Assembly (NCBI GenBank): GCA_964440115.1
Contig: CAYTPV010000007.1
Location: 23,107 to 87,106, forward strand
DNA from: an uncultured Oscillospiraceae bacterium
GTDB lineage: Bacteria; Bacillota; Clostridia; Christensenellales; CAG-138
DNA length: 64,000 nucleotides
Reading direction: 5' to 3'
Positions 1 through 64,000 of the stretch are shown piece by piece; the stretch's first letter is position 1; each line of letters starts with the position of its first letter. Below the pieces are notes generated by a model. It was not told where the DNA came from. It ran no database searches and was given only the letters and a program-made list of their open reading frames with translations. The position numbers and the translations under genes are program-made.

Positions 1-1154
1 GTATCTGTATGTCTTCCTACAAGTGTGCGATTCAGGGGACGGCACACAAGCGTGTGCCCAAAAATGTTGCGGAACACCCCATCATAATAGGCCATGAGTT
101 CTCGGGGGATATCGTAGAAGTCGGCAGCAACCTGAAGTCGCAGTTCACACCGGGAATGAAATTTGCTTTGCAGCCCGCAATTAATTATAAAGGGAGCATG
201 GATTCTCCCGGATATTCGTTTGAATTCTTTGGCGGGGATGCAACTTATTGCATCATTAATACGCAGGCTATCGAAATGGGCTGTCTGTTTGAACATAAGG
301 GCAGATCCTATTATGAGGCCTCGCTTGCGGAACCGATGAGTTGCATCATAGGCGCTTTTCATGCCGCGTTTCATACGAAGAACGGCGTGTACCATCATGA
401 GATGGGCATACGTGAAGGCGGCACACTGGCTATACTTGCAGGTGCCGGTCCCATGGGATTGGGCGCGGTGGCATATGCGCTGCGATGTGATCGCAGGCCG
501 CGTCTTGTAGTGGTGACGGATCTGGATGAAGCTCGCCTGTCTAGAGCAGAGCATCTCTTCCCTCCTGATGAAATAAAGAAGGAAACAGGAATTGATTTAT
601 ACTTCATCAATACCTCTTTGCCCGAAAACGACACGCAATACCTTCGTACGATATCCGGAGGCGGATTTGATGACGCATTGGCCATGGCGCCCGTGCGCGC
701 CGTTATGGAGCAGGCAAGCGCCGTGCTTGGAAGGGACGGCTGCCTGAATTTCTTTGCCGGGCCGACGGATCACGCTTTCTCAGCCATGCTCAATTACTAT
801 GACGTGCACTACAACAGCACACATGTCATAGGAACTACCGGCGGCAATACGGAGGATATGCTCGAAAGCCTGCGCATGAGCGCGGCAGGATATTTGGACC
901 CCGCAGTCATGGTCACACATATTGGTGGGCTAAACAGCGTAATCGATACGACACTTAGGCTTCCCAGTATTCCGGGCGGGAAAAAGCTCATCTATACACA
1001 TGTGGAAATGCCTCTCACCGCGCTCACGGATTTGCGTGCGTGTGCCAAAGACGATGATCGGTTTGCGCAGCTGGCAGATATCGTAGAGAAGCATAAGGGG
1101 TTATGGTGCGCACAGGCGGAGGAATATTTGCTGTCGCATTGGGTACAAGAATAA
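1..1154 (+). CDS. sorE: L-sorbose-1-phosphate reductase-like zinc-binding dehydrogenase (5' truncated by window edge)
   Basis: GHEFSG zinc motif, GAGPMG NAD-binding loop, VMVTHIGGL...PGGKKLIY C-terminus typical of SorE. The frame is open to base 1 (..ICMSSYK), so the true start is upstream. Confidence 0.8.
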   Translation, partial: ICMSSYKCAIQGTAHKRVPKNVAEHPIIIGHEFSGDIVEVGSNLKSQFTPGMKFALQPAINYKGSMDSPGYSFEFFGGDATYCIINTQAIEMGCLFEHKGRSYYEASLAEPMSCIIGAFHAAFHTKNGVYHHEMGIREGGTLAILAGAGPMGLGAVAYALRCDRRPRLVVVTDLDEARLSRAEHLFPPDEIKKETGIDLYFINTSLPENDTQYLRTISGGGFDDALAMAPVRAVMEQASAVLGRDGCLNFFAGPTDHAFSAMLNYYDVHYNSTHVIGTTGGNTEDMLESLRMSAAGYLDPAVMVTHIGGLNSVIDTTLRLPSIPGGKKLIYTHVEMPLTALTDLRACAKDDDRFAQLADIVEKHKGLWCAQAEEYLLSHWVQE

Positions 1155-1184
1155 TCATAGACTCAAAATTTGGGAGGACAGACT

Positions 1185-1454
1185 ATGGTCACGAAACAAA
1201 CGACGATTATCAACCAAACAGGGTTGCATGCCCGGCCAGCATCAGAGTTTGTGTCAACTGCAACCAAATTCAAATCCAAAATCACAGTTAAGCGCGCTGG
1301 TTCCGATAAGGAAGCCAATGCGAAGTCCATCGTGTTTGTCCTTTCCTTAGGGTTGACGAGGGGTACGGCGGTGGAAATATCCGCTTCCGGCGAGGATGAA
1401 GCGCAGGCGGTGGATACATTGGTTGCCCTTATAGAGTCGGGTTTTGGTGAATAA
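1185..1454 (+). CDS. ptsH: HPr phosphocarrier protein
   Basis: TGLHARPA (His15) and NAKSIV (Ser46) motifs; GGAGG RBS before ATG at 1185. Confidence 0.9.
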   Translation: MVTKQTTIINQTGLHARPASEFVSTATKFKSKITVKRAGSDKEANAKSIVFVLSLGLTRGTAVEISASGEDEAQAVDTLVALIESGFGE

Positions 1455-1478
1455 CCAAATCAGATAATGATTACAAAC

Positions 1479-1504
1479 AAAAGGCGGCGATTTGCCGCCT
1501 TTTG
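1479..1504. terminator. Bidirectional intrinsic terminator
   Basis: aaaaggcggc-gattt-gccgcctttt hairpin right after ptsH. Confidence 0.8.
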
Positions 1505-1508
1505 CCTG

Positions 1509-1656
1509 TCGAAAAAGTGGAGTATCCACTTTTTCGAGTTCACTGCGTAAGTTGTCGCTCGGTTTCCTGCTTACGCAGGAAAGCTGCCACGTCAACTTAC
1601 GCTCTAAGGTGTCATTTTGCACCGCACATGTCGCTGCAAAGTGACATATTGAAAGC
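1509..1656. repeat. ~150-bp multi-hairpin dispersed repeat, copy 1
   Basis: Matches the reverse complement of 3847-3995 with 8 substitutions and 3 single-base indels by manual alignment; contains three hairpin modules. Confidence 0.9.
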
Positions 1657-1713
1657 CTCATATTGAACAAAACGTTGCACGGCATCAATATATATAGGTT
1701 TATAGATAAACTG

Positions 1714-1739
1714 AAAAGGCGGCATTTTGCCGCCTTTTG
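1714..1739. terminator. Bidirectional intrinsic terminator, near-identical to 1479-1504
   Basis: aaaaggcggc-atttt-gccgcctttt, downstream of the Rieske gene. Confidence 0.8.
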
Positions 1740-1756
1740 TGTCGTAGTCCAGATCA

Positions 1757-2737
1757 TTATACTTGAGTGTTCTGCTGCAGCTCATTCCTTATTTTACGAT
1801 ACATAAGAATGGGGCCGTCCCCAGGCAGGAGCTTTTCATTCCCTTTAAAGGAAGATGCCTTGGGTCGCTGCGTAATCACAACGCGCCGGTCCTGACGTTC
1901 AATGATATAGGCCATTATCCTGCTGAAAGAAGCGCTCAGCTTATTAATAAACCGAAGTCTGCTAACTTTGGAATAAACGAAAATATAAAGTATGGTGTTT
2001 TCATCATCCACAGGCGCGAAGAAAATCACCAGCTTATATTTGGGGGCGATATGATTGAGCCATACATTCGGGAAACGGAAAGTAAGAAAAGTATGGCCGT
2101 TAATCGAGCATTCTCCCGCTTTCCTGGGTTTCTGGCCGTTATCTTTATCGTTTGCGGCGCTGGTGCGCAGCAGGCCGCTTGAGAACTCCACAGCGGGGCC
2201 GTTAACCAGCGTTTTATTGCCGCGGCCGATGGTGTTGTGATGTACAAATGGAAGATGGACGACATCCAACTGGTTTTCAATGCTTCGAGAATAATGACTG
2301 TTCCAATGGTCGCTCATCATACTGCTGGAATAACCGTTATCCAGATACTCGTCAAAAAAGGGCAGCGGTTGGTGGATGTTCGGTTCGTTGTCGCCGTACC
2401 ACATATAGATCATTTCGTGCTCTTCCCGGACTGCATGGCTTTTTACATGGTAGCGGGAAAGATCCTCCGTGGATGCTTTACCGTTTGCAGGGATAAACCT
2501 GCAGCGGCCATCCGGAAGAAACTGAAGGCCGTGAAACGGGCATTGCAGGCAATCACCCACTATTTTGCCGCCGCTTAAAGCCGCGCCGCGGTGGGAACAC
2601 ATATCCTCAACACACCCAAGCTCGCCTGATTTGTTTCGAAACAATGCAAGCTGAACGCCAAGCCGTACAACGGATACGATTTTGCCCTTTTTAACTGAAC
2701 TGCATGGAAGTATTGCATACCATTGATTTTGAATCAT
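1757..2737 (-). CDS. Rieske [2Fe-2S] aromatic ring-hydroxylating oxygenase alpha subunit (VanA/KshA-like)
   Basis: CSHRG...CPFHG Rieske motif; ENQLDVVHLPFVH and ERQD mononuclear-iron ligands. Confidence 0.9.
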   Translation of the reverse strand: MIQNQWYAILPCSSVKKGKIVSVVRLGVQLALFRNKSGELGCVEDMCSHRGAALSGGKIVGDCLQCPFHGLQFLPDGRCRFIPANGKASTEDLSRYHVKSHAVREEHEMIYMWYGDNEPNIHQPLPFFDEYLDNGYSSSMMSDHWNSHYSRSIENQLDVVHLPFVHHNTIGRGNKTLVNGPAVEFSSGLLRTSAANDKDNGQKPRKAGECSINGHTFLTFRFPNVWLNHIAPKYKLVIFFAPVDDENTILYIFVYSKVSRLRFINKLSASFSRIMAYIIERQDRRVVITQRPKASSFKGNEKLLPGDGPILMYRKIRNELQQNTQV

Positions 2738-2830
2738 AGTGACACCCCATTTTTGCTGATATGCATATATACTGCAAAAATCGGCGGCTCAAACGAGATT
2801 GGTATTTCCGGTTTTATGCAAAGCTTTGGG

Positions 2831-3550
2831 TCAGGATTGATATTGAGTTAATGTTTCTGTATCCGGATCTGCAATGAGTATGCCTGTGGTACCGTCGACA
2901 ATCACGGTGTGGCCTGCTAGATCAGCAAGATCGCTTCCAATTTCAAATACAGCGGGTATTCTAAGCGCCCGTGCAAATATGGCAGCATGGGAAGTTTGCG
3001 AGCCGCCCGTGCATATAATCCCCAGCACAGAGTCGTGCCTGAAGCTGGCAACCTGACTTGGGAAAAAATCTGCAGCGGCGTAAATGGCTGGAGTATCGGA
3101 TAAGGCGGGGGAGGATTGCCTGCCGGACAATATTCTGATCAGACGATCGGATATATCGAGTATATCGGCAGCCCGGGCTTTCATGTATTCATCGTCCATT
3201 TCGGAAAATATGGCGGCGATATTTGCTGAAGCCTGATCGATGGCGTATTCGGCGCACAACCGATCGTTTTGGATGACGGTCAGCACATTCTCCCGGAATT
3301 CATCGTCTTCAAGCATCATTTTGTGCACGCTGAACAAAGCAGCGTTTTCTTTGCCAAGCGGTTCGGTTGAATGAAGCTCCAATTCTTCGAGCTCCTTCAT
3401 AGCCTGATCCACGGCATCTAAATAACGCTCCACTTCTGCATCGGGCGCAGTAATACTGCGCTTTAGTTCCGGTCTCTTACTGGGGATGAAAATGACATGG
3501 CCTATGGCAATGCCGGGACTGGCCGGTTTGCCAGTAAATTTGTTCATCAT
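2831..3550 (-). CDS. Stand-alone PTS enzyme I N-terminal phosphocarrier module (no PEP-binding C-domain)
   Basis: GKPASPGIAIG start, helical HPr-binding region, GSQTSHAAIFARALRIPAV phospho-His motif; ends at 239 aa. Confidence 0.85.
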   Translation of the reverse strand: MMNKFTGKPASPGIAIGHVIFIPSKRPELKRSITAPDAEVERYLDAVDQAMKELEELELHSTEPLGKENAALFSVHKMMLEDDEFRENVLTVIQNDRLCAEYAIDQASANIAAIFSEMDDEYMKARAADILDISDRLIRILSGRQSSPALSDTPAIYAAADFFPSQVASFRHDSVLGIICTGGSQTSHAAIFARALRIPAVFEIGSDLADLAGHTVIVDGTTGILIADPDTETLTQYQS

Positions 3551-3570
3551 AACCTCCTCCCTGAGGCAGC

Positions 3571-3828
3571 TTAGATGTTCTTATCGAGGTATTCTGCCAA
3601 TGCAATGTGCGCATCCTGTTCATCCGGGCCGCTGATGGATATGGCGAGCATGCTGCCGCCTTTTGTACCCAGTCCCATGACCTGAAAAAGCTTTTTTGCA
3701 TTGGCTGATTTTGCACCGCTTTGAAGGGTAATATCCGAGGCGTATTGTGAAGCGAGCTTAACCAGCAGCCCTGCGGGGCGTGCGTGCAGTCCAAGTTCGT
3801 CTTTGATTTCGTGCTCAAAAGTAATCAT
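3571..3828 (-). CDS. HPr-family phosphocarrier (second paralogue)
   Basis: LGLHARPAG His15 motif; Ser46 position reads NAKKLF. Confidence 0.9.
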   Translation of the reverse strand: MITFEHEIKDELGLHARPAGLLVKLASQYASDITLQSGAKSANAKKLFQVMGLGTKGGSMLAISISGPDEQDAHIALAEYLDKNI

Positions 3829-3846
3829 ACTTCGCGCTCCTGTTTA

Positions 3847-3995
3847 GCTTTCAATACGTCATTTTGCAGCGACATGTGCGGTGCAAAATGACACCTTAGA
3901 GCGCAAGTTGACGCGACAGCTTTCCTGCGTAAGCAGGAACCGAGCGGCAACTTGCGCGGTGAACTTCGAAAAAGTGGATACTTCCACTTTTTCGA
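3847..3995. repeat. ~150-bp multi-hairpin dispersed repeat, copy 2 (inverted relative to copy 1)
   Basis: Reverse complement of 1509-1656; sits between dhaM and the second HPr gene. Confidence 0.9.
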
Positions 3996-4000
3996 TACAG

Positions 4001-4025
4001 CGGCCCTGCCCTTAAGGCAGGGCCG
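4001..4025. terminator. GC-rich hairpin downstream of dhaM
   Basis: cggccctgcc-cttaa-ggcagggccg perfect 10-bp stem; no clear U-tract. Confidence 0.5.
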
Positions 4026-4060
4026 CGCGAGACCGTATACGGTCAGCCTTTGGTATTGAG

Positions 4061-4444
4061 TTACTTATCTAAATTGAATTCCTCCAACTGGGATAAAATT
4101 TCATCCAATCCCGCTCCTCCGGCGATAGAGACTGCGGCCAATACGCTGCCCTCCACCAGAGCGGCAGCAGAAACGTGAATTCTATGCTGGCTTTTTTCTT
4201 CCATTGCATCGATTGCGGTTTCGACTGTCAGCACGGAAGAACCCATATCAGCCAGAACGATGACATCGCCTTGATTCACAGCGGCAGTCAGCGCTTCAAC
4301 AATGCTGTCATAGTCCGATCCCAGCGTGCCCGCTTTGCTGCCGCCAATCGCATAGATATTGGCGCCTCCGCTGACTTCGCCAGCCAGTTCTTTCACGCCT
4401 TCCGCTATTTTTTTGCTGTGGGATACGATCACCAGCGAAACCAT
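4061..4444 (-). CDS. dhaM: PTS-dependent dihydroxyacetone kinase phosphotransferase subunit (EIIA-Man-like domain only)
   Basis: MVSLVIVSHS (His9), LADMGSS motif; follows dhaL. Confidence 0.9.
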   Translation of the reverse strand: MVSLVIVSHSKKIAEGVKELAGEVSGGANIYAIGGSKAGTLGSDYDSIVEALTAAVNQGDVIVLADMGSSVLTVETAIDAMEEKSQHRIHVSAAALVEGSVLAAVSIAGGAGLDEILSQLEEFNLDK

Positions 4445-4448
4445 GTAC

Positions 4449-5084
4449 TCATGCCCCCTTTACACTGGCGGCAAGGGTTTCGATCATCAGGCAGCTCGAC
4501 ATCGCGCCGGGGTCAATGTGCCCGATACTGCGTTCGCCCAAATAGGAGGCGCGGCCCTTTGTGGCCAGAGTATCCTTCGTTTTTTCGGCACATTCCCTTG
4601 CGAGCTTTGCAGCCTTTTCCAAAGACGAGGCGACGGATACCAATGCGTCCGCGTCTGCTTGTATGGATTGCTGTACGGGGATGAGTACATCCAGCATTGT
4701 CTTTTCACCATAATTCGCTTTGCCGCGCATCTGCACGCCCTCAATGCCGGTTTTCAAGAACAGGGCAAGATCTGAAAGCGTCAATTCGGCTTTACCCTTC
4801 GCAACGGCGGACCCTTTCAAAAACAGAGTGCCATACAGCGGGCCTGACGCGCCACCCACATTGGATATAAGAGCCATTGCGGTTGCCTTAAGCAATGCCT
4901 CGGCATCCGCGCTTTCGTCCTGTGCTATTTTGGCTTTTGCCGCTTCAAAGCCACGCGCCATATTGTGGCCATGATCGCCATCCCCAATGGCTGCGTCCAG
5001 ATCTGTCAGCTCCTGCTTATGCAGTTCGATTGTTGCGGCTATATCCAACAGAATGTGCCGAACCTCTTTCGATGTAATACTCAT
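4449..5084 (-). CDS. dhaL: Dihydroxyacetone kinase ADP-binding subunit
   Basis: LDAAIGDGDHG, GGASGPLYG, TKGRASYLGERSIGHIDPGA motifs; start set at 5084 after GGAG RBS. Confidence 0.95.
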   Translation of the reverse strand: MSITSKEVRHILLDIAATIELHKQELTDLDAAIGDGDHGHNMARGFEAAKAKIAQDESADAEALLKATAMALISNVGGASGPLYGTLFLKGSAVAKGKAELTLSDLALFLKTGIEGVQMRGKANYGEKTMLDVLIPVQQSIQADADALVSVASSLEKAAKLARECAEKTKDTLATKGRASYLGERSIGHIDPGAMSSCLMIETLAASVKGA

Positions 5085-5141
5085 GTCAGCATCTCCATTT
5101 TTCATTCCCCGTTTTTGGGTAAACAGTTAAGCGCCGATGAT

Positions 5142-6134
5142 TTATACTTTGTAGGCAATGGTGTTTGCCTTTGCATCATAATACGATTTCAATTCACCAT
5201 CCAGCTTGAGTATGGTGACCGACGCGCCCGCCATCTCAATGGAGGTCATATAGTTGCCTACATTGGTATGGTAAATCTTTATGCCCTTACCGGTCAGGAT
5301 TTCGTTCACCTTGCGGTTCATGATGAACAATTCCATCAAGGGCGTGCCGCCCAGACCATTGACCAGAACAGCGACCTCATCGCCGGATTTCAGCGGCATG
5401 TCTGAAAGTATTTTATCCACCAATTCCTCTGTAATTTCATCGGCGGAACGCATTTTTTCTTTGCGGATGCCCGGCTCGCCATGTATGCCCAACCCCATTT
5501 CCATTTCATCTTCATTGAGCGTAAAGTTGGGCTTCCCGGCCATGGGGACGGTGCAGGGCGTCAGTGCCATACCCATCGTGCGGATGTTGGCGATTACTTT
5601 CTCACCGATCGCCTGTACTTCCTCAAGGCTCTTGCCTGCTTCAGCTGCTGCGCCCGCGATTTTGTGCAGCAGTACAGTGCCCGCAATGCCGCGGCGGCCG
5701 ACTGTCCAGGTGCTGTTCATCACTGCTACGTCGTCGTTGATGACGACTTTTGCAACTTTGATACCTTCAGCTTCCGCCATTTCCATGGCCATTTCAAAGT
5801 TCATGACATCGCCGGTGTAGTTTTTGATTACAAGCAGCACGCCAGCGTCTGTTTGTACTGCCTTAATTGCCTCAAATACCTGATCGGGGGTGGGGGAGGT
5901 GAATACAGCACCGCACACGGCCGCATCAAGCATACCTTCTCCGACAAATCCGGCGTGAGCGGGTTCATGGCCGCTGCCGCCGCCGCTGACCAGAGCCACC
6001 TTTCCTTTCTTTTTGTTGCTGCGTACCATGACTTCCAGACCGTTCAGCCTCTTGAGATACTGGGGATAGGCCAGCGCCAGACCGTTCAGCATTTCTTCAA
6101 CGACATTTTCAGGACTGTTGATAAGTTTTTTCAT
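5142..6134 (-). CDS. dhaK: Dihydroxyacetone kinase substrate-binding subunit
   Basis: GGGSGHEPAH, KNYTGD, GLGIHGEPG motifs. Confidence 0.95.
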   Translation of the reverse strand: MKKLINSPENVVEEMLNGLALAYPQYLKRLNGLEVMVRSNKKKGKVALVSGGGSGHEPAHAGFVGEGMLDAAVCGAVFTSPTPDQVFEAIKAVQTDAGVLLVIKNYTGDVMNFEMAMEMAEAEGIKVAKVVINDDVAVMNSTWTVGRRGIAGTVLLHKIAGAAAEAGKSLEEVQAIGEKVIANIRTMGMALTPCTVPMAGKPNFTLNEDEMEMGLGIHGEPGIRKEKMRSADEITEELVDKILSDMPLKSGDEVAVLVNGLGGTPLMELFIMNRKVNEILTGKGIKIYHTNVGNYMTSIEMAGASVTILKLDGELKSYYDAKANTIAYKV

Positions 6135-6196
6135 ACAGTTACTCCTTTCATTTTATGGGCCGTATGGTTATGCACACAGCAAGTGTAAAATCAAAT

Positions 6197-6266
6197 AAAA
6201 AAAGACCGCATCCAATATGCCCTATTTCAAGGCAAGTCAGATTGCGACTCTACACTCTCGTCAATC
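6197..6266 (-). promoter_or_regulatory. Putative leader terminator/antiterminator of the dha operon
   Basis: Imperfect long hairpin plus U-tract in the ~180-nt dhaK leader, with an overlapping alternative bulged hairpin at 6240-6266. Confidence 0.45.
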
Positions 6267-6322
6267 AAATATGCAATTAGATCATATTACAAGGTAATAA
6301 TATGTGGTATATATTTGATTTC

Positions 6323-6351
6323 AGTATACATTGTGGAAATTTCCGTGTCAA
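6323..6351 (-). promoter_or_regulatory. sigmaA promoter of dhaKLM
   Basis: TTGACA-17 bp-TATACT on the minus strand with TG extension; a perfect GGAAATTTCC palindrome lies in the spacer. Confidence 0.75.
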
Positions 6352-6489
6352 TTGCATATGCAAATTTTACTAATATACCATTCACATAACCCAAAAACGA
6401 TGCGGACATATAAAATACCTCTTTCCCAAAGCTTTGCGCTTAAGAGAAAGAGGTATAATTCGCTTTTTTACCAGATAATCCGGTTAAAC

Positions 6490-6621
<132 letters not shown>

Positions 6622-7034
6622 TCAATAAGCAGAGCTTCGTATTTTTTCACAAATAGTTATCATACCAGAACAATAACTAATTGCTTACTAAAATAGAGTT
6701 TATCATACTTGAACATGAAAGTACATCACTAGTAAAACTTCCTTAGGTCTCATATAATTTCGATACATCTTAAGCATCATTTTAAAATCATCCACAACAT
6801 TATTAGGCGAAACAATCTATAAATCAGTACCGAATCGGAGTAGCCAAGCATAGAATTGCTGACTCAAAATAACGGGTCCCACAATTGCACAAAACCTTTT
6901 TTCTCTGTTAACTAGGGTAGCCAGTAGGGAAGATGTTGCACTTAAAATTGCGCAAGAATAATTGAACAGACAATAATGTTTGGGACATAGCGGTTCGTTT
7001 TATTGCGTTAGTCAGCATATTAAATTAATTCCAC

Positions 7035-7085
7035 TGCCGGAAGTGGGACTCGAACCCACACGGTTCGCTACCAACGGATTTTGAG
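7035..7085 (-). pseudogene. tRNA-Leu(CAA) 3' half (att-like fragment)
   Basis: The minus strand reads CT-CAA-AA anticodon loop, long variable arm ggt-agcga-acc, gtggg-TTCGAGT-cccac T-arm and acceptor 3' strand ttccggc-a. The 5' half and CCA are absent. Confidence 0.85.
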
Positions 7086-7192
7086 AGGGTGAAAAGTGTT
7101 GGAATGGTTAGGAACGGTATGCATTGGAATGCCTTAAAATGGGGCGTTTTAGTCACCTTTGGAAAGCACCTACGATAGCTACTAAGCTATTT

Positions 7193-7225
7193 CGGTGGAA
7201 CATTCGGTAGAACTCGCGGTAGAAC
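7193..7225 (+). repeat. Three 9-bp direct repeats CGGT(G/A)GAAC with 12-bp period
   Basis: Copies start at 7193, 7205 and 7217, ~110 bp from the tRNA fragment. Confidence 0.8.
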
Positions 7226-7704
7226 ATAACACGGCTTAGCATCCAGTATGCAATTATTACTATCGTTTTATTTTGGTGAGAGAAAGGCCGACGGGTCTTT
7301 AGATAAGAAACCAACTAAAACGCCGATAAATTGTGGCGTTTTGCCGCTAGACTCTTATAGTATTGTCGCTTAGCAGCATCAAAGTGGGTTTTGGGAACCA
7401 CATTACGTCGTCCAGTTATCACTTTTTGATAAATTTCATAGAGAGCCGGGTATTCGTATGATAACTTATTACAATAAAGGACAAAAGAATAAGAACAATT
7501 ACGAATTCAAAGTTATGTGGTGTAGAATCTATAACCAAGGGTGAGTTCAAGTGTTGTAATGAATGTGAATCTGAGTGGACTTCACTAAACGATGTTGCAG
7601 TTTAAAAACTAGCAACCCATGATAAGTTTGGGAATCGTAGCATAATAGGATGGGCTTTGGTCGGTTACATACACCTTCTTCCTCAATCCGCTATTATATT
7701 TAGG

Positions 7705-8286
7705 TTATTCTATAACGCTACAGACTCTCCAGAATATTTTCCACATATCTTCCAACGTTTTGTCGTTAATACCTATTTTGTTAACAGCATTTTGCAGTAT
7801 CCATTCTAATATGCCCATAACAAATACATAATACAAATTACTAAATATGGTAGCTTCAGTTATATCTATCCCTTTGCTTAAAAATAGGTCCATAATAACA
7901 GAGTGTAATTGGCTGTTAAATCTAAGCATAACTTTACGCGATGCAATACTTAAATGGGCTTCTGAATTCACTATCATTAACTGTGTTCTTTTCAATAAAA
8001 GTAACCGGTCTAATGGTGATTCCCTCACAAATGTTTTAACAATCGCAAATAACGCGATTTCCAAAGATGTGCCAATATTTCCTTTTACGGTTATCTCAAT
8101 TTCCTGAAGATATTTGTTCATTTCATTCTCTAATATGGTCAAATATAATTGATCTTTACTTTTAAAATAATTATATAGAGTAGCTTTAGTAAGGCCAACA
8201 TCATCCGCTACGTTCTGTAAAGAACCGTTGTAACCCTCTGTGGCAAATAAATGTAACGCGGCATGATATATCTCTTGCTTTTTCAT
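7705..8286 (-). CDS. TetR/AcrR-family transcriptional regulator
   Basis: N-terminal HTH: ALHLFATEGY...VADDVGLTKATLYNYFKSKDQL. Confidence 0.9.
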   Translation of the reverse strand: MKKQEIYHAALHLFATEGYNGSLQNVADDVGLTKATLYNYFKSKDQLYLTILENEMNKYLQEIEITVKGNIGTSLEIALFAIVKTFVRESPLDRLLLLKRTQLMIVNSEAHLSIASRKVMLRFNSQLHSVIMDLFLSKGIDITEATIFSNLYYVFVMGILEWILQNAVNKIGINDKTLEDMWKIFWRVCSVIE

Positions 8287-8415
8287 TGTTCAAATATACT
8301 ATAAAATACCAATAGTATCAAGGATTTTTTGTCGAAGATTTTATTAAAGTTATACTCATATGTATCGAAATATAATACGACCAACTAGTTGATAGTAGTA
8401 AAAGGAGGGATCTAA

Positions 8416-8895
8416 ATGACAACAACTCTAGAAGTGCCCTTAGAGCAAGAGGACACTCAGCATGGACGGTACTTGACGTTTGCTCTCGATCAGGAGGAAT
8501 TCGGTATTGAGATCCGGCATGTCACAGAGATTATTGGTCTGCAGCCAGTTGCAACATTACCTGAAGCTCCAGCGTATATTCGAGGCATTATTAATCTGAG
8601 AGGTAAGATCATTCCTGTCATCGATATGCGTACTAAATTAAAAAAGAATGCAATTGAATATACAGATCGAACTTGCATTATTGTATTAAGTATTCAAGGA
8701 TTGTCCTTTGGCCTTATAGTAGATAGGGTAGCAGAGGTAATGAAAATTGAAGACGATCAAATAGTACCACCTCCCAATATCCATACAGGCCTTCAAAACA
8801 GTTACCTCCAAGGTGTCGGAAAGGCAAATGGACACGTCAAACTGCTGCTAGATTGTGAAAGACTTTTTTCAGAGGAAGAGACACTAGTATCTTAA
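8416..8895 (+). CDS. cheW: Chemotaxis coupling protein CheW
   Basis: YLTFAL, EIIG, GIINLRGKIIPVIDMR, GLIVDRVAEV motifs; AGGAGG RBS. Confidence 0.92.
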   Translation: MTTTLEVPLEQEDTQHGRYLTFALDQEEFGIEIRHVTEIIGLQPVATLPEAPAYIRGIINLRGKIIPVIDMRTKLKKNAIEYTDRTCIIVLSIQGLSFGLIVDRVAEVMKIEDDQIVPPPNIHTGLQNSYLQGVGKANGHVKLLLDCERLFSEEETLVS

Positions 8896-8944
8896 AGACT
8901 GTATATATAAATCACATTAATAATCAAATGAGGTTGTACAAATC

Positions 8945-10732
8945 ATGATTAAGTGGTTCAAGAATTCAAAAATATCTAAAAAACTCATTATTGCGTTTGC
9001 GGTTATGGCTATTCTTTCAGGCATTGTTGGTCTGGTCGGTATTACCAGTCTGCTTATTATTGGTCAGTCAGACAAAATACTTTATGAAGAAAACACCTTG
9101 GGCCTTGCTTACGCCGGAAACGCGCAGGTACTGTACCAAAATATCAGATTTAATGCGGTGAAATCACTTGTAGTAGAAGGAACAGATCAGGAAACTGCAA
9201 TACAGAATATAAAAGATCATAGCATGGAAGTCGAAAATTACTTAAAACTATATGAAGATGGTATTATAACAGAGGTTGATCGAACAAACTTTGATACTCT
9301 CAAACCATTATGGAATTTGTATAAGACAGATGTGAACAAGGCTATAGAACTAATACAAACGAATAAGCATGATGAAGCTGAACAGCTTATTATGGGCGAG
9401 ATGGCAACCACCGGCAATGGGATACAAAACTCATTTGATACCATATTTTCATATAATTCAGAGGGCGGGAAAATTAAGTCAGAAAATAATCAAAATCTCG
9501 TTATGACAGCAATCATTATTATGGTTGTTGTTATTATTGTAGCTGTCGGTTTAGCGATTATATTAGGGCTCTTTTTGAATTCCCTCATTGGCAAACCGAT
9601 AAGTATTATTTCCAAATTTGCAAAAATGTTAGCGCTTGGCAATGTTGAATTCGATAAGCTGATAACCGAAAATGACAGACGTATACTAACTTCACGAAAA
9701 GATGAAGTTGGCGATCTGGCAGACTCGTTTGAAAAAGTTATCATAAGCACACATGAACAAGCCAAGTGCGCTCAAAGTATAGCGGAAAATGACTTAACGG
9801 TCGAGGCTAAAATCAGATCCGGCAATGATGTGCTCGGAAAGAGTTTGTCGGATTTGCTCAATCAGTTAAGCCAAATCGTTGAAACAATTGTGGTAGCCGC
9901 CGACCAGGTTGCATCCGGCTCAAATCAAGTTTCTATGTCAAGTTCCGCGCTCTCACAGGGGGCCAGCGAGCAAGCTAGTTCAGTGGAAGAGTTGACGGCG
10001 TCACTTCAGCAAATTGCTGCACAAACCGCACACAATGCTCAAAACGCAGATACTGCAAGTAAGCTAGCGGCCAATGCGCAAGCCAACGCAATTGATGGTA
10101 ACTCCCAGATGCAGAATATGCTTAACGCTATGACCGAAATCAACAACGCATCGAGTAACATCAACAAAATCATCAAAGTAATCGATGACATTGCATTCCA
10201 GACAAATATCCTTGCGCTAAATGCGGCAATAGAGGCCGCGAGGGCCGGCCAGCATGGTAAGGGGTTCGCTGTCGTTGCCGAGGAGGTCAGAACTCTTGCG
10301 GCTCGTTCTGCAAGCGCTGCCAAAGAAATAACCGAGCTTATTGAAGACTCAAGAATAAAGGTGGGCCTAGGAACAAGCCTTGCTAATAATACAGCGGAAG
10401 CGCTTAACAAAATCGTTGATCAAGTTAAGGAAACAACCCAATTGGTGAACAACATTGCTGTTGCTTCCTTTGAACAATCCGCAGGTGTGGAACAGATTAA
10501 CCAGGGTATTTTGCAAATTTCACAAGTCGTTCAATCGAATGCTGCTACGTCTGAGGAAAGCGCAGCGGCTAGCGAAGAACTGTCTTCTCAAGCTTCACAT
10601 TTGAAAGAGATTGTAAGCATATTTAAGCTTAGAAAAAACATTAGTGTTCCGGAAAGTGCGTTTGTTAAGTCGACAACTCAACTCCAAACTAAGAGTTCTG
10701 ACACTATGCTGGAAGTGTTAAATAAGTATTGA
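8945..10732 (+). CDS. Methyl-accepting chemotaxis protein (4HB sensor, HAMP, signalling domain)
   Basis: Two TM segments, [12 protein letters not shown] motif, [34 protein letters not shown] hairpin. Confidence 0.95.
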
Positions 10733-10992
10733 TCAGTAATACGGGAAGCTGGCATTTCCGTGCTAGCTTCCCGCCCTAAACTTGGGAAAAAAAATTCATC
10801 CTTTTATCATGCTTTCAAGCAATGAGGCTTGGATGGAAAGGGATATTATTAGCCAACATGCTTGAGCCACCATCGAACATGCTGTAAGGCACATCCTTTC
10901 CCGTTGGTATAGCTCCTTGTAAAGAGTAGCTACCTCATGGATATTACCGAAGCTTATCGGTGACCTAGATCTTTCCACCTGGGAGGCATATT

Positions 10993-11937
10993 GTGTTAAA
11001 TGATCAGTTTTTTACCGAAGTATATAAGCATTCCCCGATCGGTTTGATTATCCTTAATGAACAAACTGAGATCGTGGATGTAAACAAATATATGTTTAAG
11101 TTTTTTTCACTCAACGATCCTGAATATAGGGGAAGAAAGTTCGGAAACGTGTTTGGTTGCTCCATAGTTTCGGAAGAAGGTAAGGTATGCGGCGAAACTG
11201 AAGCGTGCCTTTTGTGCGATCTAAGAGGGGGCGTTCTTAGTGTATTGCATAAAGGCACTATGATTGAAGACACGACTATAAGTCACGCATTTGTAACAAA
11301 TCACATTCACTCGTTAAAGTGGTTCAAAATTAGCGCCAGTCTAATTAGTTCTGACGTGGGAAAATATTTAATTGTGTCATTTGCGGATATTACCAAAGAG
11401 AAGCAATATGAAGAAATGTTGAAACATGAACTTACTATCGATCAGGCAACCGGGACTATCAACAAGCATAATCTAATGGGAGTATTGATGGATTTGACCA
11501 AGTATGCCGGAAACTTCGATGTCTTATCTGTCGGCATTATTGATATGGATAATTTTAAAGATATTAACGACCACTTTGGGCATCTGAAAGGAGACGAAGT
11601 TTTATATAGTTTTTCGGAATTAGCCAGACAAGCTATTCGTAAACAGGATATTATCGGACGGTTTGGCGGAGAAGAGTTTATGTTCGTTTTTCCCGGTGTC
11701 AAAATTGGGCAAGCTGCCTCCATCATTCAACGCATTCATAACGAGTTTAGTGCAGCTTTTGTCGGGCAGAAAATTCAACGTGTTAGTTTTAGTGCGGGCT
11801 TTACTGAGCTAAGCATTTCAGATCTTTTTACAATGACAAAAGAAGAAATCATTGAAAGCGTTGATAGCTATCTTTATCAGGCAAAGCAATCTGGTAAGAG
11901 GAAATTCGTTTCAGATCATTTAACCGTATTACTATAA
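10993..11937 (+). CDS. PAS-domain diguanylate cyclase
   Basis: N-terminal PAS with Cys-rich insert; IDMDNFKDIND, RKQD I-site and GGEEF active site; GTG start after GGGAGG. Confidence 0.9.
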   Translation: MLNDQFFTEVYKHSPIGLIILNEQTEIVDVNKYMFKFFSLNDPEYRGRKFGNVFGCSIVSEEGKVCGETEACLLCDLRGGVLSVLHKGTMIEDTTISHAFVTNHIHSLKWFKISASLISSDVGKYLIVSFADITKEKQYEEMLKHELTIDQATGTINKHNLMGVLMDLTKYAGNFDVLSVGIIDMDNFKDINDHFGHLKGDEVLYSFSELARQAIRKQDIIGRFGGEEFMFVFPGVKIGQAASIIQRIHNEFSAAFVGQKIQRVSFSAGFTELSISDLFTMTKEEIIESVDSYLYQAKQSGKRKFVSDHLTVLL

Positions 11938-12005
11938 GTCTGAGAAGTTTTCATCAAGGATTGTTAATCTAACAGTATATTTCAGTGGCAGCGGAGGATT
12001 TTTAA

Positions 12006-15000
12006 ATGTACGAAACGGGTTGCTTTCAAAAGGACCTCTCAACAAATTATCCGATTTTTGAAAAAGCATTTGAAAATAACCCTTGCCCAATGGCGATCAC
12101 TGAAGTCGGCACCGGGTGTTACCTTCATGTCAATGATGCATTCTGCAAAATAACTGGTTATGATCGAGATGAGATCGTCGGTAAGACAATATTCGAATTA
12201 AACATTTTCATCAATGTCGAATCAAGAAAAGCGTTATTGCAGCAGCTATCGCAAAATGGATTGTTAAGTGAATATGAAGTTGAATTCAATACTAAGGGTG
12301 GCGCTATAAAGTACGGAGTGTTCTCAGCACATACAATTGAGTCCCAAGGTTATCATTTAATTCTCACGATAATAGACGACATTACTGATACTAAAGTCAT
12401 CAGTCATAGACTGCTCCAAAGTGAAACCGGTTATTTAGCCGCGTTTAATCAGGCTGCTGTTGGAATGTGTGATTTATCCCTAAACGGGCTGTTCATCCGT
12501 GCAAATAGAAAAATGTGCGAGATGCTGGGATATACTGAAGAAGAACTATTAAAACTTAATGTTAACGATGTTACGCACCCCGAAGACGAGGATAAGAGCA
12601 CCCAAGCATTTGGCAGTTTGGATTCAAACGAAAAAAATAGTATAACATTTGAAAAAAAGTGTGCCCGTAGGGATGGCTCTGTTCTGTGGGTTAATATCAC
12701 ATATTCAATTATTCGCGATGCTAATGGCATACCTTTATATATTAATGCGGTAATACATGATATTACAAAACGAAAATGTGCAGAAACAAAACTGGCAAGC
12801 GTAGAGTCTAATTTCAAAACCGTGTTTGAAACGATAGATGATCTTTTCTTTGTAGTTAATCTGAAAGGTATTGCTATATATGTAAACAGCATTGCTCTTA
12901 AGAAACTGGGGTATACCAGTGAGGAATGCAAAGGATTGAATATTTTAGATCTTCATCCAGAGCCATTTCGAATAGAAGCAGAGCAAATCTTCGCCGATAT
13001 GGTCGCAGGTAAGCAGAATAGTTGTGCTCTGCCTCTATTAAAAAAAGATGGTTCTTATTTGCCTGTCGAGACACGAATTTGGCTTGGCCAATGGGATGAC
13101 GAGCCGTGCTTTCTAGGGATTTCAAGGGATTCGTCGAAAGAGCAGGAAGCCCAACAGAAATTTAATAAGATATTTGAATATAACCCCGCAATAATGGCAA
13201 TTAGCTCAATTAATGGTATCTTTACTGACGTAAATCTAGCCTTTCTAAATACATTGGGCTACTTTCGTGAGGAGGTTATTGGAAAGACTGCCGCAGAACT
13301 AGAACTATTTAGTGAGCCCGAAAAGCTTAATGACATAAAAAACGAGGTTCTGTTGCATGGAAGATCCTATAATAATGAGCTAAAAGTGCGTACCAAGAGC
13401 GGGGATTTATTATATGGGCTTTTTTCAGGGGAAATTATTGAAAGTCAGGGCAACCGGCATTTCCTGTCGGTGATGAAGGACATAACTGAAATAAAAAGCG
13501 CCGAAGAAAAGCTCAGCAGTCTTAACCATGAACTAGTGTTAAAAAGTGAAGAAATCGAAGGTTTCTTCTCAGTTAACTTGGATCTGCTTTGCATCGCAGA
13601 TCAAAGTGGAAAATTTCTTAGGGTTAATAAGTCGTGGGAGAATATACTGGGTTATTCCTGTGAAATACTGGAGAACAGCAGCTTCCTAGATTATGTACAC
13701 CCTGAAGATATCCCTGCAACTTTAGATGCAATGTTCACACTTTCTGGTCAGAAAGAAGTAACGAATTTTGTTAATCGTTATAAAACAAAATGTGGCCAAT
13801 ATAGGTACATCGAATGGCGGTCCAAACCATATGCGGAAAAGATCTACGCAGCAGCACGCGATATTACTGATCATATACTGCTAGAAAATCAGCTAAAAGA
13901 ACAAAAAGAACAATTTGAATTAGCCATAAATGGAAGCAATGACGGTATTTGGGACTGGAATTTGAATACCAACGAACTCTTTCTATCAGCAAGATGGAAA
14001 GAGCTGCTAGGATATGCTGATAGTGAAATTGACAACCATTATGACTCATTTGCTTTGCTGCTGCATCCCGAAGACAAGCAAAATTTTGAAAAAGCAGTAA
14101 GCCATTACTTGAACAGTCATTTTAAATTATTTGACACCGAATTCCGAATGCTCCATAAAAACGGAAGCTACCGGTGGATATGGGCCAGAGGTGAGGCTAT
14201 TAGAGGAAGCGATGGCAAAATTAACAGAATGGCGGGTTCTCATACCGATATTACTGCTAAAAAAGAAGCCGAAAGAATAATACAAGACCGGGAAAGGTAC
14301 TTTAGGACAGTTATCCAAACTACACAGGACGGATTTTGGGTAATTGGAGAGGATCATCGGCTCACATATGTGAACGAAGCCTATTGTCGTTTATCCGGCT
14401 ATACAAAAGACGAATTGCTCAATCTTAATATAGAAAATTTAGAGATAAATGAGGCACCTGAAGAGGCAGAGCAAAAATTGAAAAGAATACTTATGAACGG
14501 ATCAGAGATATTCGAGACTAAACATCGAAAAAAAGATGGGACAATTATCGACGTTCAGATCTCTGCTTCTTGCATGTGTAAAGAACCACTTACCGTTATT
14601 TGCTTTTGCCGGGATTTTACGGAGCGCAAAAAGAAGGATGCGGAATTGGCTCATTTCAATAGTTTAATGCAATATATTATTGAGCATAATCGCAGCGCAG
14701 TAGCAGTTCATGATAAGAATCTGAACTATATGTATGTGAGTCGGCCCTATTTAGAAAGTTATCGGATTAGCGAACAAGAAGTGATTGGCAAGCATCACTA
14801 TGAAGTGTTCCCAGACCTACCGCAAAGATGGAGGGATGTACACCAAAGGGTACTGAAGGGAGAGGTATTAAGTGCAGAAGAGGATCAATATCAACGGCAA
14901 GACGGTACAGTAGACTGGACCCGCTGGGAATGCAGGCCGTGGTATGAAAGCGATGGTAGCATCGGAGGGATGATAGTTTACACAGAAGTGATAAACGAAC

Positions 15001-16436
15001 GTAAAAAGATGGAACAAATGATTTTTAATGAAAAAGAACAGTTTAGAACGACTTTGTTATCAGTTGGAGATGGCGTAATCGCGACCGATAATCAGGGAAA
15101 CATTACGGTTATGAATCCGGTTGCTGAGGAACTTACAGGTTGGAAGTTTGCTGAAGCAAATGGTAGTTCATTGGAACAGGTATTTAGAATTGTTAATGAA
15201 TATACATGGGAGGCTTGCGAGAACCCAGTAAAAAAAGCATTGGATTCTGGCAGTGTCGTTGCTCTTGCCAATCATACAATATTGATTTCAAAAAGCGGGA
15301 AAGAGGTACCTATTGAAGATAGCGCTGCCCCAATTAAGAATGCTTATAATGAAACAACAGGGGTTGTTTTGGTTTTCAGGGATTTTACTGAAAAACGAGA
15401 AAAGCAAAAACAAGTAGAGTATTTAAGTTTTCATGATCAATTAACCGGGCTATACAACCGCCGCTTTTTCGAAGAGGAATTGAAAAGACTTGACACAACG
15501 CGAAATCTCCCGGTTAGCATGGTTATGTTGGATGTTAACGGGCTAAAATTAATTAATGATGCATTTGGCCATCAATCCGGAGATAAGATGCTTAAAGTAG
15601 TTGCTGACGTTTTAAGAAAAGAATGCCGTGCCGACGATATTATTTCTAGAATTGGAGGAGACGAGTTTATTATTCTTCTGCCACAAACTGACGAAAAGGG
15701 AACTCATAGTCTTATTGGTAGAATTAAGAATGCCCTTTCGGAAGAACGTATTAAAGGGATCCAAATTTCGGTTTCATTTGGTTCGGATACAAAACATGAG
15801 TCTAATAAGACTAGTGACGAGATGCTAAAGTTTGCAGAAGATTGTATGTACCGTGATAAGATCTCGGACCGCAATAGCCAGCGATATGAAGCGATTCATA
15901 TGATAATGAGAACATTGCATGAAAAAACGCCAAGAGAAAGGCAGCATTCTTTCAGGGTAGGTAAGTTATGCGAAAAAATCGGCATAGCAATGGAATTAAA
16001 TCCAAATGAAATTAGTAAATTGACTACGGCTGCGGAGTTACATGACATCGGGAAAATTGCTATAAGTAACGAAATGCTGGATAAGACCGGGTCTCTAACT
16101 GATATAGAATGGCTCGAGATCAAACGACATCCAGAGGTGGGTTATAATATTTTAAGCTCAGCGAATGCATATGCACCATTGGCTGATATCGTCCTCGCGC
16201 ATCATGAACGCTGGGATGGACATGGATATCCTAACGAATTGAAGGGTGAGGCTATACCATTGATGTCAAGAATTATCGGAATAGCCGATGCTTATGATGC
16301 AATGACTGAAAATAGACCTTATAGAAAAGCTTTGAGTAAATCGCAGGCTATTAAGCAACTAGTTGCAGGCGCAGGAACACAATTTGATGCTGAATTGCTA
16401 AATGTCTTTGTTGATATAGTAAGTAAGGACATATAG
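12006..16436 (+). CDS. Multi-PAS (about 9) GGDEF + HD-GYP c-di-GMP enzyme
   Basis: Repeated PAS/PAC units ending in DIT/DFT; HDQLTGLYNRR, RADD-IISRI-GGDEF; LHDIGK and HHERWDGHGYP motifs. Confidence 0.92.
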   Translation: MYETGCFQKDLSTNYPIFEKAFENNPCPMAITEVGTGCYLHVNDAFCKITGYDRDEIVGKTIFELNIFINVESRKALLQQLSQNGLLSEYEVEFNTKGGAIKYGVFSAHTIESQGYHLILTIIDDITDTKVISHRLLQSETGYLAAFNQAAVGMCDLSLNGLFIRANRKMCEMLGYTEEELLKLNVNDVTHPEDEDKSTQAFGSLDSNEKNSITFEKKCARRDGSVLWVNITYSIIRDANGIPLYINAVIHDITKRKCAETKLASVESNFKTVFETIDDLFFVVNLKGIAIYVNSIALKKLGYTSEECKGLNILDLHPEPFRIEAEQIFADMVAGKQNSCALPLLKKDGSYLPVETRIWLGQWDDEPCFLGISRDSSKEQEAQQKFNKIFEYNPAIMAISSINGIFTDVNLAFLNTLGYFREEVIGKTAAELELFSEPEKLNDIKNEVLLHGRSYNNELKVRTKSGDLLYGLFSGEIIESQGNRHFLSVMKDITEIKSAEEKLSSLNHELVLKSEEIEGFFSVNLDLLCIADQSGKFLRVNKSWENILGYSCEILENSSFLDYVHPEDIPATLDAMFTLSGQKEVTNFVNRYKTKCGQYRYIEWRSKPYAEKIYAAARDITDHILLENQLKEQKEQFELAINGSNDGIWDWNLNTNELFLSARWKELLGYADSEIDNHYDSFALLLHPEDKQNFEKAVSHYLNSHFKLFDTEFRMLHKNGSYRWIWARGEAIRGSDGKINRMAGSHTDITAKKEAERIIQDRERYFRTVIQTTQDGFWVIGEDHRLTYVNEAYCRLSGYTKDELLNLNIENLEINEAPEEAEQKLKRILMNGSEIFETKHRKKDGTIIDVQISASCMCKEPLTVICFCRDFTERKKKDAELAHFNSLMQYIIEHNRSAVAVHDKNLNYMYVSRPYLESYRISEQEVIGKHHYEVFPDLPQRWRDVHQRVLKGEVLSAEEDQYQRQDGTVDWTRWECRPWYESDGSIGGMIVYTEVINERKKMEQMIFNEKEQFRTTLLSVGDGVIATDNQGNITVMNPVAEELTGWKFAEANGSSLEQVFRIVNEYTWEACENPVKKALDSGSVVALANHTILISKSGKEVPIEDSAAPIKNAYNETTGVVLVFRDFTEKREKQKQVEYLSFHDQLTGLYNRRFFEEELKRLDTTRNLPVSMVMLDVNGLKLINDAFGHQSGDKMLKVVADVLRKECRADDIISRIGGDEFIILLPQTDEKGTHSLIGRIKNALSEERIKGIQISVSFGSDTKHESNKTSDEMLKFAEDCMYRDKISDRNSQRYEAIHMIMRTLHEKTPRERQHSFRVGKLCEKIGIAMELNPNEISKLTTAAELHDIGKIAISNEMLDKTGSLTDIEWLEIKRHPEVGYNILSSANAYAPLADIVLAHHERWDGHGYPNELKGEAIPLMSRIIGIADAYDAMTENRPYRKALSKSQAIKQLVAGAGTQFDAELLNVFVDIVSKDI

Positions 16437-16976
16437 ACCATATTTGAGAATTATGACCCTTTAAGACCTATACTTATAGCCTCGGCTGATGCTTATAACA
16501 AGGAACGCCAACACCAATACGATGCTTGGGCTACAAAATGAGGCCGTCCCACGAAAAAATAAATTGACAGATTATATTAGTTTGCTTACGAAGTCTGAAT
16601 ATGCTGCCCACTTAAGCTTGCGGATCCAATCCTCACCTGCACCAGTGACAGTGCTTAGGCTCAACGGCACCCGCATAATCTGGGTTTGACCATTCTTCGA
16701 AGAACCATGATCTCGAATTGAAATATAATATTCTATACTGCAAATCAGAAGCCCAAACAGATTGAAAATATTCAAAATTCATACCATGGGGTTGAAATTA
16801 TTATACTAGATACAGGGGCTAAAGAGTTGTAAAAGAGATACCGGTAACAATTCGTCAATTGATTGAATAAGTCGGATTCTACTGCAGCGGTTCTCACGGT
16901 GAGAAAAACCAACTTACCCCAAAACAGACGGACAAAAATCTCTAAAGATGTAAATGCTCCCCGATAGCTTGTGTAA

Positions 16977-17573
16977 TCATGCTTCACTCAGTACGGCAAG
17001 ATATTTATCAAGTGTTGGACGGCTAATCCCGCAAATTCTAGCATAATCAGTTTTAGTAATACTACCAGATTGATACAAGTCCCAAGTTTTGATAACTTTA
17101 GCGGATATGTCCTTGATTCCTATTGTTGGTCTACCTAGCTTCACGCCTTTTGCCTTTGCATTTGAAAGACCACTCTTTACACGTTGGCTTATCATATCAC
17201 GCTCTAATTCGGCGAATACCCCTGCCATTTGAAGAAACGCTTTAGTCATTGGGTCTAGCTTTCCGACCGTGCAATCAATCGTGATGCTATTGCAAATAAC
17301 AAGTCGTATATGCTTATTTTGGCAAAGCTCAATAATGTCGCAAAGCTGCTTTGTGCTGCGGGTGATCCTACTTACTTCGGTTACAATAATTGAATCCCCT
17401 TCACCCACAGTATCCAATAGACGCTTTAACTGTAACCTGTTAATTTTTGTTCCACTCTCATATTCAAAGTAGATATTGTCTTTATCAACGCCTTGCGCTT
17501 TAAGTTGTTTTCGCTGATACTCTACATCCTGCTTTGTTTCATTGGTACTGCATCTGGCATATCCGTACAGCAT
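16977..17573 (-). CDS. Small serine recombinase (resolvase/invertase family)
   Basis: YGYARCST catalytic Ser motif, EVSRITRS, AELERDMISQRVKSGL, C-terminal HTH (GISRPTL). Confidence 0.92.
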   Translation of the reverse strand: MLYGYARCSTNETKQDVEYQRKQLKAQGVDKDNIYFEYESGTKINRLQLKRLLDTVGEGDSIIVTEVSRITRSTKQLCDIIELCQNKHIRLVICNSITIDCTVGKLDPMTKAFLQMAGVFAELERDMISQRVKSGLSNAKAKGVKLGRPTIGIKDISAKVIKTWDLYQSGSITKTDYARICGISRPTLDKYLAVLSEA

Positions 17574-18141
17574 GTTCCCTTATACTCCTTACATTTTCTT
17601 TTAGTATATACAAAAAGCAGAAAATGCAAACGAAAATATTGTAAACGAAATAAACGGATTTTGCCGCCATTTTTGCACCGCAATACGCTCTCTTTTATGG
17701 ATGTTGGAGTGTAAACGAAATCAAAGGTTTTTGATCCACACACGAACATACTCAAACGTAGTGGATGTACCCATACTGATAGTGTCTGTAGGGTCTATAC
17801 GAGCATTCAGAAAGTCATCCGCATGTTCAAAAAGAAAGGTTGGCCTTTAATCCGCGAAACCTATACCCGGATGGGGAGATAGAAAGTTGCGTATTCAAGG
17901 CTCCCCGAAAATTTCTCTATCCACCCCGCGCTTATTCCAATGGCAATACCCAACACAAAAGGGGCAATCCTGAAGCACTTCACAACTACCAAAAAAATAA
18001 CTGAAAACGTAAGAACTTTCTTATGATTTTTCAATACAAAAGAGTAGGGTAAGGCATTTATACCACCCCGCTATTTCATATCTGATTTTTCAAATAACAA
18101 TCTTATAAAAATGAATGAAATTTTAACTGTTGGCGCTTTAA

Positions 18142-18325
18142 TTAAACTCGATTGTAGATATAGACACCAGTATATTTCTGATTCCGCAATATCTCAAAAA
18201 TTGAATTCTTGCGAAAATCATCAGCGCGTTTTGTCTTATACCCACGTAAACGCAATTCATCAATCATTTCAGTGTATCGGCAACCATCAAGCGCCATTTG
18301 GTATATTAGCTGAATTATTGAGCAG
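18142..18325 (-). pseudogene. Fragment of a large serine recombinase (recombinase DNA-binding domain)
   Basis: IIQLIYQMALDG..RGYKTKR...SIFEILRNQKYTGVYIYNR matches the typical LSR recombinase domain; no catalytic domain present. Confidence 0.7.
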
Positions 18326-18359
18326 AACGAGGGTAGACAAGTCGAGGCGCTAAGCAGGG

Positions 18360-19508
18360 GTGTATCAAAGGAAGATTGCATTAGAATTAAAAAAGAACGA
18401 GGATAAGCGCAAGAAAGGGACTCTAGAATCAATTATTGAAAATCATGTTGAAAAATATAACGCCTATCTAGATATCAATGTTGATTTAGATAATTTTGTT
18501 GTTGAAATACAAAGCTTGACTGAAGAACTTAATACACAATTATCAAGGCGAAACGCAATTAAGGAAGCAATTGTACGGTATACAAACGATCTTCGCAATA
18601 TTACAGAATTATATTCTATTGCCTATTCCAATTACTATGAATTATTGGGTGATGCTGACTATTTAGAACGTTCCATAAAAAAGGACACTATTGTTTGCCC
18701 TATTTGTGGAACTGAACATTCAAATAGCTTCAATAATCGCTTCAATCTGTTTCGTGATATCCAAGAATGCGAACAATTAATGAGTTCATATTTTGATAAA
18801 AAATATGAGCTCGAAAAGCAACTAAGCGAATGTACTGCGGACTTTAATAAACTGAACGAATATATTGAAACGGTTAATTCTATTCTCAATCGAAAAAGAG
18901 ACAAACTGGCCTTTAGGGATGTCGTATTGGCCGAAGGTTCAAAATCGATATTGTATGATATGAAAAAAGAACTGGGGCTTATCAGATCTTCTTTAGCACA
19001 GACGGAAGCAGATTTGAAGGATATTACAAAAGAGCAGACGAGAATTTCTAAAGACGGGCGGGATATAACTGATTTGTACCTCGAGCAGCTTAGAAACTAC
19101 TTAAGATTACTGGATGTAAATGATATCCGAGAAAACGATGTAAAGAAATTTACAGCATCATTTGCAAGCGGCGGCAATGATCTACCGTGTGCTATTCTAG
19201 CCCAAGTATATGCAATAGCATACGTTGCAGGAATATATTCACACACTGTTATGGCTCCTATAGTGTTGGATGCAATATTTCAACAAGAACCTGCAAAGGC
19301 TAAGATACAGCAGATATTTAGATTTTTATTAAGAGAACAGCCGCCTGAAACACAACTGATTATTTCTACAACAGAATTATATGGCAATAATCCGGCGGGA
19401 AAGATAATTGTATTAGACAGAGAGAGAGGTCTATTATGCAAAAGTGATTATGACACCATTACCACAGAATTAGAGTGCTTTAAAGCTTTAGCATATGATC
19501 AAACATAA
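18360..19508 (+). pseudogene. C-terminal part of an SMC-like ABC ATPase (Lamassu LmuB / ABC-three-component-like), N-terminus missing
   Basis: Coiled coil with CPICG hook, SGGNDLPCAILA signature-like motif, PIVLDAIFQQE Walker B region, QLIIST; no Walker A in the ORF. Confidence 0.65.
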
Positions 19509-19574
19509 ATTGACTACCACAAAGGCTGCTTCGAGCAATTGTTAGTTTGATATCATCGTAAAGGCTAAAATAGA

Positions 19575-19605
19575 AAAAAGGAGCGACTTTTAATCGCTCC
19601 TTTTT
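19575..19605. terminator. Bidirectional intrinsic terminator
   Basis: aaaaaggagcga...tcgctccttttt between convergent ORFs. Confidence 0.8.
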
Positions 19606-19610
19606 ATAAT

Positions 19611-19826
19611 TCATGCAACCTCGTGCCACCTGTTTTCCCTAGCAAGCACATTCCCGTCATTGTCCCCAAACTTGGGTATCTCCCTATAATGGGGAAACGT
19701 CGCAAGGAACCACCGTTTCACATAGTTGTATGGATTACGTTGCACCCCCGCCATTGTCCTGACTGTTTTAAAATCTTGCCAAATAAATAGGGCATCTTGG
19801 AGCTTGATACTTCTTGAAGATACCAA
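19611..19826 (-). CDS. Small hypothetical or degraded ORF downstream of the integrase
   Basis: 71-aa ORF co-oriented with the integrase, followed by a terminator; start lacks a clear RBS. Confidence 0.35.
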   Translation of the reverse strand: MVSSRSIKLQDALFIWQDFKTVRTMAGVQRNPYNYVKRWFLATFPHYREIPKFGDNDGNVLARENRWHEVA

Positions 19827-19887
19827 TCATGATGCAGTAAGTTGATTTGGGTTGTAGTATTTTCTATAAAGTTTGTATGGACTTCTA

Positions 19888-20787
19888 TCAAAGATGCGCC
19901 AATACGCCTGTTCTTCTAGCTGTACGCAAAATCTGAGCGTCCTGCATCGATTCTAGGTATCTTTGCGTGATTGCAACACTTTCATGCCCTAAAAGCCGGC
20001 TAAGGCTATATAAGTCAAGCCCGTTTTTTAACTGTAGTTGCGCAAAGGTGTGCCTACAGGTATGAGGCGAGACTCTTACCATAGGATTCACATTTACTGC
20101 TGCCGCCGCATTCTTAATGAACTTCGAAATTCCTTCCTCAGTCAACCGTTTTCCATTCTTGCTTAGAAACACAAGGTCACTCTCGCGCCTGTACTGAAAA
20201 TAGGCGTTTCGGACTTGTAAGTATTTCATTAACCATTTCGCAACCATTGGGTTTTTGGGGACAACACGTTCCTTTCTTCCTTTTCCATAAATGCAAAAGT
20301 AGGTGTCTCTTATTTGGTCCAAGCGCATATTGATAAGCTCCCCGAGGCGAATGCCCGTATTGAAGAAAATCATAAGTATTATCTTGTTTCGGATGCTCAG
20401 ATAGTCCATTCCATTGTAGTAGTTGATGATCTTTGTTATTTCCTCATCGGAGAAGGTATGTATGAGGACTTTTGGTTGTTTCAAATTCTTGATCTTCTCA
20501 GTTAAAAGTGAGCTGGTATAACCTTCATTAAACGCATAACGAGACAGGCATTTTATTGATTTCAGAATGTCATTGATATAGGACGGCTTATTTCCTCTTC
20601 GCTCATAGCTGACAAGAAATTCTTTTATCATCTGCGGCCTTATCTGTTCTACTTCAGAAATATTTTGCCGTTCTAGGAACGCAAGGAAATAAGAGATTTG
20701 TGTTTGATAGAACTTGACCGTTCTGGGCGAGAGATTCCGCACATAGCAATCGAATTCAAACTCTTTGGCTAACTCTTTGAGCAACAT
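19888..20787 (-). CDS. Tyrosine recombinase/integrase
   Basis: Catalytic residues all present: TGIR, GKGRKER, HTCRH, LGHES, TQRY; start set at ATG 20787 after AAAGAGGT. Confidence 0.95.
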   Translation of the reverse strand: MLLKELAKEFEFDCYVRNLSPRTVKFYQTQISYFLAFLERQNISEVEQIRPQMIKEFLVSYERRGNKPSYINDILKSIKCLSRYAFNEGYTSSLLTEKIKNLKQPKVLIHTFSDEEITKIINYYNGMDYLSIRNKIILMIFFNTGIRLGELINMRLDQIRDTYFCIYGKGRKERVVPKNPMVAKWLMKYLQVRNAYFQYRRESDLVFLSKNGKRLTEEGISKFIKNAAAAVNVNPMVRVSPHTCRHTFAQLQLKNGLDLYSLSRLLGHESVAITQRYLESMQDAQILRTARRTGVLAHL

Positions 20788-20956
20788 AAAAACATACCTC
20801 TTTCTCAAAGCTTTACACTCAAAGAAAGAGGTATGATAACGCTTTTGGATTTTGTACGGTTATCGTACCATGCGCGGTTTATCGTACCACAAAGATACCC
20901 AAACCTTAACGTTTATCGGCACGCCCGCAACAGAAAACCCAGCCAAATCGGTTGTT

Positions 20957-22006
<1,050 letters not shown>

Positions 22007-22162
22007 TTATAGTTTAAGCCCATATAAATAATATAAGGCAATAAAACCTTTGCTTATACTATCGCATTTTTTGGGCTTATGCAAGAGCCATTTGCCCATT
22101 ATTCGTTAATATTAACACAGACAGGCCGGACATACGTCCGGCCTATGGAAACAGCCTGTATT

Positions 22163-23293
22163 TCAGGTGTTTTGGCCTTCCAGCAAAGCCTGCGGATTAA
22201 GAGGCTGCAAGTCTTTCGGCACGAACATGCCGTCCTTACGGATAAGTACGTCGTCAAACCACATCTCGCCGCCGCCATAGGCAGGTGTCTGTATGCATAC
22301 AAGGTCCCAATGCAAGGCCGACTTATTGCCGTTAAACGCGTCGTCGTAACAGCATCCCGGCGTGAAGTGGAAGCTGCCGGCGATCTTCTCATCAAAAAGC
22401 GTATCCTTCATGGGCTTATTGATATAGGGGTTCACGCCTATGGCGAATTCACCCACATATCGTGCGCCTTCATCCATATCAAACACCTTGGTAATACGTT
22501 CGGTATCGTTGGACTGCGAATCGACGATTTTTCCATCTTTAAAAGTCAGACGGATATCCGTAAACGTAAAGCCGTCATGTACGGAAGGGGTATTGTAAGT
22601 GAGCACGCCATTGATGCTGGTTTTCACCGGGGCTGTGAATATTTCTCCGTCGGGTATGTTCATATGCCCTGCACAGATGACGGCCGGTATACCCTTAATA
22701 GAAAAGCTCAAATCTGTGCCCGGGCCTTTTATGGATACTTTATCCGTGCGTTCCATCAGCTCTTTGAGCGGCTGCATAGCCTTTTCCATGCGTGAATAAT
22801 CAAGGTTGCAGACGTTGAAATAATAATCCTCAAATGCTTCCGTGCTCATGGCGGCAAGCTGCGCCATGCTGGGATTCGGATATCTGAGCACCACCCATTT
22901 TGTTTTCGGTACGCGGATATGGCTGTGCACCGGTTCCCAGTACAGGCGCTGGTTGCGCTCTATCTGTGCCTGCGGAACATCGGAAAGCTCGGATGCGTTG
23001 CTGCCGCCGCGTATGCCGATATATGCCTGCATGCGGGACATCATTTCGCCGTCCAGTTCAGCCCGCAGTTTTAACTGCTCGTCAGTACAGCCCATCAGCA
23101 GTGCCCGGTCTATGCTTTTTTCTCCGAGCCATACAAAGGGCACACCTCCGGCGGCGTAAGCTTCCTGAATAAGTGCCTGTGTAAGCGGCTCGTTGCCGCC
23201 AATGGATTCTATGAGCACTTTTTCGCCAGCCTGCAGGTCGCATGAAAAGCGAATGAGATTTTTAGCGAGAATTCGGATACGAGGATCGACCAT
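22163..23293 (-). CDS. Aminopeptidase, peptidase M29 (AmpS/aminopeptidase T family)
   Basis: NIPDGEIFTAP, GEFAIGVN, LFDEKIAGSFHFTPG, SALHWDLV. Confidence 0.92.
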   Translation of the reverse strand: MVDPRIRILAKNLIRFSCDLQAGEKVLIESIGGNEPLTQALIQEAYAAGGVPFVWLGEKSIDRALLMGCTDEQLKLRAELDGEMMSRMQAYIGIRGGSNASELSDVPQAQIERNQRLYWEPVHSHIRVPKTKWVVLRYPNPSMAQLAAMSTEAFEDYYFNVCNLDYSRMEKAMQPLKELMERTDKVSIKGPGTDLSFSIKGIPAVICAGHMNIPDGEIFTAPVKTSINGVLTYNTPSVHDGFTFTDIRLTFKDGKIVDSQSNDTERITKVFDMDEGARYVGEFAIGVNPYINKPMKDTLFDEKIAGSFHFTPGCCYDDAFNGNKSALHWDLVCIQTPAYGGGEMWFDDVLIRKDGMFVPKDLQPLNPQALLEGQNT

Positions 23294-23325
23294 TATTCTT
23301 CTCCTTTGCCAGCTTCTATTTGCTG

Positions 23326-23703
23326 TTATCCTTTGCTGCGCCTGCCCCGATTATCCGTCGGACGCTTCCTTGAGCCGGTTTTTGAGCCGGGTCCGGTACG
23401 GTTGGTGGCATTGTCCTGCTCTCTGAGGAGACCTAAAACAATTGCACAGTTGAATCCGATTGTTACGCCCTCGAGAGACTGCGCTACAGACGCACTCAGC
23501 TGCAGCATCTGCGAAACAACCAATACGAGGGTTGCAAGCAGCGTGCCAATCAGCAATACGGCAAGCAGGCCTTTGGTCTTGGTATTCAGGTGCATATTGC
23601 GCCTGAGCCAGGCAGGAAAATTCAATTTTGTGAACAGCAGCATGGAGAGGCCAAGGCCGGCGATAAGACCTACCGCCGTGTAAATCGACCAAAACTCAAA
23701 CAT
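23326..23703 (-). CDS. Small hypothetical membrane protein
   Basis: Three hydrophobic segments and a basic low-complexity tail; start after AAGGATGG. Confidence 0.6.
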   Translation of the reverse strand: MFEFWSIYTAVGLIAGLGLSMLLFTKLNFPAWLRRNMHLNTKTKGLLAVLLIGTLLATLVLVVSQMLQLSASVAQSLEGVTIGFNCAIVLGLLREQDNATNRTGPGSKTGSRKRPTDNRGRRSKG

Positions 23704-23757
23704 AGTTCCACCATCCTTAGTTATTATCATGTGCGTTTGCAGTGAATATGATTGCCG

Positions 23758-24684
23758 TTAGCATCCATGACGTTCCTTCACAATATACAAAGGACGTCCT
23801 TTCAATTCGTCATACATACGGCTGATATATGCGCCCTGTATGCCCATGGCGGTAAGCATGGCTCCCTGCAGGAACACGATGCCGTCCACTGCCCAAAGCC
23901 AGGGAGCCACGCCAATGGTTGCGGCAAGCACAATAAGTGCTATCAGACCAAGACCTGCGAAACACATCAACCACAGACCAATCCAGCCGGGCAAAGTCAG
24001 CGGACGGGAGGAAAAGCCTGTGATACCGTCAAACGCAAGTTTGAGCATTTTTTTGAGCGTGTACTTTGTTTTGCCTGCATATCGTTCGGCACGGACATAT
24101 TCAAGCGGTTCGGCAGTGAAACCCATCCAGGCCGACATGCCGCGCAAAAACCGGTTATGTTCCCGCATATGAAGGAATTCGTCGGCGACCGCTCTGTCCA
24201 GCAGACGGAAATCGCCGCTGTCCAGCGGAATAGGATACGCGCTCATCATAGAAAGAATGCGATAATAAAGGAATGCCGTTAGCAGCTTAAATGCGGTTTC
24301 ACCCTGTCGTTTCTGGCGTTTGCCGTATACGATCTGCGCGCCCTGCTCCCAGCGTTCCACCATCTTTCCAATCAGCTCGGGTGGGTCCTGCAAGTCTACG
24401 TCTATCACGATAAGCGCGTCGCCCTTTGCGATATCCATACCTGCCGTGACGGCAAGCTGATGGCCGAAATTGCGTGAAAACGAAAGCACGCGTACGGCAT
24501 CGTTCTGCTTTGCAAACGAACGGAGGATAGCAAGCGATCCGTCCTTGCTGCCGTCGTCTACATAAATCAACTCATAAGGATAACCTATAGCTTTCATTGC
24601 GGCATCGAACCGCTCGTAAGAAGCAGGCAGTACTTCCTGCTCGTTGAATACGGGAATGATAACGGAAAGAAGCTTGTCCTTCAT
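23758..24684 (-). CDS. Glycosyltransferase family 2 (bactoprenol glycosyltransferase, GtrB/YkcC-like)
   Basis: VIIPVFNE, DDGSKDGS, FSRNFGHQLA, DVDLQDPP, two C-terminal TMs. Confidence 0.92.
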   Translation of the reverse strand: MKDKLLSVIIPVFNEQEVLPASYERFDAAMKAIGYPYELIYVDDGSKDGSLAILRSFAKQNDAVRVLSFSRNFGHQLAVTAGMDIAKGDALIVIDVDLQDPPELIGKMVERWEQGAQIVYGKRQKRQGETAFKLLTAFLYYRILSMMSAYPIPLDSGDFRLLDRAVADEFLHMREHNRFLRGMSAWMGFTAEPLEYVRAERYAGKTKYTLKKMLKLAFDGITGFSSRPLTLPGWIGLWLMCFAGLGLIALIVLAATIGVAPWLWAVDGIVFLQGAMLTAMGIQGAYISRMYDELKGRPLYIVKERHGC

Positions 24685-24887
24685 ATGTCCTCCCATGTGG
24701 CTGTTTTGCCTGATTGACGCTTGTTTTGGCTCTTGCGTCTTTGTAACATTATATCCATTTTTATCACAGGAAACAATCTAAATCGCCAGCGTCCAAATTA
24801 TTCGGACATGTGGCCGTATTTGTCGACAAAAAACGATTGCAATACCGTATTGTTAGGGTATAATACAAACAAAGGAGCGTGATGAAA

Positions 24888-25823
24888 ATGGCACTGGTTA
24901 CCAGCACGGAAATGTTCAAAAAGGCATATGCGGGCGGTTATGCGATCGGCGCGTTTAACGTGAACAACATGGAGATCATCCAGGGGATCACCGAAGCGGC
25001 CAAAGAAACGCAGTCTCCGTTGATTCTGCAGGTTTCCGCAGGCGCACGCAAATACGCCAATCATACCTATTTAATGAAACTGGTAGAAGCAGCGATTATA
25101 GAGACCAATCTGCCTATCTGCCTGCATCTTGATCATGGCGATACTTTTGAGCTGTGCAAGAGCTGCATTGACGGCGGGTTTACGTCCGTTATGATCGACG
25201 GTTCGCACCATCCATACGAAGAGAACATCGCGCTCACCCGTAAGGTTGTAGAGTATGCGCACGATCGCGGCGTTGTTGTGGAAGGCGAACTCGGTCGTCT
25301 GGCCGGCATTGAAGATGCTGTAAACGTCAACGCGGAGGATGCTTCCTATACCCGCCCCGAAGAAGTGCATGATTTTGTAACCCGCACCGGCGTAGATTCA
25401 CTTGCCATTGCCATTGGCACCAGCCATGGCGCATATAAATTCAAGCCCGGCACAAAGCCGCAGCTGCGCTTTGATATTCTCGAACGTATTCAGCAGCTTC
25501 TGCCTGAGTACCCCATCGTACTTCATGGCGCATCTTCTGTTGTGCAGGAGTTTGTAACCATGATCAACGAAAACGGCGGCAATATGCCCGGCGCTATCGG
25601 CGTACCTGAGGATATGCTGCGCAAGGCTGCGAGCATGGCGGTATGCAAAATCAATATTGACAGCGACCTGCGGCTTGCGATGACAGGAACCGTCCGCAAA
25701 TACCTTGCGGATCATCCGGATCATTTCGATCCCCGCCAGTACCTCAAACCTGCCCGCGACGCGATTAAGGAAATGGTCAAGCACAAAATCGTCAACGTGC
25801 TCGGCAGCGACGGGAAGGCGTAA
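24888..25823 (+). CDS. fba: Class II fructose-1,6-bisphosphate aldolase
   Basis: HLDHG, VEGELG, AIGTSHGAYK, VLHGASS, KINIDSD; alternative start 24882. Confidence 0.97.
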   Translation: MALVTSTEMFKKAYAGGYAIGAFNVNNMEIIQGITEAAKETQSPLILQVSAGARKYANHTYLMKLVEAAIIETNLPICLHLDHGDTFELCKSCIDGGFTSVMIDGSHHPYEENIALTRKVVEYAHDRGVVVEGELGRLAGIEDAVNVNAEDASYTRPEEVHDFVTRTGVDSLAIAIGTSHGAYKFKPGTKPQLRFDILERIQQLLPEYPIVLHGASSVVQEFVTMINENGGNMPGAIGVPEDMLRKAASMAVCKINIDSDLRLAMTGTVRKYLADHPDHFDPRQYLKPARDAIKEMVKHKIVNVLGSDGKA

Positions 25824-25835
25824 AAATGGCATAAA

Positions 25836-25866
25836 GCGGACGGGGTGAGCCTCCGTCCGCTTTTTG
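25836..25866 (+). terminator. Intrinsic terminator after fba
   Basis: gcggacgggg-tgag-cctccgtccgc followed by a T-run. Confidence 0.75.
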
Positions 25867-26017
25867 TATACCCTGCGTTTTTTTGGCTGCATTTTTTGAC
25901 GCAGCGAGTTCACAAAAATGCCTCTGACGGATTGCAGGGATTTTGTACATACTTGTAGAATAGAACATTAGTAGCGCGCAGTCTAAGATCAATGCGCGCC
26001 GGAAGGAGTTGACTAGC

Positions 26018-26557
26018 ATGCGTATTTCAATCTCCGGAAAAAACATCGAAGTATCCGACTACCTGCGCGACCTCATCAACAAGAAGGTCGGCAAACTGGA
26101 ACGGTATTTCCCCAAGGATACCGAAATCCAGGTAACCATGGCCGTTGAACGGAACCGGCATATCGTTGAGGTAACAATCCCGTACGAGAACATCATTCTG
26201 CGTGGCGAGGAGGTAACTGGCGACATGTACGCTTCTATCGACAATGTGCTCGACAAACTGGAGAAGCAGATATTCAAACACCGTACCCGCCTTGAGAAAA
26301 ACCTGAAATCCGGCGCGTTCAGGTATGATTCTCCCGTTTATGGAGAGTCCTATGAAGATGCAGCGGATGAACAGGGCCCCAGCATCGTGCGTGTCAAGCG
26401 TTTCCCCATCAAGCCCATGAGCGAGGAAGAGGCAATGCTGCAGATGTCGCTGCTGGGTCACTCGTTCTTTGTGTTTGAAAACGCGAGTACGCGGGATATC
26501 AATGTGCTGTATGTTCGCCGCGACGGGAACTATGGTCTTATAGAACCGGAGCGCTGA
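26018..26557 (+). CDS. hpf: Ribosome hibernation promoting factor (long HPF)
   Basis: MRISISGKNIEV, DMYASID..LEKQI, KPMSEEEAMLQMSLLGH. Confidence 0.95.
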   Translation: MRISISGKNIEVSDYLRDLINKKVGKLERYFPKDTEIQVTMAVERNRHIVEVTIPYENIILRGEEVTGDMYASIDNVLDKLEKQIFKHRTRLEKNLKSGAFRYDSPVYGESYEDAADEQGPSIVRVKRFPIKPMSEEEAMLQMSLLGHSFFVFENASTRDINVLYVRRDGNYGLIEPER

Positions 26558-26569
26558 GCCGCAATATAA

Positions 26570-26601
26570 CGGCGGGCGGGTCAAATGACCCGCCCGTTTT
26601 T
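26570..26601 (+). terminator. Intrinsic terminator after hpf
   Basis: gggcgggtc-aaat-gacccgccc followed by gttttt. Confidence 0.8.
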
Positions 26602-26616
26602 CATTCGCATATATCG

Positions 26617-27222
26617 TTATACTGTGATGACTTTTCCAGCCTTTTGCATGGCGGATAGAATTTCATACATGTTGCTGACAGTTCCTGCTTTTAATTGATC
26701 TGTCAGCCCGTAAAAATTCAGGCAGGTTCCGCAAACAAGTATTTGTACACCTTTTTCTGTCAGCACATGCAGGCTGTCGATGATCTGTTGCTCGTTACCC
26801 GCGGCAAGCTTTACGCCGGCATTCATGAACAACAGGTATTGAGGCAGAGCATCGCTTTGTGACAATGTATATAGGAACATTTTCATCAAAGAATATCCCA
26901 GCGTGGGGTCCCCGTCTCCAACAAAATCCTTGCCGACGAATACCGCATACCCCGTTTCAGGAGCACAACTGATGACGGGAAGCGGGGTCTGCTCCAGCGG
27001 ACTGCCGGAGGACTGGCCTGTGATTATTACAGAAAAACCGCCCTCAACAGGCTGGCTTTGTATCTGCCTGCCGCCGGATTGCGCAAGCCTCGTGAGGTTT
27101 TGTACCGCGATTGCGTTATCCACCAGTATTTCCACAGTATCGTTTCCTTCGTCCAGCGCTTTTTTCGCAAGAATCACAGGCTGCGGGCATTGTAGACCCT
27201 TTGCATTGAGTTGTATCTTCAT
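26617..27222 (-). CDS. yedF: YedF-family sulfurtransferase-like selenium metabolism protein (TusA + DsrE domains)
   Basis: GLQCPQPVI TusA motif; MNAGVKL and CGTCLNFY DsrE-like motifs. Confidence 0.88.
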   Translation of the reverse strand: MKIQLNAKGLQCPQPVILAKKALDEGNDTVEILVDNAIAVQNLTRLAQSGGRQIQSQPVEGGFSVIITGQSSGSPLEQTPLPVISCAPETGYAVFVGKDFVGDGDPTLGYSLMKMFLYTLSQSDALPQYLLFMNAGVKLAAGNEQQIIDSLHVLTEKGVQILVCGTCLNFYGLTDQLKAGTVSNMYEILSAMQKAGKVITV

Positions 27223-27336
27223 GACTTTCTCCTTATATTTCACATGTCGGTCGTTGTCCTTATTTGAGCATAATGCTATACGCATTGTCAATACAAAATT
27301 CACATGCTATACTCAACCACGACAGGAGGCGACAGC

Positions 27337-27609
27337 ATGCGAGGAGAAACCTACTATATGTTATCATTTGATTCGACGCATGCGGCCATGCGCGCGGAGC
27401 AGCATTTAAAGGAACAGCTCTTGGTTTGCGCGATGCCGACGCTGCGAGCGGTCAGCGCAGGCTGCGGAATATCTTTGCGCATAGAAGAGGGAGAATATCC
27501 AAAGCTGGAGGAGGCTCTAAAAAAAGAGTATCCGGCAAACGCACAGCCCTATCGCCTGTATCTGGTAACGCCGAACGGGCCGGAATTGGTAAGCAAGAGC
27601 GGTACTTGA
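27337..27609 (+). CDS. DUF3343-family putative Se/S carrier protein
   Basis: FDSTHAAM, PTLRAVSAGCGISLR motifs; AGGAGG RBS. Confidence 0.8.
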   Translation: MRGETYYMLSFDSTHAAMRAEQHLKEQLLVCAMPTLRAVSAGCGISLRIEEGEYPKLEEALKKEYPANAQPYRLYLVTPNGPELVSKSGT

Positions 27610-27644
27610 TTGAAGTAAAAAACCGCAGTATTTGAGGAGAAACG

Positions 27645-28403
27645 ATGTTACACGCATTTTCCAGAACGGAACTGCTGTTGGGCAGCGATGGGATGCAGAA
27701 GCTGGGGCAGGCGGCCGTAGCTGTATTCGGCATCGGCGGAGTGGGTTCTTATGCCGTGGAAGCGCTTGCACGCAGCGGGGTAGGCCGTATTGCGATATTT
27801 GACGATGACAGCGTGTGCCTGACCAATATCAATCGTCAGCTGATCGCGGTTCGCTCCACTGTCGGCCGTAAAAAAGTGGATGTCATGCGCGAACGGATAT
27901 TGGACATCAACCCCAAGTGTATGGTAGAGGCGAACGAATGCTTTTATACTGCGGAAAATGCCGCTGAATATGACTTCAGCGGCTACAGCTATATCATCGA
28001 TGCCATCGATACCGTATCTTCCAAATTAACACTCATAGAACGCGCATATGCGGCGGGCGTTCCCATTATCAGCTGTATGGGGGCGGGGAATAAGCTGGAT
28101 CCCACTCGGCTGGAAGTAGCGGATATTTATAAAACCAGCGTTTGCCCTTTGGCTCGCGTCATGCGAAAGGAATTGCGGTCGAGAGGAATTCCCTCGCTTA
28201 AGGTGGTATTTTCAAAAGAAGAGGCAATTACGCCGATCGAAGACGAGAGCTTAAGCTGCAAGCATAACTGCGTTTGCCCGCCGGACGCCAAACGAACCTG
28301 TGCGGTCAGAAGGCAGGTGCCTGGCAGCATTGCATTTGTTCCCTCTGTTGCGGGTCTGATACTTGCGGGAGAGGTGATCCGCAGCATCGCAGGCTGCGAA
28401 TGA
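27645..28403 (+). CDS. tcdA: tRNA threonylcarbamoyladenosine dehydratase (ThiF family)
   Basis: GIGGVGS, TNINRQL, DAIDTVSSK, CPLARVMRKELR. Confidence 0.92.
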   Translation: MLHAFSRTELLLGSDGMQKLGQAAVAVFGIGGVGSYAVEALARSGVGRIAIFDDDSVCLTNINRQLIAVRSTVGRKKVDVMRERILDINPKCMVEANECFYTAENAAEYDFSGYSYIIDAIDTVSSKLTLIERAYAAGVPIISCMGAGNKLDPTRLEVADIYKTSVCPLARVMRKELRSRGIPSLKVVFSKEEAITPIEDESLSCKHNCVCPPDAKRTCAVRRQVPGSIAFVPSVAGLILAGEVIRSIAGCE

Positions 28404-28422
28404 TAGAGTTGGGGGTATTTCC

Positions 28423-28920
28423 ATGCAAATAAGGGATGCGGCAGAAGGGGATATTGCCGCGCTCAGAGCAATTATGAACTATTATCGCGAAAACAGCAGT
28501 TTCATATGGGAAAAAAAGCTGCTGACGGACGCGGATGTTCAGGCGTGGCTCGAAGAGCACAGTGCGCTGCCATATGCTGCGCTGGTTGCAGAAGAAGACG
28601 GCAAAGTCATAGGGTTTGCATCCCTTTCGTGTTTCCGTGCTTACAGCGGTTATAGACAAACGGCGGAGAACAGCATCTATCTGTCCCCTGAACTGACAGA
28701 CAGGGGATATGGCGGCGCGCTGATGTGCGCTTTGCTGATGCGCGCGCAACAAAATGGGTTGCGGGTAGTCACGGCATGGATAGATTCTGAAAACCAGAAT
28801 TCCGTACGCTTCCATGAACGCTTTGGCTTTAAGCAGACAGGACTCATGCAGGATGTAGGCGTATTGGATAATGAACCAAGAAGCGTTGTGATTATGCAAT
28901 ACATGGCGGAAATGTCTTAG
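28423..28920 (+). CDS. GNAT acetyltransferase (phosphinothricin/methionine sulfoximine acetyltransferase-like)
   Basis: AENSIYL, RGYGGALM, SVRFHERFGF. Confidence 0.85.
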   Translation: MQIRDAAEGDIAALRAIMNYYRENSSFIWEKKLLTDADVQAWLEEHSALPYAALVAEEDGKVIGFASLSCFRAYSGYRQTAENSIYLSPELTDRGYGGALMCALLMRAQQNGLRVVTAWIDSENQNSVRFHERFGFKQTGLMQDVGVLDNEPRSVVIMQYMAEMS

Positions 28921-28998
28921 GGCTATACAGTCTGCTTTCATGGGGTTATACTAGTCGAGGCATGTCCGGGATCGGACTGGTGTTGCTTGGAGGTTGAA

Positions 28999-29844
28999 AT
29001 GCAAAAAAGGGTCGCTGCCATTCACGATATTTCCTGCTTTGGCAAATGTTCATTGACTGTCGCACTGCCGATACTTTCCGCCGTTGGTATCGAGACGAGT
29101 GTTATACCTACAGCCGTTCTTTCTACGCATACCGGGGGATTTTCCGGGTTTACCTACCGCGATCTTACAGCGGATATACTGTCCATCGTGTCGCATTGGC
29201 AGACGCTGGATATTCAGTTTAATTCCATCTATACGGGGTTCCTTGGCTCGTTCGAACAGATTGATATCGTTTGCGAAACGTTCCGAAGGCTTAAAAACAA
29301 GGATACAATCATTCTCGTGGACCCGGTCATGGCAGATAACGGGCAGCTCTACAAGGTATTTAATTCGAATTTTCCGGCGGGCATGCGCAAGGTTTGCGCG
29401 CTTGCGGACGTCATCGTTCCCAATATGACCGAAGCTGCACTGCTGCTGGGCATCCCGTATGAGGAAGGCCCGTATACGCAAGAATGCATCAAAACGTTAT
29501 TGCAACGTCTGAGTGAGTTGGGGCCAAAACAGGTTGTGCTGACCGGCGTATATTTTGATATGGAAAATCTGGGCGTAGCGGCTTATGACAGAGATACGGA
29601 TACCGTCAGTTATGCTTTCTCAGGAAGAATTGAGGGGAGTTATCATGGTACGGGCGATGTATTCGCAAGCGCGCTGTTAGGGGCGTTGCTCAATGGTCAG
29701 ACAATACAGGAGGCTGCCCAGCTTGCGGTTGATTTTACAGTATGCAGTATTGCGCGCACGCGTGCGTCTGAAACAGATGTGCGTTTCGGCGTAAATTTTG
29801 AGGAAGGGCTTCCAATGCTTCTTCAGCGCTTACAGTTAGTATAA
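28999..29844 (+). CDS. pdxK: Pyridoxal/pyridoxamine kinase
   Basis: HDISCFGKCSL, DPVMADNG, PNMTEA, HGTGDVFAS. Confidence 0.9.
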   Translation: MQKRVAAIHDISCFGKCSLTVALPILSAVGIETSVIPTAVLSTHTGGFSGFTYRDLTADILSIVSHWQTLDIQFNSIYTGFLGSFEQIDIVCETFRRLKNKDTIILVDPVMADNGQLYKVFNSNFPAGMRKVCALADVIVPNMTEAALLLGIPYEEGPYTQECIKTLLQRLSELGPKQVVLTGVYFDMENLGVAAYDRDTDTVSYAFSGRIEGSYHGTGDVFASALLGALLNGQTIQEAAQLAVDFTVCSIARTRASETDVRFGVNFEEGLPMLLQRLQLV

Positions 29845-29858
29845 ATGTTATGTATGCA

Positions 29859-29892
29859 AATAAACGGGGCTTGTGTTGCAAGCCCCGTTTAT
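29859..29892. terminator. Bidirectional terminator
   Basis: aataaacggggcttg-tgttg-caagccccgtttatt between convergent genes. Confidence 0.85.
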
Positions 29893-29905
29893 TTATTCTT
29901 GATGT

Positions 29906-31255
29906 TCAGAATACCCGTCGTGCAATTACGAAGTTGCGTTCGTAATATCCGGTGGTCTCGCTGATTACGACTTTTCCCTGCGAAGAGGAGGCGTGCAGGA
30001 ATCTTCCGTCCCCAAGGTAAATGCCTGTATGGTTGATGTTTTCGTTGGTATCCGACTTGTAGAAAAGGATATCACCTTTTTTACAGTCATCCAGGCTTCT
30101 GATGGCTTTCCAGTCGGAGACCTCACTAAAGCCGATCGCATTGTAGCGGCTGACACTTACGCCGCACAGACGCAGGGCGTAATACACCAGACCGGAGCAA
30201 TCGAACGAATCCGGGCCTTCTTCGCTCCACACATAAGGCTTGCCCAACTGCGCTTTCGCGGCGGAAATGAGACCGCTTACGCTGTTGCTGTAGGAACCGG
30301 GGGCCTCTTCCTCAGAGTCCGGGCGAACCGTTGGCTTGGGTGTGGCGGTGGGCTTGGGCGTTCTCTCGGGCTCGTACGTCGTATCGTCGTCATCGAGCAC
30401 CGGAATATCATAGGTGGGGGCAGGCCTTACCGTTGGTTTTACAGTTGGCTTTGCAGTTGGTTTTGGTGTTGGCTTAGGCGTTGGCTTGGGGGTAGGGTCA
30501 ACGAGATACCGCGCTTTGGGGGAATAAAGAAGATCCCGTTCTGCATGTACGATAATACCTGTTTGGTCAAGATTGTTGCGCTTCTGGAACGCTTTTACCG
30601 CACGTTCCGTAGCTATTCCGAAATATCCGTTGTCCTTGTCCTGATAATACCCGAGTTCAATCAGCCTGCGCTGCATGCTTCGCACATCTGAACCCTTGTC
30701 GCCGGATTTCATTCTATACGGCAGCGCTTCATCGCTGAACAGAAGCCGCTGGGTATGGGCGTCTGCAATACCATCCTGCGGTAAATTCTGGCCGCGTTGG
30801 AATAGCTGAACCGCACTCTTCGTGACGGTTCCATAATAAGTCGTGATTTCGTCGTAATCGAAATACCCAAGCTCCATGAGTCGCTGCTGCAATGTCGCTA
30901 CAGCTTCACAATCATCTTCCTGCTGCAGTGTTGTGTATTGTGCTTCATCCGTTGAGGGCGACGGGGATGTGCTTTGCAGAATGGTTGAAGTGGGCGAAGC
31001 CGTAGGAGCGGCAATCGGCGTAGGAACAGGGGTGGGAGTACTATCGGGAGACGGACTTAGCGAGCGCGGCGCGGCTGCAAAAACATCCTCATGCATGGGT
31101 GAGCCGAACAGATAACCGTTGAACAGCAGAGGCAGACCAATAAACGCAACAATCAAAGCGCCGCCAATCATTACTAACCAAACACGGGCGCATTTGAAGC
31201 TGCTGCGATGGCTTGTACGCTTTTTTACGGTGCACTTGCCCGCATGGGTCGCCAT
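29906..31255 (-). CDS. Peptidoglycan-binding domain + NlpC/P60 endopeptidase
   Basis: N-terminal TM, two PG-binding domains (LQQRLMELGY, MQRRLIELGY), Pro/Thr linkers, FDCSGLVY and HTGIY catalytic motifs. Confidence 0.9.
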   Translation of the reverse strand: MATHAGKCTVKKRTSHRSSFKCARVWLVMIGGALIVAFIGLPLLFNGYLFGSPMHEDVFAAAPRSLSPSPDSTPTPVPTPIAAPTASPTSTILQSTSPSPSTDEAQYTTLQQEDDCEAVATLQQRLMELGYFDYDEITTYYGTVTKSAVQLFQRGQNLPQDGIADAHTQRLLFSDEALPYRMKSGDKGSDVRSMQRRLIELGYYQDKDNGYFGIATERAVKAFQKRNNLDQTGIIVHAERDLLYSPKARYLVDPTPKPTPKPTPKPTAKPTVKPTVRPAPTYDIPVLDDDDTTYEPERTPKPTATPKPTVRPDSEEEAPGSYSNSVSGLISAAKAQLGKPYVWSEEGPDSFDCSGLVYYALRLCGVSVSRYNAIGFSEVSDWKAIRSLDDCKKGDILFYKSDTNENINHTGIYLGDGRFLHASSSQGKVVISETTGYYERNFVIARRVF

Positions 31256-31492
31256 GTGGCACGCTCCTCTCCACGAGAATGTATAACAGAATTGGTTATA
31301 CCTTCCATGTATATATAGTATATACCATTATATCGGCAAATTCCAACATAAACATGAGTATTTCCTGCATATACGGCAAAATAATATACAGATTTATACC
31401 ATTAAAATGCCTCTGCAGCTTCACTTATGGAAAATCAAGCCTGCATATGGTATGATGCTGAAAGATAATAAGAAACGATCAAGGAATAGAAC

Positions 31493-33412
31493 ATGGCATT
31501 ATTGGCGGCTTACAAACTTGAAAAGGCATACGGAGGACGTACTCTTTTTGCGGACGTATCCTTCGAAGTAGGGGATAAAGATCATATTGGCCTGGTTGGG
31601 GCAAATGGAACGGGAAAAACGACGCTCCTGCAAATACTTCTGGGCGTGCAGAAACCGGATTCCGGGGCAGTCCATAGAAACAAACTGCTTCGTGTGGGAT
31701 GTTTGGAACAGACGCCCTCGTTTTCACCCGATGAAACGCTCTATGGCCTCGTTTTGGACGTATTTGCTCCTTTGCTCGCGGCGGAAAAGGAACTTGAAAA
31801 CATCAGCAAACAGCTCCTTATGCCCGATGCCGAGCTTGAACCTTTGATCAAAAAGCAGCATCAGGTGCAGGAACGGTATGAGCAGGAAGGCGGGCTGACC
31901 TGCCGCAGCCGCGCGCGCGCCTCGCTGCTTGGATTGGGATTTTCCGAACAGGAGCTTTCCCTGAATGCGTCTGCGCTGAGCGGCGGACAGCTCAATAAGG
32001 CAATGCTCGCCCGCGTCTTGCTTTCGGGCGCGGATCTCCTGTTTTTGGATGAGCCGACAAACCATCTGGATATCGCATCCGTTGAGTGGCTGGAAAACTA
32101 TCTCAAGTCGTACACGGGCGCTTATATTGTAATATCTCATGACCGTTATTTTTTGGATCAGGTAACCAACCGTACCATTGAGCTGATGAACAGCAAGATA
32201 TTCCAGACACAGGGGAATTATTCTGCGCATATTGAACAGCGTTCGAGCGCACAGGAAATCGCGCGCAGGCATTACCGGAATACGCAGAAGGAAATACGCC
32301 GAATCTACGGCATTGTGGAGCAGCAACGCCGCTGGAACCGGGAAAGGAACATCAGAACCGCCGAATCAAAGCTGAAGCAGATTGAACGGCTAAAGGCGAC
32401 GCTGGTTGAACCCGAAAAAGACGAAGACTCCATACGGTTTGCCTTCACTGCACGAGAACCCGGCAGCAACGATATGCTCCTTGCAGATCATCTTTCCAAG
32501 GCTTACGGCGAAAAGAAACTCTTTTCGGGCGTTTCCATGCAGATCCGAAAAGGGGAACATGTATTTCTGCTGGGTCCCAACGGCTGCGGCAAGACTACGC
32601 TCTTGCGCATACTCATGGGCAGGGAAGGCGCGGATTCGGGTGTTGCAGCGTTCGGCGCGGGTGTACAGACGGCGTATTACGAGCAGAACATGCGATCCAT
32701 GGATTCGGAGAAATCCGTGCTGTCGGAAGTATGGGACGCTTACCCCAGAATGGAACACACGCAGGTTAGAAACGCGCTTGCGGCATTTTTATTCCGCGCG
32801 GACTCGGCGGAAAAACGCATTGGCATGCTTTCCGGCGGCGAACGGGCGCGTGTACAGCTATTAAAGCTCATGCTTTCAGGCGCCAATCTGCTGCTGCTGG
32901 ACGAGCCGACCAACCATCTGGATATCGCCTCAAGGGAAGCACTTGAAAGTGCACTCGAAGATTATGACGGAACGCTGCTGGTCGTCACGCATGACCGGTA
33001 TCTGGTCAACCGGATGGCGGACCGCGTGCTGTATATGAAGCCGGACGGATTATTCGAGACGATCGGTGGCTATGACGAGTTCCTGCTTGAACAGTCACAG
33101 GTACAAAAAGAAAAGGAAACGGCGAGCGAAGTCGAAAAGCCGCAAAACGAATACCGGGCAAAGAAGGAAAAGCAAAGTGCAATTACCCGGCAAAAGGGTA
33201 TTTTGAACCGCGCGGAGAAGAATGCGGCGCAGGCAGAAGAAAAAGCTGCCGATCTGGAGAAACAGCTTGCAGATCCGCAAATTGCAGCTGATTATGTAAA
33301 GGCTGGCGAATTGGCTCAGGCTCTTGCGGATTGCAAGGCCGAAATAGAACAGTGCTACGAGCAATGGGAACAGGCTGAGCGCGATCTTGAGGCACTTTGC
33401 GCGGAGGAATAA
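31493..33412 (+). CDS. ABC-F family ATPase
   Basis: Two NBDs (GANGTGKT, GPNGCGKT; LSGG; DEPTNHLD), no TM, C-terminal coiled coil. Confidence 0.93.
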   Translation: MALLAAYKLEKAYGGRTLFADVSFEVGDKDHIGLVGANGTGKTTLLQILLGVQKPDSGAVHRNKLLRVGCLEQTPSFSPDETLYGLVLDVFAPLLAAEKELENISKQLLMPDAELEPLIKKQHQVQERYEQEGGLTCRSRARASLLGLGFSEQELSLNASALSGGQLNKAMLARVLLSGADLLFLDEPTNHLDIASVEWLENYLKSYTGAYIVISHDRYFLDQVTNRTIELMNSKIFQTQGNYSAHIEQRSSAQEIARRHYRNTQKEIRRIYGIVEQQRRWNRERNIRTAESKLKQIERLKATLVEPEKDEDSIRFAFTAREPGSNDMLLADHLSKAYGEKKLFSGVSMQIRKGEHVFLLGPNGCGKTTLLRILMGREGADSGVAAFGAGVQTAYYEQNMRSMDSEKSVLSEVWDAYPRMEHTQVRNALAAFLFRADSAEKRIGMLSGGERARVQLLKLMLSGANLLLLDEPTNHLDIASREALESALEDYDGTLLVVTHDRYLVNRMADRVLYMKPDGLFETIGGYDEFLLEQSQVQKEKETASEVEKPQNEYRAKKEKQSAITRQKGILNRAEKNAAQAEEKAADLEKQLADPQIAADYVKAGELAQALADCKAEIEQCYEQWEQAERDLEALCAEE

Positions 33413-33425
33413 CGGGAGGCTGCCT

Positions 33426-34946
33426 ATGGAAATATTCAAATTCGGGTTGGGCGTACGTTTTGACGTCATGGAAGGCGAAGAGCAAGCAACGCCAAAACAG
33501 CTTTGGGAAGAAGTGTTCTCCGTACTCACCACCAGCGACGTACAGGGAATGCACGTTTATGGGGGAATGGTATCCTCTGAAGAATTTGCGTCCAAAGAGC
33601 CCTGTTATATCTGCGCGTTTACAAATGGCAGGCTCAAAGAAATGCGGCGTGTATACCGGAAACTGGAAGAGGATGCCGGCGTAAATATGTACCTTGCTGC
33701 GACGCATCCGTTTCTGCAGTCCAATGCGCTGGAAAAAATAAGCGGCCTTACTTTTTATGGCAGGATACAGAGGGACGGTACACTGCATGGCGGGGATGAG
33801 GATCTCTTTGGCGTGCGCGTCTGTAAAAAACGCGGCAAACGCCGTCCGGTAGGCAAGGGAATCGTATTTCTGCTTGCTCCGGATGCATTTTCGAATGTAT
33901 TTACCTCCAAGCAGGTCATCCGCAGATTGACGCTCGCCGCACGCAAGCACTTTACAGGTGTGCGCGTTTTGCCTTTGCCTATCGCAAATGGCGGAGCAGG
34001 GACGGTGGACGCATTGTTGAGCGCCTGCAATGGGACAGGCCGCACAGTGCAGATTCAGGGTCCGCATGGGGAAAAAACGCAAGCGCGATATGCGGTGCTG
34101 CGAGGGTCAACGGCTGTCATTGAAATGCCCGGTGAATTTGTAAAGCACAATGAAGCCCAAGATAGCGGATGCTCCAGCTTTGGCATAGGCGAACTCATAC
34201 GCAGGGCCATGGATGAAGGCTTAAAAGAGATAATCATCGGTCTTCCCCAAAACTGTATAGATGACGGAGGACTTGGCTGTCTGCGTGCTTTAGGCGCAAA
34301 ACTGTTGGATAATGAAGGAAATGAACTAGCCGGAGCTGCGAAGGATTTGGCAAATGTCGCGAAAATAGATACGGAGCTTCTGCATTCCCACCTTCGCGAC
34401 ACAAAGTTTATTTTTATGACGGATGACGAGATACAGCCAAATGCAGGGCTTACAGGAATCGCTCAGCTGCTTGATCGGGCCGGGGGCACGGATACGCAAA
34501 CCATATCCATATCTGCCCCTGCCGTCGATTTTGTTGCAACGCTTATGGCACTCCTTCATGCTGAAAGGAAATCAGCAATTGATTCACTTCTTTATGCTGC
34601 GGAATTTGATCGCAGGCTGAAAAACGTATCGCTCGTAGTGACAGGCACAGGGAGCCTTGATGCGCGGAGCCTAAAACCCGGAAGCGTGGTGGAAACCATT
34701 GTCTCCCGCTGCAGCAAGCATAAGGTGCCTGTTGCGGTCATTGCGGGGCAGGTCGGCCCCGGGGGGGAGACATTGCTGGATATTTGCGAATGCAGCGTGA
34801 TTTCAGCGGTAGATGCGCCGATTTCCCTTGAAGACGCGACTGAGAAGGCGGTTGTACTGTTTGACAATGCAGCGAACCGGATGTTCCGCTTTATCCGGCT
34901 GGGCAGGGAAATTGAGCGCGTTTCCGCCAGAAAGAGCAAAAAATAG
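33426..34946 (+). CDS. Glycerate kinase (GlxK family)-like protein with ~140-aa N-terminal extension, degenerate motifs
   Basis: LAPDAFS, PIANGGAGTVDAL, DDGGLGCLRALG, VVTGTGSLD, VAVIAG resemble GlxK motifs but with substitutions. Confidence 0.7.
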   Translation: MEIFKFGLGVRFDVMEGEEQATPKQLWEEVFSVLTTSDVQGMHVYGGMVSSEEFASKEPCYICAFTNGRLKEMRRVYRKLEEDAGVNMYLAATHPFLQSNALEKISGLTFYGRIQRDGTLHGGDEDLFGVRVCKKRGKRRPVGKGIVFLLAPDAFSNVFTSKQVIRRLTLAARKHFTGVRVLPLPIANGGAGTVDALLSACNGTGRTVQIQGPHGEKTQARYAVLRGSTAVIEMPGEFVKHNEAQDSGCSSFGIGELIRRAMDEGLKEIIIGLPQNCIDDGGLGCLRALGAKLLDNEGNELAGAAKDLANVAKIDTELLHSHLRDTKFIFMTDDEIQPNAGLTGIAQLLDRAGGTDTQTISISAPAVDFVATLMALLHAERKSAIDSLLYAAEFDRRLKNVSLVVTGTGSLDARSLKPGSVVETIVSRCSKHKVPVAVIAGQVGPGGETLLDICECSVISAVDAPISLEDATEKAVVLFDNAANRMFRFIRLGREIERVSARKSKK

Positions 34947-34963
34947 AGGAGGAGGCTCCCGAT

Positions 34964-35425
34964 ATGGCCGTTAAAGAACATCAGAATATTGCGCGAGATA
35001 CCTGGAATATTTTCATGCAGTTATGTCAGACGCATACGTTCTGCATGCAGCATACATTGAAAAAATACGGTCTGTATGAGGGGCAGCCGGCCTTTTTGTT
35101 CCGTATTCGGGATATGGGCAAGCCAAGTCAGATCGAGCTTGCGCAGTCGCTGGGCGTAAGCAAATCTTCCGTCGGCGTTTCTCTTCGCAGGCTTGAAAAG
35201 AGCGGGTTTGTGAAACGGGAACAGGACCCTGCGGACAGCCGCAGCAATCGGGTGTCGCTTACAAAGAAAGGGCAGGAATTTGCCCATTGGTGCGAAATGG
35301 ATGTCGATATGATTGCCAACAATCTGCTGGAGGATTTTGAAGGGGAAGAGCGCGAGGCGGCTCTGCGTACATTAAAACGACTTTTAAAGGGACTGGAAGC
35401 CATGCGTACCCGTATAAAGTCATAA
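34964..35425 (+). CDS. MarR-family transcriptional regulator
   Basis: SQIELAQSLGVSKSSV..LRRLEKSGFV..DSRSNRVSLT. Confidence 0.9.
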   Translation: MAVKEHQNIARDTWNIFMQLCQTHTFCMQHTLKKYGLYEGQPAFLFRIRDMGKPSQIELAQSLGVSKSSVGVSLRRLEKSGFVKREQDPADSRSNRVSLTKKGQEFAHWCEMDVDMIANNLLEDFEGEEREAALRTLKRLLKGLEAMRTRIKS

Positions 35426-35507
35426 CACAAAGTCTGATGCCTTAAGCATTCCCGCAAAACGGGGATGCTTTTTTGTTAACCTGCAGATACTGTAGGCGGG
35501 TGAAATT

Positions 35508-37100
35508 ATGAAGAAGACGATATGGGAGACGCTGCGCTTTGACGAACCTGATCAGGAGTTCGAGCTGCTTGAAACTGAGCAGGGAAATCCCGGCTTTTTA
35601 GGCGGCTGGCCGGATTCTCAGGAATCCAAGCAGGAACCGCCTGCGCCGCCGGCATCCAGCAGCCTGACGGAAAATGAAAACAGGCTAAAGAAAGAATATT
35701 ACAAAGATATCAACCCGGATATTTTGCTGCGGCGGTTTATGCTGGGCGGCACGATTCCTGCGCTTGTTGTTTGCATCAACGGCATGGCCAGTACGACTCA
35801 GGTCAACGATTTCATACTTCGTCAGGGCATGGTTCCCGGCTGTATGATGGCAGCGGGAGAAAACCTTGCACAATATGCGTTCGAACATGTATTTGCACAT
35901 CAGGATGCGTCTTTGGAGAACGACTGGGCGAAAATCAAAATGGCAATCTGCGAGGGCAGGACGGCGGTATTCATAGAGGGTGACAGCCAGGCAGTGCTCA
36001 TGGATACGCGCGGGTTCGAAAAACGCAGCGTAAGCACTACCCAGAATGAAAAGGTCATCCGCGGGCCGCAGGAAGGGTTCAACGAGAGTATTCGCACCAA
36101 CGTAACGCTTCTCCGCAGAATTATCAAAACTGATGATTTCATCTGTGAATTTCAGGATGCTGGAGGCAAAAACAATGTTGTGATGGTGATTGCTTATCGT
36201 GCAAGCGTAGTCAATCCCAAGCTTCTCGAAGAAGTCAAGCGTCGCCTGGAGAAGGTTGACACACGCATGATACTCAACAGCGGCACTCTTGAACAGCTTA
36301 CAGAGCAACACAGCCTTTCCCCGCTGCCGCAGATACTCACTACGGAGCGTCCCGACCGCGCGGCGGCGCATATCATGCAAGGGCATGTGGTGGTGATTTG
36401 TGAAGGCAGTCCTACTGTGCATGTCATGCCAGTCACACTTTTTACTCTAATGGCAACATCCGAAGATTCATTCATGCGGCGGCCGCTGGGCAGCGTGTTG
36501 CGTATTGTCAGGTATATCGGCGCAACATTGAGTATATTGCTGCCGGGCTATTTCCTGTCGCTTGCGCTGCATCATCAGGGCATGATGTCCACGGAAGTCG
36601 TCACCACAATTATTGCTTCTCGGCAAATGGTATTTCTTCCGCTGGGCGTGGAGATGATATTTCTGTTATGGGTATTTCAGCTGATCAGAGAGGCGGGGTT
36701 GCGCGTCCCGGGCGGAGTTGGTCAGGCAATCGGTATCATCGGCGGATTGATATTGGGGCAGGCGGCAGTTGCGGCTAATATGGTAAGCACGGTCGTACTG
36801 ATTATCGTTGCGCTGTCGGGCATGGGGAATTTTACAATTCCGGATTATTCCACGCAGATCGCGGCGGAATATTTTCGGCTCATATTAGTGATATTGGGCT
36901 GGATTGGCGGATTACTGGGCCTGACTGCCGGATTGCTTGCAATTGCTGCATGGATGGCCACGCTCAAATCGTATGGCGTACCTTTTCTTACGCCGGTCGC
37001 GCCAAAGACCTATTCGAGTCGACCGCCGATATTGCGCGGCGCAATCACGCAGCATCAGCGCGGGGATGATTATACGAACACGCAGGAGGGAGCTTCATGA
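35508..37100 (+). CDS. Spore germination receptor A subunit (GerA/GerKA family)
   Basis: RGPQEGFNE, TTERPD, EAGLRVP..GQAIGIIGGLILGQAAVAAN, SYGVPFLTP. Confidence 0.95.
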   Translation: MKKTIWETLRFDEPDQEFELLETEQGNPGFLGGWPDSQESKQEPPAPPASSSLTENENRLKKEYYKDINPDILLRRFMLGGTIPALVVCINGMASTTQVNDFILRQGMVPGCMMAAGENLAQYAFEHVFAHQDASLENDWAKIKMAICEGRTAVFIEGDSQAVLMDTRGFEKRSVSTTQNEKVIRGPQEGFNESIRTNVTLLRRIIKTDDFICEFQDAGGKNNVVMVIAYRASVVNPKLLEEVKRRLEKVDTRMILNSGTLEQLTEQHSLSPLPQILTTERPDRAAAHIMQGHVVVICEGSPTVHVMPVTLFTLMATSEDSFMRRPLGSVLRIVRYIGATLSILLPGYFLSLALHHQGMMSTEVVTTIIASRQMVFLPLGVEMIFLLWVFQLIREAGLRVPGGVGQAIGIIGGLILGQAAVAANMVSTVVLIIVALSGMGNFTIPDYSTQIAAEYFRLILVILGWIGGLLGLTAGLLAIAAWMATLKSYGVPFLTPVAPKTYSSRPPILRGAITQHQRGDDYTNTQEGAS

Positions 37101-38206
37101 ATTTGCGGCAGGGGCGCATTGGAAGACAGGAAGCGGCATGTGCGGCGGCCATAGCGGCTGCGGCAAGCGGTATATTCACTCCGGATGGACAGGCTTTATA
37201 TTCTAAAGGGAATTCTGCGTATGTGTCCATGCTGCTGTCGGCAGGATTGGCCCTTATCGTATTTCTTTTAGTGGCAGGTGCTATGCGCAGGACCGGTTGT
37301 GAAACGCTGTGGAGCCTGCTGCGGTGCGGACTTGGCCCGATATTCGGACGTATTGCGGCCCTGCTCATCAGCGCACTACTCATTGCATCGGCGGCTTCGG
37401 TTCTGAGCCGCTTTTCGCTTATGCTCAGCAGATTTGTATATCCTGATGCTGCGGAATGGCAAATACTTGCTTATCTTGTGCCTGCTTCCTTTATTCCTGC
37501 GTGGCTGGGGCTCGAAGGAATAGGCAGGACGGCACGGTTGTTTATTTGGCTGATACTTGCGATGCTGCTCGGTGCGCTCATTATGGCGGCTTACAATTAT
37601 GAACTGCACAGACTTGCACCTTTTCTCGGCGACGGAGCGGTAAATATGGTAGATTTGGGGGCACGCAATTCACTGTTGTTTCTGCCTGCTCTGTTAGGTC
37701 TTCTAATATCCGCGCGGGGCGTACATGGTACAGTTGCTGCAAGAAAGGCCGGTTATGTAGCTGGAATAGCTGCGGGCGTCATGAGTGCGGTGTGTCAGCT
37801 TTGTCTGGGTATGACATATCCATACAAAGATCTTGCGCAAATGCATTCACCGATGTATCGCATCACGATGAACTTCAGGTCAGGCGGTTATTTCCCCAGA
37901 ATGGATAAGCTGCTGCTGTTTGGATGGGTCTTATCCGGTATGCTCGCTTCAGGTTTTTATATATACACGGCCGCGCTGTTATTTTGTGAAGCGTTTGAAC
38001 AGGAAGATATTCGGCCATCTATCTTAGCATTCTCCGTTCTTATGGGAGCGCTTTCTTTGCTCATGCATGCGGAGGCGGATTTTATTGAACAAACGGCCGC
38101 AATTATTTCCGCTTACGGATGGATCATTGCCATTGTACCGGTATTGTTTGCTGCGATTTTAAGCCGGATAGTTAAAAGAAACGGGAAAGAGGGCGCTCGT
38201 GTATGA
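37097..38206 (+). CDS. Spore germination receptor B subunit (GerAB/KB family)
   Basis: Multi-TM; GLEGIGR and RMDKLL motifs; ATGA overlap with the A subunit. Confidence 0.85.
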   Translation: MNLRQGRIGRQEAACAAAIAAAASGIFTPDGQALYSKGNSAYVSMLLSAGLALIVFLLVAGAMRRTGCETLWSLLRCGLGPIFGRIAALLISALLIASAASVLSRFSLMLSRFVYPDAAEWQILAYLVPASFIPAWLGLEGIGRTARLFIWLILAMLLGALIMAAYNYELHRLAPFLGDGAVNMVDLGARNSLLFLPALLGLLISARGVHGTVAARKAGYVAGIAAGVMSAVCQLCLGMTYPYKDLAQMHSPMYRITMNFRSGGYFPRMDKLLLFGWVLSGMLASGFYIYTAALLFCEAFEQEDIRPSILAFSVLMGALSLLMHAEADFIEQTAAIISAYGWIIAIVPVLFAAILSRIVKRNGKEGARV

Positions 38207-39522
38207 GGGTAAAATTCAGGGCGGCAATGGCGCTCATTTTGTGTATATTGACTATGATGTCCGTTGGCTGTATGGGTGCAAGAAGCCCGGACGAATATGG
38301 GTATGCCCTGATAATAGGGATTGATCAGGGGAAAGAAAAAACGTTTTCTGTGAGTATGCTGCTGCAGAGAGGCAACGGCGGATCAGAGAGCAAGGAAGGA
38401 AATTTATGCCCGCTGGTCAGCGTGGAATGCGAGGATTTGTTTGAAGCAGTTGAACTCATTGAAAGCGGACTGCCGTTTGCGCTTAGCCTGTCGCGTACAA
38501 CGGCTATTATATTTGGAGAAGACGCCGCCAAAAGCGGCACACTCGAACAACTTTTGTCTGCATCGCTTGGAACGCTGCATATTCGGTATTACGCCAATTT
38601 GATTGCAGTTCGGGGAAAAGCACAGGATTTTTTAACGGGGATACAAAGTGAACTCAATCCAAATGTAGCAAAATTGCAATACAACTTTGTAGAGTTCAGC
38701 AATGAGACCGGATATGTTCCCGCCATAACGCTTGCGCAGTTCTACGACCGTGCCTGGAATGAGACAGGAGACATTGTCCTTCCGTTAGGTATGCTCGAAA
38801 GACAGAAGGACCAAGCAAGCGGGGGCGATAAATCTAAAGCATCCGAACCAACGCAAGAGCCAAAGCCCGGTACTGACAAACAAACGTCAAAGAGCGGAAG
38901 CGAACCATCCAATGGAGCCCCTACAAAAAGCCCTATACCTGCGCCGACTACCGATTTGTTGGGGTCAGCGGATTATTTGCCCGGGCAGACAAACCGAGAA
39001 GGGGGATTGGATTCCGGGCTGCTGGGCTGCGCGTTGTTCCATGGGACGAAACTGCAGGGATATCTGAATGGCCCGCACACGCAGCTGCTGCTCATGGCGA
39101 CCGGAAAATTCAACAAGGGAAGAATACTGCTGCCTGATCCTGAAGGACGGTTGATCAGTGTTCTGCTGCAGAGCAAAGGTAAACCTCATGCTTCAATCAC
39201 ACTTGCAGATCAGCCGCAGGCACATATTTCTCTGGCGTTGTACGCTTCGGTTGAGCAGCCTGCTTCCGTTTCGGATAACAGCAGGGAACAATTGACTGCG
39301 CATTTTTCGGACTATTTGCAAAAAGGAATGCTGAATGTTTTCAATGCCTGCAGGGATATCGGATGCGATTCGTTCGAACTTGGGAAAGCGGCAGTCATGC
39401 AGTTTACTGACACGCAACAGTGGGAAGCTTACAACTGGCCTGAAGTCTACAAAAAAACACAGGCTTCTTTTTCAGTTGAAATTTTGATCGAATACAATCC
39501 GACACATTCAAGATTGGAATAA
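38203..39522 (+). CDS. Spore germination receptor C subunit lipoprotein (Ger(x)C)
   Basis: Lipobox-like SVGC, IGID, position in the operon; ~50-aa low-complexity insert. Confidence 0.85.
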   Translation: MRVKFRAAMALILCILTMMSVGCMGARSPDEYGYALIIGIDQGKEKTFSVSMLLQRGNGGSESKEGNLCPLVSVECEDLFEAVELIESGLPFALSLSRTTAIIFGEDAAKSGTLEQLLSASLGTLHIRYYANLIAVRGKAQDFLTGIQSELNPNVAKLQYNFVEFSNETGYVPAITLAQFYDRAWNETGDIVLPLGMLERQKDQASGGDKSKASEPTQEPKPGTDKQTSKSGSEPSNGAPTKSPIPAPTTDLLGSADYLPGQTNREGGLDSGLLGCALFHGTKLQGYLNGPHTQLLLMATGKFNKGRILLPDPEGRLISVLLQSKGKPHASITLADQPQAHISLALYASVEQPASVSDNSREQLTAHFSDYLQKGMLNVFNACRDIGCDSFELGKAAVMQFTDTQQWEAYNWPEVYKKTQASFSVEILIEYNPTHSRLE

Positions 39523-39534
39523 AAGGGGGCAGCT

Positions 39535-39696
39535 ATGCTGTTATTTGTAGTATTGGAAGGGATATCTACCGTATATGGCGCTGCTTACGCATGGCACTGT
39601 ATCAAGCAGAGGCGTACATTAGGCACAGCCGGCGCATTGTTGTTGTGCCTGTTTGGTTTAACAGCAGGTATTCTGTTGTATATCTATGTTATGTAG
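39535..39696 (+). CDS. 53-aa hydrophobic small protein (below the ORF-track cutoff)
   Basis: AAGGGGG RBS, ATG at 39535, TAG at 39694; two hydrophobic helices; directly after the germination C subunit. Confidence 0.6.
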   Translation: MLLFVVLEGISTVYGAAYAWHCIKQRRTLGTAGALLLCLFGLTAGILLYIYVM

Positions 39697-39913
39697 GTTG
39701 CTTTTTTGAGAACAAGCGATTAACCTTTTTGCGGATGCTTTGCTTTCTTGCGGCGGTTTTTTCAGTGTCAACCAGATATGAAGCTTCGATCCATACAATG
39801 ATGTCGCCTTCTCTGGCGTCTTCGGCTATCAAGTTTCTGCGAATATTGACAAACTCACCTGTTTCACATTCGCAGACAGCATAATCGCCTTCGAAACGGT
39901 CGATGATGAGCAT
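39689..39913 (-). CDS. DUF3006-family protein
   Basis: IIDRFEGDYAVCE...AREGD motif. Confidence 0.85.
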   Translation of the reverse strand: MLIIDRFEGDYAVCECETGEFVNIRRNLIAEDAREGDIIVWIEASYLVDTEKTAARKQSIRKKVNRLFSKKQPT

Positions 39914-40101
39914 ATGTGACCCCTTTCAAAACAATTATTGGACTAAATTATACTATGCGTTTTCTATTTTTGTACAGTGAGAGGTTAAAAAATTGAATAA
40001 TAGTCGAAAATTGTCGTGTTTGATCAAAACTTATGGTATGATGAAATCAGTATCATGCGACTCGTGTGTTGAGCATAACGGGAGGAGCGTGTTATAATCA
40101 A

Positions 40102-40317
40102 ATGAAAAGTAAGATCAATTTTGTTGAAGGCATGCCGGTAGAAATACCTGCGCTCGATGAAACTGGTGAACAGGAACGCGCCCGCCTGAATGCTTTGGCT
40201 CTTCAGGAATATGAGGATACCGGAACGCTTGTCAGTGAAAAGCTGCAGGAAGCAAACACGTATTTTCAGGAAAAAGCAAAGAAGCATATTTTGCAGGATG
40301 AGGCGAAACCAGATTAA
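40102..40317 (+). CDS. Small hypothetical protein
   Basis: Acidic helical 71-aa ORF upstream of the phosphatase; start uncertain. Confidence 0.5.
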   Translation: MKSKINFVEGMPVEIPALDETGEQERARLNALALQEYEDTGTLVSEKLQEANTYFQEKAKKHILQDEAKPD

Positions 40318-40349
40318 TTGGGCTGAGGCATTCCGGACGGAGGCTTAGC

Positions 40350-41441
40350 ATGCTCCAAACGAACACTGCGGAGGTTTTGCAAGGCATTTTGGATGCCATG
40401 CAGGACATGTTGCGTGTGCTCGATCTCTCGCAAAACGTAGTTTTGAGCAACCAGAGCTACTCACGCTGTTTTGGTACACAGCTTGGTAATACCTGCAGCG
40501 AGATGTTCTGTACCGGGAACCCATGCAGAAACTGTGTTTCCCGCCAGGCTCTCATGAATGGGCAGACCTATCAAAAGAACAAAAAATTCAAAGGGCGGAC
40601 GTATTGGGTTAACGCTTCGCCTCTTTATGATTCCCAAGGTGAAGCAATTGGCACCGTCGAGGTGTTTCGGGATATTACAGATCAGGTCATGCAGCAGCAG
40701 TTGCTGCGATCACAGAACAAGCGTCTGTTGCGTGAGGCAAATCTTGCGGCCAGAATGCAGCGCGAATTGTTCTTGGCGCAGGATAAACTGGATTCACGCG
40801 TAAGCATAAGTTCCCGTTATCTTCCCGCCAGCAGTCTGGGCGGAGATATGTTTGGCAGCATAAAGCTTTCGGATGGCCGCATAGGTTTTTATATAGCGGA
40901 TGTATCCGGCCATGGTATGGCGGCGGCGATGATAACGCTTCTTCTTGCTAACGCTCTTCGCGGAATACATGCCCAATCCGCCGCGCATATGCTCAATAGT
41001 GCACGGGAAGCGTTTGTGTCCATGGTGCGCGATGTTCAGCTTTATGCGACCATGTTTGTCGCGTTGCTTGATCCCGAAAGCGGAAAGCTGCAGTGGGCCA
41101 ATGCCGGATTGAATGCTACACCGCTGCTTATGGGAGAAAATGGCCTGGAACATTTATATGCGCCGTCCCTGCCGATCTGCAGTTGGGAAGAAAACATCAC
41201 CTACCATAATCATGAAACCGTTTTACCCGTAAACGGCAGTCTGTTGCTGTATACCGACGGTCTTCTGGATCAAAAATCCAGCCGTTTGAGCGAAGACGAA
41301 TTAGAGCGGCGGATGCTGCGCCAAACGGGAGAAACATTGCTGGATGTCTTGGAAAAACAGGTGCTGATTGACCATGAGGATGACGTCTGTATGCTTCTCG
41401 TCACCCGCAGGCAAGATGACAGCACTGTGAACAATTCATAA
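40350..41441 (+). CDS. PAS + PP2C (SpoIIE/RsbU-family) serine phosphatase
   Basis: PAS region with C..C..PCRNC; GGDMF, ADVSGHG, LYTDG, EDDVC metal-binding motifs. Confidence 0.88.
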   Translation: MLQTNTAEVLQGILDAMQDMLRVLDLSQNVVLSNQSYSRCFGTQLGNTCSEMFCTGNPCRNCVSRQALMNGQTYQKNKKFKGRTYWVNASPLYDSQGEAIGTVEVFRDITDQVMQQQLLRSQNKRLLREANLAARMQRELFLAQDKLDSRVSISSRYLPASSLGGDMFGSIKLSDGRIGFYIADVSGHGMAAAMITLLLANALRGIHAQSAAHMLNSAREAFVSMVRDVQLYATMFVALLDPESGKLQWANAGLNATPLLMGENGLEHLYAPSLPICSWEENITYHNHETVLPVNGSLLLYTDGLLDQKSSRLSEDELERRMLRQTGETLLDVLEKQVLIDHEDDVCMLLVTRRQDDSTVNNS

Positions 41442-41617
41442 ATAATTTCATACCCAGCCGCATGGCGGCTGTTAAATAGGGAATACATTTAGTATAATAG
41501 GCGTATCGGCGCATATAAGTGGAGCTTAATGAACACCTGTTTATTGGCCCCGACTTTTCGCCGTTTTGTATACATGTGATGGACGGGCGCTTTGGCGCGC
41601 CTGAAGGGGGTGCAGAC

Positions 41618-42460
41618 ATGTCCTATGACGAAATTGTAAATGCCATAGCGAGCGGCTTTGGCCAGTTTTCGTTTGGGGACGCGCTGGATATCCTCATTAT
41701 CGCATGGATTCTTTATAAACTGATTGTCTGGACAAAAGAAACGCGCGCATATCAGGTTTTAAAGGGATTTGCCATACTTGCGCTGTCTTATTTTGTAAGC
41801 CAGATACTTGCCCTTCATACGCTTAGCTTTTTACTCGGGACGATTGTACAATCCGGAATTATCGTGGTTGTCATACTCTTCCAGCCTGAAATAAGGCGTG
41901 CTTTTGAACACATAGGTAGAGGGCATTTGTTTGACCGTTCTGTTTGGAATGGGCTGGGCAGGGATCCTTCGGATATTGTGCGCGAGCTACATAAGGCGGT
42001 GCTGGGCATGGCACGCCGCCGTGTAGGTGCGCTGATTGTGATGGAGCAGACTGTCGCTCTGGGAGATATTATATCGACCGGAACCCGTATTGAGGGGCTC
42101 ATTTCCAGTTCACTGATAGAAAATATATTTGAGCCCAATACACCGCTGCACGACGGTGCTGTGATTGTAAGAAATGATACAATTGTTGCAGCAGGATGCT
42201 TCCTGCCCCTTTCTGACGATGTCGATATCGCACGTGAACTTGGCACGCGGCACAGGGCAGCATTGGGCATTTCGGGCGTGTCGGACAGCATAACACTTGT
42301 TGTATCCGAAGAGACTGGCATTATTTCTGTCGCACAGGATGGTAAACTTGTGCGTTATATCGATTCAAAAGCGCTTAAGGATTTGCTGGACGGCATTTAT
42401 CAAAAGGATCGCGGCAATTCGTTTGCTTGGTTTGGGCGGAGGAACAAGGATGAAAAATAA
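41618..42460 (+). CDS. cdaA: Diadenylate cyclase CdaA
   Basis: Three N-terminal TMs, PLHDGA and GTRHRAA motifs. Confidence 0.95.
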   Translation: MSYDEIVNAIASGFGQFSFGDALDILIIAWILYKLIVWTKETRAYQVLKGFAILALSYFVSQILALHTLSFLLGTIVQSGIIVVVILFQPEIRRAFEHIGRGHLFDRSVWNGLGRDPSDIVRELHKAVLGMARRRVGALIVMEQTVALGDIISTGTRIEGLISSSLIENIFEPNTPLHDGAVIVRNDTIVAAGCFLPLSDDVDIARELGTRHRAALGISGVSDSITLVVSEETGIISVAQDGKLVRYIDSKALKDLLDGIYQKDRGNSFAWFGRRNKDEK

Positions 42461-43748
42461 GAATGAGGCCGGCAAAAAGGTTGGAACATTCTTAAAAAAT
42501 ATATTCCTTAAGAATTTGGGCGTTAAAATTGCCTCGCTTGTTTTTGCTACCGTTTTGTGGGGCATTGTGCTTACCCTCCAGAATCCCAATAGGATTAAGA
42601 CACTCCAGAATGTACCCATCAGCTTCGCGGGAGAAGCCGATTTGCAGGCGCGCGATCTTGTTGTAAGAGGCAATCCGCTTTCCGGTATGGAAGGAATTAC
42701 TGTTAAGGTCAGTACGCCAATTACCAATTACGCCGATCTGAGCGTGGATCATATCTCCGCTTCCGTCAGTTTGAATAACGTCAAGTCTGCCGGTATCTGG
42801 GAGCTGCCCGTCAATGCTACCGTTTCCGCAAGGCTTTCCGATACAAGAGTCGAAAGTGTAAACCCGGAGAAGATTACCGTTGAGGTCGACGTATTGGCGA
42901 CAAAAACGGTGCCTGTCGAGGCATACTATGAAGGAACGCTGCCCAACGGCTATTGGGGCGCGCCGGCCGAACTAAGCATGTCCTATGTGGATATTCGCGG
43001 ACCCAAACAGGATATGGAGCATGTGACGCGCGCAATCTGCAAAATACAGATGACGGACCGCAAGCAAAGCTATAACGACGCCGTTACTGTAACTTTACTC
43101 GACGAGAACGGCAACGAGATGGATTCCTCACTATTTCTGGGAAGTCTGCCGGCCGTTACCGTAAAAATGACCGTGTACCCAATGAAACGGGTTCCCGTGA
43201 ATGTAACGGGTTCTTTGCTGGGTGCCGACAATCTGCCGGCAAATTACGAGCTATACGCTGCAACAGCCACGCCGGCCACACTGGATATCGTGGGCGAGGC
43301 GTCCGCGCTAGAAGGAATCAATTCACTGGTGCTTACCGGGCTTGATGTTGCCGGGCAGAAAGAATCTATGCACGAAACTTTGACCGTACAGGTGCCCGAA
43401 GGCGTTACGCTGCTTGGCAGTAACGGTGAAGTGGAAGTGTTCGTAGATATTCGCGAGAAAACCAGCAGCAAGCGCTTCGAATCCGTACCCATTGTTTGCA
43501 AAAGCTTGGGAAAAGGTCTCAAAGCAACGGTCAGCAGTGAAAACACGGATATCGATGTATCCGGGCGCATCAGTCTTGTTGATTTGTTGGAACGCAACGA
43601 TGTCGAAGCTTTCGTTGATCTGAAAGGCCTCAAGGAAGGCGTATATGATTTGGATGTCAGCGTATACCTTGGCAACGATGAAACTACGCTGGAACTGACC
43701 TCGGTACTGAGTGTATCAAAGGTCACCGTTACCATATCAAAGGCATAA
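42450..43748 (+). CDS. cdaR: CdaR (YbbR-domain) regulator
   Basis: N-terminal TM plus repeated YbbR-like beta domains; overlaps the end of cdaA. Confidence 0.85.
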   Translation: MKNKNEAGKKVGTFLKNIFLKNLGVKIASLVFATVLWGIVLTLQNPNRIKTLQNVPISFAGEADLQARDLVVRGNPLSGMEGITVKVSTPITNYADLSVDHISASVSLNNVKSAGIWELPVNATVSARLSDTRVESVNPEKITVEVDVLATKTVPVEAYYEGTLPNGYWGAPAELSMSYVDIRGPKQDMEHVTRAICKIQMTDRKQSYNDAVTVTLLDENGNEMDSSLFLGSLPAVTVKMTVYPMKRVPVNVTGSLLGADNLPANYELYAATATPATLDIVGEASALEGINSLVLTGLDVAGQKESMHETLTVQVPEGVTLLGSNGEVEVFVDIREKTSSKRFESVPIVCKSLGKGLKATVSSENTDIDVSGRISLVDLLERNDVEAFVDLKGLKEGVYDLDVSVYLGNDETTLELTSVLSVSKVTVTISKA

Positions 43749-43827
43749 CGGTTGGGTTGCTGAAAAGTATGAGGCGCCCGAAAAGGCGCCTTTTTTATGA
43801 GAATGTTGGAAATGAATTGAGGCAAAC

Positions 43828-45441
43828 ATGGCACTGCTGCTGACGGATATCAAAATGCCCATAGAAACCCAATGGAACGAAATGCCCGCTCTTATATCAG
43901 CCCAGTTTGATTTGCCTGCACAGAGCGTGCAGGCTACGCGTATCATTCGGGAATCACTCGACGCACGCAAAAAAAACGATATTCATTTTCGTATATCAGC
44001 AGTGGCGCAATTGGAGTCTATTTGGCAGAATCGTCTGGTAAAGCGCGGGGATAAACGTGTCTCGATATACACGCCGCCTGCGGAATACAGCCTTCCGACT
44101 GGAACTGAGCAGCCAAAGGGAAGAATAGTAGTCGTCGGATTTGGCCCCGCCGGCATATTTGCCGCTTATTTTCTTGCACAGGCCGGTTACAAGCCGCTTG
44201 TATTGGAGAGAGGCCGGGAGGTCGCCCAAAGAAAAGCAGATGTTCTGCGCTTCTGGAGCAATGGAGCTTTGGATGAACAAAGCAATGTCATGTTCGGGGA
44301 AGGCGGCGCCGGTACATTTTCGGATGGAAAACTCACTACGCGCAGCAAGGATGCGCGGGCGGATGTCGTGCTGGCCACATTAGCCAAACATGGTGCGCCG
44401 GACGATATTGTATATCAGGCGAAACCGCATGTAGGCACCGATCTGCTGCAGAATGTTGTGCGTGATATGCGCGAAGCCGTTTGCAATATGGGCGGAGAGA
44501 TTCGATTTGAGTCCCGAATGTCCGATCTGCATATACAGGACGGCGAACTCGCTGCTGTCGATGTGATGCACAACGGAAAAAAGGAACGAATCGCCTGCGC
44601 AGCTTGTGTGCTTGCTGCGGGACAAGCCGCTCGTGACGTATATGAACTGCTGCTGCATAAAGGGTTAACGCTTGTGCCCAAGTCCTTTGCCGTGGGCGTG
44701 CGAATTGAGCATCCGCAGGGAATGATCGACAGGGCGCAGTTCGGCGCTTTGGCAGGACATCCAAGGCTAGGCGCAGCGGAATATCGCCTGACAGCCCAAA
44801 GCGGAACCCGAGGCGTATATACATTCTGCATGTGTCCGGGAGGACAGGTTGTGGCATCCTCATCTGAGGAAGAACAAGTGGTTGTCAACGGCATGAGCGA
44901 CCGCGCGCGCAACGGCAAAAACGCGAATGCCGCTGTTATTGTGCAGGTCGGTCCCGAAGATTTCGGCCATGATCCGCTCTCAGGTGTGCGCTTTCAGCAG
45001 GAGCTTGAGCGTAAGGCGTATTTGCTGGGAGCATCGGATGGAGCGTATTTTGCCCCCGCTCAAAGATTGGAAGATTTTCTCACGTTGCGTCAAAGCCGGA
45101 CTTTTGGCGATGTGAAGCCATCGTATCGGCCTGGTGTTTCTATGCATAAGATGGATGCGCTGCTTCCGGAATATGTCTGTGCCGGCATACGGGATGGGAT
45201 TGCCGGATTTTCGAGGCAGCTGAAAGGATTTGATCTGCCCGATGCCGTGCTCACAGCCGTAGAAAGTCGCACAAGTTCTCCGGTACGCATAGTGCGCGAT
45301 GAGCGGGGTGAAGCGCCGGGTGCCGCCGGGCTGTACCCGGTCGGGGAAGGTGCGGGGTATGCGGGTGGTATTGTCAGTGCGGCTATTGACGGTATGCATG
45401 CCGCAGAGCGCATAGCCGCGAAATTTAAACCTCAGCCATGA
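43828..45441 (+). CDS. FAD-dependent oxidoreductase
   Basis: GFGPAG, GEGGAGTFSDGKL, KPHVGTD, GEGAGYAGGIVSAAIDG. Confidence 0.88.
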   Translation: MALLLTDIKMPIETQWNEMPALISAQFDLPAQSVQATRIIRESLDARKKNDIHFRISAVAQLESIWQNRLVKRGDKRVSIYTPPAEYSLPTGTEQPKGRIVVVGFGPAGIFAAYFLAQAGYKPLVLERGREVAQRKADVLRFWSNGALDEQSNVMFGEGGAGTFSDGKLTTRSKDARADVVLATLAKHGAPDDIVYQAKPHVGTDLLQNVVRDMREAVCNMGGEIRFESRMSDLHIQDGELAAVDVMHNGKKERIACAACVLAAGQAARDVYELLLHKGLTLVPKSFAVGVRIEHPQGMIDRAQFGALAGHPRLGAAEYRLTAQSGTRGVYTFCMCPGGQVVASSSEEEQVVVNGMSDRARNGKNANAAVIVQVGPEDFGHDPLSGVRFQQELERKAYLLGASDGAYFAPAQRLEDFLTLRQSRTFGDVKPSYRPGVSMHKMDALLPEYVCAGIRDGIAGFSRQLKGFDLPDAVLTAVESRTSSPVRIVRDERGEAPGAAGLYPVGEGAGYAGGIVSAAIDGMHAAERIAAKFKPQP

Positions 45442-45541
45442 AAATTTATACATTGATTTTTATTATAATACATACCATTCTCTGAGAATTAGTTGTATAA
45501 TTGTACTGTGAGCGACTGAGATATACAGATAGGATACTGCA

Positions 45542-46258
45542 ATGAAGCAATTTTACGTGTTAATAGGAAACTTCGGAAGCGGCAAAACGGAAATCTCGCT
45601 TAATCTGGCGATGAACACCGTTAAGACAGGCAAAAGCGTTCTGGTTGATCTGGATATTGTAAATCCCTATTTCCGTTCCGCAGAACGCAAGGCCGAACTG
45701 GAGCAGGCCGGCGTGAAATTGCTGTATCCTGTATTCGCATTGTCCGCAGTGGATGTACCGTCATTGCCACCGGATATTTATTCAGTATTTGTGGATAACA
45801 GCGATACGGTCATATTTGATGTGGGGGGAGATCCTGCGGGTGCTACAGCGCTTGGCCAGTATAAGGCGAATTTCAGCGCGATTCCCGAAGAAGCGCTCGA
45901 AGTGTTGTATGTAGTCAATGCGCGCAGGCCGCTTTCTTCTACGCCCGACGCTGTGCTGGATATGATCAATCGGATCAGTTACCGTTCGCGCCTGGCCATT
46001 ACAGGCTTGATCAACAATACCAATCTGTCCTATGAAACATCATCGGATGATTTGTTTGCGGGATATGAATTGCTAAAAGAAGTTTCGGAAAAGACAGGCA
46101 TCCCTGTCGAATATACCTGCGGCACAGCCGAACCATTGCAGGAATACCTTTCCCTTTCTGAAGAAAAAGGGTTGGACAAGCGGTATATCGGAAAAACAAT
46201 GGAATTGAACATATATATGCGCAGGGACTGGGATCGTTTTACAGAACTCGGAATATGA
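45542..46258 (+). CDS. P-loop ATP-binding protein upstream of the oxoacid oxidoreductase operon
   Basis: GNFGSGKTE Walker A, DLDIVNPYFRS. Confidence 0.8.
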   Translation: MKQFYVLIGNFGSGKTEISLNLAMNTVKTGKSVLVDLDIVNPYFRSAERKAELEQAGVKLLYPVFALSAVDVPSLPPDIYSVFVDNSDTVIFDVGGDPAGATALGQYKANFSAIPEEALEVLYVVNARRPLSSTPDAVLDMINRISYRSRLAITGLINNTNLSYETSSDDLFAGYELLKEVSEKTGIPVEYTCGTAEPLQEYLSLSEEKGLDKRYIGKTMELNIYMRRDWDRFTELGI

Positions 46259-46357
46259 CGCGCCGCCTGCCCAGACTGGAAAATTTCTGATTGGGCTTAA
46301 AACGGCGGCAAAGCGTTTACATAATATTTAGTTTAGGAAAGAGAGGTTGAACAAGCA

Positions 46358-46564
46358 ATGGCCGTGGTAACCATTAACGAAGAACTTTGCAAAGGCTGCG
46401 GACTCTGCGTGCGGGCGTGTCCGAAAAAGATCATGCAGTTGTCCAAATCCAAGCTGAACTCCAAAGGCTATCACCCTTCGGAGGTAACCGATATGGCAGC
46501 ATGTATCGCCTGCGCGTCCTGCGCACGTACCTGCCCGGACGTCGCTATTCAAATTGAGAAGTGA
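46358..46564 (+). CDS. 2-oxoacid:ferredoxin oxidoreductase delta subunit (2x[4Fe-4S] ferredoxin)
   Basis: CKGCGLCVRACP and CIACASCARTCP. Confidence 0.9.
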   Translation: MAVVTINEELCKGCGLCVRACPKKIMQLSKSKLNSKGYHPSEVTDMAACIACASCARTCPDVAIQIEK

Positions 46565-46576
46565 GGAGTAAACGCA

Positions 46577-47650
46577 ATGGCTAAGAAACTTATGAAAGGC
46601 TGCGAGGCGATTGCGGAAGCCGCCATACAGGCTGGCTGCCGATTCTTTTTCGGTTACCCCATCACCCCGCAGAACGATATTCCCGAATACATGTCCGCCC
46701 GTATGCCCAAGTTGGAAGGCGGCTGTTTCCTGCAGGCGGAAAGCGAAGTCGCCGCCATCAACATGGTTTACGGCGCAGCTGGCGCAGGCGCGCGCGTCAT
46801 GACTTCGTCATCCAGCCCCGGAATTAGTCTGAAAATGGAAGGCATCTCCTATATCGCCGGTGCGGAACTGCCCTGTGTAATCGTAAACGTCATGCGCGGC
46901 GGGCCGGGCCTTGGCTCCATTCAGGCGTCTCAGGGCGATTATTTCCAGGCTACAAAAGGCGGCGGACACGGCGATTACCATATGGTCGCTTATGCACCCG
47001 CATCCGTGCAGGAAGCAATCGACCTCATGCAGACTGCCTTCGATGTGGCGGATAAATACCGTACACCCGTCATGGTTCTGGCAGACGGCATCATCGGCCA
47101 GATGATGGAACCTGTCGAGATAAAGACAAACCAAAACCCGCAGACTATGAAAAAGGACTGGGCGACGACCGGCTGGAGCGCCTCAAAATCGGAACGGCCC
47201 CGTTCGGTGATCAACTCTCTTTATATAGAGGTTGAGGAACTGGAAATCCTGAATGATCGTCTGCAGGCACGGTATGCCGAAATTGAAAAGAACGAGACGT
47301 TGGTCGAGCTGTATAATCTCGATGGCGCGGAATATGTGATTTGCGCATACGGCACTGTAGCACGTATCTGCAAAACGGCGATCGCCCAACTTGCGAAAAA
47401 GGGCGTTAAAGTCGGATTGGTACGGCCCATCACCATATGGCCGTTCCCCAAGAAGGCAGTGCACGATGCTATTGTTGCGTCCGGCGTGAAGAAGGGGCTG
47501 TGTGTGGAAATGAGTGCAGGCCAGATGATAGAGGATGTAAAGCTCGCTGTTAATGGAGAAAAAGAAGTCGAGTTCCTCGGTCATCCCGGCAGCCGCGTAC
47601 CCACCGCCGAAGAAGTCGCCGATAGAATATTGCAGATGAGGGGGGCTTGA
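46577..47650 (+). CDS. vorB: 2-oxoacid:ferredoxin oxidoreductase alpha subunit (VorB-like)
   Basis: GYPITPQ, QAESEVAA, TSSSSPG, RGGPGLG. Confidence 0.88.
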   Translation: MAKKLMKGCEAIAEAAIQAGCRFFFGYPITPQNDIPEYMSARMPKLEGGCFLQAESEVAAINMVYGAAGAGARVMTSSSSPGISLKMEGISYIAGAELPCVIVNVMRGGPGLGSIQASQGDYFQATKGGGHGDYHMVAYAPASVQEAIDLMQTAFDVADKYRTPVMVLADGIIGQMMEPVEIKTNQNPQTMKKDWATTGWSASKSERPRSVINSLYIEVEELEILNDRLQARYAEIEKNETLVELYNLDGAEYVICAYGTVARICKTAIAQLAKKGVKVGLVRPITIWPFPKKAVHDAIVASGVKKGLCVEMSAGQMIEDVKLAVNGEKEVEFLGHPGSRVPTAEEVADRILQMRGA

Positions 47651-48390
47651 CAATGGCGATCGTATTTAAAAAGACCCCGGTTCTTGCCGATACGGTGATG
47701 CATTATTGCCCGGGCTGCGGCCACGGCATCGTCCATCGCCTTGTGGCGGAAACGATAGAAGAGTTAAATTTGCAGGATAGAGCCGTGGGCGTGGCGCCCG
47801 TCGGCTGTGCTGTATTCGCTTACCGGTATTTCAACATCGATATGCAGGAGGCCGCTCATGGCCGCGCACCCGCCGTGGCGACGGGTATCAAACGCGTATT
47901 GGGACCGGAAAGCTGCGTGTTCACTTATCAGGGCGATGGCGATCTTGCATCCATAGGCACGGCAGAAATCGTGCAGGCAGCGCATCGCGGTGAGAAGATT
48001 ACCACCATATTCATCAACAACGCCATTTATGGCATGACGGGCGGTCAGATGGCGCCCACCACGCTTGTTGGCCAGAAGACCACGACATCGCCTTACGGCC
48101 GTGATCAGGAACATTGCGGCAGCCCCATCCGTATGGCGGAAATGCTCGCGACAATCGAAGGCGCGGCTTACATTGAGCGCGTTGCGGTCAACTCAACGGC
48201 AAACATCGTTCGTGCAAAAAAGGCTATCCGTAAGGCGTTTGAGACGCAGATGGAAGGGAAGGGCTTCTCCATGGTAGAAGTGTTGTCCACCTGCCCGACC
48301 AACTGGGGCAAGTCTGCAACCGAATCGATGGATTGGCTGGAAAGCGACATGATCCCGTATTATCCGCTGGGCGTCAAGAAGGAGGTTTGA
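47647..48390 (+). CDS. 2-oxoacid:ferredoxin oxidoreductase beta subunit (TPP-binding)
   Basis: YCPGCGHG, GDGD...NNAIYGMTGGQ. Confidence 0.9.
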   Translation: MTMAIVFKKTPVLADTVMHYCPGCGHGIVHRLVAETIEELNLQDRAVGVAPVGCAVFAYRYFNIDMQEAAHGRAPAVATGIKRVLGPESCVFTYQGDGDLASIGTAEIVQAAHRGEKITTIFINNAIYGMTGGQMAPTTLVGQKTTTSPYGRDQEHCGSPIRMAEMLATIEGAAYIERVAVNSTANIVRAKKAIRKAFETQMEGKGFSMVEVLSTCPTNWGKSATESMDWLESDMIPYYPLGVKKEV

Positions 48391-48392
48391 GC

Positions 48393-48929
48393 ATGCTGGA
48401 GCAAAATCTTTTCGCAGGCTTTGGCGGACAGGGCGTCCTGCTGATGGGCCAGCTTCTCGCTTATGCGGGCATGATAGAGGATAAGTTTGTATCCTGGCTG
48501 CCTTCTTACGGTCCGGAAATGCGCGGCGGTACGGCAAACTGCAGCGTGAATATTTCTGACGAGCCCATAGGCTCTCCGGTCGTAAGCAAAGCAACGGCAG
48601 TCGTCGCGATGAACCGTCCCTCGCTGGAAAAGTTTGAATCCTCGGTGCAGCCGGGCGGTATGCTGTTTATCAACAGCTCTATTATTGATAAGAAGGCCGA
48701 GCGCAGCGATATTCAGGTTTACTATGTACCCTGCAATGAAATCGCGGAAGAACTTGGCAACGGCCGTGTGGCCAACATGGTCATGCTGGGCGCGTATATC
48801 GCAAAAACGCAGTGCGTTGATATTGAGAATGTGTTGAAAGCTCTGCTCGATAAGCTGGGCGAGAAGAAAGCACACCTCATTCCGCTCAACCGTGAAGCGC
48901 TGCTAAAGGGCGCTGCCGCGGTGCAGTAA
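48393..48929 (+). CDS. 2-oxoacid:ferredoxin oxidoreductase gamma subunit
   Basis: [25 protein letters not shown]. Confidence 0.9.
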
Positions 48930-48942
48930 TAGTACTACTTCA

Positions 48943-48969
48943 AAAGGCGGGGCAATGCCCCGCCTTTTT
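48943..48969. terminator. Bidirectional terminator
   Basis: aaaaggcgggg-caatg-ccccgcctttt. Confidence 0.85.
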
Positions 48970-49021
48970 CGTTGGATAGAAAAAACCGGAGCTTTTACTC
49001 CGGTTTTGTGATGATCCGATA

Positions 49022-50269
49022 TTACCTGAACCCGCCTGCCATACTGCGAGACTTTGTCCTCGGCGAAAAATGCTTGCGGTGCGTTTGCGTTCCGTTTCGG
49101 TTAAAGCCCAGATTGGCGACCTTAGGCTTTGCCATTTCGGGGCTTTGCTCAAGTTCGGGGCCAGTCGGGATGATCATGGCGCGTAAACTGCGCATCATGG
49201 TCTTGAGCTGTGCACGCTCATCGGGATAGATCAAGGTATGCGCGATGCCTTTTTGTTCCGCGCGGCCTGTTCTGCCGATACGGTGTACATAGCTGTCGCT
49301 GTCGAGGGGTATATCGTAATTAATGACTGCGTCAATGTTGTTTACATCTATACCGCGAGAAGCTACGTCGGTCGCGATCAGCACGTCAAGCTTGCCAGTG
49401 CGATATTGCTGCATAACGCGTTCGCGCTGGCTTTGACGCATATCCCCATGCAGCGCGTCGGCTCGCACACCCTTTTCCTGCATGCGCTCTGCGAGTTTTT
49501 TCGCCATACGTTTGGTGTTCACAAACACCAGCGTAAGTGCAAAATTTTCCTCTTTGAGCAGCGATGAAAGCTTTGCTTCCTTCCCGCCGATGGGTACCTC
49601 CGAATAATACTGCTTCACAGAGTCGACCGTCATCGAAGTCTGCTCAACCCTTAGGATTTCAGGATTTTGCTGATACGTTTCCGCAATGGTGAGGATTTCG
49701 CTGCTGAGCGTTGCGGAAAACAAGGCAGTCTGTCTTTCTTCCGGAACGCTATCGAGTATTCTGTTCAGGTCAGGACGGAAGCCCATGTCCAGCATGCGAT
49801 CTGCTTCGTCCAGTACGACCATGCGTACATCCTGCAAGCGAATGGTCTTGCGCCCCATATGGTCAAGCAAGCGCCCAGGAGTTGCTACGACGATCTGCGG
49901 CCTGCGGCGCAGCGCCGCAAACTGCTTTTCAATGCGTTCGCCGCCGTATATTGCGGCTATACGCACACCGGGCTTGCTCGTCGCCAGCTGCTTAAGCACG
50001 GAGGTGATTTGTAACGCGAGTTCGCGCGTGGGGCAAAGTACCAGTGTTTGCAGCGCGTAGGACGTGTTGTCCGTACGCTCAATGACGGGTATGCCGAACG
50101 CGCAGGTCTTTCCCGTTCCGGTAGGTGCCTGCACAGCAGCGTCTTTGCCGTCAAGCAAGGGCTTGATTGAAAGCTGCTGCACAGGCGTGGCGTATGAGAA
50201 ATTCATCCCGTCCAGGCACGTGAGCAGTTCCTTTGATATTCCTAATGTGTTAAATGCCGTTTGTTCCAT
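49022..50269 (-). CDS. DEAD-box RNA helicase
   Basis: Q motif, APTGTGKT, PTRELA, DEAD, SAT, YVHRIGRTGRA. Confidence 0.96.
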   Translation of the reverse strand: MEQTAFNTLGISKELLTCLDGMNFSYATPVQQLSIKPLLDGKDAAVQAPTGTGKTCAFGIPVIERTDNTSYALQTLVLCPTRELALQITSVLKQLATSKPGVRIAAIYGGERIEKQFAALRRRPQIVVATPGRLLDHMGRKTIRLQDVRMVVLDEADRMLDMGFRPDLNRILDSVPEERQTALFSATLSSEILTIAETYQQNPEILRVEQTSMTVDSVKQYYSEVPIGGKEAKLSSLLKEENFALTLVFVNTKRMAKKLAERMQEKGVRADALHGDMRQSQRERVMQQYRTGKLDVLIATDVASRGIDVNNIDAVINYDIPLDSDSYVHRIGRTGRAEQKGIAHTLIYPDERAQLKTMMRSLRAMIIPTGPELEQSPEMAKPKVANLGFNRNGTQTHRKHFSPRTKSRSMAGGFR

Positions 50270-50694
50270 GATTACTCCTATTCTATCGGTTGCGTTGTGC
50301 TGCGCACTGTCGGCCGGCTGTCCGAATGTCTGTTAAACAGAATTTCAAGTGCGCCTGCATGCCGCCATACTTTATTACAATAAAAAACACATGTCCTTTG
50401 CAAATCATCAACCAACAATGACTTACAGGACATGTGAGGCAATGGTGCATGCTGAATACTTATGAATCATAGCATGTACAGTAAAATTTGTCAACTCTGC
50501 TACGTACCGCTTCAGATCGGTTGGATATTTCTAAACTATACAAATTGATGCTTGGGAAAGTTGACTTAATTATAACGAATAAAAATAATTATATTTTTCT
50601 TATTTTTTTTACTAAACTAATTGTAAATTGTGCCGAAGTTATAAATAATATATGTTTACGTACCTATTTGTTAAATACTGTAAGGAGATTGTTA

Positions 50695-51870
50695 TTGGAT
50701 TTTGGAACAATGATTATGATTCCTATCGCTGCTCTGGCGAGTGGAATTATATCGTTAGTGCACAAGGGCCACTCGAAATTGTGGGGATTTTTTATTGCGC
50801 TTCTCAGCCTTGCCTTTGGCCTGTTTTTATATAATAACATCACGCTGTTCAAGAATTGGAACAATATATTGATAATTTCGGGCGGTTGCATCGCAGTTTT
50901 AGATACGCTCTATCTTTTTCTGGTTGTACGCAATGACCGCCGTATTCATAAAAAAGGAAACGCGAAAAAAGCGGGCAGAAGGAACGTCAATTCCGCACCA
51001 AACACACCCATTCAAAAAACGAATTGCGAAGCATTCGATCTTTCTTACACTTCTGCTGCTGAACTCCATATTAAACGAAAACCGGTTGTATGTGAAATAC
51101 AGTATGTAGCAGAAGAAAACACCCTTGATGCAATACCTGATGTTTTTGTGTCACACAATGCAGGTATGTTGACTATTGCTCCGGGCAATTGGCCTTTGGG
51201 GGAAGTTAGATATCCACAAGTGATGGAAGAACATGCAAATGTGCTGGAGGCTATGCCAATCAGCCAGATGGATGACAGCACGCCCAACCAGTTTGCCGAA
51301 AGTTCGCTGTGTTCTGAACTTGAGGCGGTCGTCGATGCTGAGGCTTCGGATATCAGCGCTGATCCTTTCCACCCGGCCGATAAGAGAGATCCGGTACTTG
51401 ATGTGCAGGATCAAATGATCAACGATTCTCCGACGACAAATATCGAGGAATTTTCACCAACGACAAATATTGAGGAAGATTCTCCAACGACAAATATTGA
51501 GGAAGATTCTCCGACGACAAATATCGAGGAAGATTCACCGACGACAAAGATCGAGGAAGTTTCACCAGCGACAAATATCGAGGAAGATTCACCGACGACA
51601 AAGATCGAGGAAGATTCTCCGGCAACAAAAAATGATGAAGAAAGCACCGTAAAATCTAAAAACGTATCGTATGACATGCCTTTCCAATCGTACATGCAAG
51701 AGATTACCCGGTTAGTATCCGAAAAGCAATATTCCCGTGCGAGGGCCGGCATATTTGAGGTGCTCGGCATGAATTTGGATTTATCCGCTGATGACAAAAT
51801 GAGACTCATGCTGATTATGAAGTTGCTTAAAGATAAGGAAAAGGGTGCCGATGGAATACAAACGCGCTGA
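50695..51870 (+). CDS. Membrane-anchored acidic hypothetical protein with 9-aa tandem repeats
   Basis: TTG start after AAGGAG; three N-terminal TMs; (D/F/V)SP(T/A)T(N/K)IEE repeats. Confidence 0.7.
   Translation: MDFGTMIMIPIAALASGIISLVHKGHSKLWGFFIALLSLAFGLFLYNNITLFKNWNNILIISGGCIAVLDTLYLFLVVRNDRRIHKKGNAKKAGRRNVNSAPNTPIQKTNCEAFDLSYTSAAELHIKRKPVVCEIQYVAEENTLDAIPDVFVSHNAGMLTIAPGNWPLGEVRYPQVMEEHANVLEAMPISQMDDSTPNQFAESSLCSELEAVVDAEASDISADPFHPADKRDPVLDVQDQMINDSPTTNIEEFSPTTNIEEDSPTTNIEEDSPTTNIEEDSPTTKIEEVSPATNIEEDSPTTKIEEDSPATKNDEESTVKSKNVSYDMPFQSYMQEITRLVSEKQYSRARAGIFEVLGMNLDLSADDKMRLMLIMKLLKDKEKGADGIQTR
51424..51639 (+). repeat. 27-bp coding tandem repeat, 8 units (last degenerate)
   Basis: Unit gattctccgacgacaaatatcgaggaa, in frame, no spacers. 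Confidence 0.9.
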
Positions 51871-53245
51871 AATGCACAGAAAGAAAGGAAACATTAATGT
51901 AACGGCCGGTATAATCGCAACCCTTATAGCGATTTCTTCAATGATATTTCTGGGTGCGCTCGCGGGTATGAGGAGGGTGGCTGAAGCGCCGGTTTTTGCA
52001 CCGAAAACGGTTATCAATGGTGTTGACATCGGGGTAATGAGCTTTGAAGAAGGGCGAGCTCAAATACTGGATTTTGAAAATGAGCAGTTCAACCAGATTA
52101 AAATCTGCTTAGTATATAACGGCGTCAAGGCATCGTTCGACGCGTCGGAACTTGGAATTTCCACCAACGCAGAACAGGCGCTTACCGTCGCGTACAGGCG
52201 CAATAAAACCGGGCAGATTGCAGGGGATTTCAATCAATATCAAGAAGCATATCAAACCGAAACGAGCATCAGAATTGACGATTTCCGTTTAAGGCATACA
52301 ATTCAAGCATTTTTGGATGCAAACAATGTCCCCGCGCAGGATGCAAGTGCGTCATTCGACGTTGCGTCGAGAAAACTTCTCTTTACCCATGAGAAGAACG
52401 GTATTTCAGCGGATGCCAATGCAGTCTGTGAGCTTGTAAAAACGAAGATCCTGAAAAATGATTACAGCCCGCTTGAATTAAAGGGCAAGCTTGTCTACAA
52501 GACTTATGCAAAAACAACCGAGGCGATGCTTCGTAAAAACACAATACTTATCGGACAATGTTCTACTATCGCCAGCAACAATATGGATCGCAACGCCAAC
52601 ATTCAGTTGATGTGCGATGCGATCGATGGGCTTGCCATTCTTCCAGGGGAAACGCTCTCACTCAATGCCCTGGTTGGGCAGCGAACAGAGGGAAAGGGAT
52701 TCCGGCCCGCCCCATCCATAATCGACGGTCAATTGGTTAACGATATCGGCGGAGGAATATGCCAGCTTGCCGGTACACTGTATAATGCAGCTTTGTATGC
52801 AAACATGGAAATCGTGGAGAGGGTGCACCATACCTGGCCATCCGAATATTTGCCTGTAGGGCTGGATGCAACTTTGAATTGGAATAATAAGGATCTCAAG
52901 ATTAAAAACAATTCCAATTATCCTATATATATTTCAGCGGAATTCAAGAATCTCGTAGTAAAAGTTGAACTTTTCGGCCAGCCACCTCCGGAGGGAGTTG
53001 AAATTGATATTGAGACGATGATCATCAAGGAAATCGAAGCGCCTGCCCCTGATTTTGTTTATACCAATAAACTCCCTGCAGGGGAACGTAGAGTGAAAAT
53101 TGCAAGCAGGAAGGGATACGAAGTATCGGTCTACCGGCATTATCTGAAGAATGGCGAAATTGTGATGAGTGAAGAAATCTCATACGACCATTTTCGTGCC
53201 ATGCGTGGAACAGTATATCTGGGTACAGATGAAATAATAAAATGA
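51851..53245 (+). CDS. VanW-family protein (with PG-binding and G5-like regions)
   Basis: GGGICQLAGTLYNAAL, ERVHH, GLDATL, DLKIKN. Confidence 0.9.
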   Translation: MEYKRAEMHRKKGNINVTAGIIATLIAISSMIFLGALAGMRRVAEAPVFAPKTVINGVDIGVMSFEEGRAQILDFENEQFNQIKICLVYNGVKASFDASELGISTNAEQALTVAYRRNKTGQIAGDFNQYQEAYQTETSIRIDDFRLRHTIQAFLDANNVPAQDASASFDVASRKLLFTHEKNGISADANAVCELVKTKILKNDYSPLELKGKLVYKTYAKTTEAMLRKNTILIGQCSTIASNNMDRNANIQLMCDAIDGLAILPGETLSLNALVGQRTEGKGFRPAPSIIDGQLVNDIGGGICQLAGTLYNAALYANMEIVERVHHTWPSEYLPVGLDATLNWNNKDLKIKNNSNYPIYISAEFKNLVVKVELFGQPPPEGVEIDIETMIIKEIEAPAPDFVYTNKLPAGERRVKIASRKGYEVSVYRHYLKNGEIVMSEEISYDHFRAMRGTVYLGTDEIIK

Positions 53246-53264
53246 GCTAAGCAGGAGGGAAGTC

Positions 53265-53918
53265 ATGAAAAAATCGAGCGAGGTATTACGTCTCAAAGTG
53301 ATGGGCATTCGCGAAGGAAGAGATAAGGGCACTATTGAGGATATCTTGATAAATGCGGTCACAAAGCTTGTGGAGTATTACATTATTAAGCACGGTAGAG
53401 GCTACGGATTTTACGCACTTGCATGCAAGGATGTCATCGGCATCGGAGCAGATTATGCAATCACCTCCTCGGCAGACAATGTGAAAAGGCTGTACGAATT
53501 CAAGGAACTTTTGGAAGCCACGGAAAAAGGGTTCTATATTATTGGCGCGACGGTGCTTTCGAGTTCAGGTGATATTATTGGCGAGGTAAATGATTTCAGC
53601 TATTCGGAGAAAACAGGTGAACTTCAGAAGCTTTTCCTGGACAACGGCAACGAATTTTTAGCGGATAAAATAGCCGCATTGGCGGGAAACACTGTGTTCC
53701 TTAACCTTGAGGAATATCCGGTCGCCCCGCCGGAAAGCGATCGGCTCTCGGAGATTGAAGAAGAATCCATTCAATTTCTGCTTGGGAAAACCCTCAAAAC
53801 CGCAGTAATCAGCGAAGATGGAGAATTCCATGTCGATACCAATGTCGTATTGACGAGAGAACTGCTCGAAGAAGCCGCCAAACACGATGCCATACTGACT
53901 CTCACCATTAACGTTTAA
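53265..53918 (+). CDS. PRC-barrel domain protein
   Basis: Two PRC-like repeats (GTIEDILIN, GDIIGEVNDF). Confidence 0.7.
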   Translation: MKKSSEVLRLKVMGIREGRDKGTIEDILINAVTKLVEYYIIKHGRGYGFYALACKDVIGIGADYAITSSADNVKRLYEFKELLEATEKGFYIIGATVLSSSGDIIGEVNDFSYSEKTGELQKLFLDNGNEFLADKIAALAGNTVFLNLEEYPVAPPESDRLSEIEEESIQFLLGKTLKTAVISEDGEFHVDTNVVLTRELLEEAAKHDAILTLTINV

Positions 53919-54045
53919 TAGGCTGCAAGCTCTTTGGAAAGAGTCATTGCTTTACGGCTGAACGGGTGCACTGCACCCGTTCAGCCTGCTGTTTGCTGGA
54001 CATGCAGCACCCCCCCACCGGGCTTGAAGAAAATAATGGCCAAGA

Positions 54046-54074
54046 TTGACAGCCATGAAACACCTAGATATAAT
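54046..54074 (+). promoter_or_regulatory. sigmaA promoter of hisS-aspS
   Basis: TTGACA-17 bp-TATAAT, perfect consensus. Confidence 0.85.
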
Positions 54075-54079
54075 GAAAC

Positions 54080-54310
54080 GACAGGCGATGACAGGGAGAG
54101 TAACGGACTGCGCGGCAGCAGAGAGAAACGGTCAAGGCTGAAAGCCGTTTTGGCAGGCGCATTTTGTGAAGGACACCTTTGGAGCCGCTCCGCCAAACCC
54201 ATATTGGCTCAGGCGGGGACGTATGCCGGCGTTAACGGTATGAGTGGAGCCATAATGGCTCAATCAGGGTGGTACCGCGGGTCTCCCGTCCCTATGCAGG
54301 ATGGGGGACC
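54080..54310 (+). ncRNA. T-box riboswitch, His specifier
   Basis: AGAGA and GCTGAAA stem I boxes, CAC specifier at 54174-54176, T-box AGGGTGGTACCGCG at 54266-54279. Confidence 0.92.
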
Positions 54311-54344
54311 CTATATTCATATCCGGGATATGGAGGAAAAGAAA

Positions 54345-55604
54345 ATGGCTTTGCAGGCCCCAAAGGGAACGAGGGATGTTACCCCGCAGGAAAGTTATAA
54401 GTGGCAGTATGTCGAAGGTCTGGTTCGGGAAATCTGCGAAAGGCACGGTTTTTCTGAAGCCCGCACGCCTGTGTTCGAGCATACGGAGCTGTTTTTACGC
54501 GGCGTGGGCGATACAACGGATATCGTTCAGAAGGAAATGTACACATTTGAAGATAAGGGCGGCCGTTCCATTACCTTAAAACCGGAGGGTACGGCAGGCA
54601 TCGTGCGCATGTTTGTTGAGCACAATCTGTCCAATGAAGCACAGCCCACCAAAATGTATTACCTCAACTGTCCTGTGTTCCGTTATGAAAAGCCGCAGGC
54701 AGGCCGTTTGCGTGAACATCACCAGTTTGGTATCGAGATGTTCGGTGCGCCCAAGGCCAGCGCGGATGCGGAGTGCATAGGCGTGGCTTTGGAATTGTTC
54801 CGGCGTGTGGGTGTGAAGGATCTCACGGTGCACATCAACAGCATTGGCTGCCCGAAATGCCGCCCGCAGTACCATGCGGCGCTCAAGGAATATCTGCACG
54901 GCCGTGAAAACGAGCTTTGTAAGACCTGTAAAGAACGGCTGGAGAAAAACCCTCTGCGCGTGCTGGACTGCAAGGAACCGGAATGCAAGCGCATTACTGC
55001 AGAGGCTCCTGTTATTCTCGATTATCTTTGCGACGACTGCAACAGCCATATGGCAGAATTGAAAGCCTGTTTGGATGTTATGGGCGTGCAATACTCCGTC
55101 GATCCTTATATCGTCAGGGGTCTCGATTATTACACGCGTACCGTGTTTGAAATCATCTCGACACATATCGGCTCGCAGGGCACGGTGTGCGGCGGCGGCC
55201 GTTATGACGGGCTGGTGGAAGAAATAGGCGGGCCGTCCCTGCCGGCAGTTGGATTCGGGCTGGGGCTCGAACGCCTTCTGCTCGTGGCGGAAAATCAGGG
55301 TGTCGTCATTCCGGAACCTCGTCCTTGCGATGTGTATATCGCCGCCATGGGCGACGCCGCAAGGCTTAAGGGCTTTGCGCTGGCATTTACGCTGCGCTCG
55401 TTGGGGCTGCGCGTGGAATGCGATCATGTAGGCCGCAGTTTTAAAGCGCAGTTCAAATATGCGGATAAGCTCGGCACGCGCTATGTTGCCGTACTTGGTG
55501 AGAACGAACTGGAATCGGGAATTATCAAGCTCAAACAGATGGCAACCGGCACGGAAACACAAACGAAGCTTGACGCGCAGGATATCGCCCGCGCGATACA
55601 ATAA
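54345..55604 (+). CDS. hisS: Histidine--tRNA ligase
   Basis: APKGTRD, KEMYTF, LKPEGTA, RGLDYY, GGGRYDGL; true start at 54345 after GGAGG. Confidence 0.98.
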   Translation: MALQAPKGTRDVTPQESYKWQYVEGLVREICERHGFSEARTPVFEHTELFLRGVGDTTDIVQKEMYTFEDKGGRSITLKPEGTAGIVRMFVEHNLSNEAQPTKMYYLNCPVFRYEKPQAGRLREHHQFGIEMFGAPKASADAECIGVALELFRRVGVKDLTVHINSIGCPKCRPQYHAALKEYLHGRENELCKTCKERLEKNPLRVLDCKEPECKRITAEAPVILDYLCDDCNSHMAELKACLDVMGVQYSVDPYIVRGLDYYTRTVFEIISTHIGSQGTVCGGGRYDGLVEEIGGPSLPAVGFGLGLERLLLVAENQGVVIPEPRPCDVYIAAMGDAARLKGFALAFTLRSLGLRVECDHVGRSFKAQFKYADKLGTRYVAVLGENELESGIIKLKQMATGTETQTKLDAQDIARAIQ

Positions 55605-55649
55605 GATACCATTTTCAAATAACTGCCTGAGAAAAAAAGGAGTATTGCA

Positions 55650-57437
55650 ATGAGCGAATTGCTGAGCGGCTGGAAACGCACACACTATTGCACCAATCTG
55701 GGTGAATCGGATGTCGGGAATGAAGTCGTGCTCATGGGCTGGACAAACGCCCGCCGTGATTTGGGCGCGCTGATTTTCGTTGGCCTTCGGGACCGTACCG
55801 GCATCATGCAGGTCACGTTCTCATCGAGCGATCTGCCTTTGGATATATTCGAAAAAGCGCAGACCATACGCGCCGAATACGTGCTTGCCGTCAGGGGCAC
55901 GCTTGCCCGTCGCTCGCCGGATATGGTGAACGCACGTATGCAGACGGGAGCCTATGAGGTGCTCGTAAAGGATTTCAAAATACTTGGCAAGGCGGAAACA
56001 CCGCCCATTGAGCTCGGCGACGATACCAAGACAAACGAGCTGCTGCGCCTGAAATACCGCTATCTCGATCTTCGCCGTCCTGCCATGCAGAAGAATCTCA
56101 TGCTGCGGCACAGGATCGCGAACATTGCACGCAATTACTATGCGGAACAGGGGTTTCTGGAAATTGAGACCCCCATACTCACCAAGAGCACGCCCGAAGG
56201 CGCGCGCGATTATCTCGTGCCCAGCCGCGTGCATCCCGGCTCCTTCTATGCGCTGCCGCAAAGCCCGCAGCAGTTTAAGCAGCTGTTGATGCTTTCTGGT
56301 TACGACAGGTATATTCAGATCGCACGCTGCTTCCGCGATGAGGATTTGCGTGCCGACCGTCAGCCGGAATTTACACAGATCGACCTTGAAATGTCCTTCG
56401 TAGAAGAGGATGACGTCATCGCCGTCAACGAGGGCTTTTTAAAGCGTCTGTTTAAAGAAGAGATGGGCGTGGATATCTCGTTGCCGCTGCGCCGCTTCCC
56501 CTATAAAGAAGCGATGGATCGGTTTGGCTCGGATAAGCCGGATACGCGCTTTGGACTGGAACTTGTGGACCTGAGCGATATCGTGAAGGATTGCGGGTTC
56601 GGCGTATTCACGGATGCCGTAGCGAAGGGCGGCAGCGTACGCTGTATCAATGTGAAGGCTGCCGGGGATAAGATTTCCCGCCGCGAGATCGACGCCCTGA
56701 CCGAGCATGTGAAAACATATAAGGCGAAGGGACTTGCCTGGCTGACAATGAAGCCCGAAGGCCCGCAGGCGTCTTTTGCGAAGTTCCTGACACCGGAGCA
56801 AATTCAGGCTATCTGCGAACGCGCCGTTGCAGAAACGGGTGACATCCTGTTCTTTGTTGCGGATAAAAACAGCGTGGTCTACGCCTCGCTTGGCGCACTG
56901 CGTCTTGAGCTCGCAAAACGCCTGAACCTTATTGAGCCGAACACTTACGACCTGTTGTGGGTTACGGATTTCCCGCTGCTTGAGTGGGATGAAGAGTCGG
57001 GCCGTTTCTTTGCGATGCATCACCCGTTCACACACCCCAAGGATGAGGATATCGATAAACTGGAAAGCGACCCCGGCGCTGTACATGCAAAAGCATACGA
57101 TATCGTGCTCAACGGCAACGAGATTGGCGGTGGCTCCATCCGTATCCATTCCTCCGAGCTGCAGGAACGCATGTTCAGTGCGCTTGGCTTTACCAAGGAA
57201 GAATCGTGGAAGAGATTTGGATTTTTGATGGAAGCGTTCAAGTATGGCACGCCGCCGCACGGCGGTTTGGCGTATGGTCTGGATAGGCTGGCCATGCTGC
57301 TCGCGGGCGCAAGCTCCATTCGCGATGTGATCGCGTTCCCCAAGGTACAGAACGCGTCCTGTCCGATGTCGGAAGCACCCGATCAGGTTGATGATAAGCA
57401 GCTTGAAGAACTGCACATCAAACTGAATCTGGAATAA
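55650..57437 (+). CDS. aspS: Aspartate--tRNA ligase
   Basis: RTHYC, PEGARDY, PQSPQ, FRDEDLRADRQPEF, PPHGG. Confidence 0.98.
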   Translation: MSELLSGWKRTHYCTNLGESDVGNEVVLMGWTNARRDLGALIFVGLRDRTGIMQVTFSSSDLPLDIFEKAQTIRAEYVLAVRGTLARRSPDMVNARMQTGAYEVLVKDFKILGKAETPPIELGDDTKTNELLRLKYRYLDLRRPAMQKNLMLRHRIANIARNYYAEQGFLEIETPILTKSTPEGARDYLVPSRVHPGSFYALPQSPQQFKQLLMLSGYDRYIQIARCFRDEDLRADRQPEFTQIDLEMSFVEEDDVIAVNEGFLKRLFKEEMGVDISLPLRRFPYKEAMDRFGSDKPDTRFGLELVDLSDIVKDCGFGVFTDAVAKGGSVRCINVKAAGDKISRREIDALTEHVKTYKAKGLAWLTMKPEGPQASFAKFLTPEQIQAICERAVAETGDILFFVADKNSVVYASLGALRLELAKRLNLIEPNTYDLLWVTDFPLLEWDEESGRFFAMHHPFTHPKDEDIDKLESDPGAVHAKAYDIVLNGNEIGGGSIRIHSSELQERMFSALGFTKEESWKRFGFLMEAFKYGTPPHGGLAYGLDRLAMLLAGASSIRDVIAFPKVQNASCPMSEAPDQVDDKQLEELHIKLNLE

Positions 57438-57485
57438 AGCGTTTCACCGCATGCTAGAAGGGTAAGATAAGCCAGGAGGACAAGC

Positions 57486-57884
57486 ATGCAGCAATTCGGC
57501 GTTGTAATGGAAGTCAATGGGGATAAGGCCATTGTGCGCTTTACCCGCACAAAGGCTTGTTTGCGCTGCGGCGCGTGCATGAGCTTGGGCGAAAATCAGG
57601 CGCAGGTGGAACTTATGAATACGCTGCAGGCGAAGGTAGGCGACTCTGTTCGCGTGGAACTCCACGAGAAAAGCCTGATGCGCGCAAGCTTGTTTGCCTA
57701 TATGCTGCCGCTGTGCGCATTGCTATTGGGTGTAATAGCAGGTACGCGCATCAGTGATTTGACCGGTTTGCTATTGGGCTTGACTCTTGCAGGACTATCT
57801 TTCGTTCTGCTGCGGTGGCTTGAACCAAGATTTGCGCGCATGGAGGCATTTCATCCGCGCATGATAAGTATTGAACCAAACTAA
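57486..57884 (+). CDS. RseC/SoxR-reducing system family protein
   Basis: ACLRCGAC, AYMLPL, two TMs. Confidence 0.85.
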   Translation: MQQFGVVMEVNGDKAIVRFTRTKACLRCGACMSLGENQAQVELMNTLQAKVGDSVRVELHEKSLMRASLFAYMLPLCALLLGVIAGTRISDLTGLLLGLTLAGLSFVLLRWLEPRFARMEAFHPRMISIEPN

Positions 57885-57906
57885 GATACTGTGGGAGGAA
57901 ACGAAC

Positions 57907-58230
57907 ATGTCCAATGATCTGTTGTATTTAACGAGGGAAACCTTTGACTCGACGCTTGCCTCTTCCGAACCCGTCATGGTGGATTTCTGGGCAACCTGGT
58001 GCGGTCCCTGCCGCATGATTGGCCCCGTTATTGAAGAACTGGCCACTGAATATAAGGGCAAGGCGAAGGTTTGTAAAGTGGATGTGGACGAACAACCGGA
58101 GCTTGCCGAACGTTTTCAGGTCATGACCATCCCGACTGTCATTGTATTCAAGAACGGTCAGATAGCGGAGAAAACGATAGGTGCGAAATCCAAGCAGGCG
58201 TTTGCACAGATGATTGACAAGCAGCTATAA
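57907..58230 (+). CDS. trxA: Thioredoxin
   Basis: WATWCGPC. Confidence 0.97.
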   Translation: MSNDLLYLTRETFDSTLASSEPVMVDFWATWCGPCRMIGPVIEELATEYKGKAKVCKVDVDEQPELAERFQVMTIPTVIVFKNGQIAEKTIGAKSKQAFAQMIDKQL

Positions 58231-58295
58231 ACTACCAAAATTAGAAGCCGCGCGAGTATTCGCGCGGCTTTTTGCATGCAGATGAATGAGTTACG

Positions 58296-59873
58296 TTAGT
58301 TCAAAGTCTTCAATCGTTCCTGCCACTGTGTGTTCAACTTTTTACCGGATTTTGTTGCTGCAAGACCGCCGCAGTGGGAGAATTTCAATTCCGTAGGCAT
58401 TAGCTTTTGTGTTTGTGCCATTGCAGCCACAACGTCATCGGGTTCAATGGCTGACCGAATACCCGCCAATCCCATTTCCGCCCCAAAGAAAGCGATGGCT
58501 GCTCCCATGGCGTTGCGCTTGATGCAGGGTACCTCCACAGGGCTGGCCGGGGGATCGCAAGTCAGACCCAATACGTTTTTCAGAGCGAGGGCAGCTGCAT
58601 GCACGATTTCCTGAGTGCTTCCTCCCGCAAGATATACGATTCCGCCAGCTCCCATTGCTGCGCCAATGCCAATTTCACCCTGACAACCACCTGCAGTACC
58701 GGAAAAGGATGCCTGATTTCCGATAATAACCCCAATAGCTGCAGCAATAAGAAATGCTTTAGCGAGCTCAGTTTTATCCTTGCCGTAACGCTCCGCTGCA
58801 GTAAATAGAACGCCCGGCAGAGTGCCCGCAGCGCCACCCGTAGGCGCGGCTACGATGCGTTCCGACGCGGCATTCAACTGGGCAAGTACCATTGCCCTTC
58901 CCATTGCACGGGAGAACATTTCATCAAGTACGGACTTGCCCGACTGTGACCATCGGAGCATTTTCTTACCGTCTCCAGGATCGGTGAGCTTTCCTACAAG
59001 GTCGATGGGCTCGCTTTCTCCTTTATCAAGCGCAGAAGCTATTACGTCCACCAGATACTCTGCTTCAGAAAGCACATCTTCCTTATTAACATTGCTGCGA
59101 CGGCTTTCATACTCGAGAATAACGTCCAGAATGTCCCGATCCTTGCACAACTCCAAAAGCTCGCCGAAGGTTGTGAAAAGGGGAGGGTGACCGGAATCGC
59201 TGAATGTATATAGCGGCGGCACTAACCAACATCTCAGCCGCAATTCTTCCTCTGCTTGTTTTAAATATGGCGGAAGGCTAGCAGCAATTTGCGGCTCGAG
59301 AGAAAAGACACCGCAGCAAAGAAAGCAATGCCCCAAAACCTGCCCCGAGGCAGTGGTTTTGCAACCCTCCAGCCCGGAAAGAAAGTGTTGCAGTTCCTGC
59401 ATCAAAGATTCGGTATCGGCCAGAGCAATTACCTCCCATGCGTTCCCGTCCAAGCGCACCTCAAGGCCATTGATACGGTCGATGACAATATTGCCTCCGC
59501 CGACGGATTCGCCGTTGATTTCCCAGGACTGTCCATCAATTTCGGCCATAATTCGCATGGTATTCCGGCTGCGCTCAAGTTCATCGATGGCGTAAGCTTC
59601 CCATGAGATACCGCGTTCTTCTGCAATCTTTATAGAACGCGTGCTCTCTTCGTCGTACTCCCGCAATCCAAGACAGCCTGCAATCAGCGCTGTGTGGCTT
59701 TTCTGGCCGATATAGGAGCCCATATAAGCGGGATGAAAGCCCAATCGTATTTTATTCGCTTTTCCGCCCATCAGCTTGCCGGCCAGGTAACCGATACGGT
59801 TGGCGCCGCCGGTATGGCTGCTGGAGGGACCGTGCATCACAGGCCCTACAACGTCAAATAGTCCTAGTGCCAT
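58296..59873 (-). CDS. Fe-S L-serine dehydratase, beta(+ACT) and alpha subunits fused
   Basis: GPVMHGPSSSH (beta); IVAAPTGG, GGCQGE, LTCDP, VPCIKRNA (alpha, three Cys ligands). Confidence 0.9.
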   Translation of the reverse strand: MALGLFDVVGPVMHGPSSSHTGGANRIGYLAGKLMGGKANKIRLGFHPAYMGSYIGQKSHTALIAGCLGLREYDEESTRSIKIAEERGISWEAYAIDELERSRNTMRIMAEIDGQSWEINGESVGGGNIVIDRINGLEVRLDGNAWEVIALADTESLMQELQHFLSGLEGCKTTASGQVLGHCFLCCGVFSLEPQIAASLPPYLKQAEEELRLRCWLVPPLYTFSDSGHPPLFTTFGELLELCKDRDILDVILEYESRRSNVNKEDVLSEAEYLVDVIASALDKGESEPIDLVGKLTDPGDGKKMLRWSQSGKSVLDEMFSRAMGRAMVLAQLNAASERIVAAPTGGAAGTLPGVLFTAAERYGKDKTELAKAFLIAAAIGVIIGNQASFSGTAGGCQGEIGIGAAMGAGGIVYLAGGSTQEIVHAAALALKNVLGLTCDPPASPVEVPCIKRNAMGAAIAFFGAEMGLAGIRSAIEPDDVVAAMAQTQKLMPTELKFSHCGGLAATKSGKKLNTQWQERLKTLN

Positions 59874-59994
59874 TTTTCTCCTCCTGCTATAATCCTGTTC
59901 TATAGTACTTCTTGCATTATACCTGAAAACAGGGGTAAAGAAATGCGCGACAGCTGATTTCTAATCGGAATAATGCTTTGAGACATATTTTTGC

Positions 59995-60022
59995 TTGACT
60001 ATCCCGCCTGATCGGGTATAAT
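59995..60022 (+). promoter_or_regulatory. sigmaA promoter of ylxM-ffh
   Basis: TTGACT-16 bp-TATAAT. Confidence 0.65.
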
Positions 60023-60076
60023 AACTAAGGTGTAAAGCAATATACCTTTACAGCACACGGCAAGGCGGGTGCGGCT

Positions 60077-60433
60077 ATGGAACGAAATATTGAGTTGGGC
60101 ATGCTGCTTTCTTGGTATGGTGCTTTTCTGACGACAAGGCAGCAGGAATTGCTCGCGATGCATGTGGACGAGGATCTTTCGTTAAGCGAAATAGCCGAAC
60201 GAGAGGGAATATCCCGGCAAGGTGTACACGACGCCCTGCGGCGTGCGGAAACACAGCTGCTTGAAATGGAAGCGCGTCTAGGCCTTGTGCGGCGCACGAA
60301 GTCGGTAGAATCCGGGCTGAAGGCGCTGTATACTGAAATTGAACAGACCCATCTGCCTGATGAAGAAAGGCAATCCCTGCTGCAGCATGTAGATACGCTG
60401 TTAAACCAATGGGAGGATGACCATGGCGTTTGA
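60077..60433 (+). CDS. ylxM: YlxM-family DNA-binding protein
   Basis: YGAFLT.RQ, DLSLSEIAE..GISRQGVHD. Confidence 0.92.
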   Translation: MERNIELGMLLSWYGAFLTTRQQELLAMHVDEDLSLSEIAEREGISRQGVHDALRRAETQLLEMEARLGLVRRTKSVESGLKALYTEIEQTHLPDEERQSLLQHVDTLLNQWEDDHGV

Positions 60434-61757
60434 AGGATTATCCGGCAAACTGCAAAATATATTCAAAAAGCTGACCGGCCGCGGCAAGCTTTCCGATAAA
60501 GAAGTCAAAGAAGCCATGCGTGAGGTTAAACTCGCGCTGCTCGAAGCGGACGTCAACTTTATTGTCGTTAAGAAGTTCATTCAGGATGTCACGGACCGCG
60601 CAGTCGGGCAGGAAGTGCTCGAAAGCCTTACCCCGGGCCAACAGGTCATCAAAATCGTCAATGAGGAAATGACGCGCTTGATGGGCGGATCAAACGCGAG
60701 GCTGGAGTTCGGTTCCGCAACGCCTTCCGTCATACTCATGGCCGGCCTGCAGGGCGCGGGCAAAACCACAATGTGCGGCAAACTCGCGGCTTACCTCAAG
60801 AAGCAGTACGCAAAATCACCTTTGCTCGTCGCATGCGATATCTACCGCCCTGCGGCTATCAAACAGCTGCAGGTAGTTGGTGAAAAAGTGGGCGTTCCCG
60901 TGTTCGAACGCGGCCAGAATAACCCTGCCGACACTGCGCGCGAAGCCATCGAATACGCAAAAAAGAATTTTCACGACCTCGTGATACTGGATACCGCAGG
61001 TCGCCTGCACATCGACACCGATATGATGCAGGAACTGGTCGAAGTTAAGAATGCCGTTCGTCCGGCCGAGATACTGCTGGTAGTCGACGCCATGACAGGT
61101 CAGGATGCCGTCAATGTCGCAAAGACATTCAATGAGACGCTCGAATTGACGGGCGTCATACTGACAAAGCTCGATGGCGATACGCGCGGCGGCGCTGCAC
61201 TTTCGGTTCGTGCAGTTACGGGCAAGCCCATCAAGTTTTCGGGCGTAGGTGAAAAGCTGACGGATATCGAACCTTTTCATCCCGATCGCATGGCTTCACG
61301 TATACTCGGTATGGGCGACGTGCTTTCGCTCATTGAAAAGGCGCAGGCTAATTTTGATGAGAAAAAGGCCATGGAACTTGCCGAAAAGCTGCGCAAGGAT
61401 GCGTTTACGCTGGACGATTTTCTGGAACAGTTCCGTCAGGTCAAGAACATGGGCTCTTTGCAGGACATTCTTGGCATGGTGCCGGGCATGGACGCAAGCA
61501 AGCTTGGCAACGTGCAGGTGGATGAAAAGCAGATTGCCCGTATGGAAGCCATCATACTCTCTATGACCAAGGCAGAACGCAACAATCCGGATATTCTCAA
61601 CGCCGGAAGAAGGAAGCGCATAGCGCGCGGCAGCGGCACCAGTATTCAGGACGTCAACCGTCTGTTGAATCAGTTCGATGCTTCACGGAAAATGATGCGC
61701 CAGTTCGCCGGGGCAAAGGGCAAAAAAGGTCGCATGCGAATGCCCTTCCCGTTCTAA
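60423..61757 (+). CDS. ffh: Signal recognition particle protein
   Basis: ALLEADV, GLQGAGKTT, DTAGR, TKLDGD, M domain. Confidence 0.99.
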   Translation: MAFEGLSGKLQNIFKKLTGRGKLSDKEVKEAMREVKLALLEADVNFIVVKKFIQDVTDRAVGQEVLESLTPGQQVIKIVNEEMTRLMGGSNARLEFGSATPSVILMAGLQGAGKTTMCGKLAAYLKKQYAKSPLLVACDIYRPAAIKQLQVVGEKVGVPVFERGQNNPADTAREAIEYAKKNFHDLVILDTAGRLHIDTDMMQELVEVKNAVRPAEILLVVDAMTGQDAVNVAKTFNETLELTGVILTKLDGDTRGGAALSVRAVTGKPIKFSGVGEKLTDIEPFHPDRMASRILGMGDVLSLIEKAQANFDEKKAMELAEKLRKDAFTLDDFLEQFRQVKNMGSLQDILGMVPGMDASKLGNVQVDEKQIARMEAIILSMTKAERNNPDILNAGRRKRIARGSGTSIQDVNRLLNQFDASRKMMRQFAGAKGKKGRMRMPFPF

Positions 61758-61823
61758 AAATTTGCTGAAGCACGGCATAAGCCGTATTCAATATGTAAAA
61801 TGTAAAACCAGGAGGAAGAAACA

Positions 61824-62066
61824 ATGCTTAAGATCAGACTGCGCAGGATGGGCGCAAAGAAGGCTCCTTTTTACCGTGTTATCGTTGCTGATTCCCGCGC
61901 TCCGCGTGACGGCGCTTTCGTAGAAGAGATTGGTTATTACAATCCTCTTTCCAACCCCGCCGAAATCAAAGTCGATAATGAAAAGGCTGCCGATTGGATG
62001 AAGAAGGGCGCACAGCCTACGGATACCGTACGCGCGCTTCTGAAAAAGAGCGGTGCCATTCAATAA
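61824..62066 (+). CDS. rpsP: 30S ribosomal protein S16
   Basis: [23 protein letters not shown]. Confidence 0.99.
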
Positions 62067-62145
62067 TGACAAAGCCTAAGGCTTTGTCTTGGCACATTAA
62101 TGAAATCCCGAAAAACCTGAGGGCCTTCGGGGAAGGAGAAATATC

Positions 62146-62373
62146 ATGCAGGAACTGGTGAGATTTATCGCCGTTAACCTGGTGGATAAGCCTGATGAGG
62201 TGAAGGTTGTCGTCAAAGAAGAAGCTGACGCTACCATCATCGAGCTTTCCGTAGCGCCGGACGATATGGGTAAGGTGATCGGGAAACAGGGCCGTATCGC
62301 AAAGGCAATCCGTACCGTGGTCAAAGCGGCTTCTGCCAGAGAAGACAAGAAATACATCGTGGAAATCGTCTGA
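62146..62373 (+). CDS. khpA: KH-domain RNA-binding protein
   Basis: DMGKVIGKQGRIAKAIR. Confidence 0.95.
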   Translation: MQELVRFIAVNLVDKPDEVKVVVKEEADATIIELSVAPDDMGKVIGKQGRIAKAIRTVVKAASAREDKKYIVEIV

Positions 62374-62888
62374 TGGAATACTACCGCATTGCCTGCATAT
62401 CGCGTCCGCATGGCGTGCAGGGTGGCGTCAGGCTGCAACCTCTGACCGACAATGTCGGACGCTTTAAGGGCTTGAAAGAAGCCTATTTAGAGCATAACGG
62501 GACATACCGGCTTGTGAAGCTTTCCGATATCGGCGTACAGCCGGATGCAGTCACTTTGCATATGGAAGGCGTGGATACGCGTGAGCAGGCTGAAAAGCTT
62601 CGCGATGCTTATCTGTGCGTGGATAAAGCGCACACCGTAAAGTTGCCGCCGGATACGTATTTTATAGCCGATTTGATCGGCTGTGAGGTTCTGGATACGA
62701 ACGGCGTTGTATACGGTCGATTGACAGACGTGCTCGAGACAGGCGCAAATGACGTGTATGTTGTGGAAGGGCCCCGAGGCATGATGCTGCCCGCGCTGAA
62801 AAAAGTGCTGCACGAAGTAGATGTGGAGCACAAACGCATTGTGGTTGATGCCGCAGTGCTCGAGGAGGTCGCGCTGTTTGCAGATTGA
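62373..62888 (+). CDS. rimM: Ribosome maturation factor
   Basis: PHGVQG, DLIGCEV, ETGANDVY. Confidence 0.96.
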   Translation: MEYYRIACISRPHGVQGGVRLQPLTDNVGRFKGLKEAYLEHNGTYRLVKLSDIGVQPDAVTLHMEGVDTREQAEKLRDAYLCVDKAHTVKLPPDTYFIADLIGCEVLDTNGVVYGRLTDVLETGANDVYVVEGPRGMMLPALKKVLHEVDVEHKRIVVDAAVLEEVALFAD

Positions 62889-63606
62889 CGTGCTGACGCT
62901 GTTTCCCGATATGTTTCCGGGCGTGCTCGGTGCGAGCATGCTGGGCCGCGCTGCGCAAAACAGTCTCCTTACCGTTGCGGTGCACGATATACGCGAGTAT
63001 TCCGATAACAAGCACCGCAAAGCCGACGATTATCCCTTCGGCGGCGGGGCTGGGCTGGTCATGATGGCGCAGCCCATATACGATTGCGTGGAGTCCGTGC
63101 TCAATGGAGAACCCGCGCGGCGCATACTGCTTTCGCCCCGCGGAAAGCTGCTGACTGTGGACTATGCAAGGGAACTTGCAAAAGAGCCGCGTCTGCTGTT
63201 GCTTTGTGGGCATTACGAAGGTGTGGACGAGCGTGTGATGGATATCATGGACGAAGAGGTATCCATTGGCGACTATGTGCTTACCGGCGGAGAACTGCCG
63301 GCGATGGTTCTCATAGACTGCGTCAGCCGTTTTATTCCCGGCGTGCTGGGATGCGGCGATTCTGCAGAAGAAGAATCGTTTTCGCAGGGTCTGCTCGAAT
63401 ATCCGCAGTATACGCGCCCGGCGGAATATCGCGGGAAGCGTGTGCCGGAAATACTTCTCAATGGGCATCATGCAAACATTCAGGCGTGGAGAAAAGCGCA
63501 GTCCGTAATCAAAACGCAGCAGAACCGTCCTGAACTGCTGCGGGGCATAACGCTAAGCCGTGCGGAACGAAAGATGCTTGAAGAAATTCAGGCAGAGGAA
63601 CCTTAA
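62878..63606 (+). CDS. trmD: tRNA (guanine37-N1)-methyltransferase
   Basis: TTG start; LTLFP, DDYPFGGGAG, CGHYEGVDER, SIGDYVLTGGE, YTRP. Confidence 0.97.
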   Translation: MQIDVLTLFPDMFPGVLGASMLGRAAQNSLLTVAVHDIREYSDNKHRKADDYPFGGGAGLVMMAQPIYDCVESVLNGEPARRILLSPRGKLLTVDYARELAKEPRLLLLCGHYEGVDERVMDIMDEEVSIGDYVLTGGELPAMVLIDCVSRFIPGVLGCGDSAEEESFSQGLLEYPQYTRPAEYRGKRVPEILLNGHHANIQAWRKAQSVIKTQQNRPELLRGITLSRAERKMLEEIQAEEP

Positions 63607-63641
63607 TGGCGGGGATAGCTCCCCGCATTAGGATAAATCTA

Positions 63642-63670
63642 TTGCCAACCAATATGTGCTGTGTTATAAT
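63642..63670 (+). promoter_or_regulatory. sigmaA promoter of rplS
   Basis: TTGCCA-17 bp-TATAAT with TG. Confidence 0.75.
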
Positions 63671-63676
63671 GGCGAA

Positions 63677-63740
63677 CGGACAACGGGCGGTCCTCTGTTC
63701 GTGAAAAAATACGGACACGAACGTCTATGAGGAAGGAGAA
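63677..63740 (+). ncRNA. Putative L19 leader (rplS autoregulatory RNA)
   Basis: gggcggtcctct motif, gttcgtg/cacgaac stem and cctc/gagg pairing just before the RBS, at the position where the Firmicutes L19 leader is known. Confidence 0.6.
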
Positions 63741-63749
63741 CAAATACAA

Positions 63750-64000
63750 ATGTCTGATATCATCCGCGAACTAGAAAAAGAACAAATCAGAACGGATCTG
63801 CCTGCGCTTAAAATCGGCGACTCTGTGCGCGTATTCGTCAAGGTTGTTGAAGGCAACCGTGAGCGTCTGCAGAACTTCGAGGGCGTCGTTATCAAAATGC
63901 AGGGCGGCGCTGTCCGTAAGAGCTTTACTGTCCGCCGCGTATCCTACGGTGTAGGCGTGGAGAGGACGTTCCCCTACAACAGCCCCCGTATCGGCCGCAT
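63750..64000 (+). CDS. rplS: 50S ribosomal protein L19 (3' truncated by window edge)
   Basis: [12 protein letters not shown]...[21 protein letters not shown]...GVGVERTFP. Confidence 0.97.

Follow-up and report, generated by a model that had tools for sequence, protein, structure and literature searches.

The class C group II introns of bacteria integrate immediately 3′ of the stem-loops of intrinsic terminators, and BOX repeats have a modular A-B-C build. Whole terminator hairpins can also be copied during insertion, but we found reports of this for IS1630-type elements only. IS1630, a member of the IS30 family from Mycoplasma fermentans, makes a target duplication the size of a structure, and only some copies retain it (PMC2853133, PMC3317919). 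Members of the IS1202 group make target duplications of 16-28 bp, and their outer ends start with TGT (PMC10132070). The ERIC/IRU, BOX, RUP, Correia and bcr1 repeats are MITE-like structured repeats of bacteria that have been reviewed elsewhere (PMC2229807, PMC3184786).

Small non-coding mobile repeats are poorly catalogued beyond model bacteria. The element family presented here is carried by several uncultured Clostridia genomes and is previously undescribed. We put at roughly 55% the probability that it is a MITE-like family of mobile elements, ~210 bp long, non-coding and non-autonomous, that has terminators as its targets and depends on mobilisation in trans.

A dispersed family of multi-hairpin elements

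The window, by which we mean the whole 64-kb stretch of DNA analysed, contains two copies. Positions 1509-1656 on the plus strand (copy A) and 3847-3995 on the minus strand (copy B) are reverse complements with 92.7% identity over 150 columns (blastn, E 3.7e-57), and a separate repeat search of the window recovered the same inverted arms. Pairwise alignment gives eight substitutions, all transitions, and three one-base indels between the copies. Each copy can form three strong hairpins on either strand (-65 to -71 kcal/mol; z = -7.4 to -8.7 for copies A and B), and none of 200 shuffles was equally stable. A GC-rich hairpin adjoins the 5′ side of both, at 1479-1504 for copy A and 4000-4026 for copy B. 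In all these respects the initial annotation of this DNA was accurate. Its unit length of ~150 bp describes the repeated pair correctly but not the full extent of the element: the family unit is ~210 bp. The last third of the element, at its 3′ end, had been overlooked, and so had the duplicated terminator. The duplicated terminator is the most informative feature of the element.

The unit is dispersed. We recovered 22 copies in 8 assemblies. The window has two of them and one Clostridia MAG has 13; six other assemblies contribute one or two each. The copies score 44-181 bits with a covariance model and lie at unrelated loci, and a scan of the 64 kb with filters off returned copies A and B as the sole matches. 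The exact H3 21-mer (see below for the modules) has 13 occurrences in one MAG, spread over 11 contigs, and is found in four other genomes as well. Two metagenome contigs with the exact 21-mer were without other features of the element and were judged chance matches, as was L005. Spurious ORF calls are seeded by the element, e.g. at 1347-1757 on the minus strand, and a spurious-ORF search of a 5.8-billion-protein set gave one match, leading to two further copies in L024. The diverged copy in L021 was met via homologues of the Rieske gene, elsewhere than the homologue locus. Short-read assemblies are broken by the element; the Logan contig of this locus stops inside both copies.

The neighbours of the copies are ordinary housekeeping genes, such as those for Fe-hydrogenase, GDPD, a B12-binding methyltransferase and an MFS transporter, and no flanking protein recurs among copies. 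The element did not reach the gathering threshold of any family in Rfam 15, including HEARO, CRISPR-DR, group II intron, raiA and Clostridiales-1; the sole window match at that threshold is a T-box at 54079-54296. Even at E<=10 over 1400-4100, no match covered the hairpin modules of either unit, in line with the earlier view that the family is unnamed. The full unit had no blastn match in plasmid and phage collections. Viral contigs gave zero matches to two different H3 patterns, and a metagenome scan with a degenerate H3 pattern also gave zero.

Hairpins H1 and H2 open the full unit of ~210 bp; a sequence-conserved H3, an H4 that is variable and the tail GGTTTGTCGATrGC follow. Copy A is complete (1505-1713, plus strand, ~209 bp). 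Its covariance model match covers 1507-1657 (163 bits), and its 3′ extension was set by comparison with the other copies, in which the fourth hairpin and the conserved tail are seen. The positions that follow are those of copy A, on the plus strand. H1 (1509-1537) folds into a perfect 13-bp hairpin with an invariant AAAGTG/CACTTT core. H2 (1545-1602) folds into a long hairpin with the outer stem GCGTAAGTTG/CAACTTACGC, the conserved internal loops GCTCGG and CTGyC, and the apical stem TTTCCTGC/GCAGGAAA. H3 (1609-1647) has the arms GTCATTTTGCA and TGCAAAGTGAC around a 13-nt loop (CCGCACATGTCGC), with ATTGAAAGCC following; it is the most sequence-conserved module of the family, nearly invariant among copies. 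H4 (1653-1701), defined by RNAfold on the 3′ regions of all copies, is variable and closed by AAGCCT/AGGTTT. The tail (1696-1713, AGGTTTATAGATAAACTG; family consensus AGGkTTTGTCGATrGC) sits 38-41 nt past the core in eight copies.

The termini of the element are 5′ TGTCGAmAAAG and 3′ CTTTGTCGAT, and TGTCG starts most copies. Aligned with the tail in reverse complement, the 5′ end agrees at 7-8 of 12 bases, a weak inverted match at a constant position; the terminal inverted repeat is short and imperfect (at most 8-10 bp), with 0-9 variable bases between terminus and duplication. Whole modules are exchanged or enlarged in some copies. One subfamily carries structured expansions within the H3 loop and H2, and L012 (5709-5832) has H3, H4 and tail intact with the 5′ modules replaced. 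Coding for a small peptide was considered and rejected: many copies have stops in their reading frames, and the open frames vary with the stem changes.

The proposal that structure is maintained is borne out at the level of the family, in which stem pairing is preserved by changes on both sides. In the alignment 96% of cells are paired, compared with ~40% in slid controls, and 31 of 50 pairs are changed on both sides (0/500 shuffles as high). A MAFFT alignment made independently of the model shows the same covariation trend. The H1 pairs flanking the AAAGTG/CACTTT core covary, with 12 of the 13 pairs of helix 1 changed on both sides, and the corresponding count for helices 2 and 3, in H2, is 16 of 19. 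Covariation of the H3 stem is limited to the most diverged copies, where the H3 loop is kept. The example that had first been offered, a T-A versus C-G swap in the 10-bp stem of the window copies, is a genuine difference but not a single true double change. Across the 22 family members this position holds a C.A mismatch in 9, C-G in 7 and T-A in 3. Because the mismatch is common, the window copies look like two separate single-step mismatch repairs. Similarly, the GTAA loop (TTAC in element orientation) is there in the window but present in only 8 of the 22 copies.

Terminator hairpins at the flanks

Copy A is flanked by a 26-nt direct repeat (1479-1504 and 1714-1739, 92% identity) with a local alignment score of 43, and none of 200 shuffles scored as high. 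The left member (AAAAGGCGGCGATTTGCCGCCTTTTG, plus strand) is a terminator hairpin 25 nt past the stop of an HPr gene (1185-1454), and the right member (AAAAGGCGGCATTTTGCCGCCTTTTG, plus strand) is a second copy of that hairpin, 17 nt from the stop of a convergent Rieske gene (1757-2737, minus strand). A consensus scan marks both as terminator-like sites. Copy A is probably a complete insertion into a terminator that was common to the convergent HPr and Rieske genes.

Six of the 20 copies tested, copy A included, have one and the same host terminator hairpin at both ends. These flanking direct repeats are 18-39 nt long and unrelated in sequence between loci, and each contains a stem-loop (0/200 shuffles as high). 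Two of the duplications are identical over 22/22 nt, which suggests recent insertion, and L021 holds a diverged instance. The flanking repeat is not detectable in the other 14 copies. A gene 3′ end adjoins 19 of 21 copies; convergent gene pairs surround eight copies, divergent pairs only two. Many copies begin 6-25 nt past the upstream stop codon, with a terminator following. Co-orientation with the upstream gene (15/20) was rejected as an artefact, since convergent and divergent contexts are uninformative and the tandem-gene cases split into seven with the same and four with the opposite orientation, which is no bias. No empty site was recovered among the Rieske relatives, which were not syntenic, or at the 99%-identical MFS neighbour of L006, where the contig ends at the 3′ end of that gene. 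Insertion is thus deduced rather than seen.

Copy B (3846-3997, minus strand; covariance model match 173 bits) has H1, H2 and H3 only, which fold at 3966-3995, 3901-3957 and 3856-3893. It is without H4, the tail and the downstream repeat, and its alignment to copy A ends at GAAAGC. The copy ends 18 nt ahead of the ATG of an HPr-like gene (3571-3828, minus strand), with the RBS directly after it. At its 5′ end, the GC-rich hairpin at 4000-4026 (minus strand, GCGGCCCTGCC CTTAA GGCAGGGCCGC) separates it from the stop of a DhaM-EIIA gene (4061-4444, minus strand). This hairpin occupies the position of the left target hairpin in full-length copies, and it lacks both a T run and a second copy. A 12-nt match inside the HPr coding sequence (p~0.015) was taken as chance. 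Copy B lies inside the dha operon, where dhaM is split and the copy separates its EIIA module from its HPr module. The copy appears to be an older or trimmed insertion whose 3′ part was lost, and with it any downstream copy of the terminator. We also considered the window pair as an invertible segment and rejected this idea: dhaK-dhaL-EIIA-HPr-EI(N), as the genes now stand, is the functional order, and the sole small serine recombinase gene is 13 kb off.

Possible routes of spread

Our preferred reading is a mobile DNA that targets terminators. A transposase supplied in trans would integrate the element beside gene 3′ ends, at the palindromic hairpins of intrinsic terminators. The two strands would be cut on opposite sides of the target hairpin, so that gap repair would leave one whole hairpin on each side, and the length of the duplication would be set by hairpin size (18-39 nt) rather than being fixed. 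The element itself carries three to four hairpins, with pairing preserved by changes on both arms. As H3 and the H1 core are conserved in sequence too, they are likely cis-acting recognition sites. Folding on either strand, together with the position at gene ends, suggests that the likely effect on the host is that of a hairpin-rich 3′-end module, perhaps an exonuclease barrier or a weak terminator. The family has several features of MITEs: a length under ~300 bp, no coding capacity, dispersal at unrelated loci and a target duplication in 6/20 copies.

Several observations count against the MITE-like reading. No transposase was found in the scanned window ORFs (Pfam) or adjoining any copy, and none with matching ends was recovered. 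The L015 copy has a second inverted terminus 1.26 kb away, but the gene between them is of the ferredoxin type rather than a transposase, and this match is therefore regarded as chance. The terminal inverted repeat, at 7-8/12, does not exactly abut the duplication, 14/20 copies are without a flanking repeat, and no empty site was recovered. A cut-and-paste DNA transposon also has no obvious need for covarying internal hairpins. Internal covariation is a better fit to a functional RNA or a single-stranded DNA intermediate, or it may have a separate cause, possibly templated correction of quasi-palindromes.

It is possible, if unlikely, that a structured RNA is what selection maintains, with spread being secondary. 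Such an RNA could be a cis-acting 3′-UTR module (a stabiliser, terminator or processing site) or a small RNA ending at the downstream terminator. The strong covariation of H1 and H2 would be expected of it, as would loop and junction sequences that are conserved while stems vary (H3 in diverged copies included), the structured expansions in one subfamily, and the start of many copies shortly after a stop codon, with a terminator beyond. A sense-strand G.U pair occurs at the base of H3 in 18/22 copies and also in the H4 closure AAGCCT/AGGTTT. Covariation alone, however, is unable to separate RNA hairpins from DNA hairpins. The stem mismatches have no strand asymmetry (16 G.T vs 22 A.C), and the commonest H2 mismatch, C.A, is a wobble on the opposite strand only. 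The tandem-gene cases described above have no orientation bias, and the L021 copy is antisense to both of its called neighbours. In both copy A and L006, the element lies behind an intact terminator that has its T run. No conserved promoter was found, and the Rfam searches gave no family match. The sign of GC skew relative to element orientation is also unbiased (10 vs 13). The wobble, orientation, skew and promoter results favour a reading at the DNA level.

A bolder reading, which we consider rather unlikely, is that the family represents a new class: a self-propagating structured nucleic-acid module that homes to intrinsic terminators via hairpin-measured integration, with the hairpin copied to both sides. 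A putative, possibly host-encoded, integrase would then take its signals from the conserved hairpins, namely the H1 core AAAGTG/CACTTT and H3 together with the 13-nt loop. Once inserted, the element would serve as a portable two-way 3′-end/terminator module, with selection acting on the fold of both strands.

The initial annotation had raised a REP/MITE-like identity. The element is indeed short, non-coding, multi-copy and extragenic, but the accompanying idea of an HUH substrate fared poorly. We regard it as quite improbable that an HUH tyrosine transposase (RAYT or IS200/IS605 TnpA) reads the hairpins of the element in single-stranded DNA, with the element as its REP/REPIN- or PATE-like substrate. 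Such an origin would explain why the palindromes lie outside genes and at their ends, why paired changes preserve the stems and why bases next to a hairpin are conserved, and it would also fit the equal tolerance of G.T and A.C mismatches. To our knowledge, IS200/IS605-type transposases make no long target duplications, and long flanking duplications are present here. No Y1_Tnp gene, whether of the RAYT or IS200 TnpA kind, was found among the scanned ORFs of the 64-kb window (Pfam). The window copies are in opposite orientation 2.2 kb apart, the family has no GC-skew bias, and H1 and H3 are dissimilar to each other, contrary to what is expected of left- and right-end hairpins.

If the element were a retro-mobile (SINE-like) RNA, a reverse transcriptase would copy it into terminator DNA at a nick. 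This would produce duplications of variable length, as observed, and could leave a copy like that at L012 5709-5832, with its 3′ part intact and its 5′ modules replaced. We consider this very improbable. Neither the window nor the flanks of the copies yielded a reverse transcriptase, copy B is truncated at its 3′ rather than its 5′ side, and duplication length follows hairpin size, which points instead to recognition of DNA structure. A CRISPR-related origin, in which H3 plus GGATTGAAAG is a solitary mimic of a CRISPR repeat (a hairpin followed by GGATTGAAAG presumably recalls the shape of type I-C repeats) and/or a Cas1-type integrase duplicates a palindromic, repeat-sized target, would suit the 18-39 nt duplications, which are about as long as a CRISPR repeat, but is extremely improbable: Rfam gives no CRISPR-DR match at E<=10, the window contains neither an array nor, among its scanned ORFs, a cas gene, the motif is not enriched there, and an insert of ~210 bp far exceeds spacer length.

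Comparison with known systems

The combination of whole-terminator-hairpin duplication on insertion with several internal hairpins kept by paired changes is rare. If the terminator-targeting reading is true, the family would provide a handle on an integrase that reads DNA structure, not sequence. It would also be a natural portable 3′-end cassette and a marker of recent genome change in uncultured Clostridia.

Class C group II introns share the association with terminators, but the element has no ribozyme domains (no Rfam intron match) and is ten-fold too short, its target is duplicated, and it occurs in either orientation. REP/BIME sequences, and REPINs with their RAYT, are likewise extragenic palindromes at gene 3′ ends with complementary stems. 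The element is much longer than these, has several hairpins and flanking duplications, with no RAYT found, and reaches tens of copies per genome at most. The ERIC/IRU, BOX, RUP, Correia and bcr1 repeats resemble it in being 100-200 bp long, non-coding and intergenic near gene ends, with stable hairpins, and the modular build of BOX is a further likeness, given the swapped or enlarged modules of some copies. They are unrelated to the element in sequence, and their duplications are short (e.g. TA) or absent, rather than a whole terminator hairpin.

The long duplications and the TGTCG start of most copies recall the IS1202 group. Those elements are 1.5 kb long with 24-26-bp terminal repeats, hairpin targeting is not reported for them, and no IS1202-related transposase was found for the element in the window ORFs scanned. 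IS1630 is a 1.2-1.4-kb autonomous insertion sequence with 27-bp terminal repeats and a transposase gene, whereas the element is ~210 bp and non-coding, has internal covarying hairpins and at most an 8-10-bp imperfect terminal repeat; no IS30-type gene was found among the window ORFs scanned. The two are alike in the structure-sized target duplication, which in the present family is 18-39 nt long, is a different terminator hairpin in each case, and is seen in 6/20 copies.

Copies of the repeat in the window and elsewhere

Two structured units lie in opposite orientations in the window. The units at 1509-1656 (+ strand, copy A) and 3847-3995 (- strand, copy B) share 92.7% identity over 150 columns (E 3.7e-57), and the alignment reproduces the eight substitutions, all transitions, and three single-base indels counted in the initial annotation. 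The three-hairpin fold described there was found on both strands of both copies (-65 to -71 kcal/mol, z -7.4 to -8.7). The pair is genuine, and it makes up the whole census when a covariance model is run over the full 64 kb with filters off.

The 150-bp length first assigned to the units was too short, as comparison across the family gives a longer full unit, complete in copy A at 1505-1713. Most copies begin with TGTCG, and four hairpins (H1-H4, 5' to 3') follow. H1 has an invariant AAAGTG/CACTTT core whose flanking pairs covary on both sides, and the long H2 hairpin has internal loops that are conserved. H3, the most conserved segment of the repeat, reads GGTGTCATTTTGCA-CCGCACAnGTCGC-TGCAAAATGAC and is followed by GGATTGAAAGCC; H4 is variable, with closing pairs AAGCC/GGkTT. 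The tail, GGTTTGTCGATrGC, lies 38-41 nt 3' of the core and weakly matches the reverse complement of the 5' end (7-8 of 12 bases). Copy B ends past H3, with the RBS of an HPr-like gene immediately next to it.

Modules differ between copies. The 5' hairpins of L012 5709-5832 are unlike those of the rest of the family (a module replacement), H2 is short in L004, and L002 6052-6268, L007 6215-6435 and L024 4138-4375 share a structured insertion of ~75 nt that adds two hairpins within the H3 loop. Members of this subfamily are present in two assemblies, so the enlarged form itself has spread; its L024 member has a further large insertion, in H2. H1 has an A run, a stem and a T run, the layout of a two-way terminator. 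Isolated H1-like hairpins also lie next to full copies (L008 ~3955-3990, L003 ~2610-2650), with GTCAAAAAAGTGGCAAACGCCACTTTTTTCG 5' of one copy and GTGCCTTACGGCACTTTTTCGAGG 3' of another; H1 may derive from a captured target hairpin. The heptamer TGTCGAA, at the 5' end of copy A (window 1507-1513) and of six other copies, is identical to the Spo0A box, and the carrier probably forms spores, as it has genes for GerA/GerAC-type germination proteins and for a protein with a SpoIIE domain. The agreement is probably a coincidence, because other copies read TGTCGGC, TGTCGAC or TTTCGAA.

Among GTDB representative genomes, an exact 21-mer from H3 has 17 matching stretches. Thirteen hits, at 12 loci, fall on 11 contigs of a single MAG (Clostridia bacterium ZNE14_Bin7), and Eubacteriales bacterium OttesenSCG-928-K08, Firmicutes bacterium ADurb.Bin182 and each of two Bacillota MAGs contribute one. 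One match, within a Chloroflexi coding region, was put down to chance, as were matches in metagenome contigs. A covariance model built from 16 copies scores 22 (44-181 bits) across the window and other assemblies, establishing the repeat as multi-copy; these include two on a JGI contig (L024) and a diverged copy (L021, GCA_032774505.1) met by chance in a locus retrieved for another purpose. Rfam, plasmids, phages and viral contigs gave no match, in keeping with the initial annotation, which did not recognise the family, and the family is absent from all libraries and papers searched. No recurring neighbour protein was found beside the copies. A gene adjoining the ADurb.Bin182 copy has named homologues from Christensenellaceae, Feifaniaceae and other Eubacteriales MAGs. 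The sole public short-read contig with the window locus (Logan DRR182650, 2265 bp) starts and stops inside the two copies, so de Bruijn assembly fails at the pair, and the gene caller produced a spurious ORF spanning copy A (1347-1757, - strand).

Duplicated terminators

Copy A follows a zinc-type dehydrogenase gene (9-1154) and an HPr gene (1185-1454), both on the + strand. It lies between the terminator hairpin next downstream of the HPr gene (1479-1504) and a second, nearly identical one (1714-1739), and a Rieske/VanA_C oxygenase gene (1757-2737, - strand) converges on it. Sequence directly outside the 5' end is repeated directly outside the 3' end in 6 of 20 copies tested, and none of 200 shuffles scored as high. 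The flanking repeats measure 26-32 nt at copy A, 30-39 nt at the ADurb.Bin182 copy, 22 nt at both L012 and L015 (identical at 22/22 nt in each), 18 nt at L009, and 24 nt at L014, where the repeat begins within the upstream gene's stop codon. Their sequences are unrelated from locus to locus, and every one contains a stem-loop of the intrinsic-terminator kind; L021 provides a diverged example. Duplication length tracks hairpin size, which points to cuts at both feet of a palindromic or extruded hairpin, which fill-in would then follow.

The duplicated target explains why, as the initial annotation had noticed, a GC-rich hairpin abuts both copies on the same side. At copy A it is the left target copy, and copy B has the left hairpin alone (4000-4026) because its 3' part is missing. 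The - strand gene order, dhaK (5142-6134), dhaL (4449-5105), DhaM-type EIIA (EIIA-Man type; 4061-4444), unit B, HPr-like gene (3571-3828) and enzyme-I N-terminal/mobile-domain gene (2831-3550), places unit B in the interior of the dha operon, in the operon's orientation and in the gap between the EIIA and HPr modules of DhaM. DhaM is split here over these three separate ORFs (2831-4444). The Rieske/VanA_C gene lies downstream in the same direction, and the genomes of its closest homologues place it in unrelated contexts.

Maintenance of the hairpins

The fold is conserved across the family. In a model-fitted alignment, standard pairs fill 96% of cells, against 37-47% with partners slid, both partners have changed in 31 of 50 pairs, and none of 500 shuffles equals the alignment on any of five measures. 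A MAFFT alignment, not model-fitted, gives 96.4% paired and 16 pairs changed on both sides (0/500 shuffles). H3 is sequence-invariant in most copies, and in diverged copies its stem shows paired changes with the loop retained. The compensatory swap first reported between the window copies does not look like one double change: the site is C.A in 9/22 copies, C-G in 7/22 and T-A in 3/22. Each window copy appears to have fixed a different single change closing the mismatch, which still indicates pressure towards pairing.

The evidence best supports a MITE-like, non-autonomous element that is moved in trans by a putative enzyme and that, on inserting at a terminator hairpin, duplicates it; selection or templated correction would keep the element's own hairpins. 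The main rival, compatible with this reading, has selection acting on the fold as RNA, either a 3'-end module or a small RNA. With the base of H3 set aside, stem mismatches number 16 G.T and 22 A.C, so a strand signal is absent; the T.G at the foot of H3, the one wobble that is conserved, speaks for the sense strand, and the common C.A in H2 for the opposite strand. At first count 15 of 20 copies were co-oriented with the upstream gene, which is misleading as strand evidence because orientation is uninformative for the eight copies between convergent genes and the two between divergent genes. Tandem-gene contexts give seven same and four opposite. The L021 copy is antisense to both called neighbours. 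Set against local GC skew, orientations divide 10 to 13, and copies A and B, within 2.2 kb of one another, point in opposite directions. The copies share no visible promoter, and none of them has a conserved 5' flank; in copy A and the ADurb.Bin182 copy the element comes after an intact terminator that has a T run. Taken together, the strand, orientation, promoter and preceding-terminator results fit selection or maintenance acting on DNA hairpins, or on transcripts of either strand, better than a single sense RNA. The element may still have an RNA role.

Candidate partners and known systems

No DDE, Y1 (IS200/RAYT) or TnpB transposase, reverse transcriptase or Cas protein turned up when the window ORFs were scanned with Pfam, and loci from other genomes likewise show none. 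An HUH/REP substrate, for which the initial annotation had looked to a nearby RAYT or IS200 TnpA gene, has little support, and the same holds for a retro-element. There is also little to support a CRISPR-related element. The motif at window 1641-1657 (family consensus GACGGATTGAAAG), in which GGATTGAAAG comes after a hairpin, resembles the 3' part of type I-C CRISPR repeats. It has no CRISPR-DR match in Rfam, the window shows no array, and its scanned ORFs include no cas genes.

The only recombinases among the ORFs scanned are a small serine recombinase (16977-17573) and a tyrosine integrase (19888-20808), 13-16 kb off in a low-GC patch (~14000-20500; 0.34-0.41 against 0.48 overall) that is possibly an integrated element. 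The patch also encodes a 1476-aa PAS-GGDEF-HD protein and an ORF without a Pfam match (18360-19508); a second such ORF (20852-22012) lies just beyond, where GC is again at least 0.5. Elsewhere in the window, a T-box leader (54079-54296, 108.8 bits) lies upstream of a histidyl-tRNA synthetase gene, with an aspartyl-tRNA synthetase gene (55650-57437) downstream, and a 27-bp tandem repeat (51424-51629; 7.6 copies, 87% match) runs in codon phase within a 460-aa ORF (50488-51870) that has no Pfam match.

The repeat family belongs among the small structured mobile repeats, and its unusual mark is the duplicated terminator. The same terminator-duplicating behaviour is reported in the literature for IS1630, with duplications at only 4 of 7 copies within one genome (PMC3317919), and some IS1202-group elements make duplications of 16-28 bp (PMC10132070).
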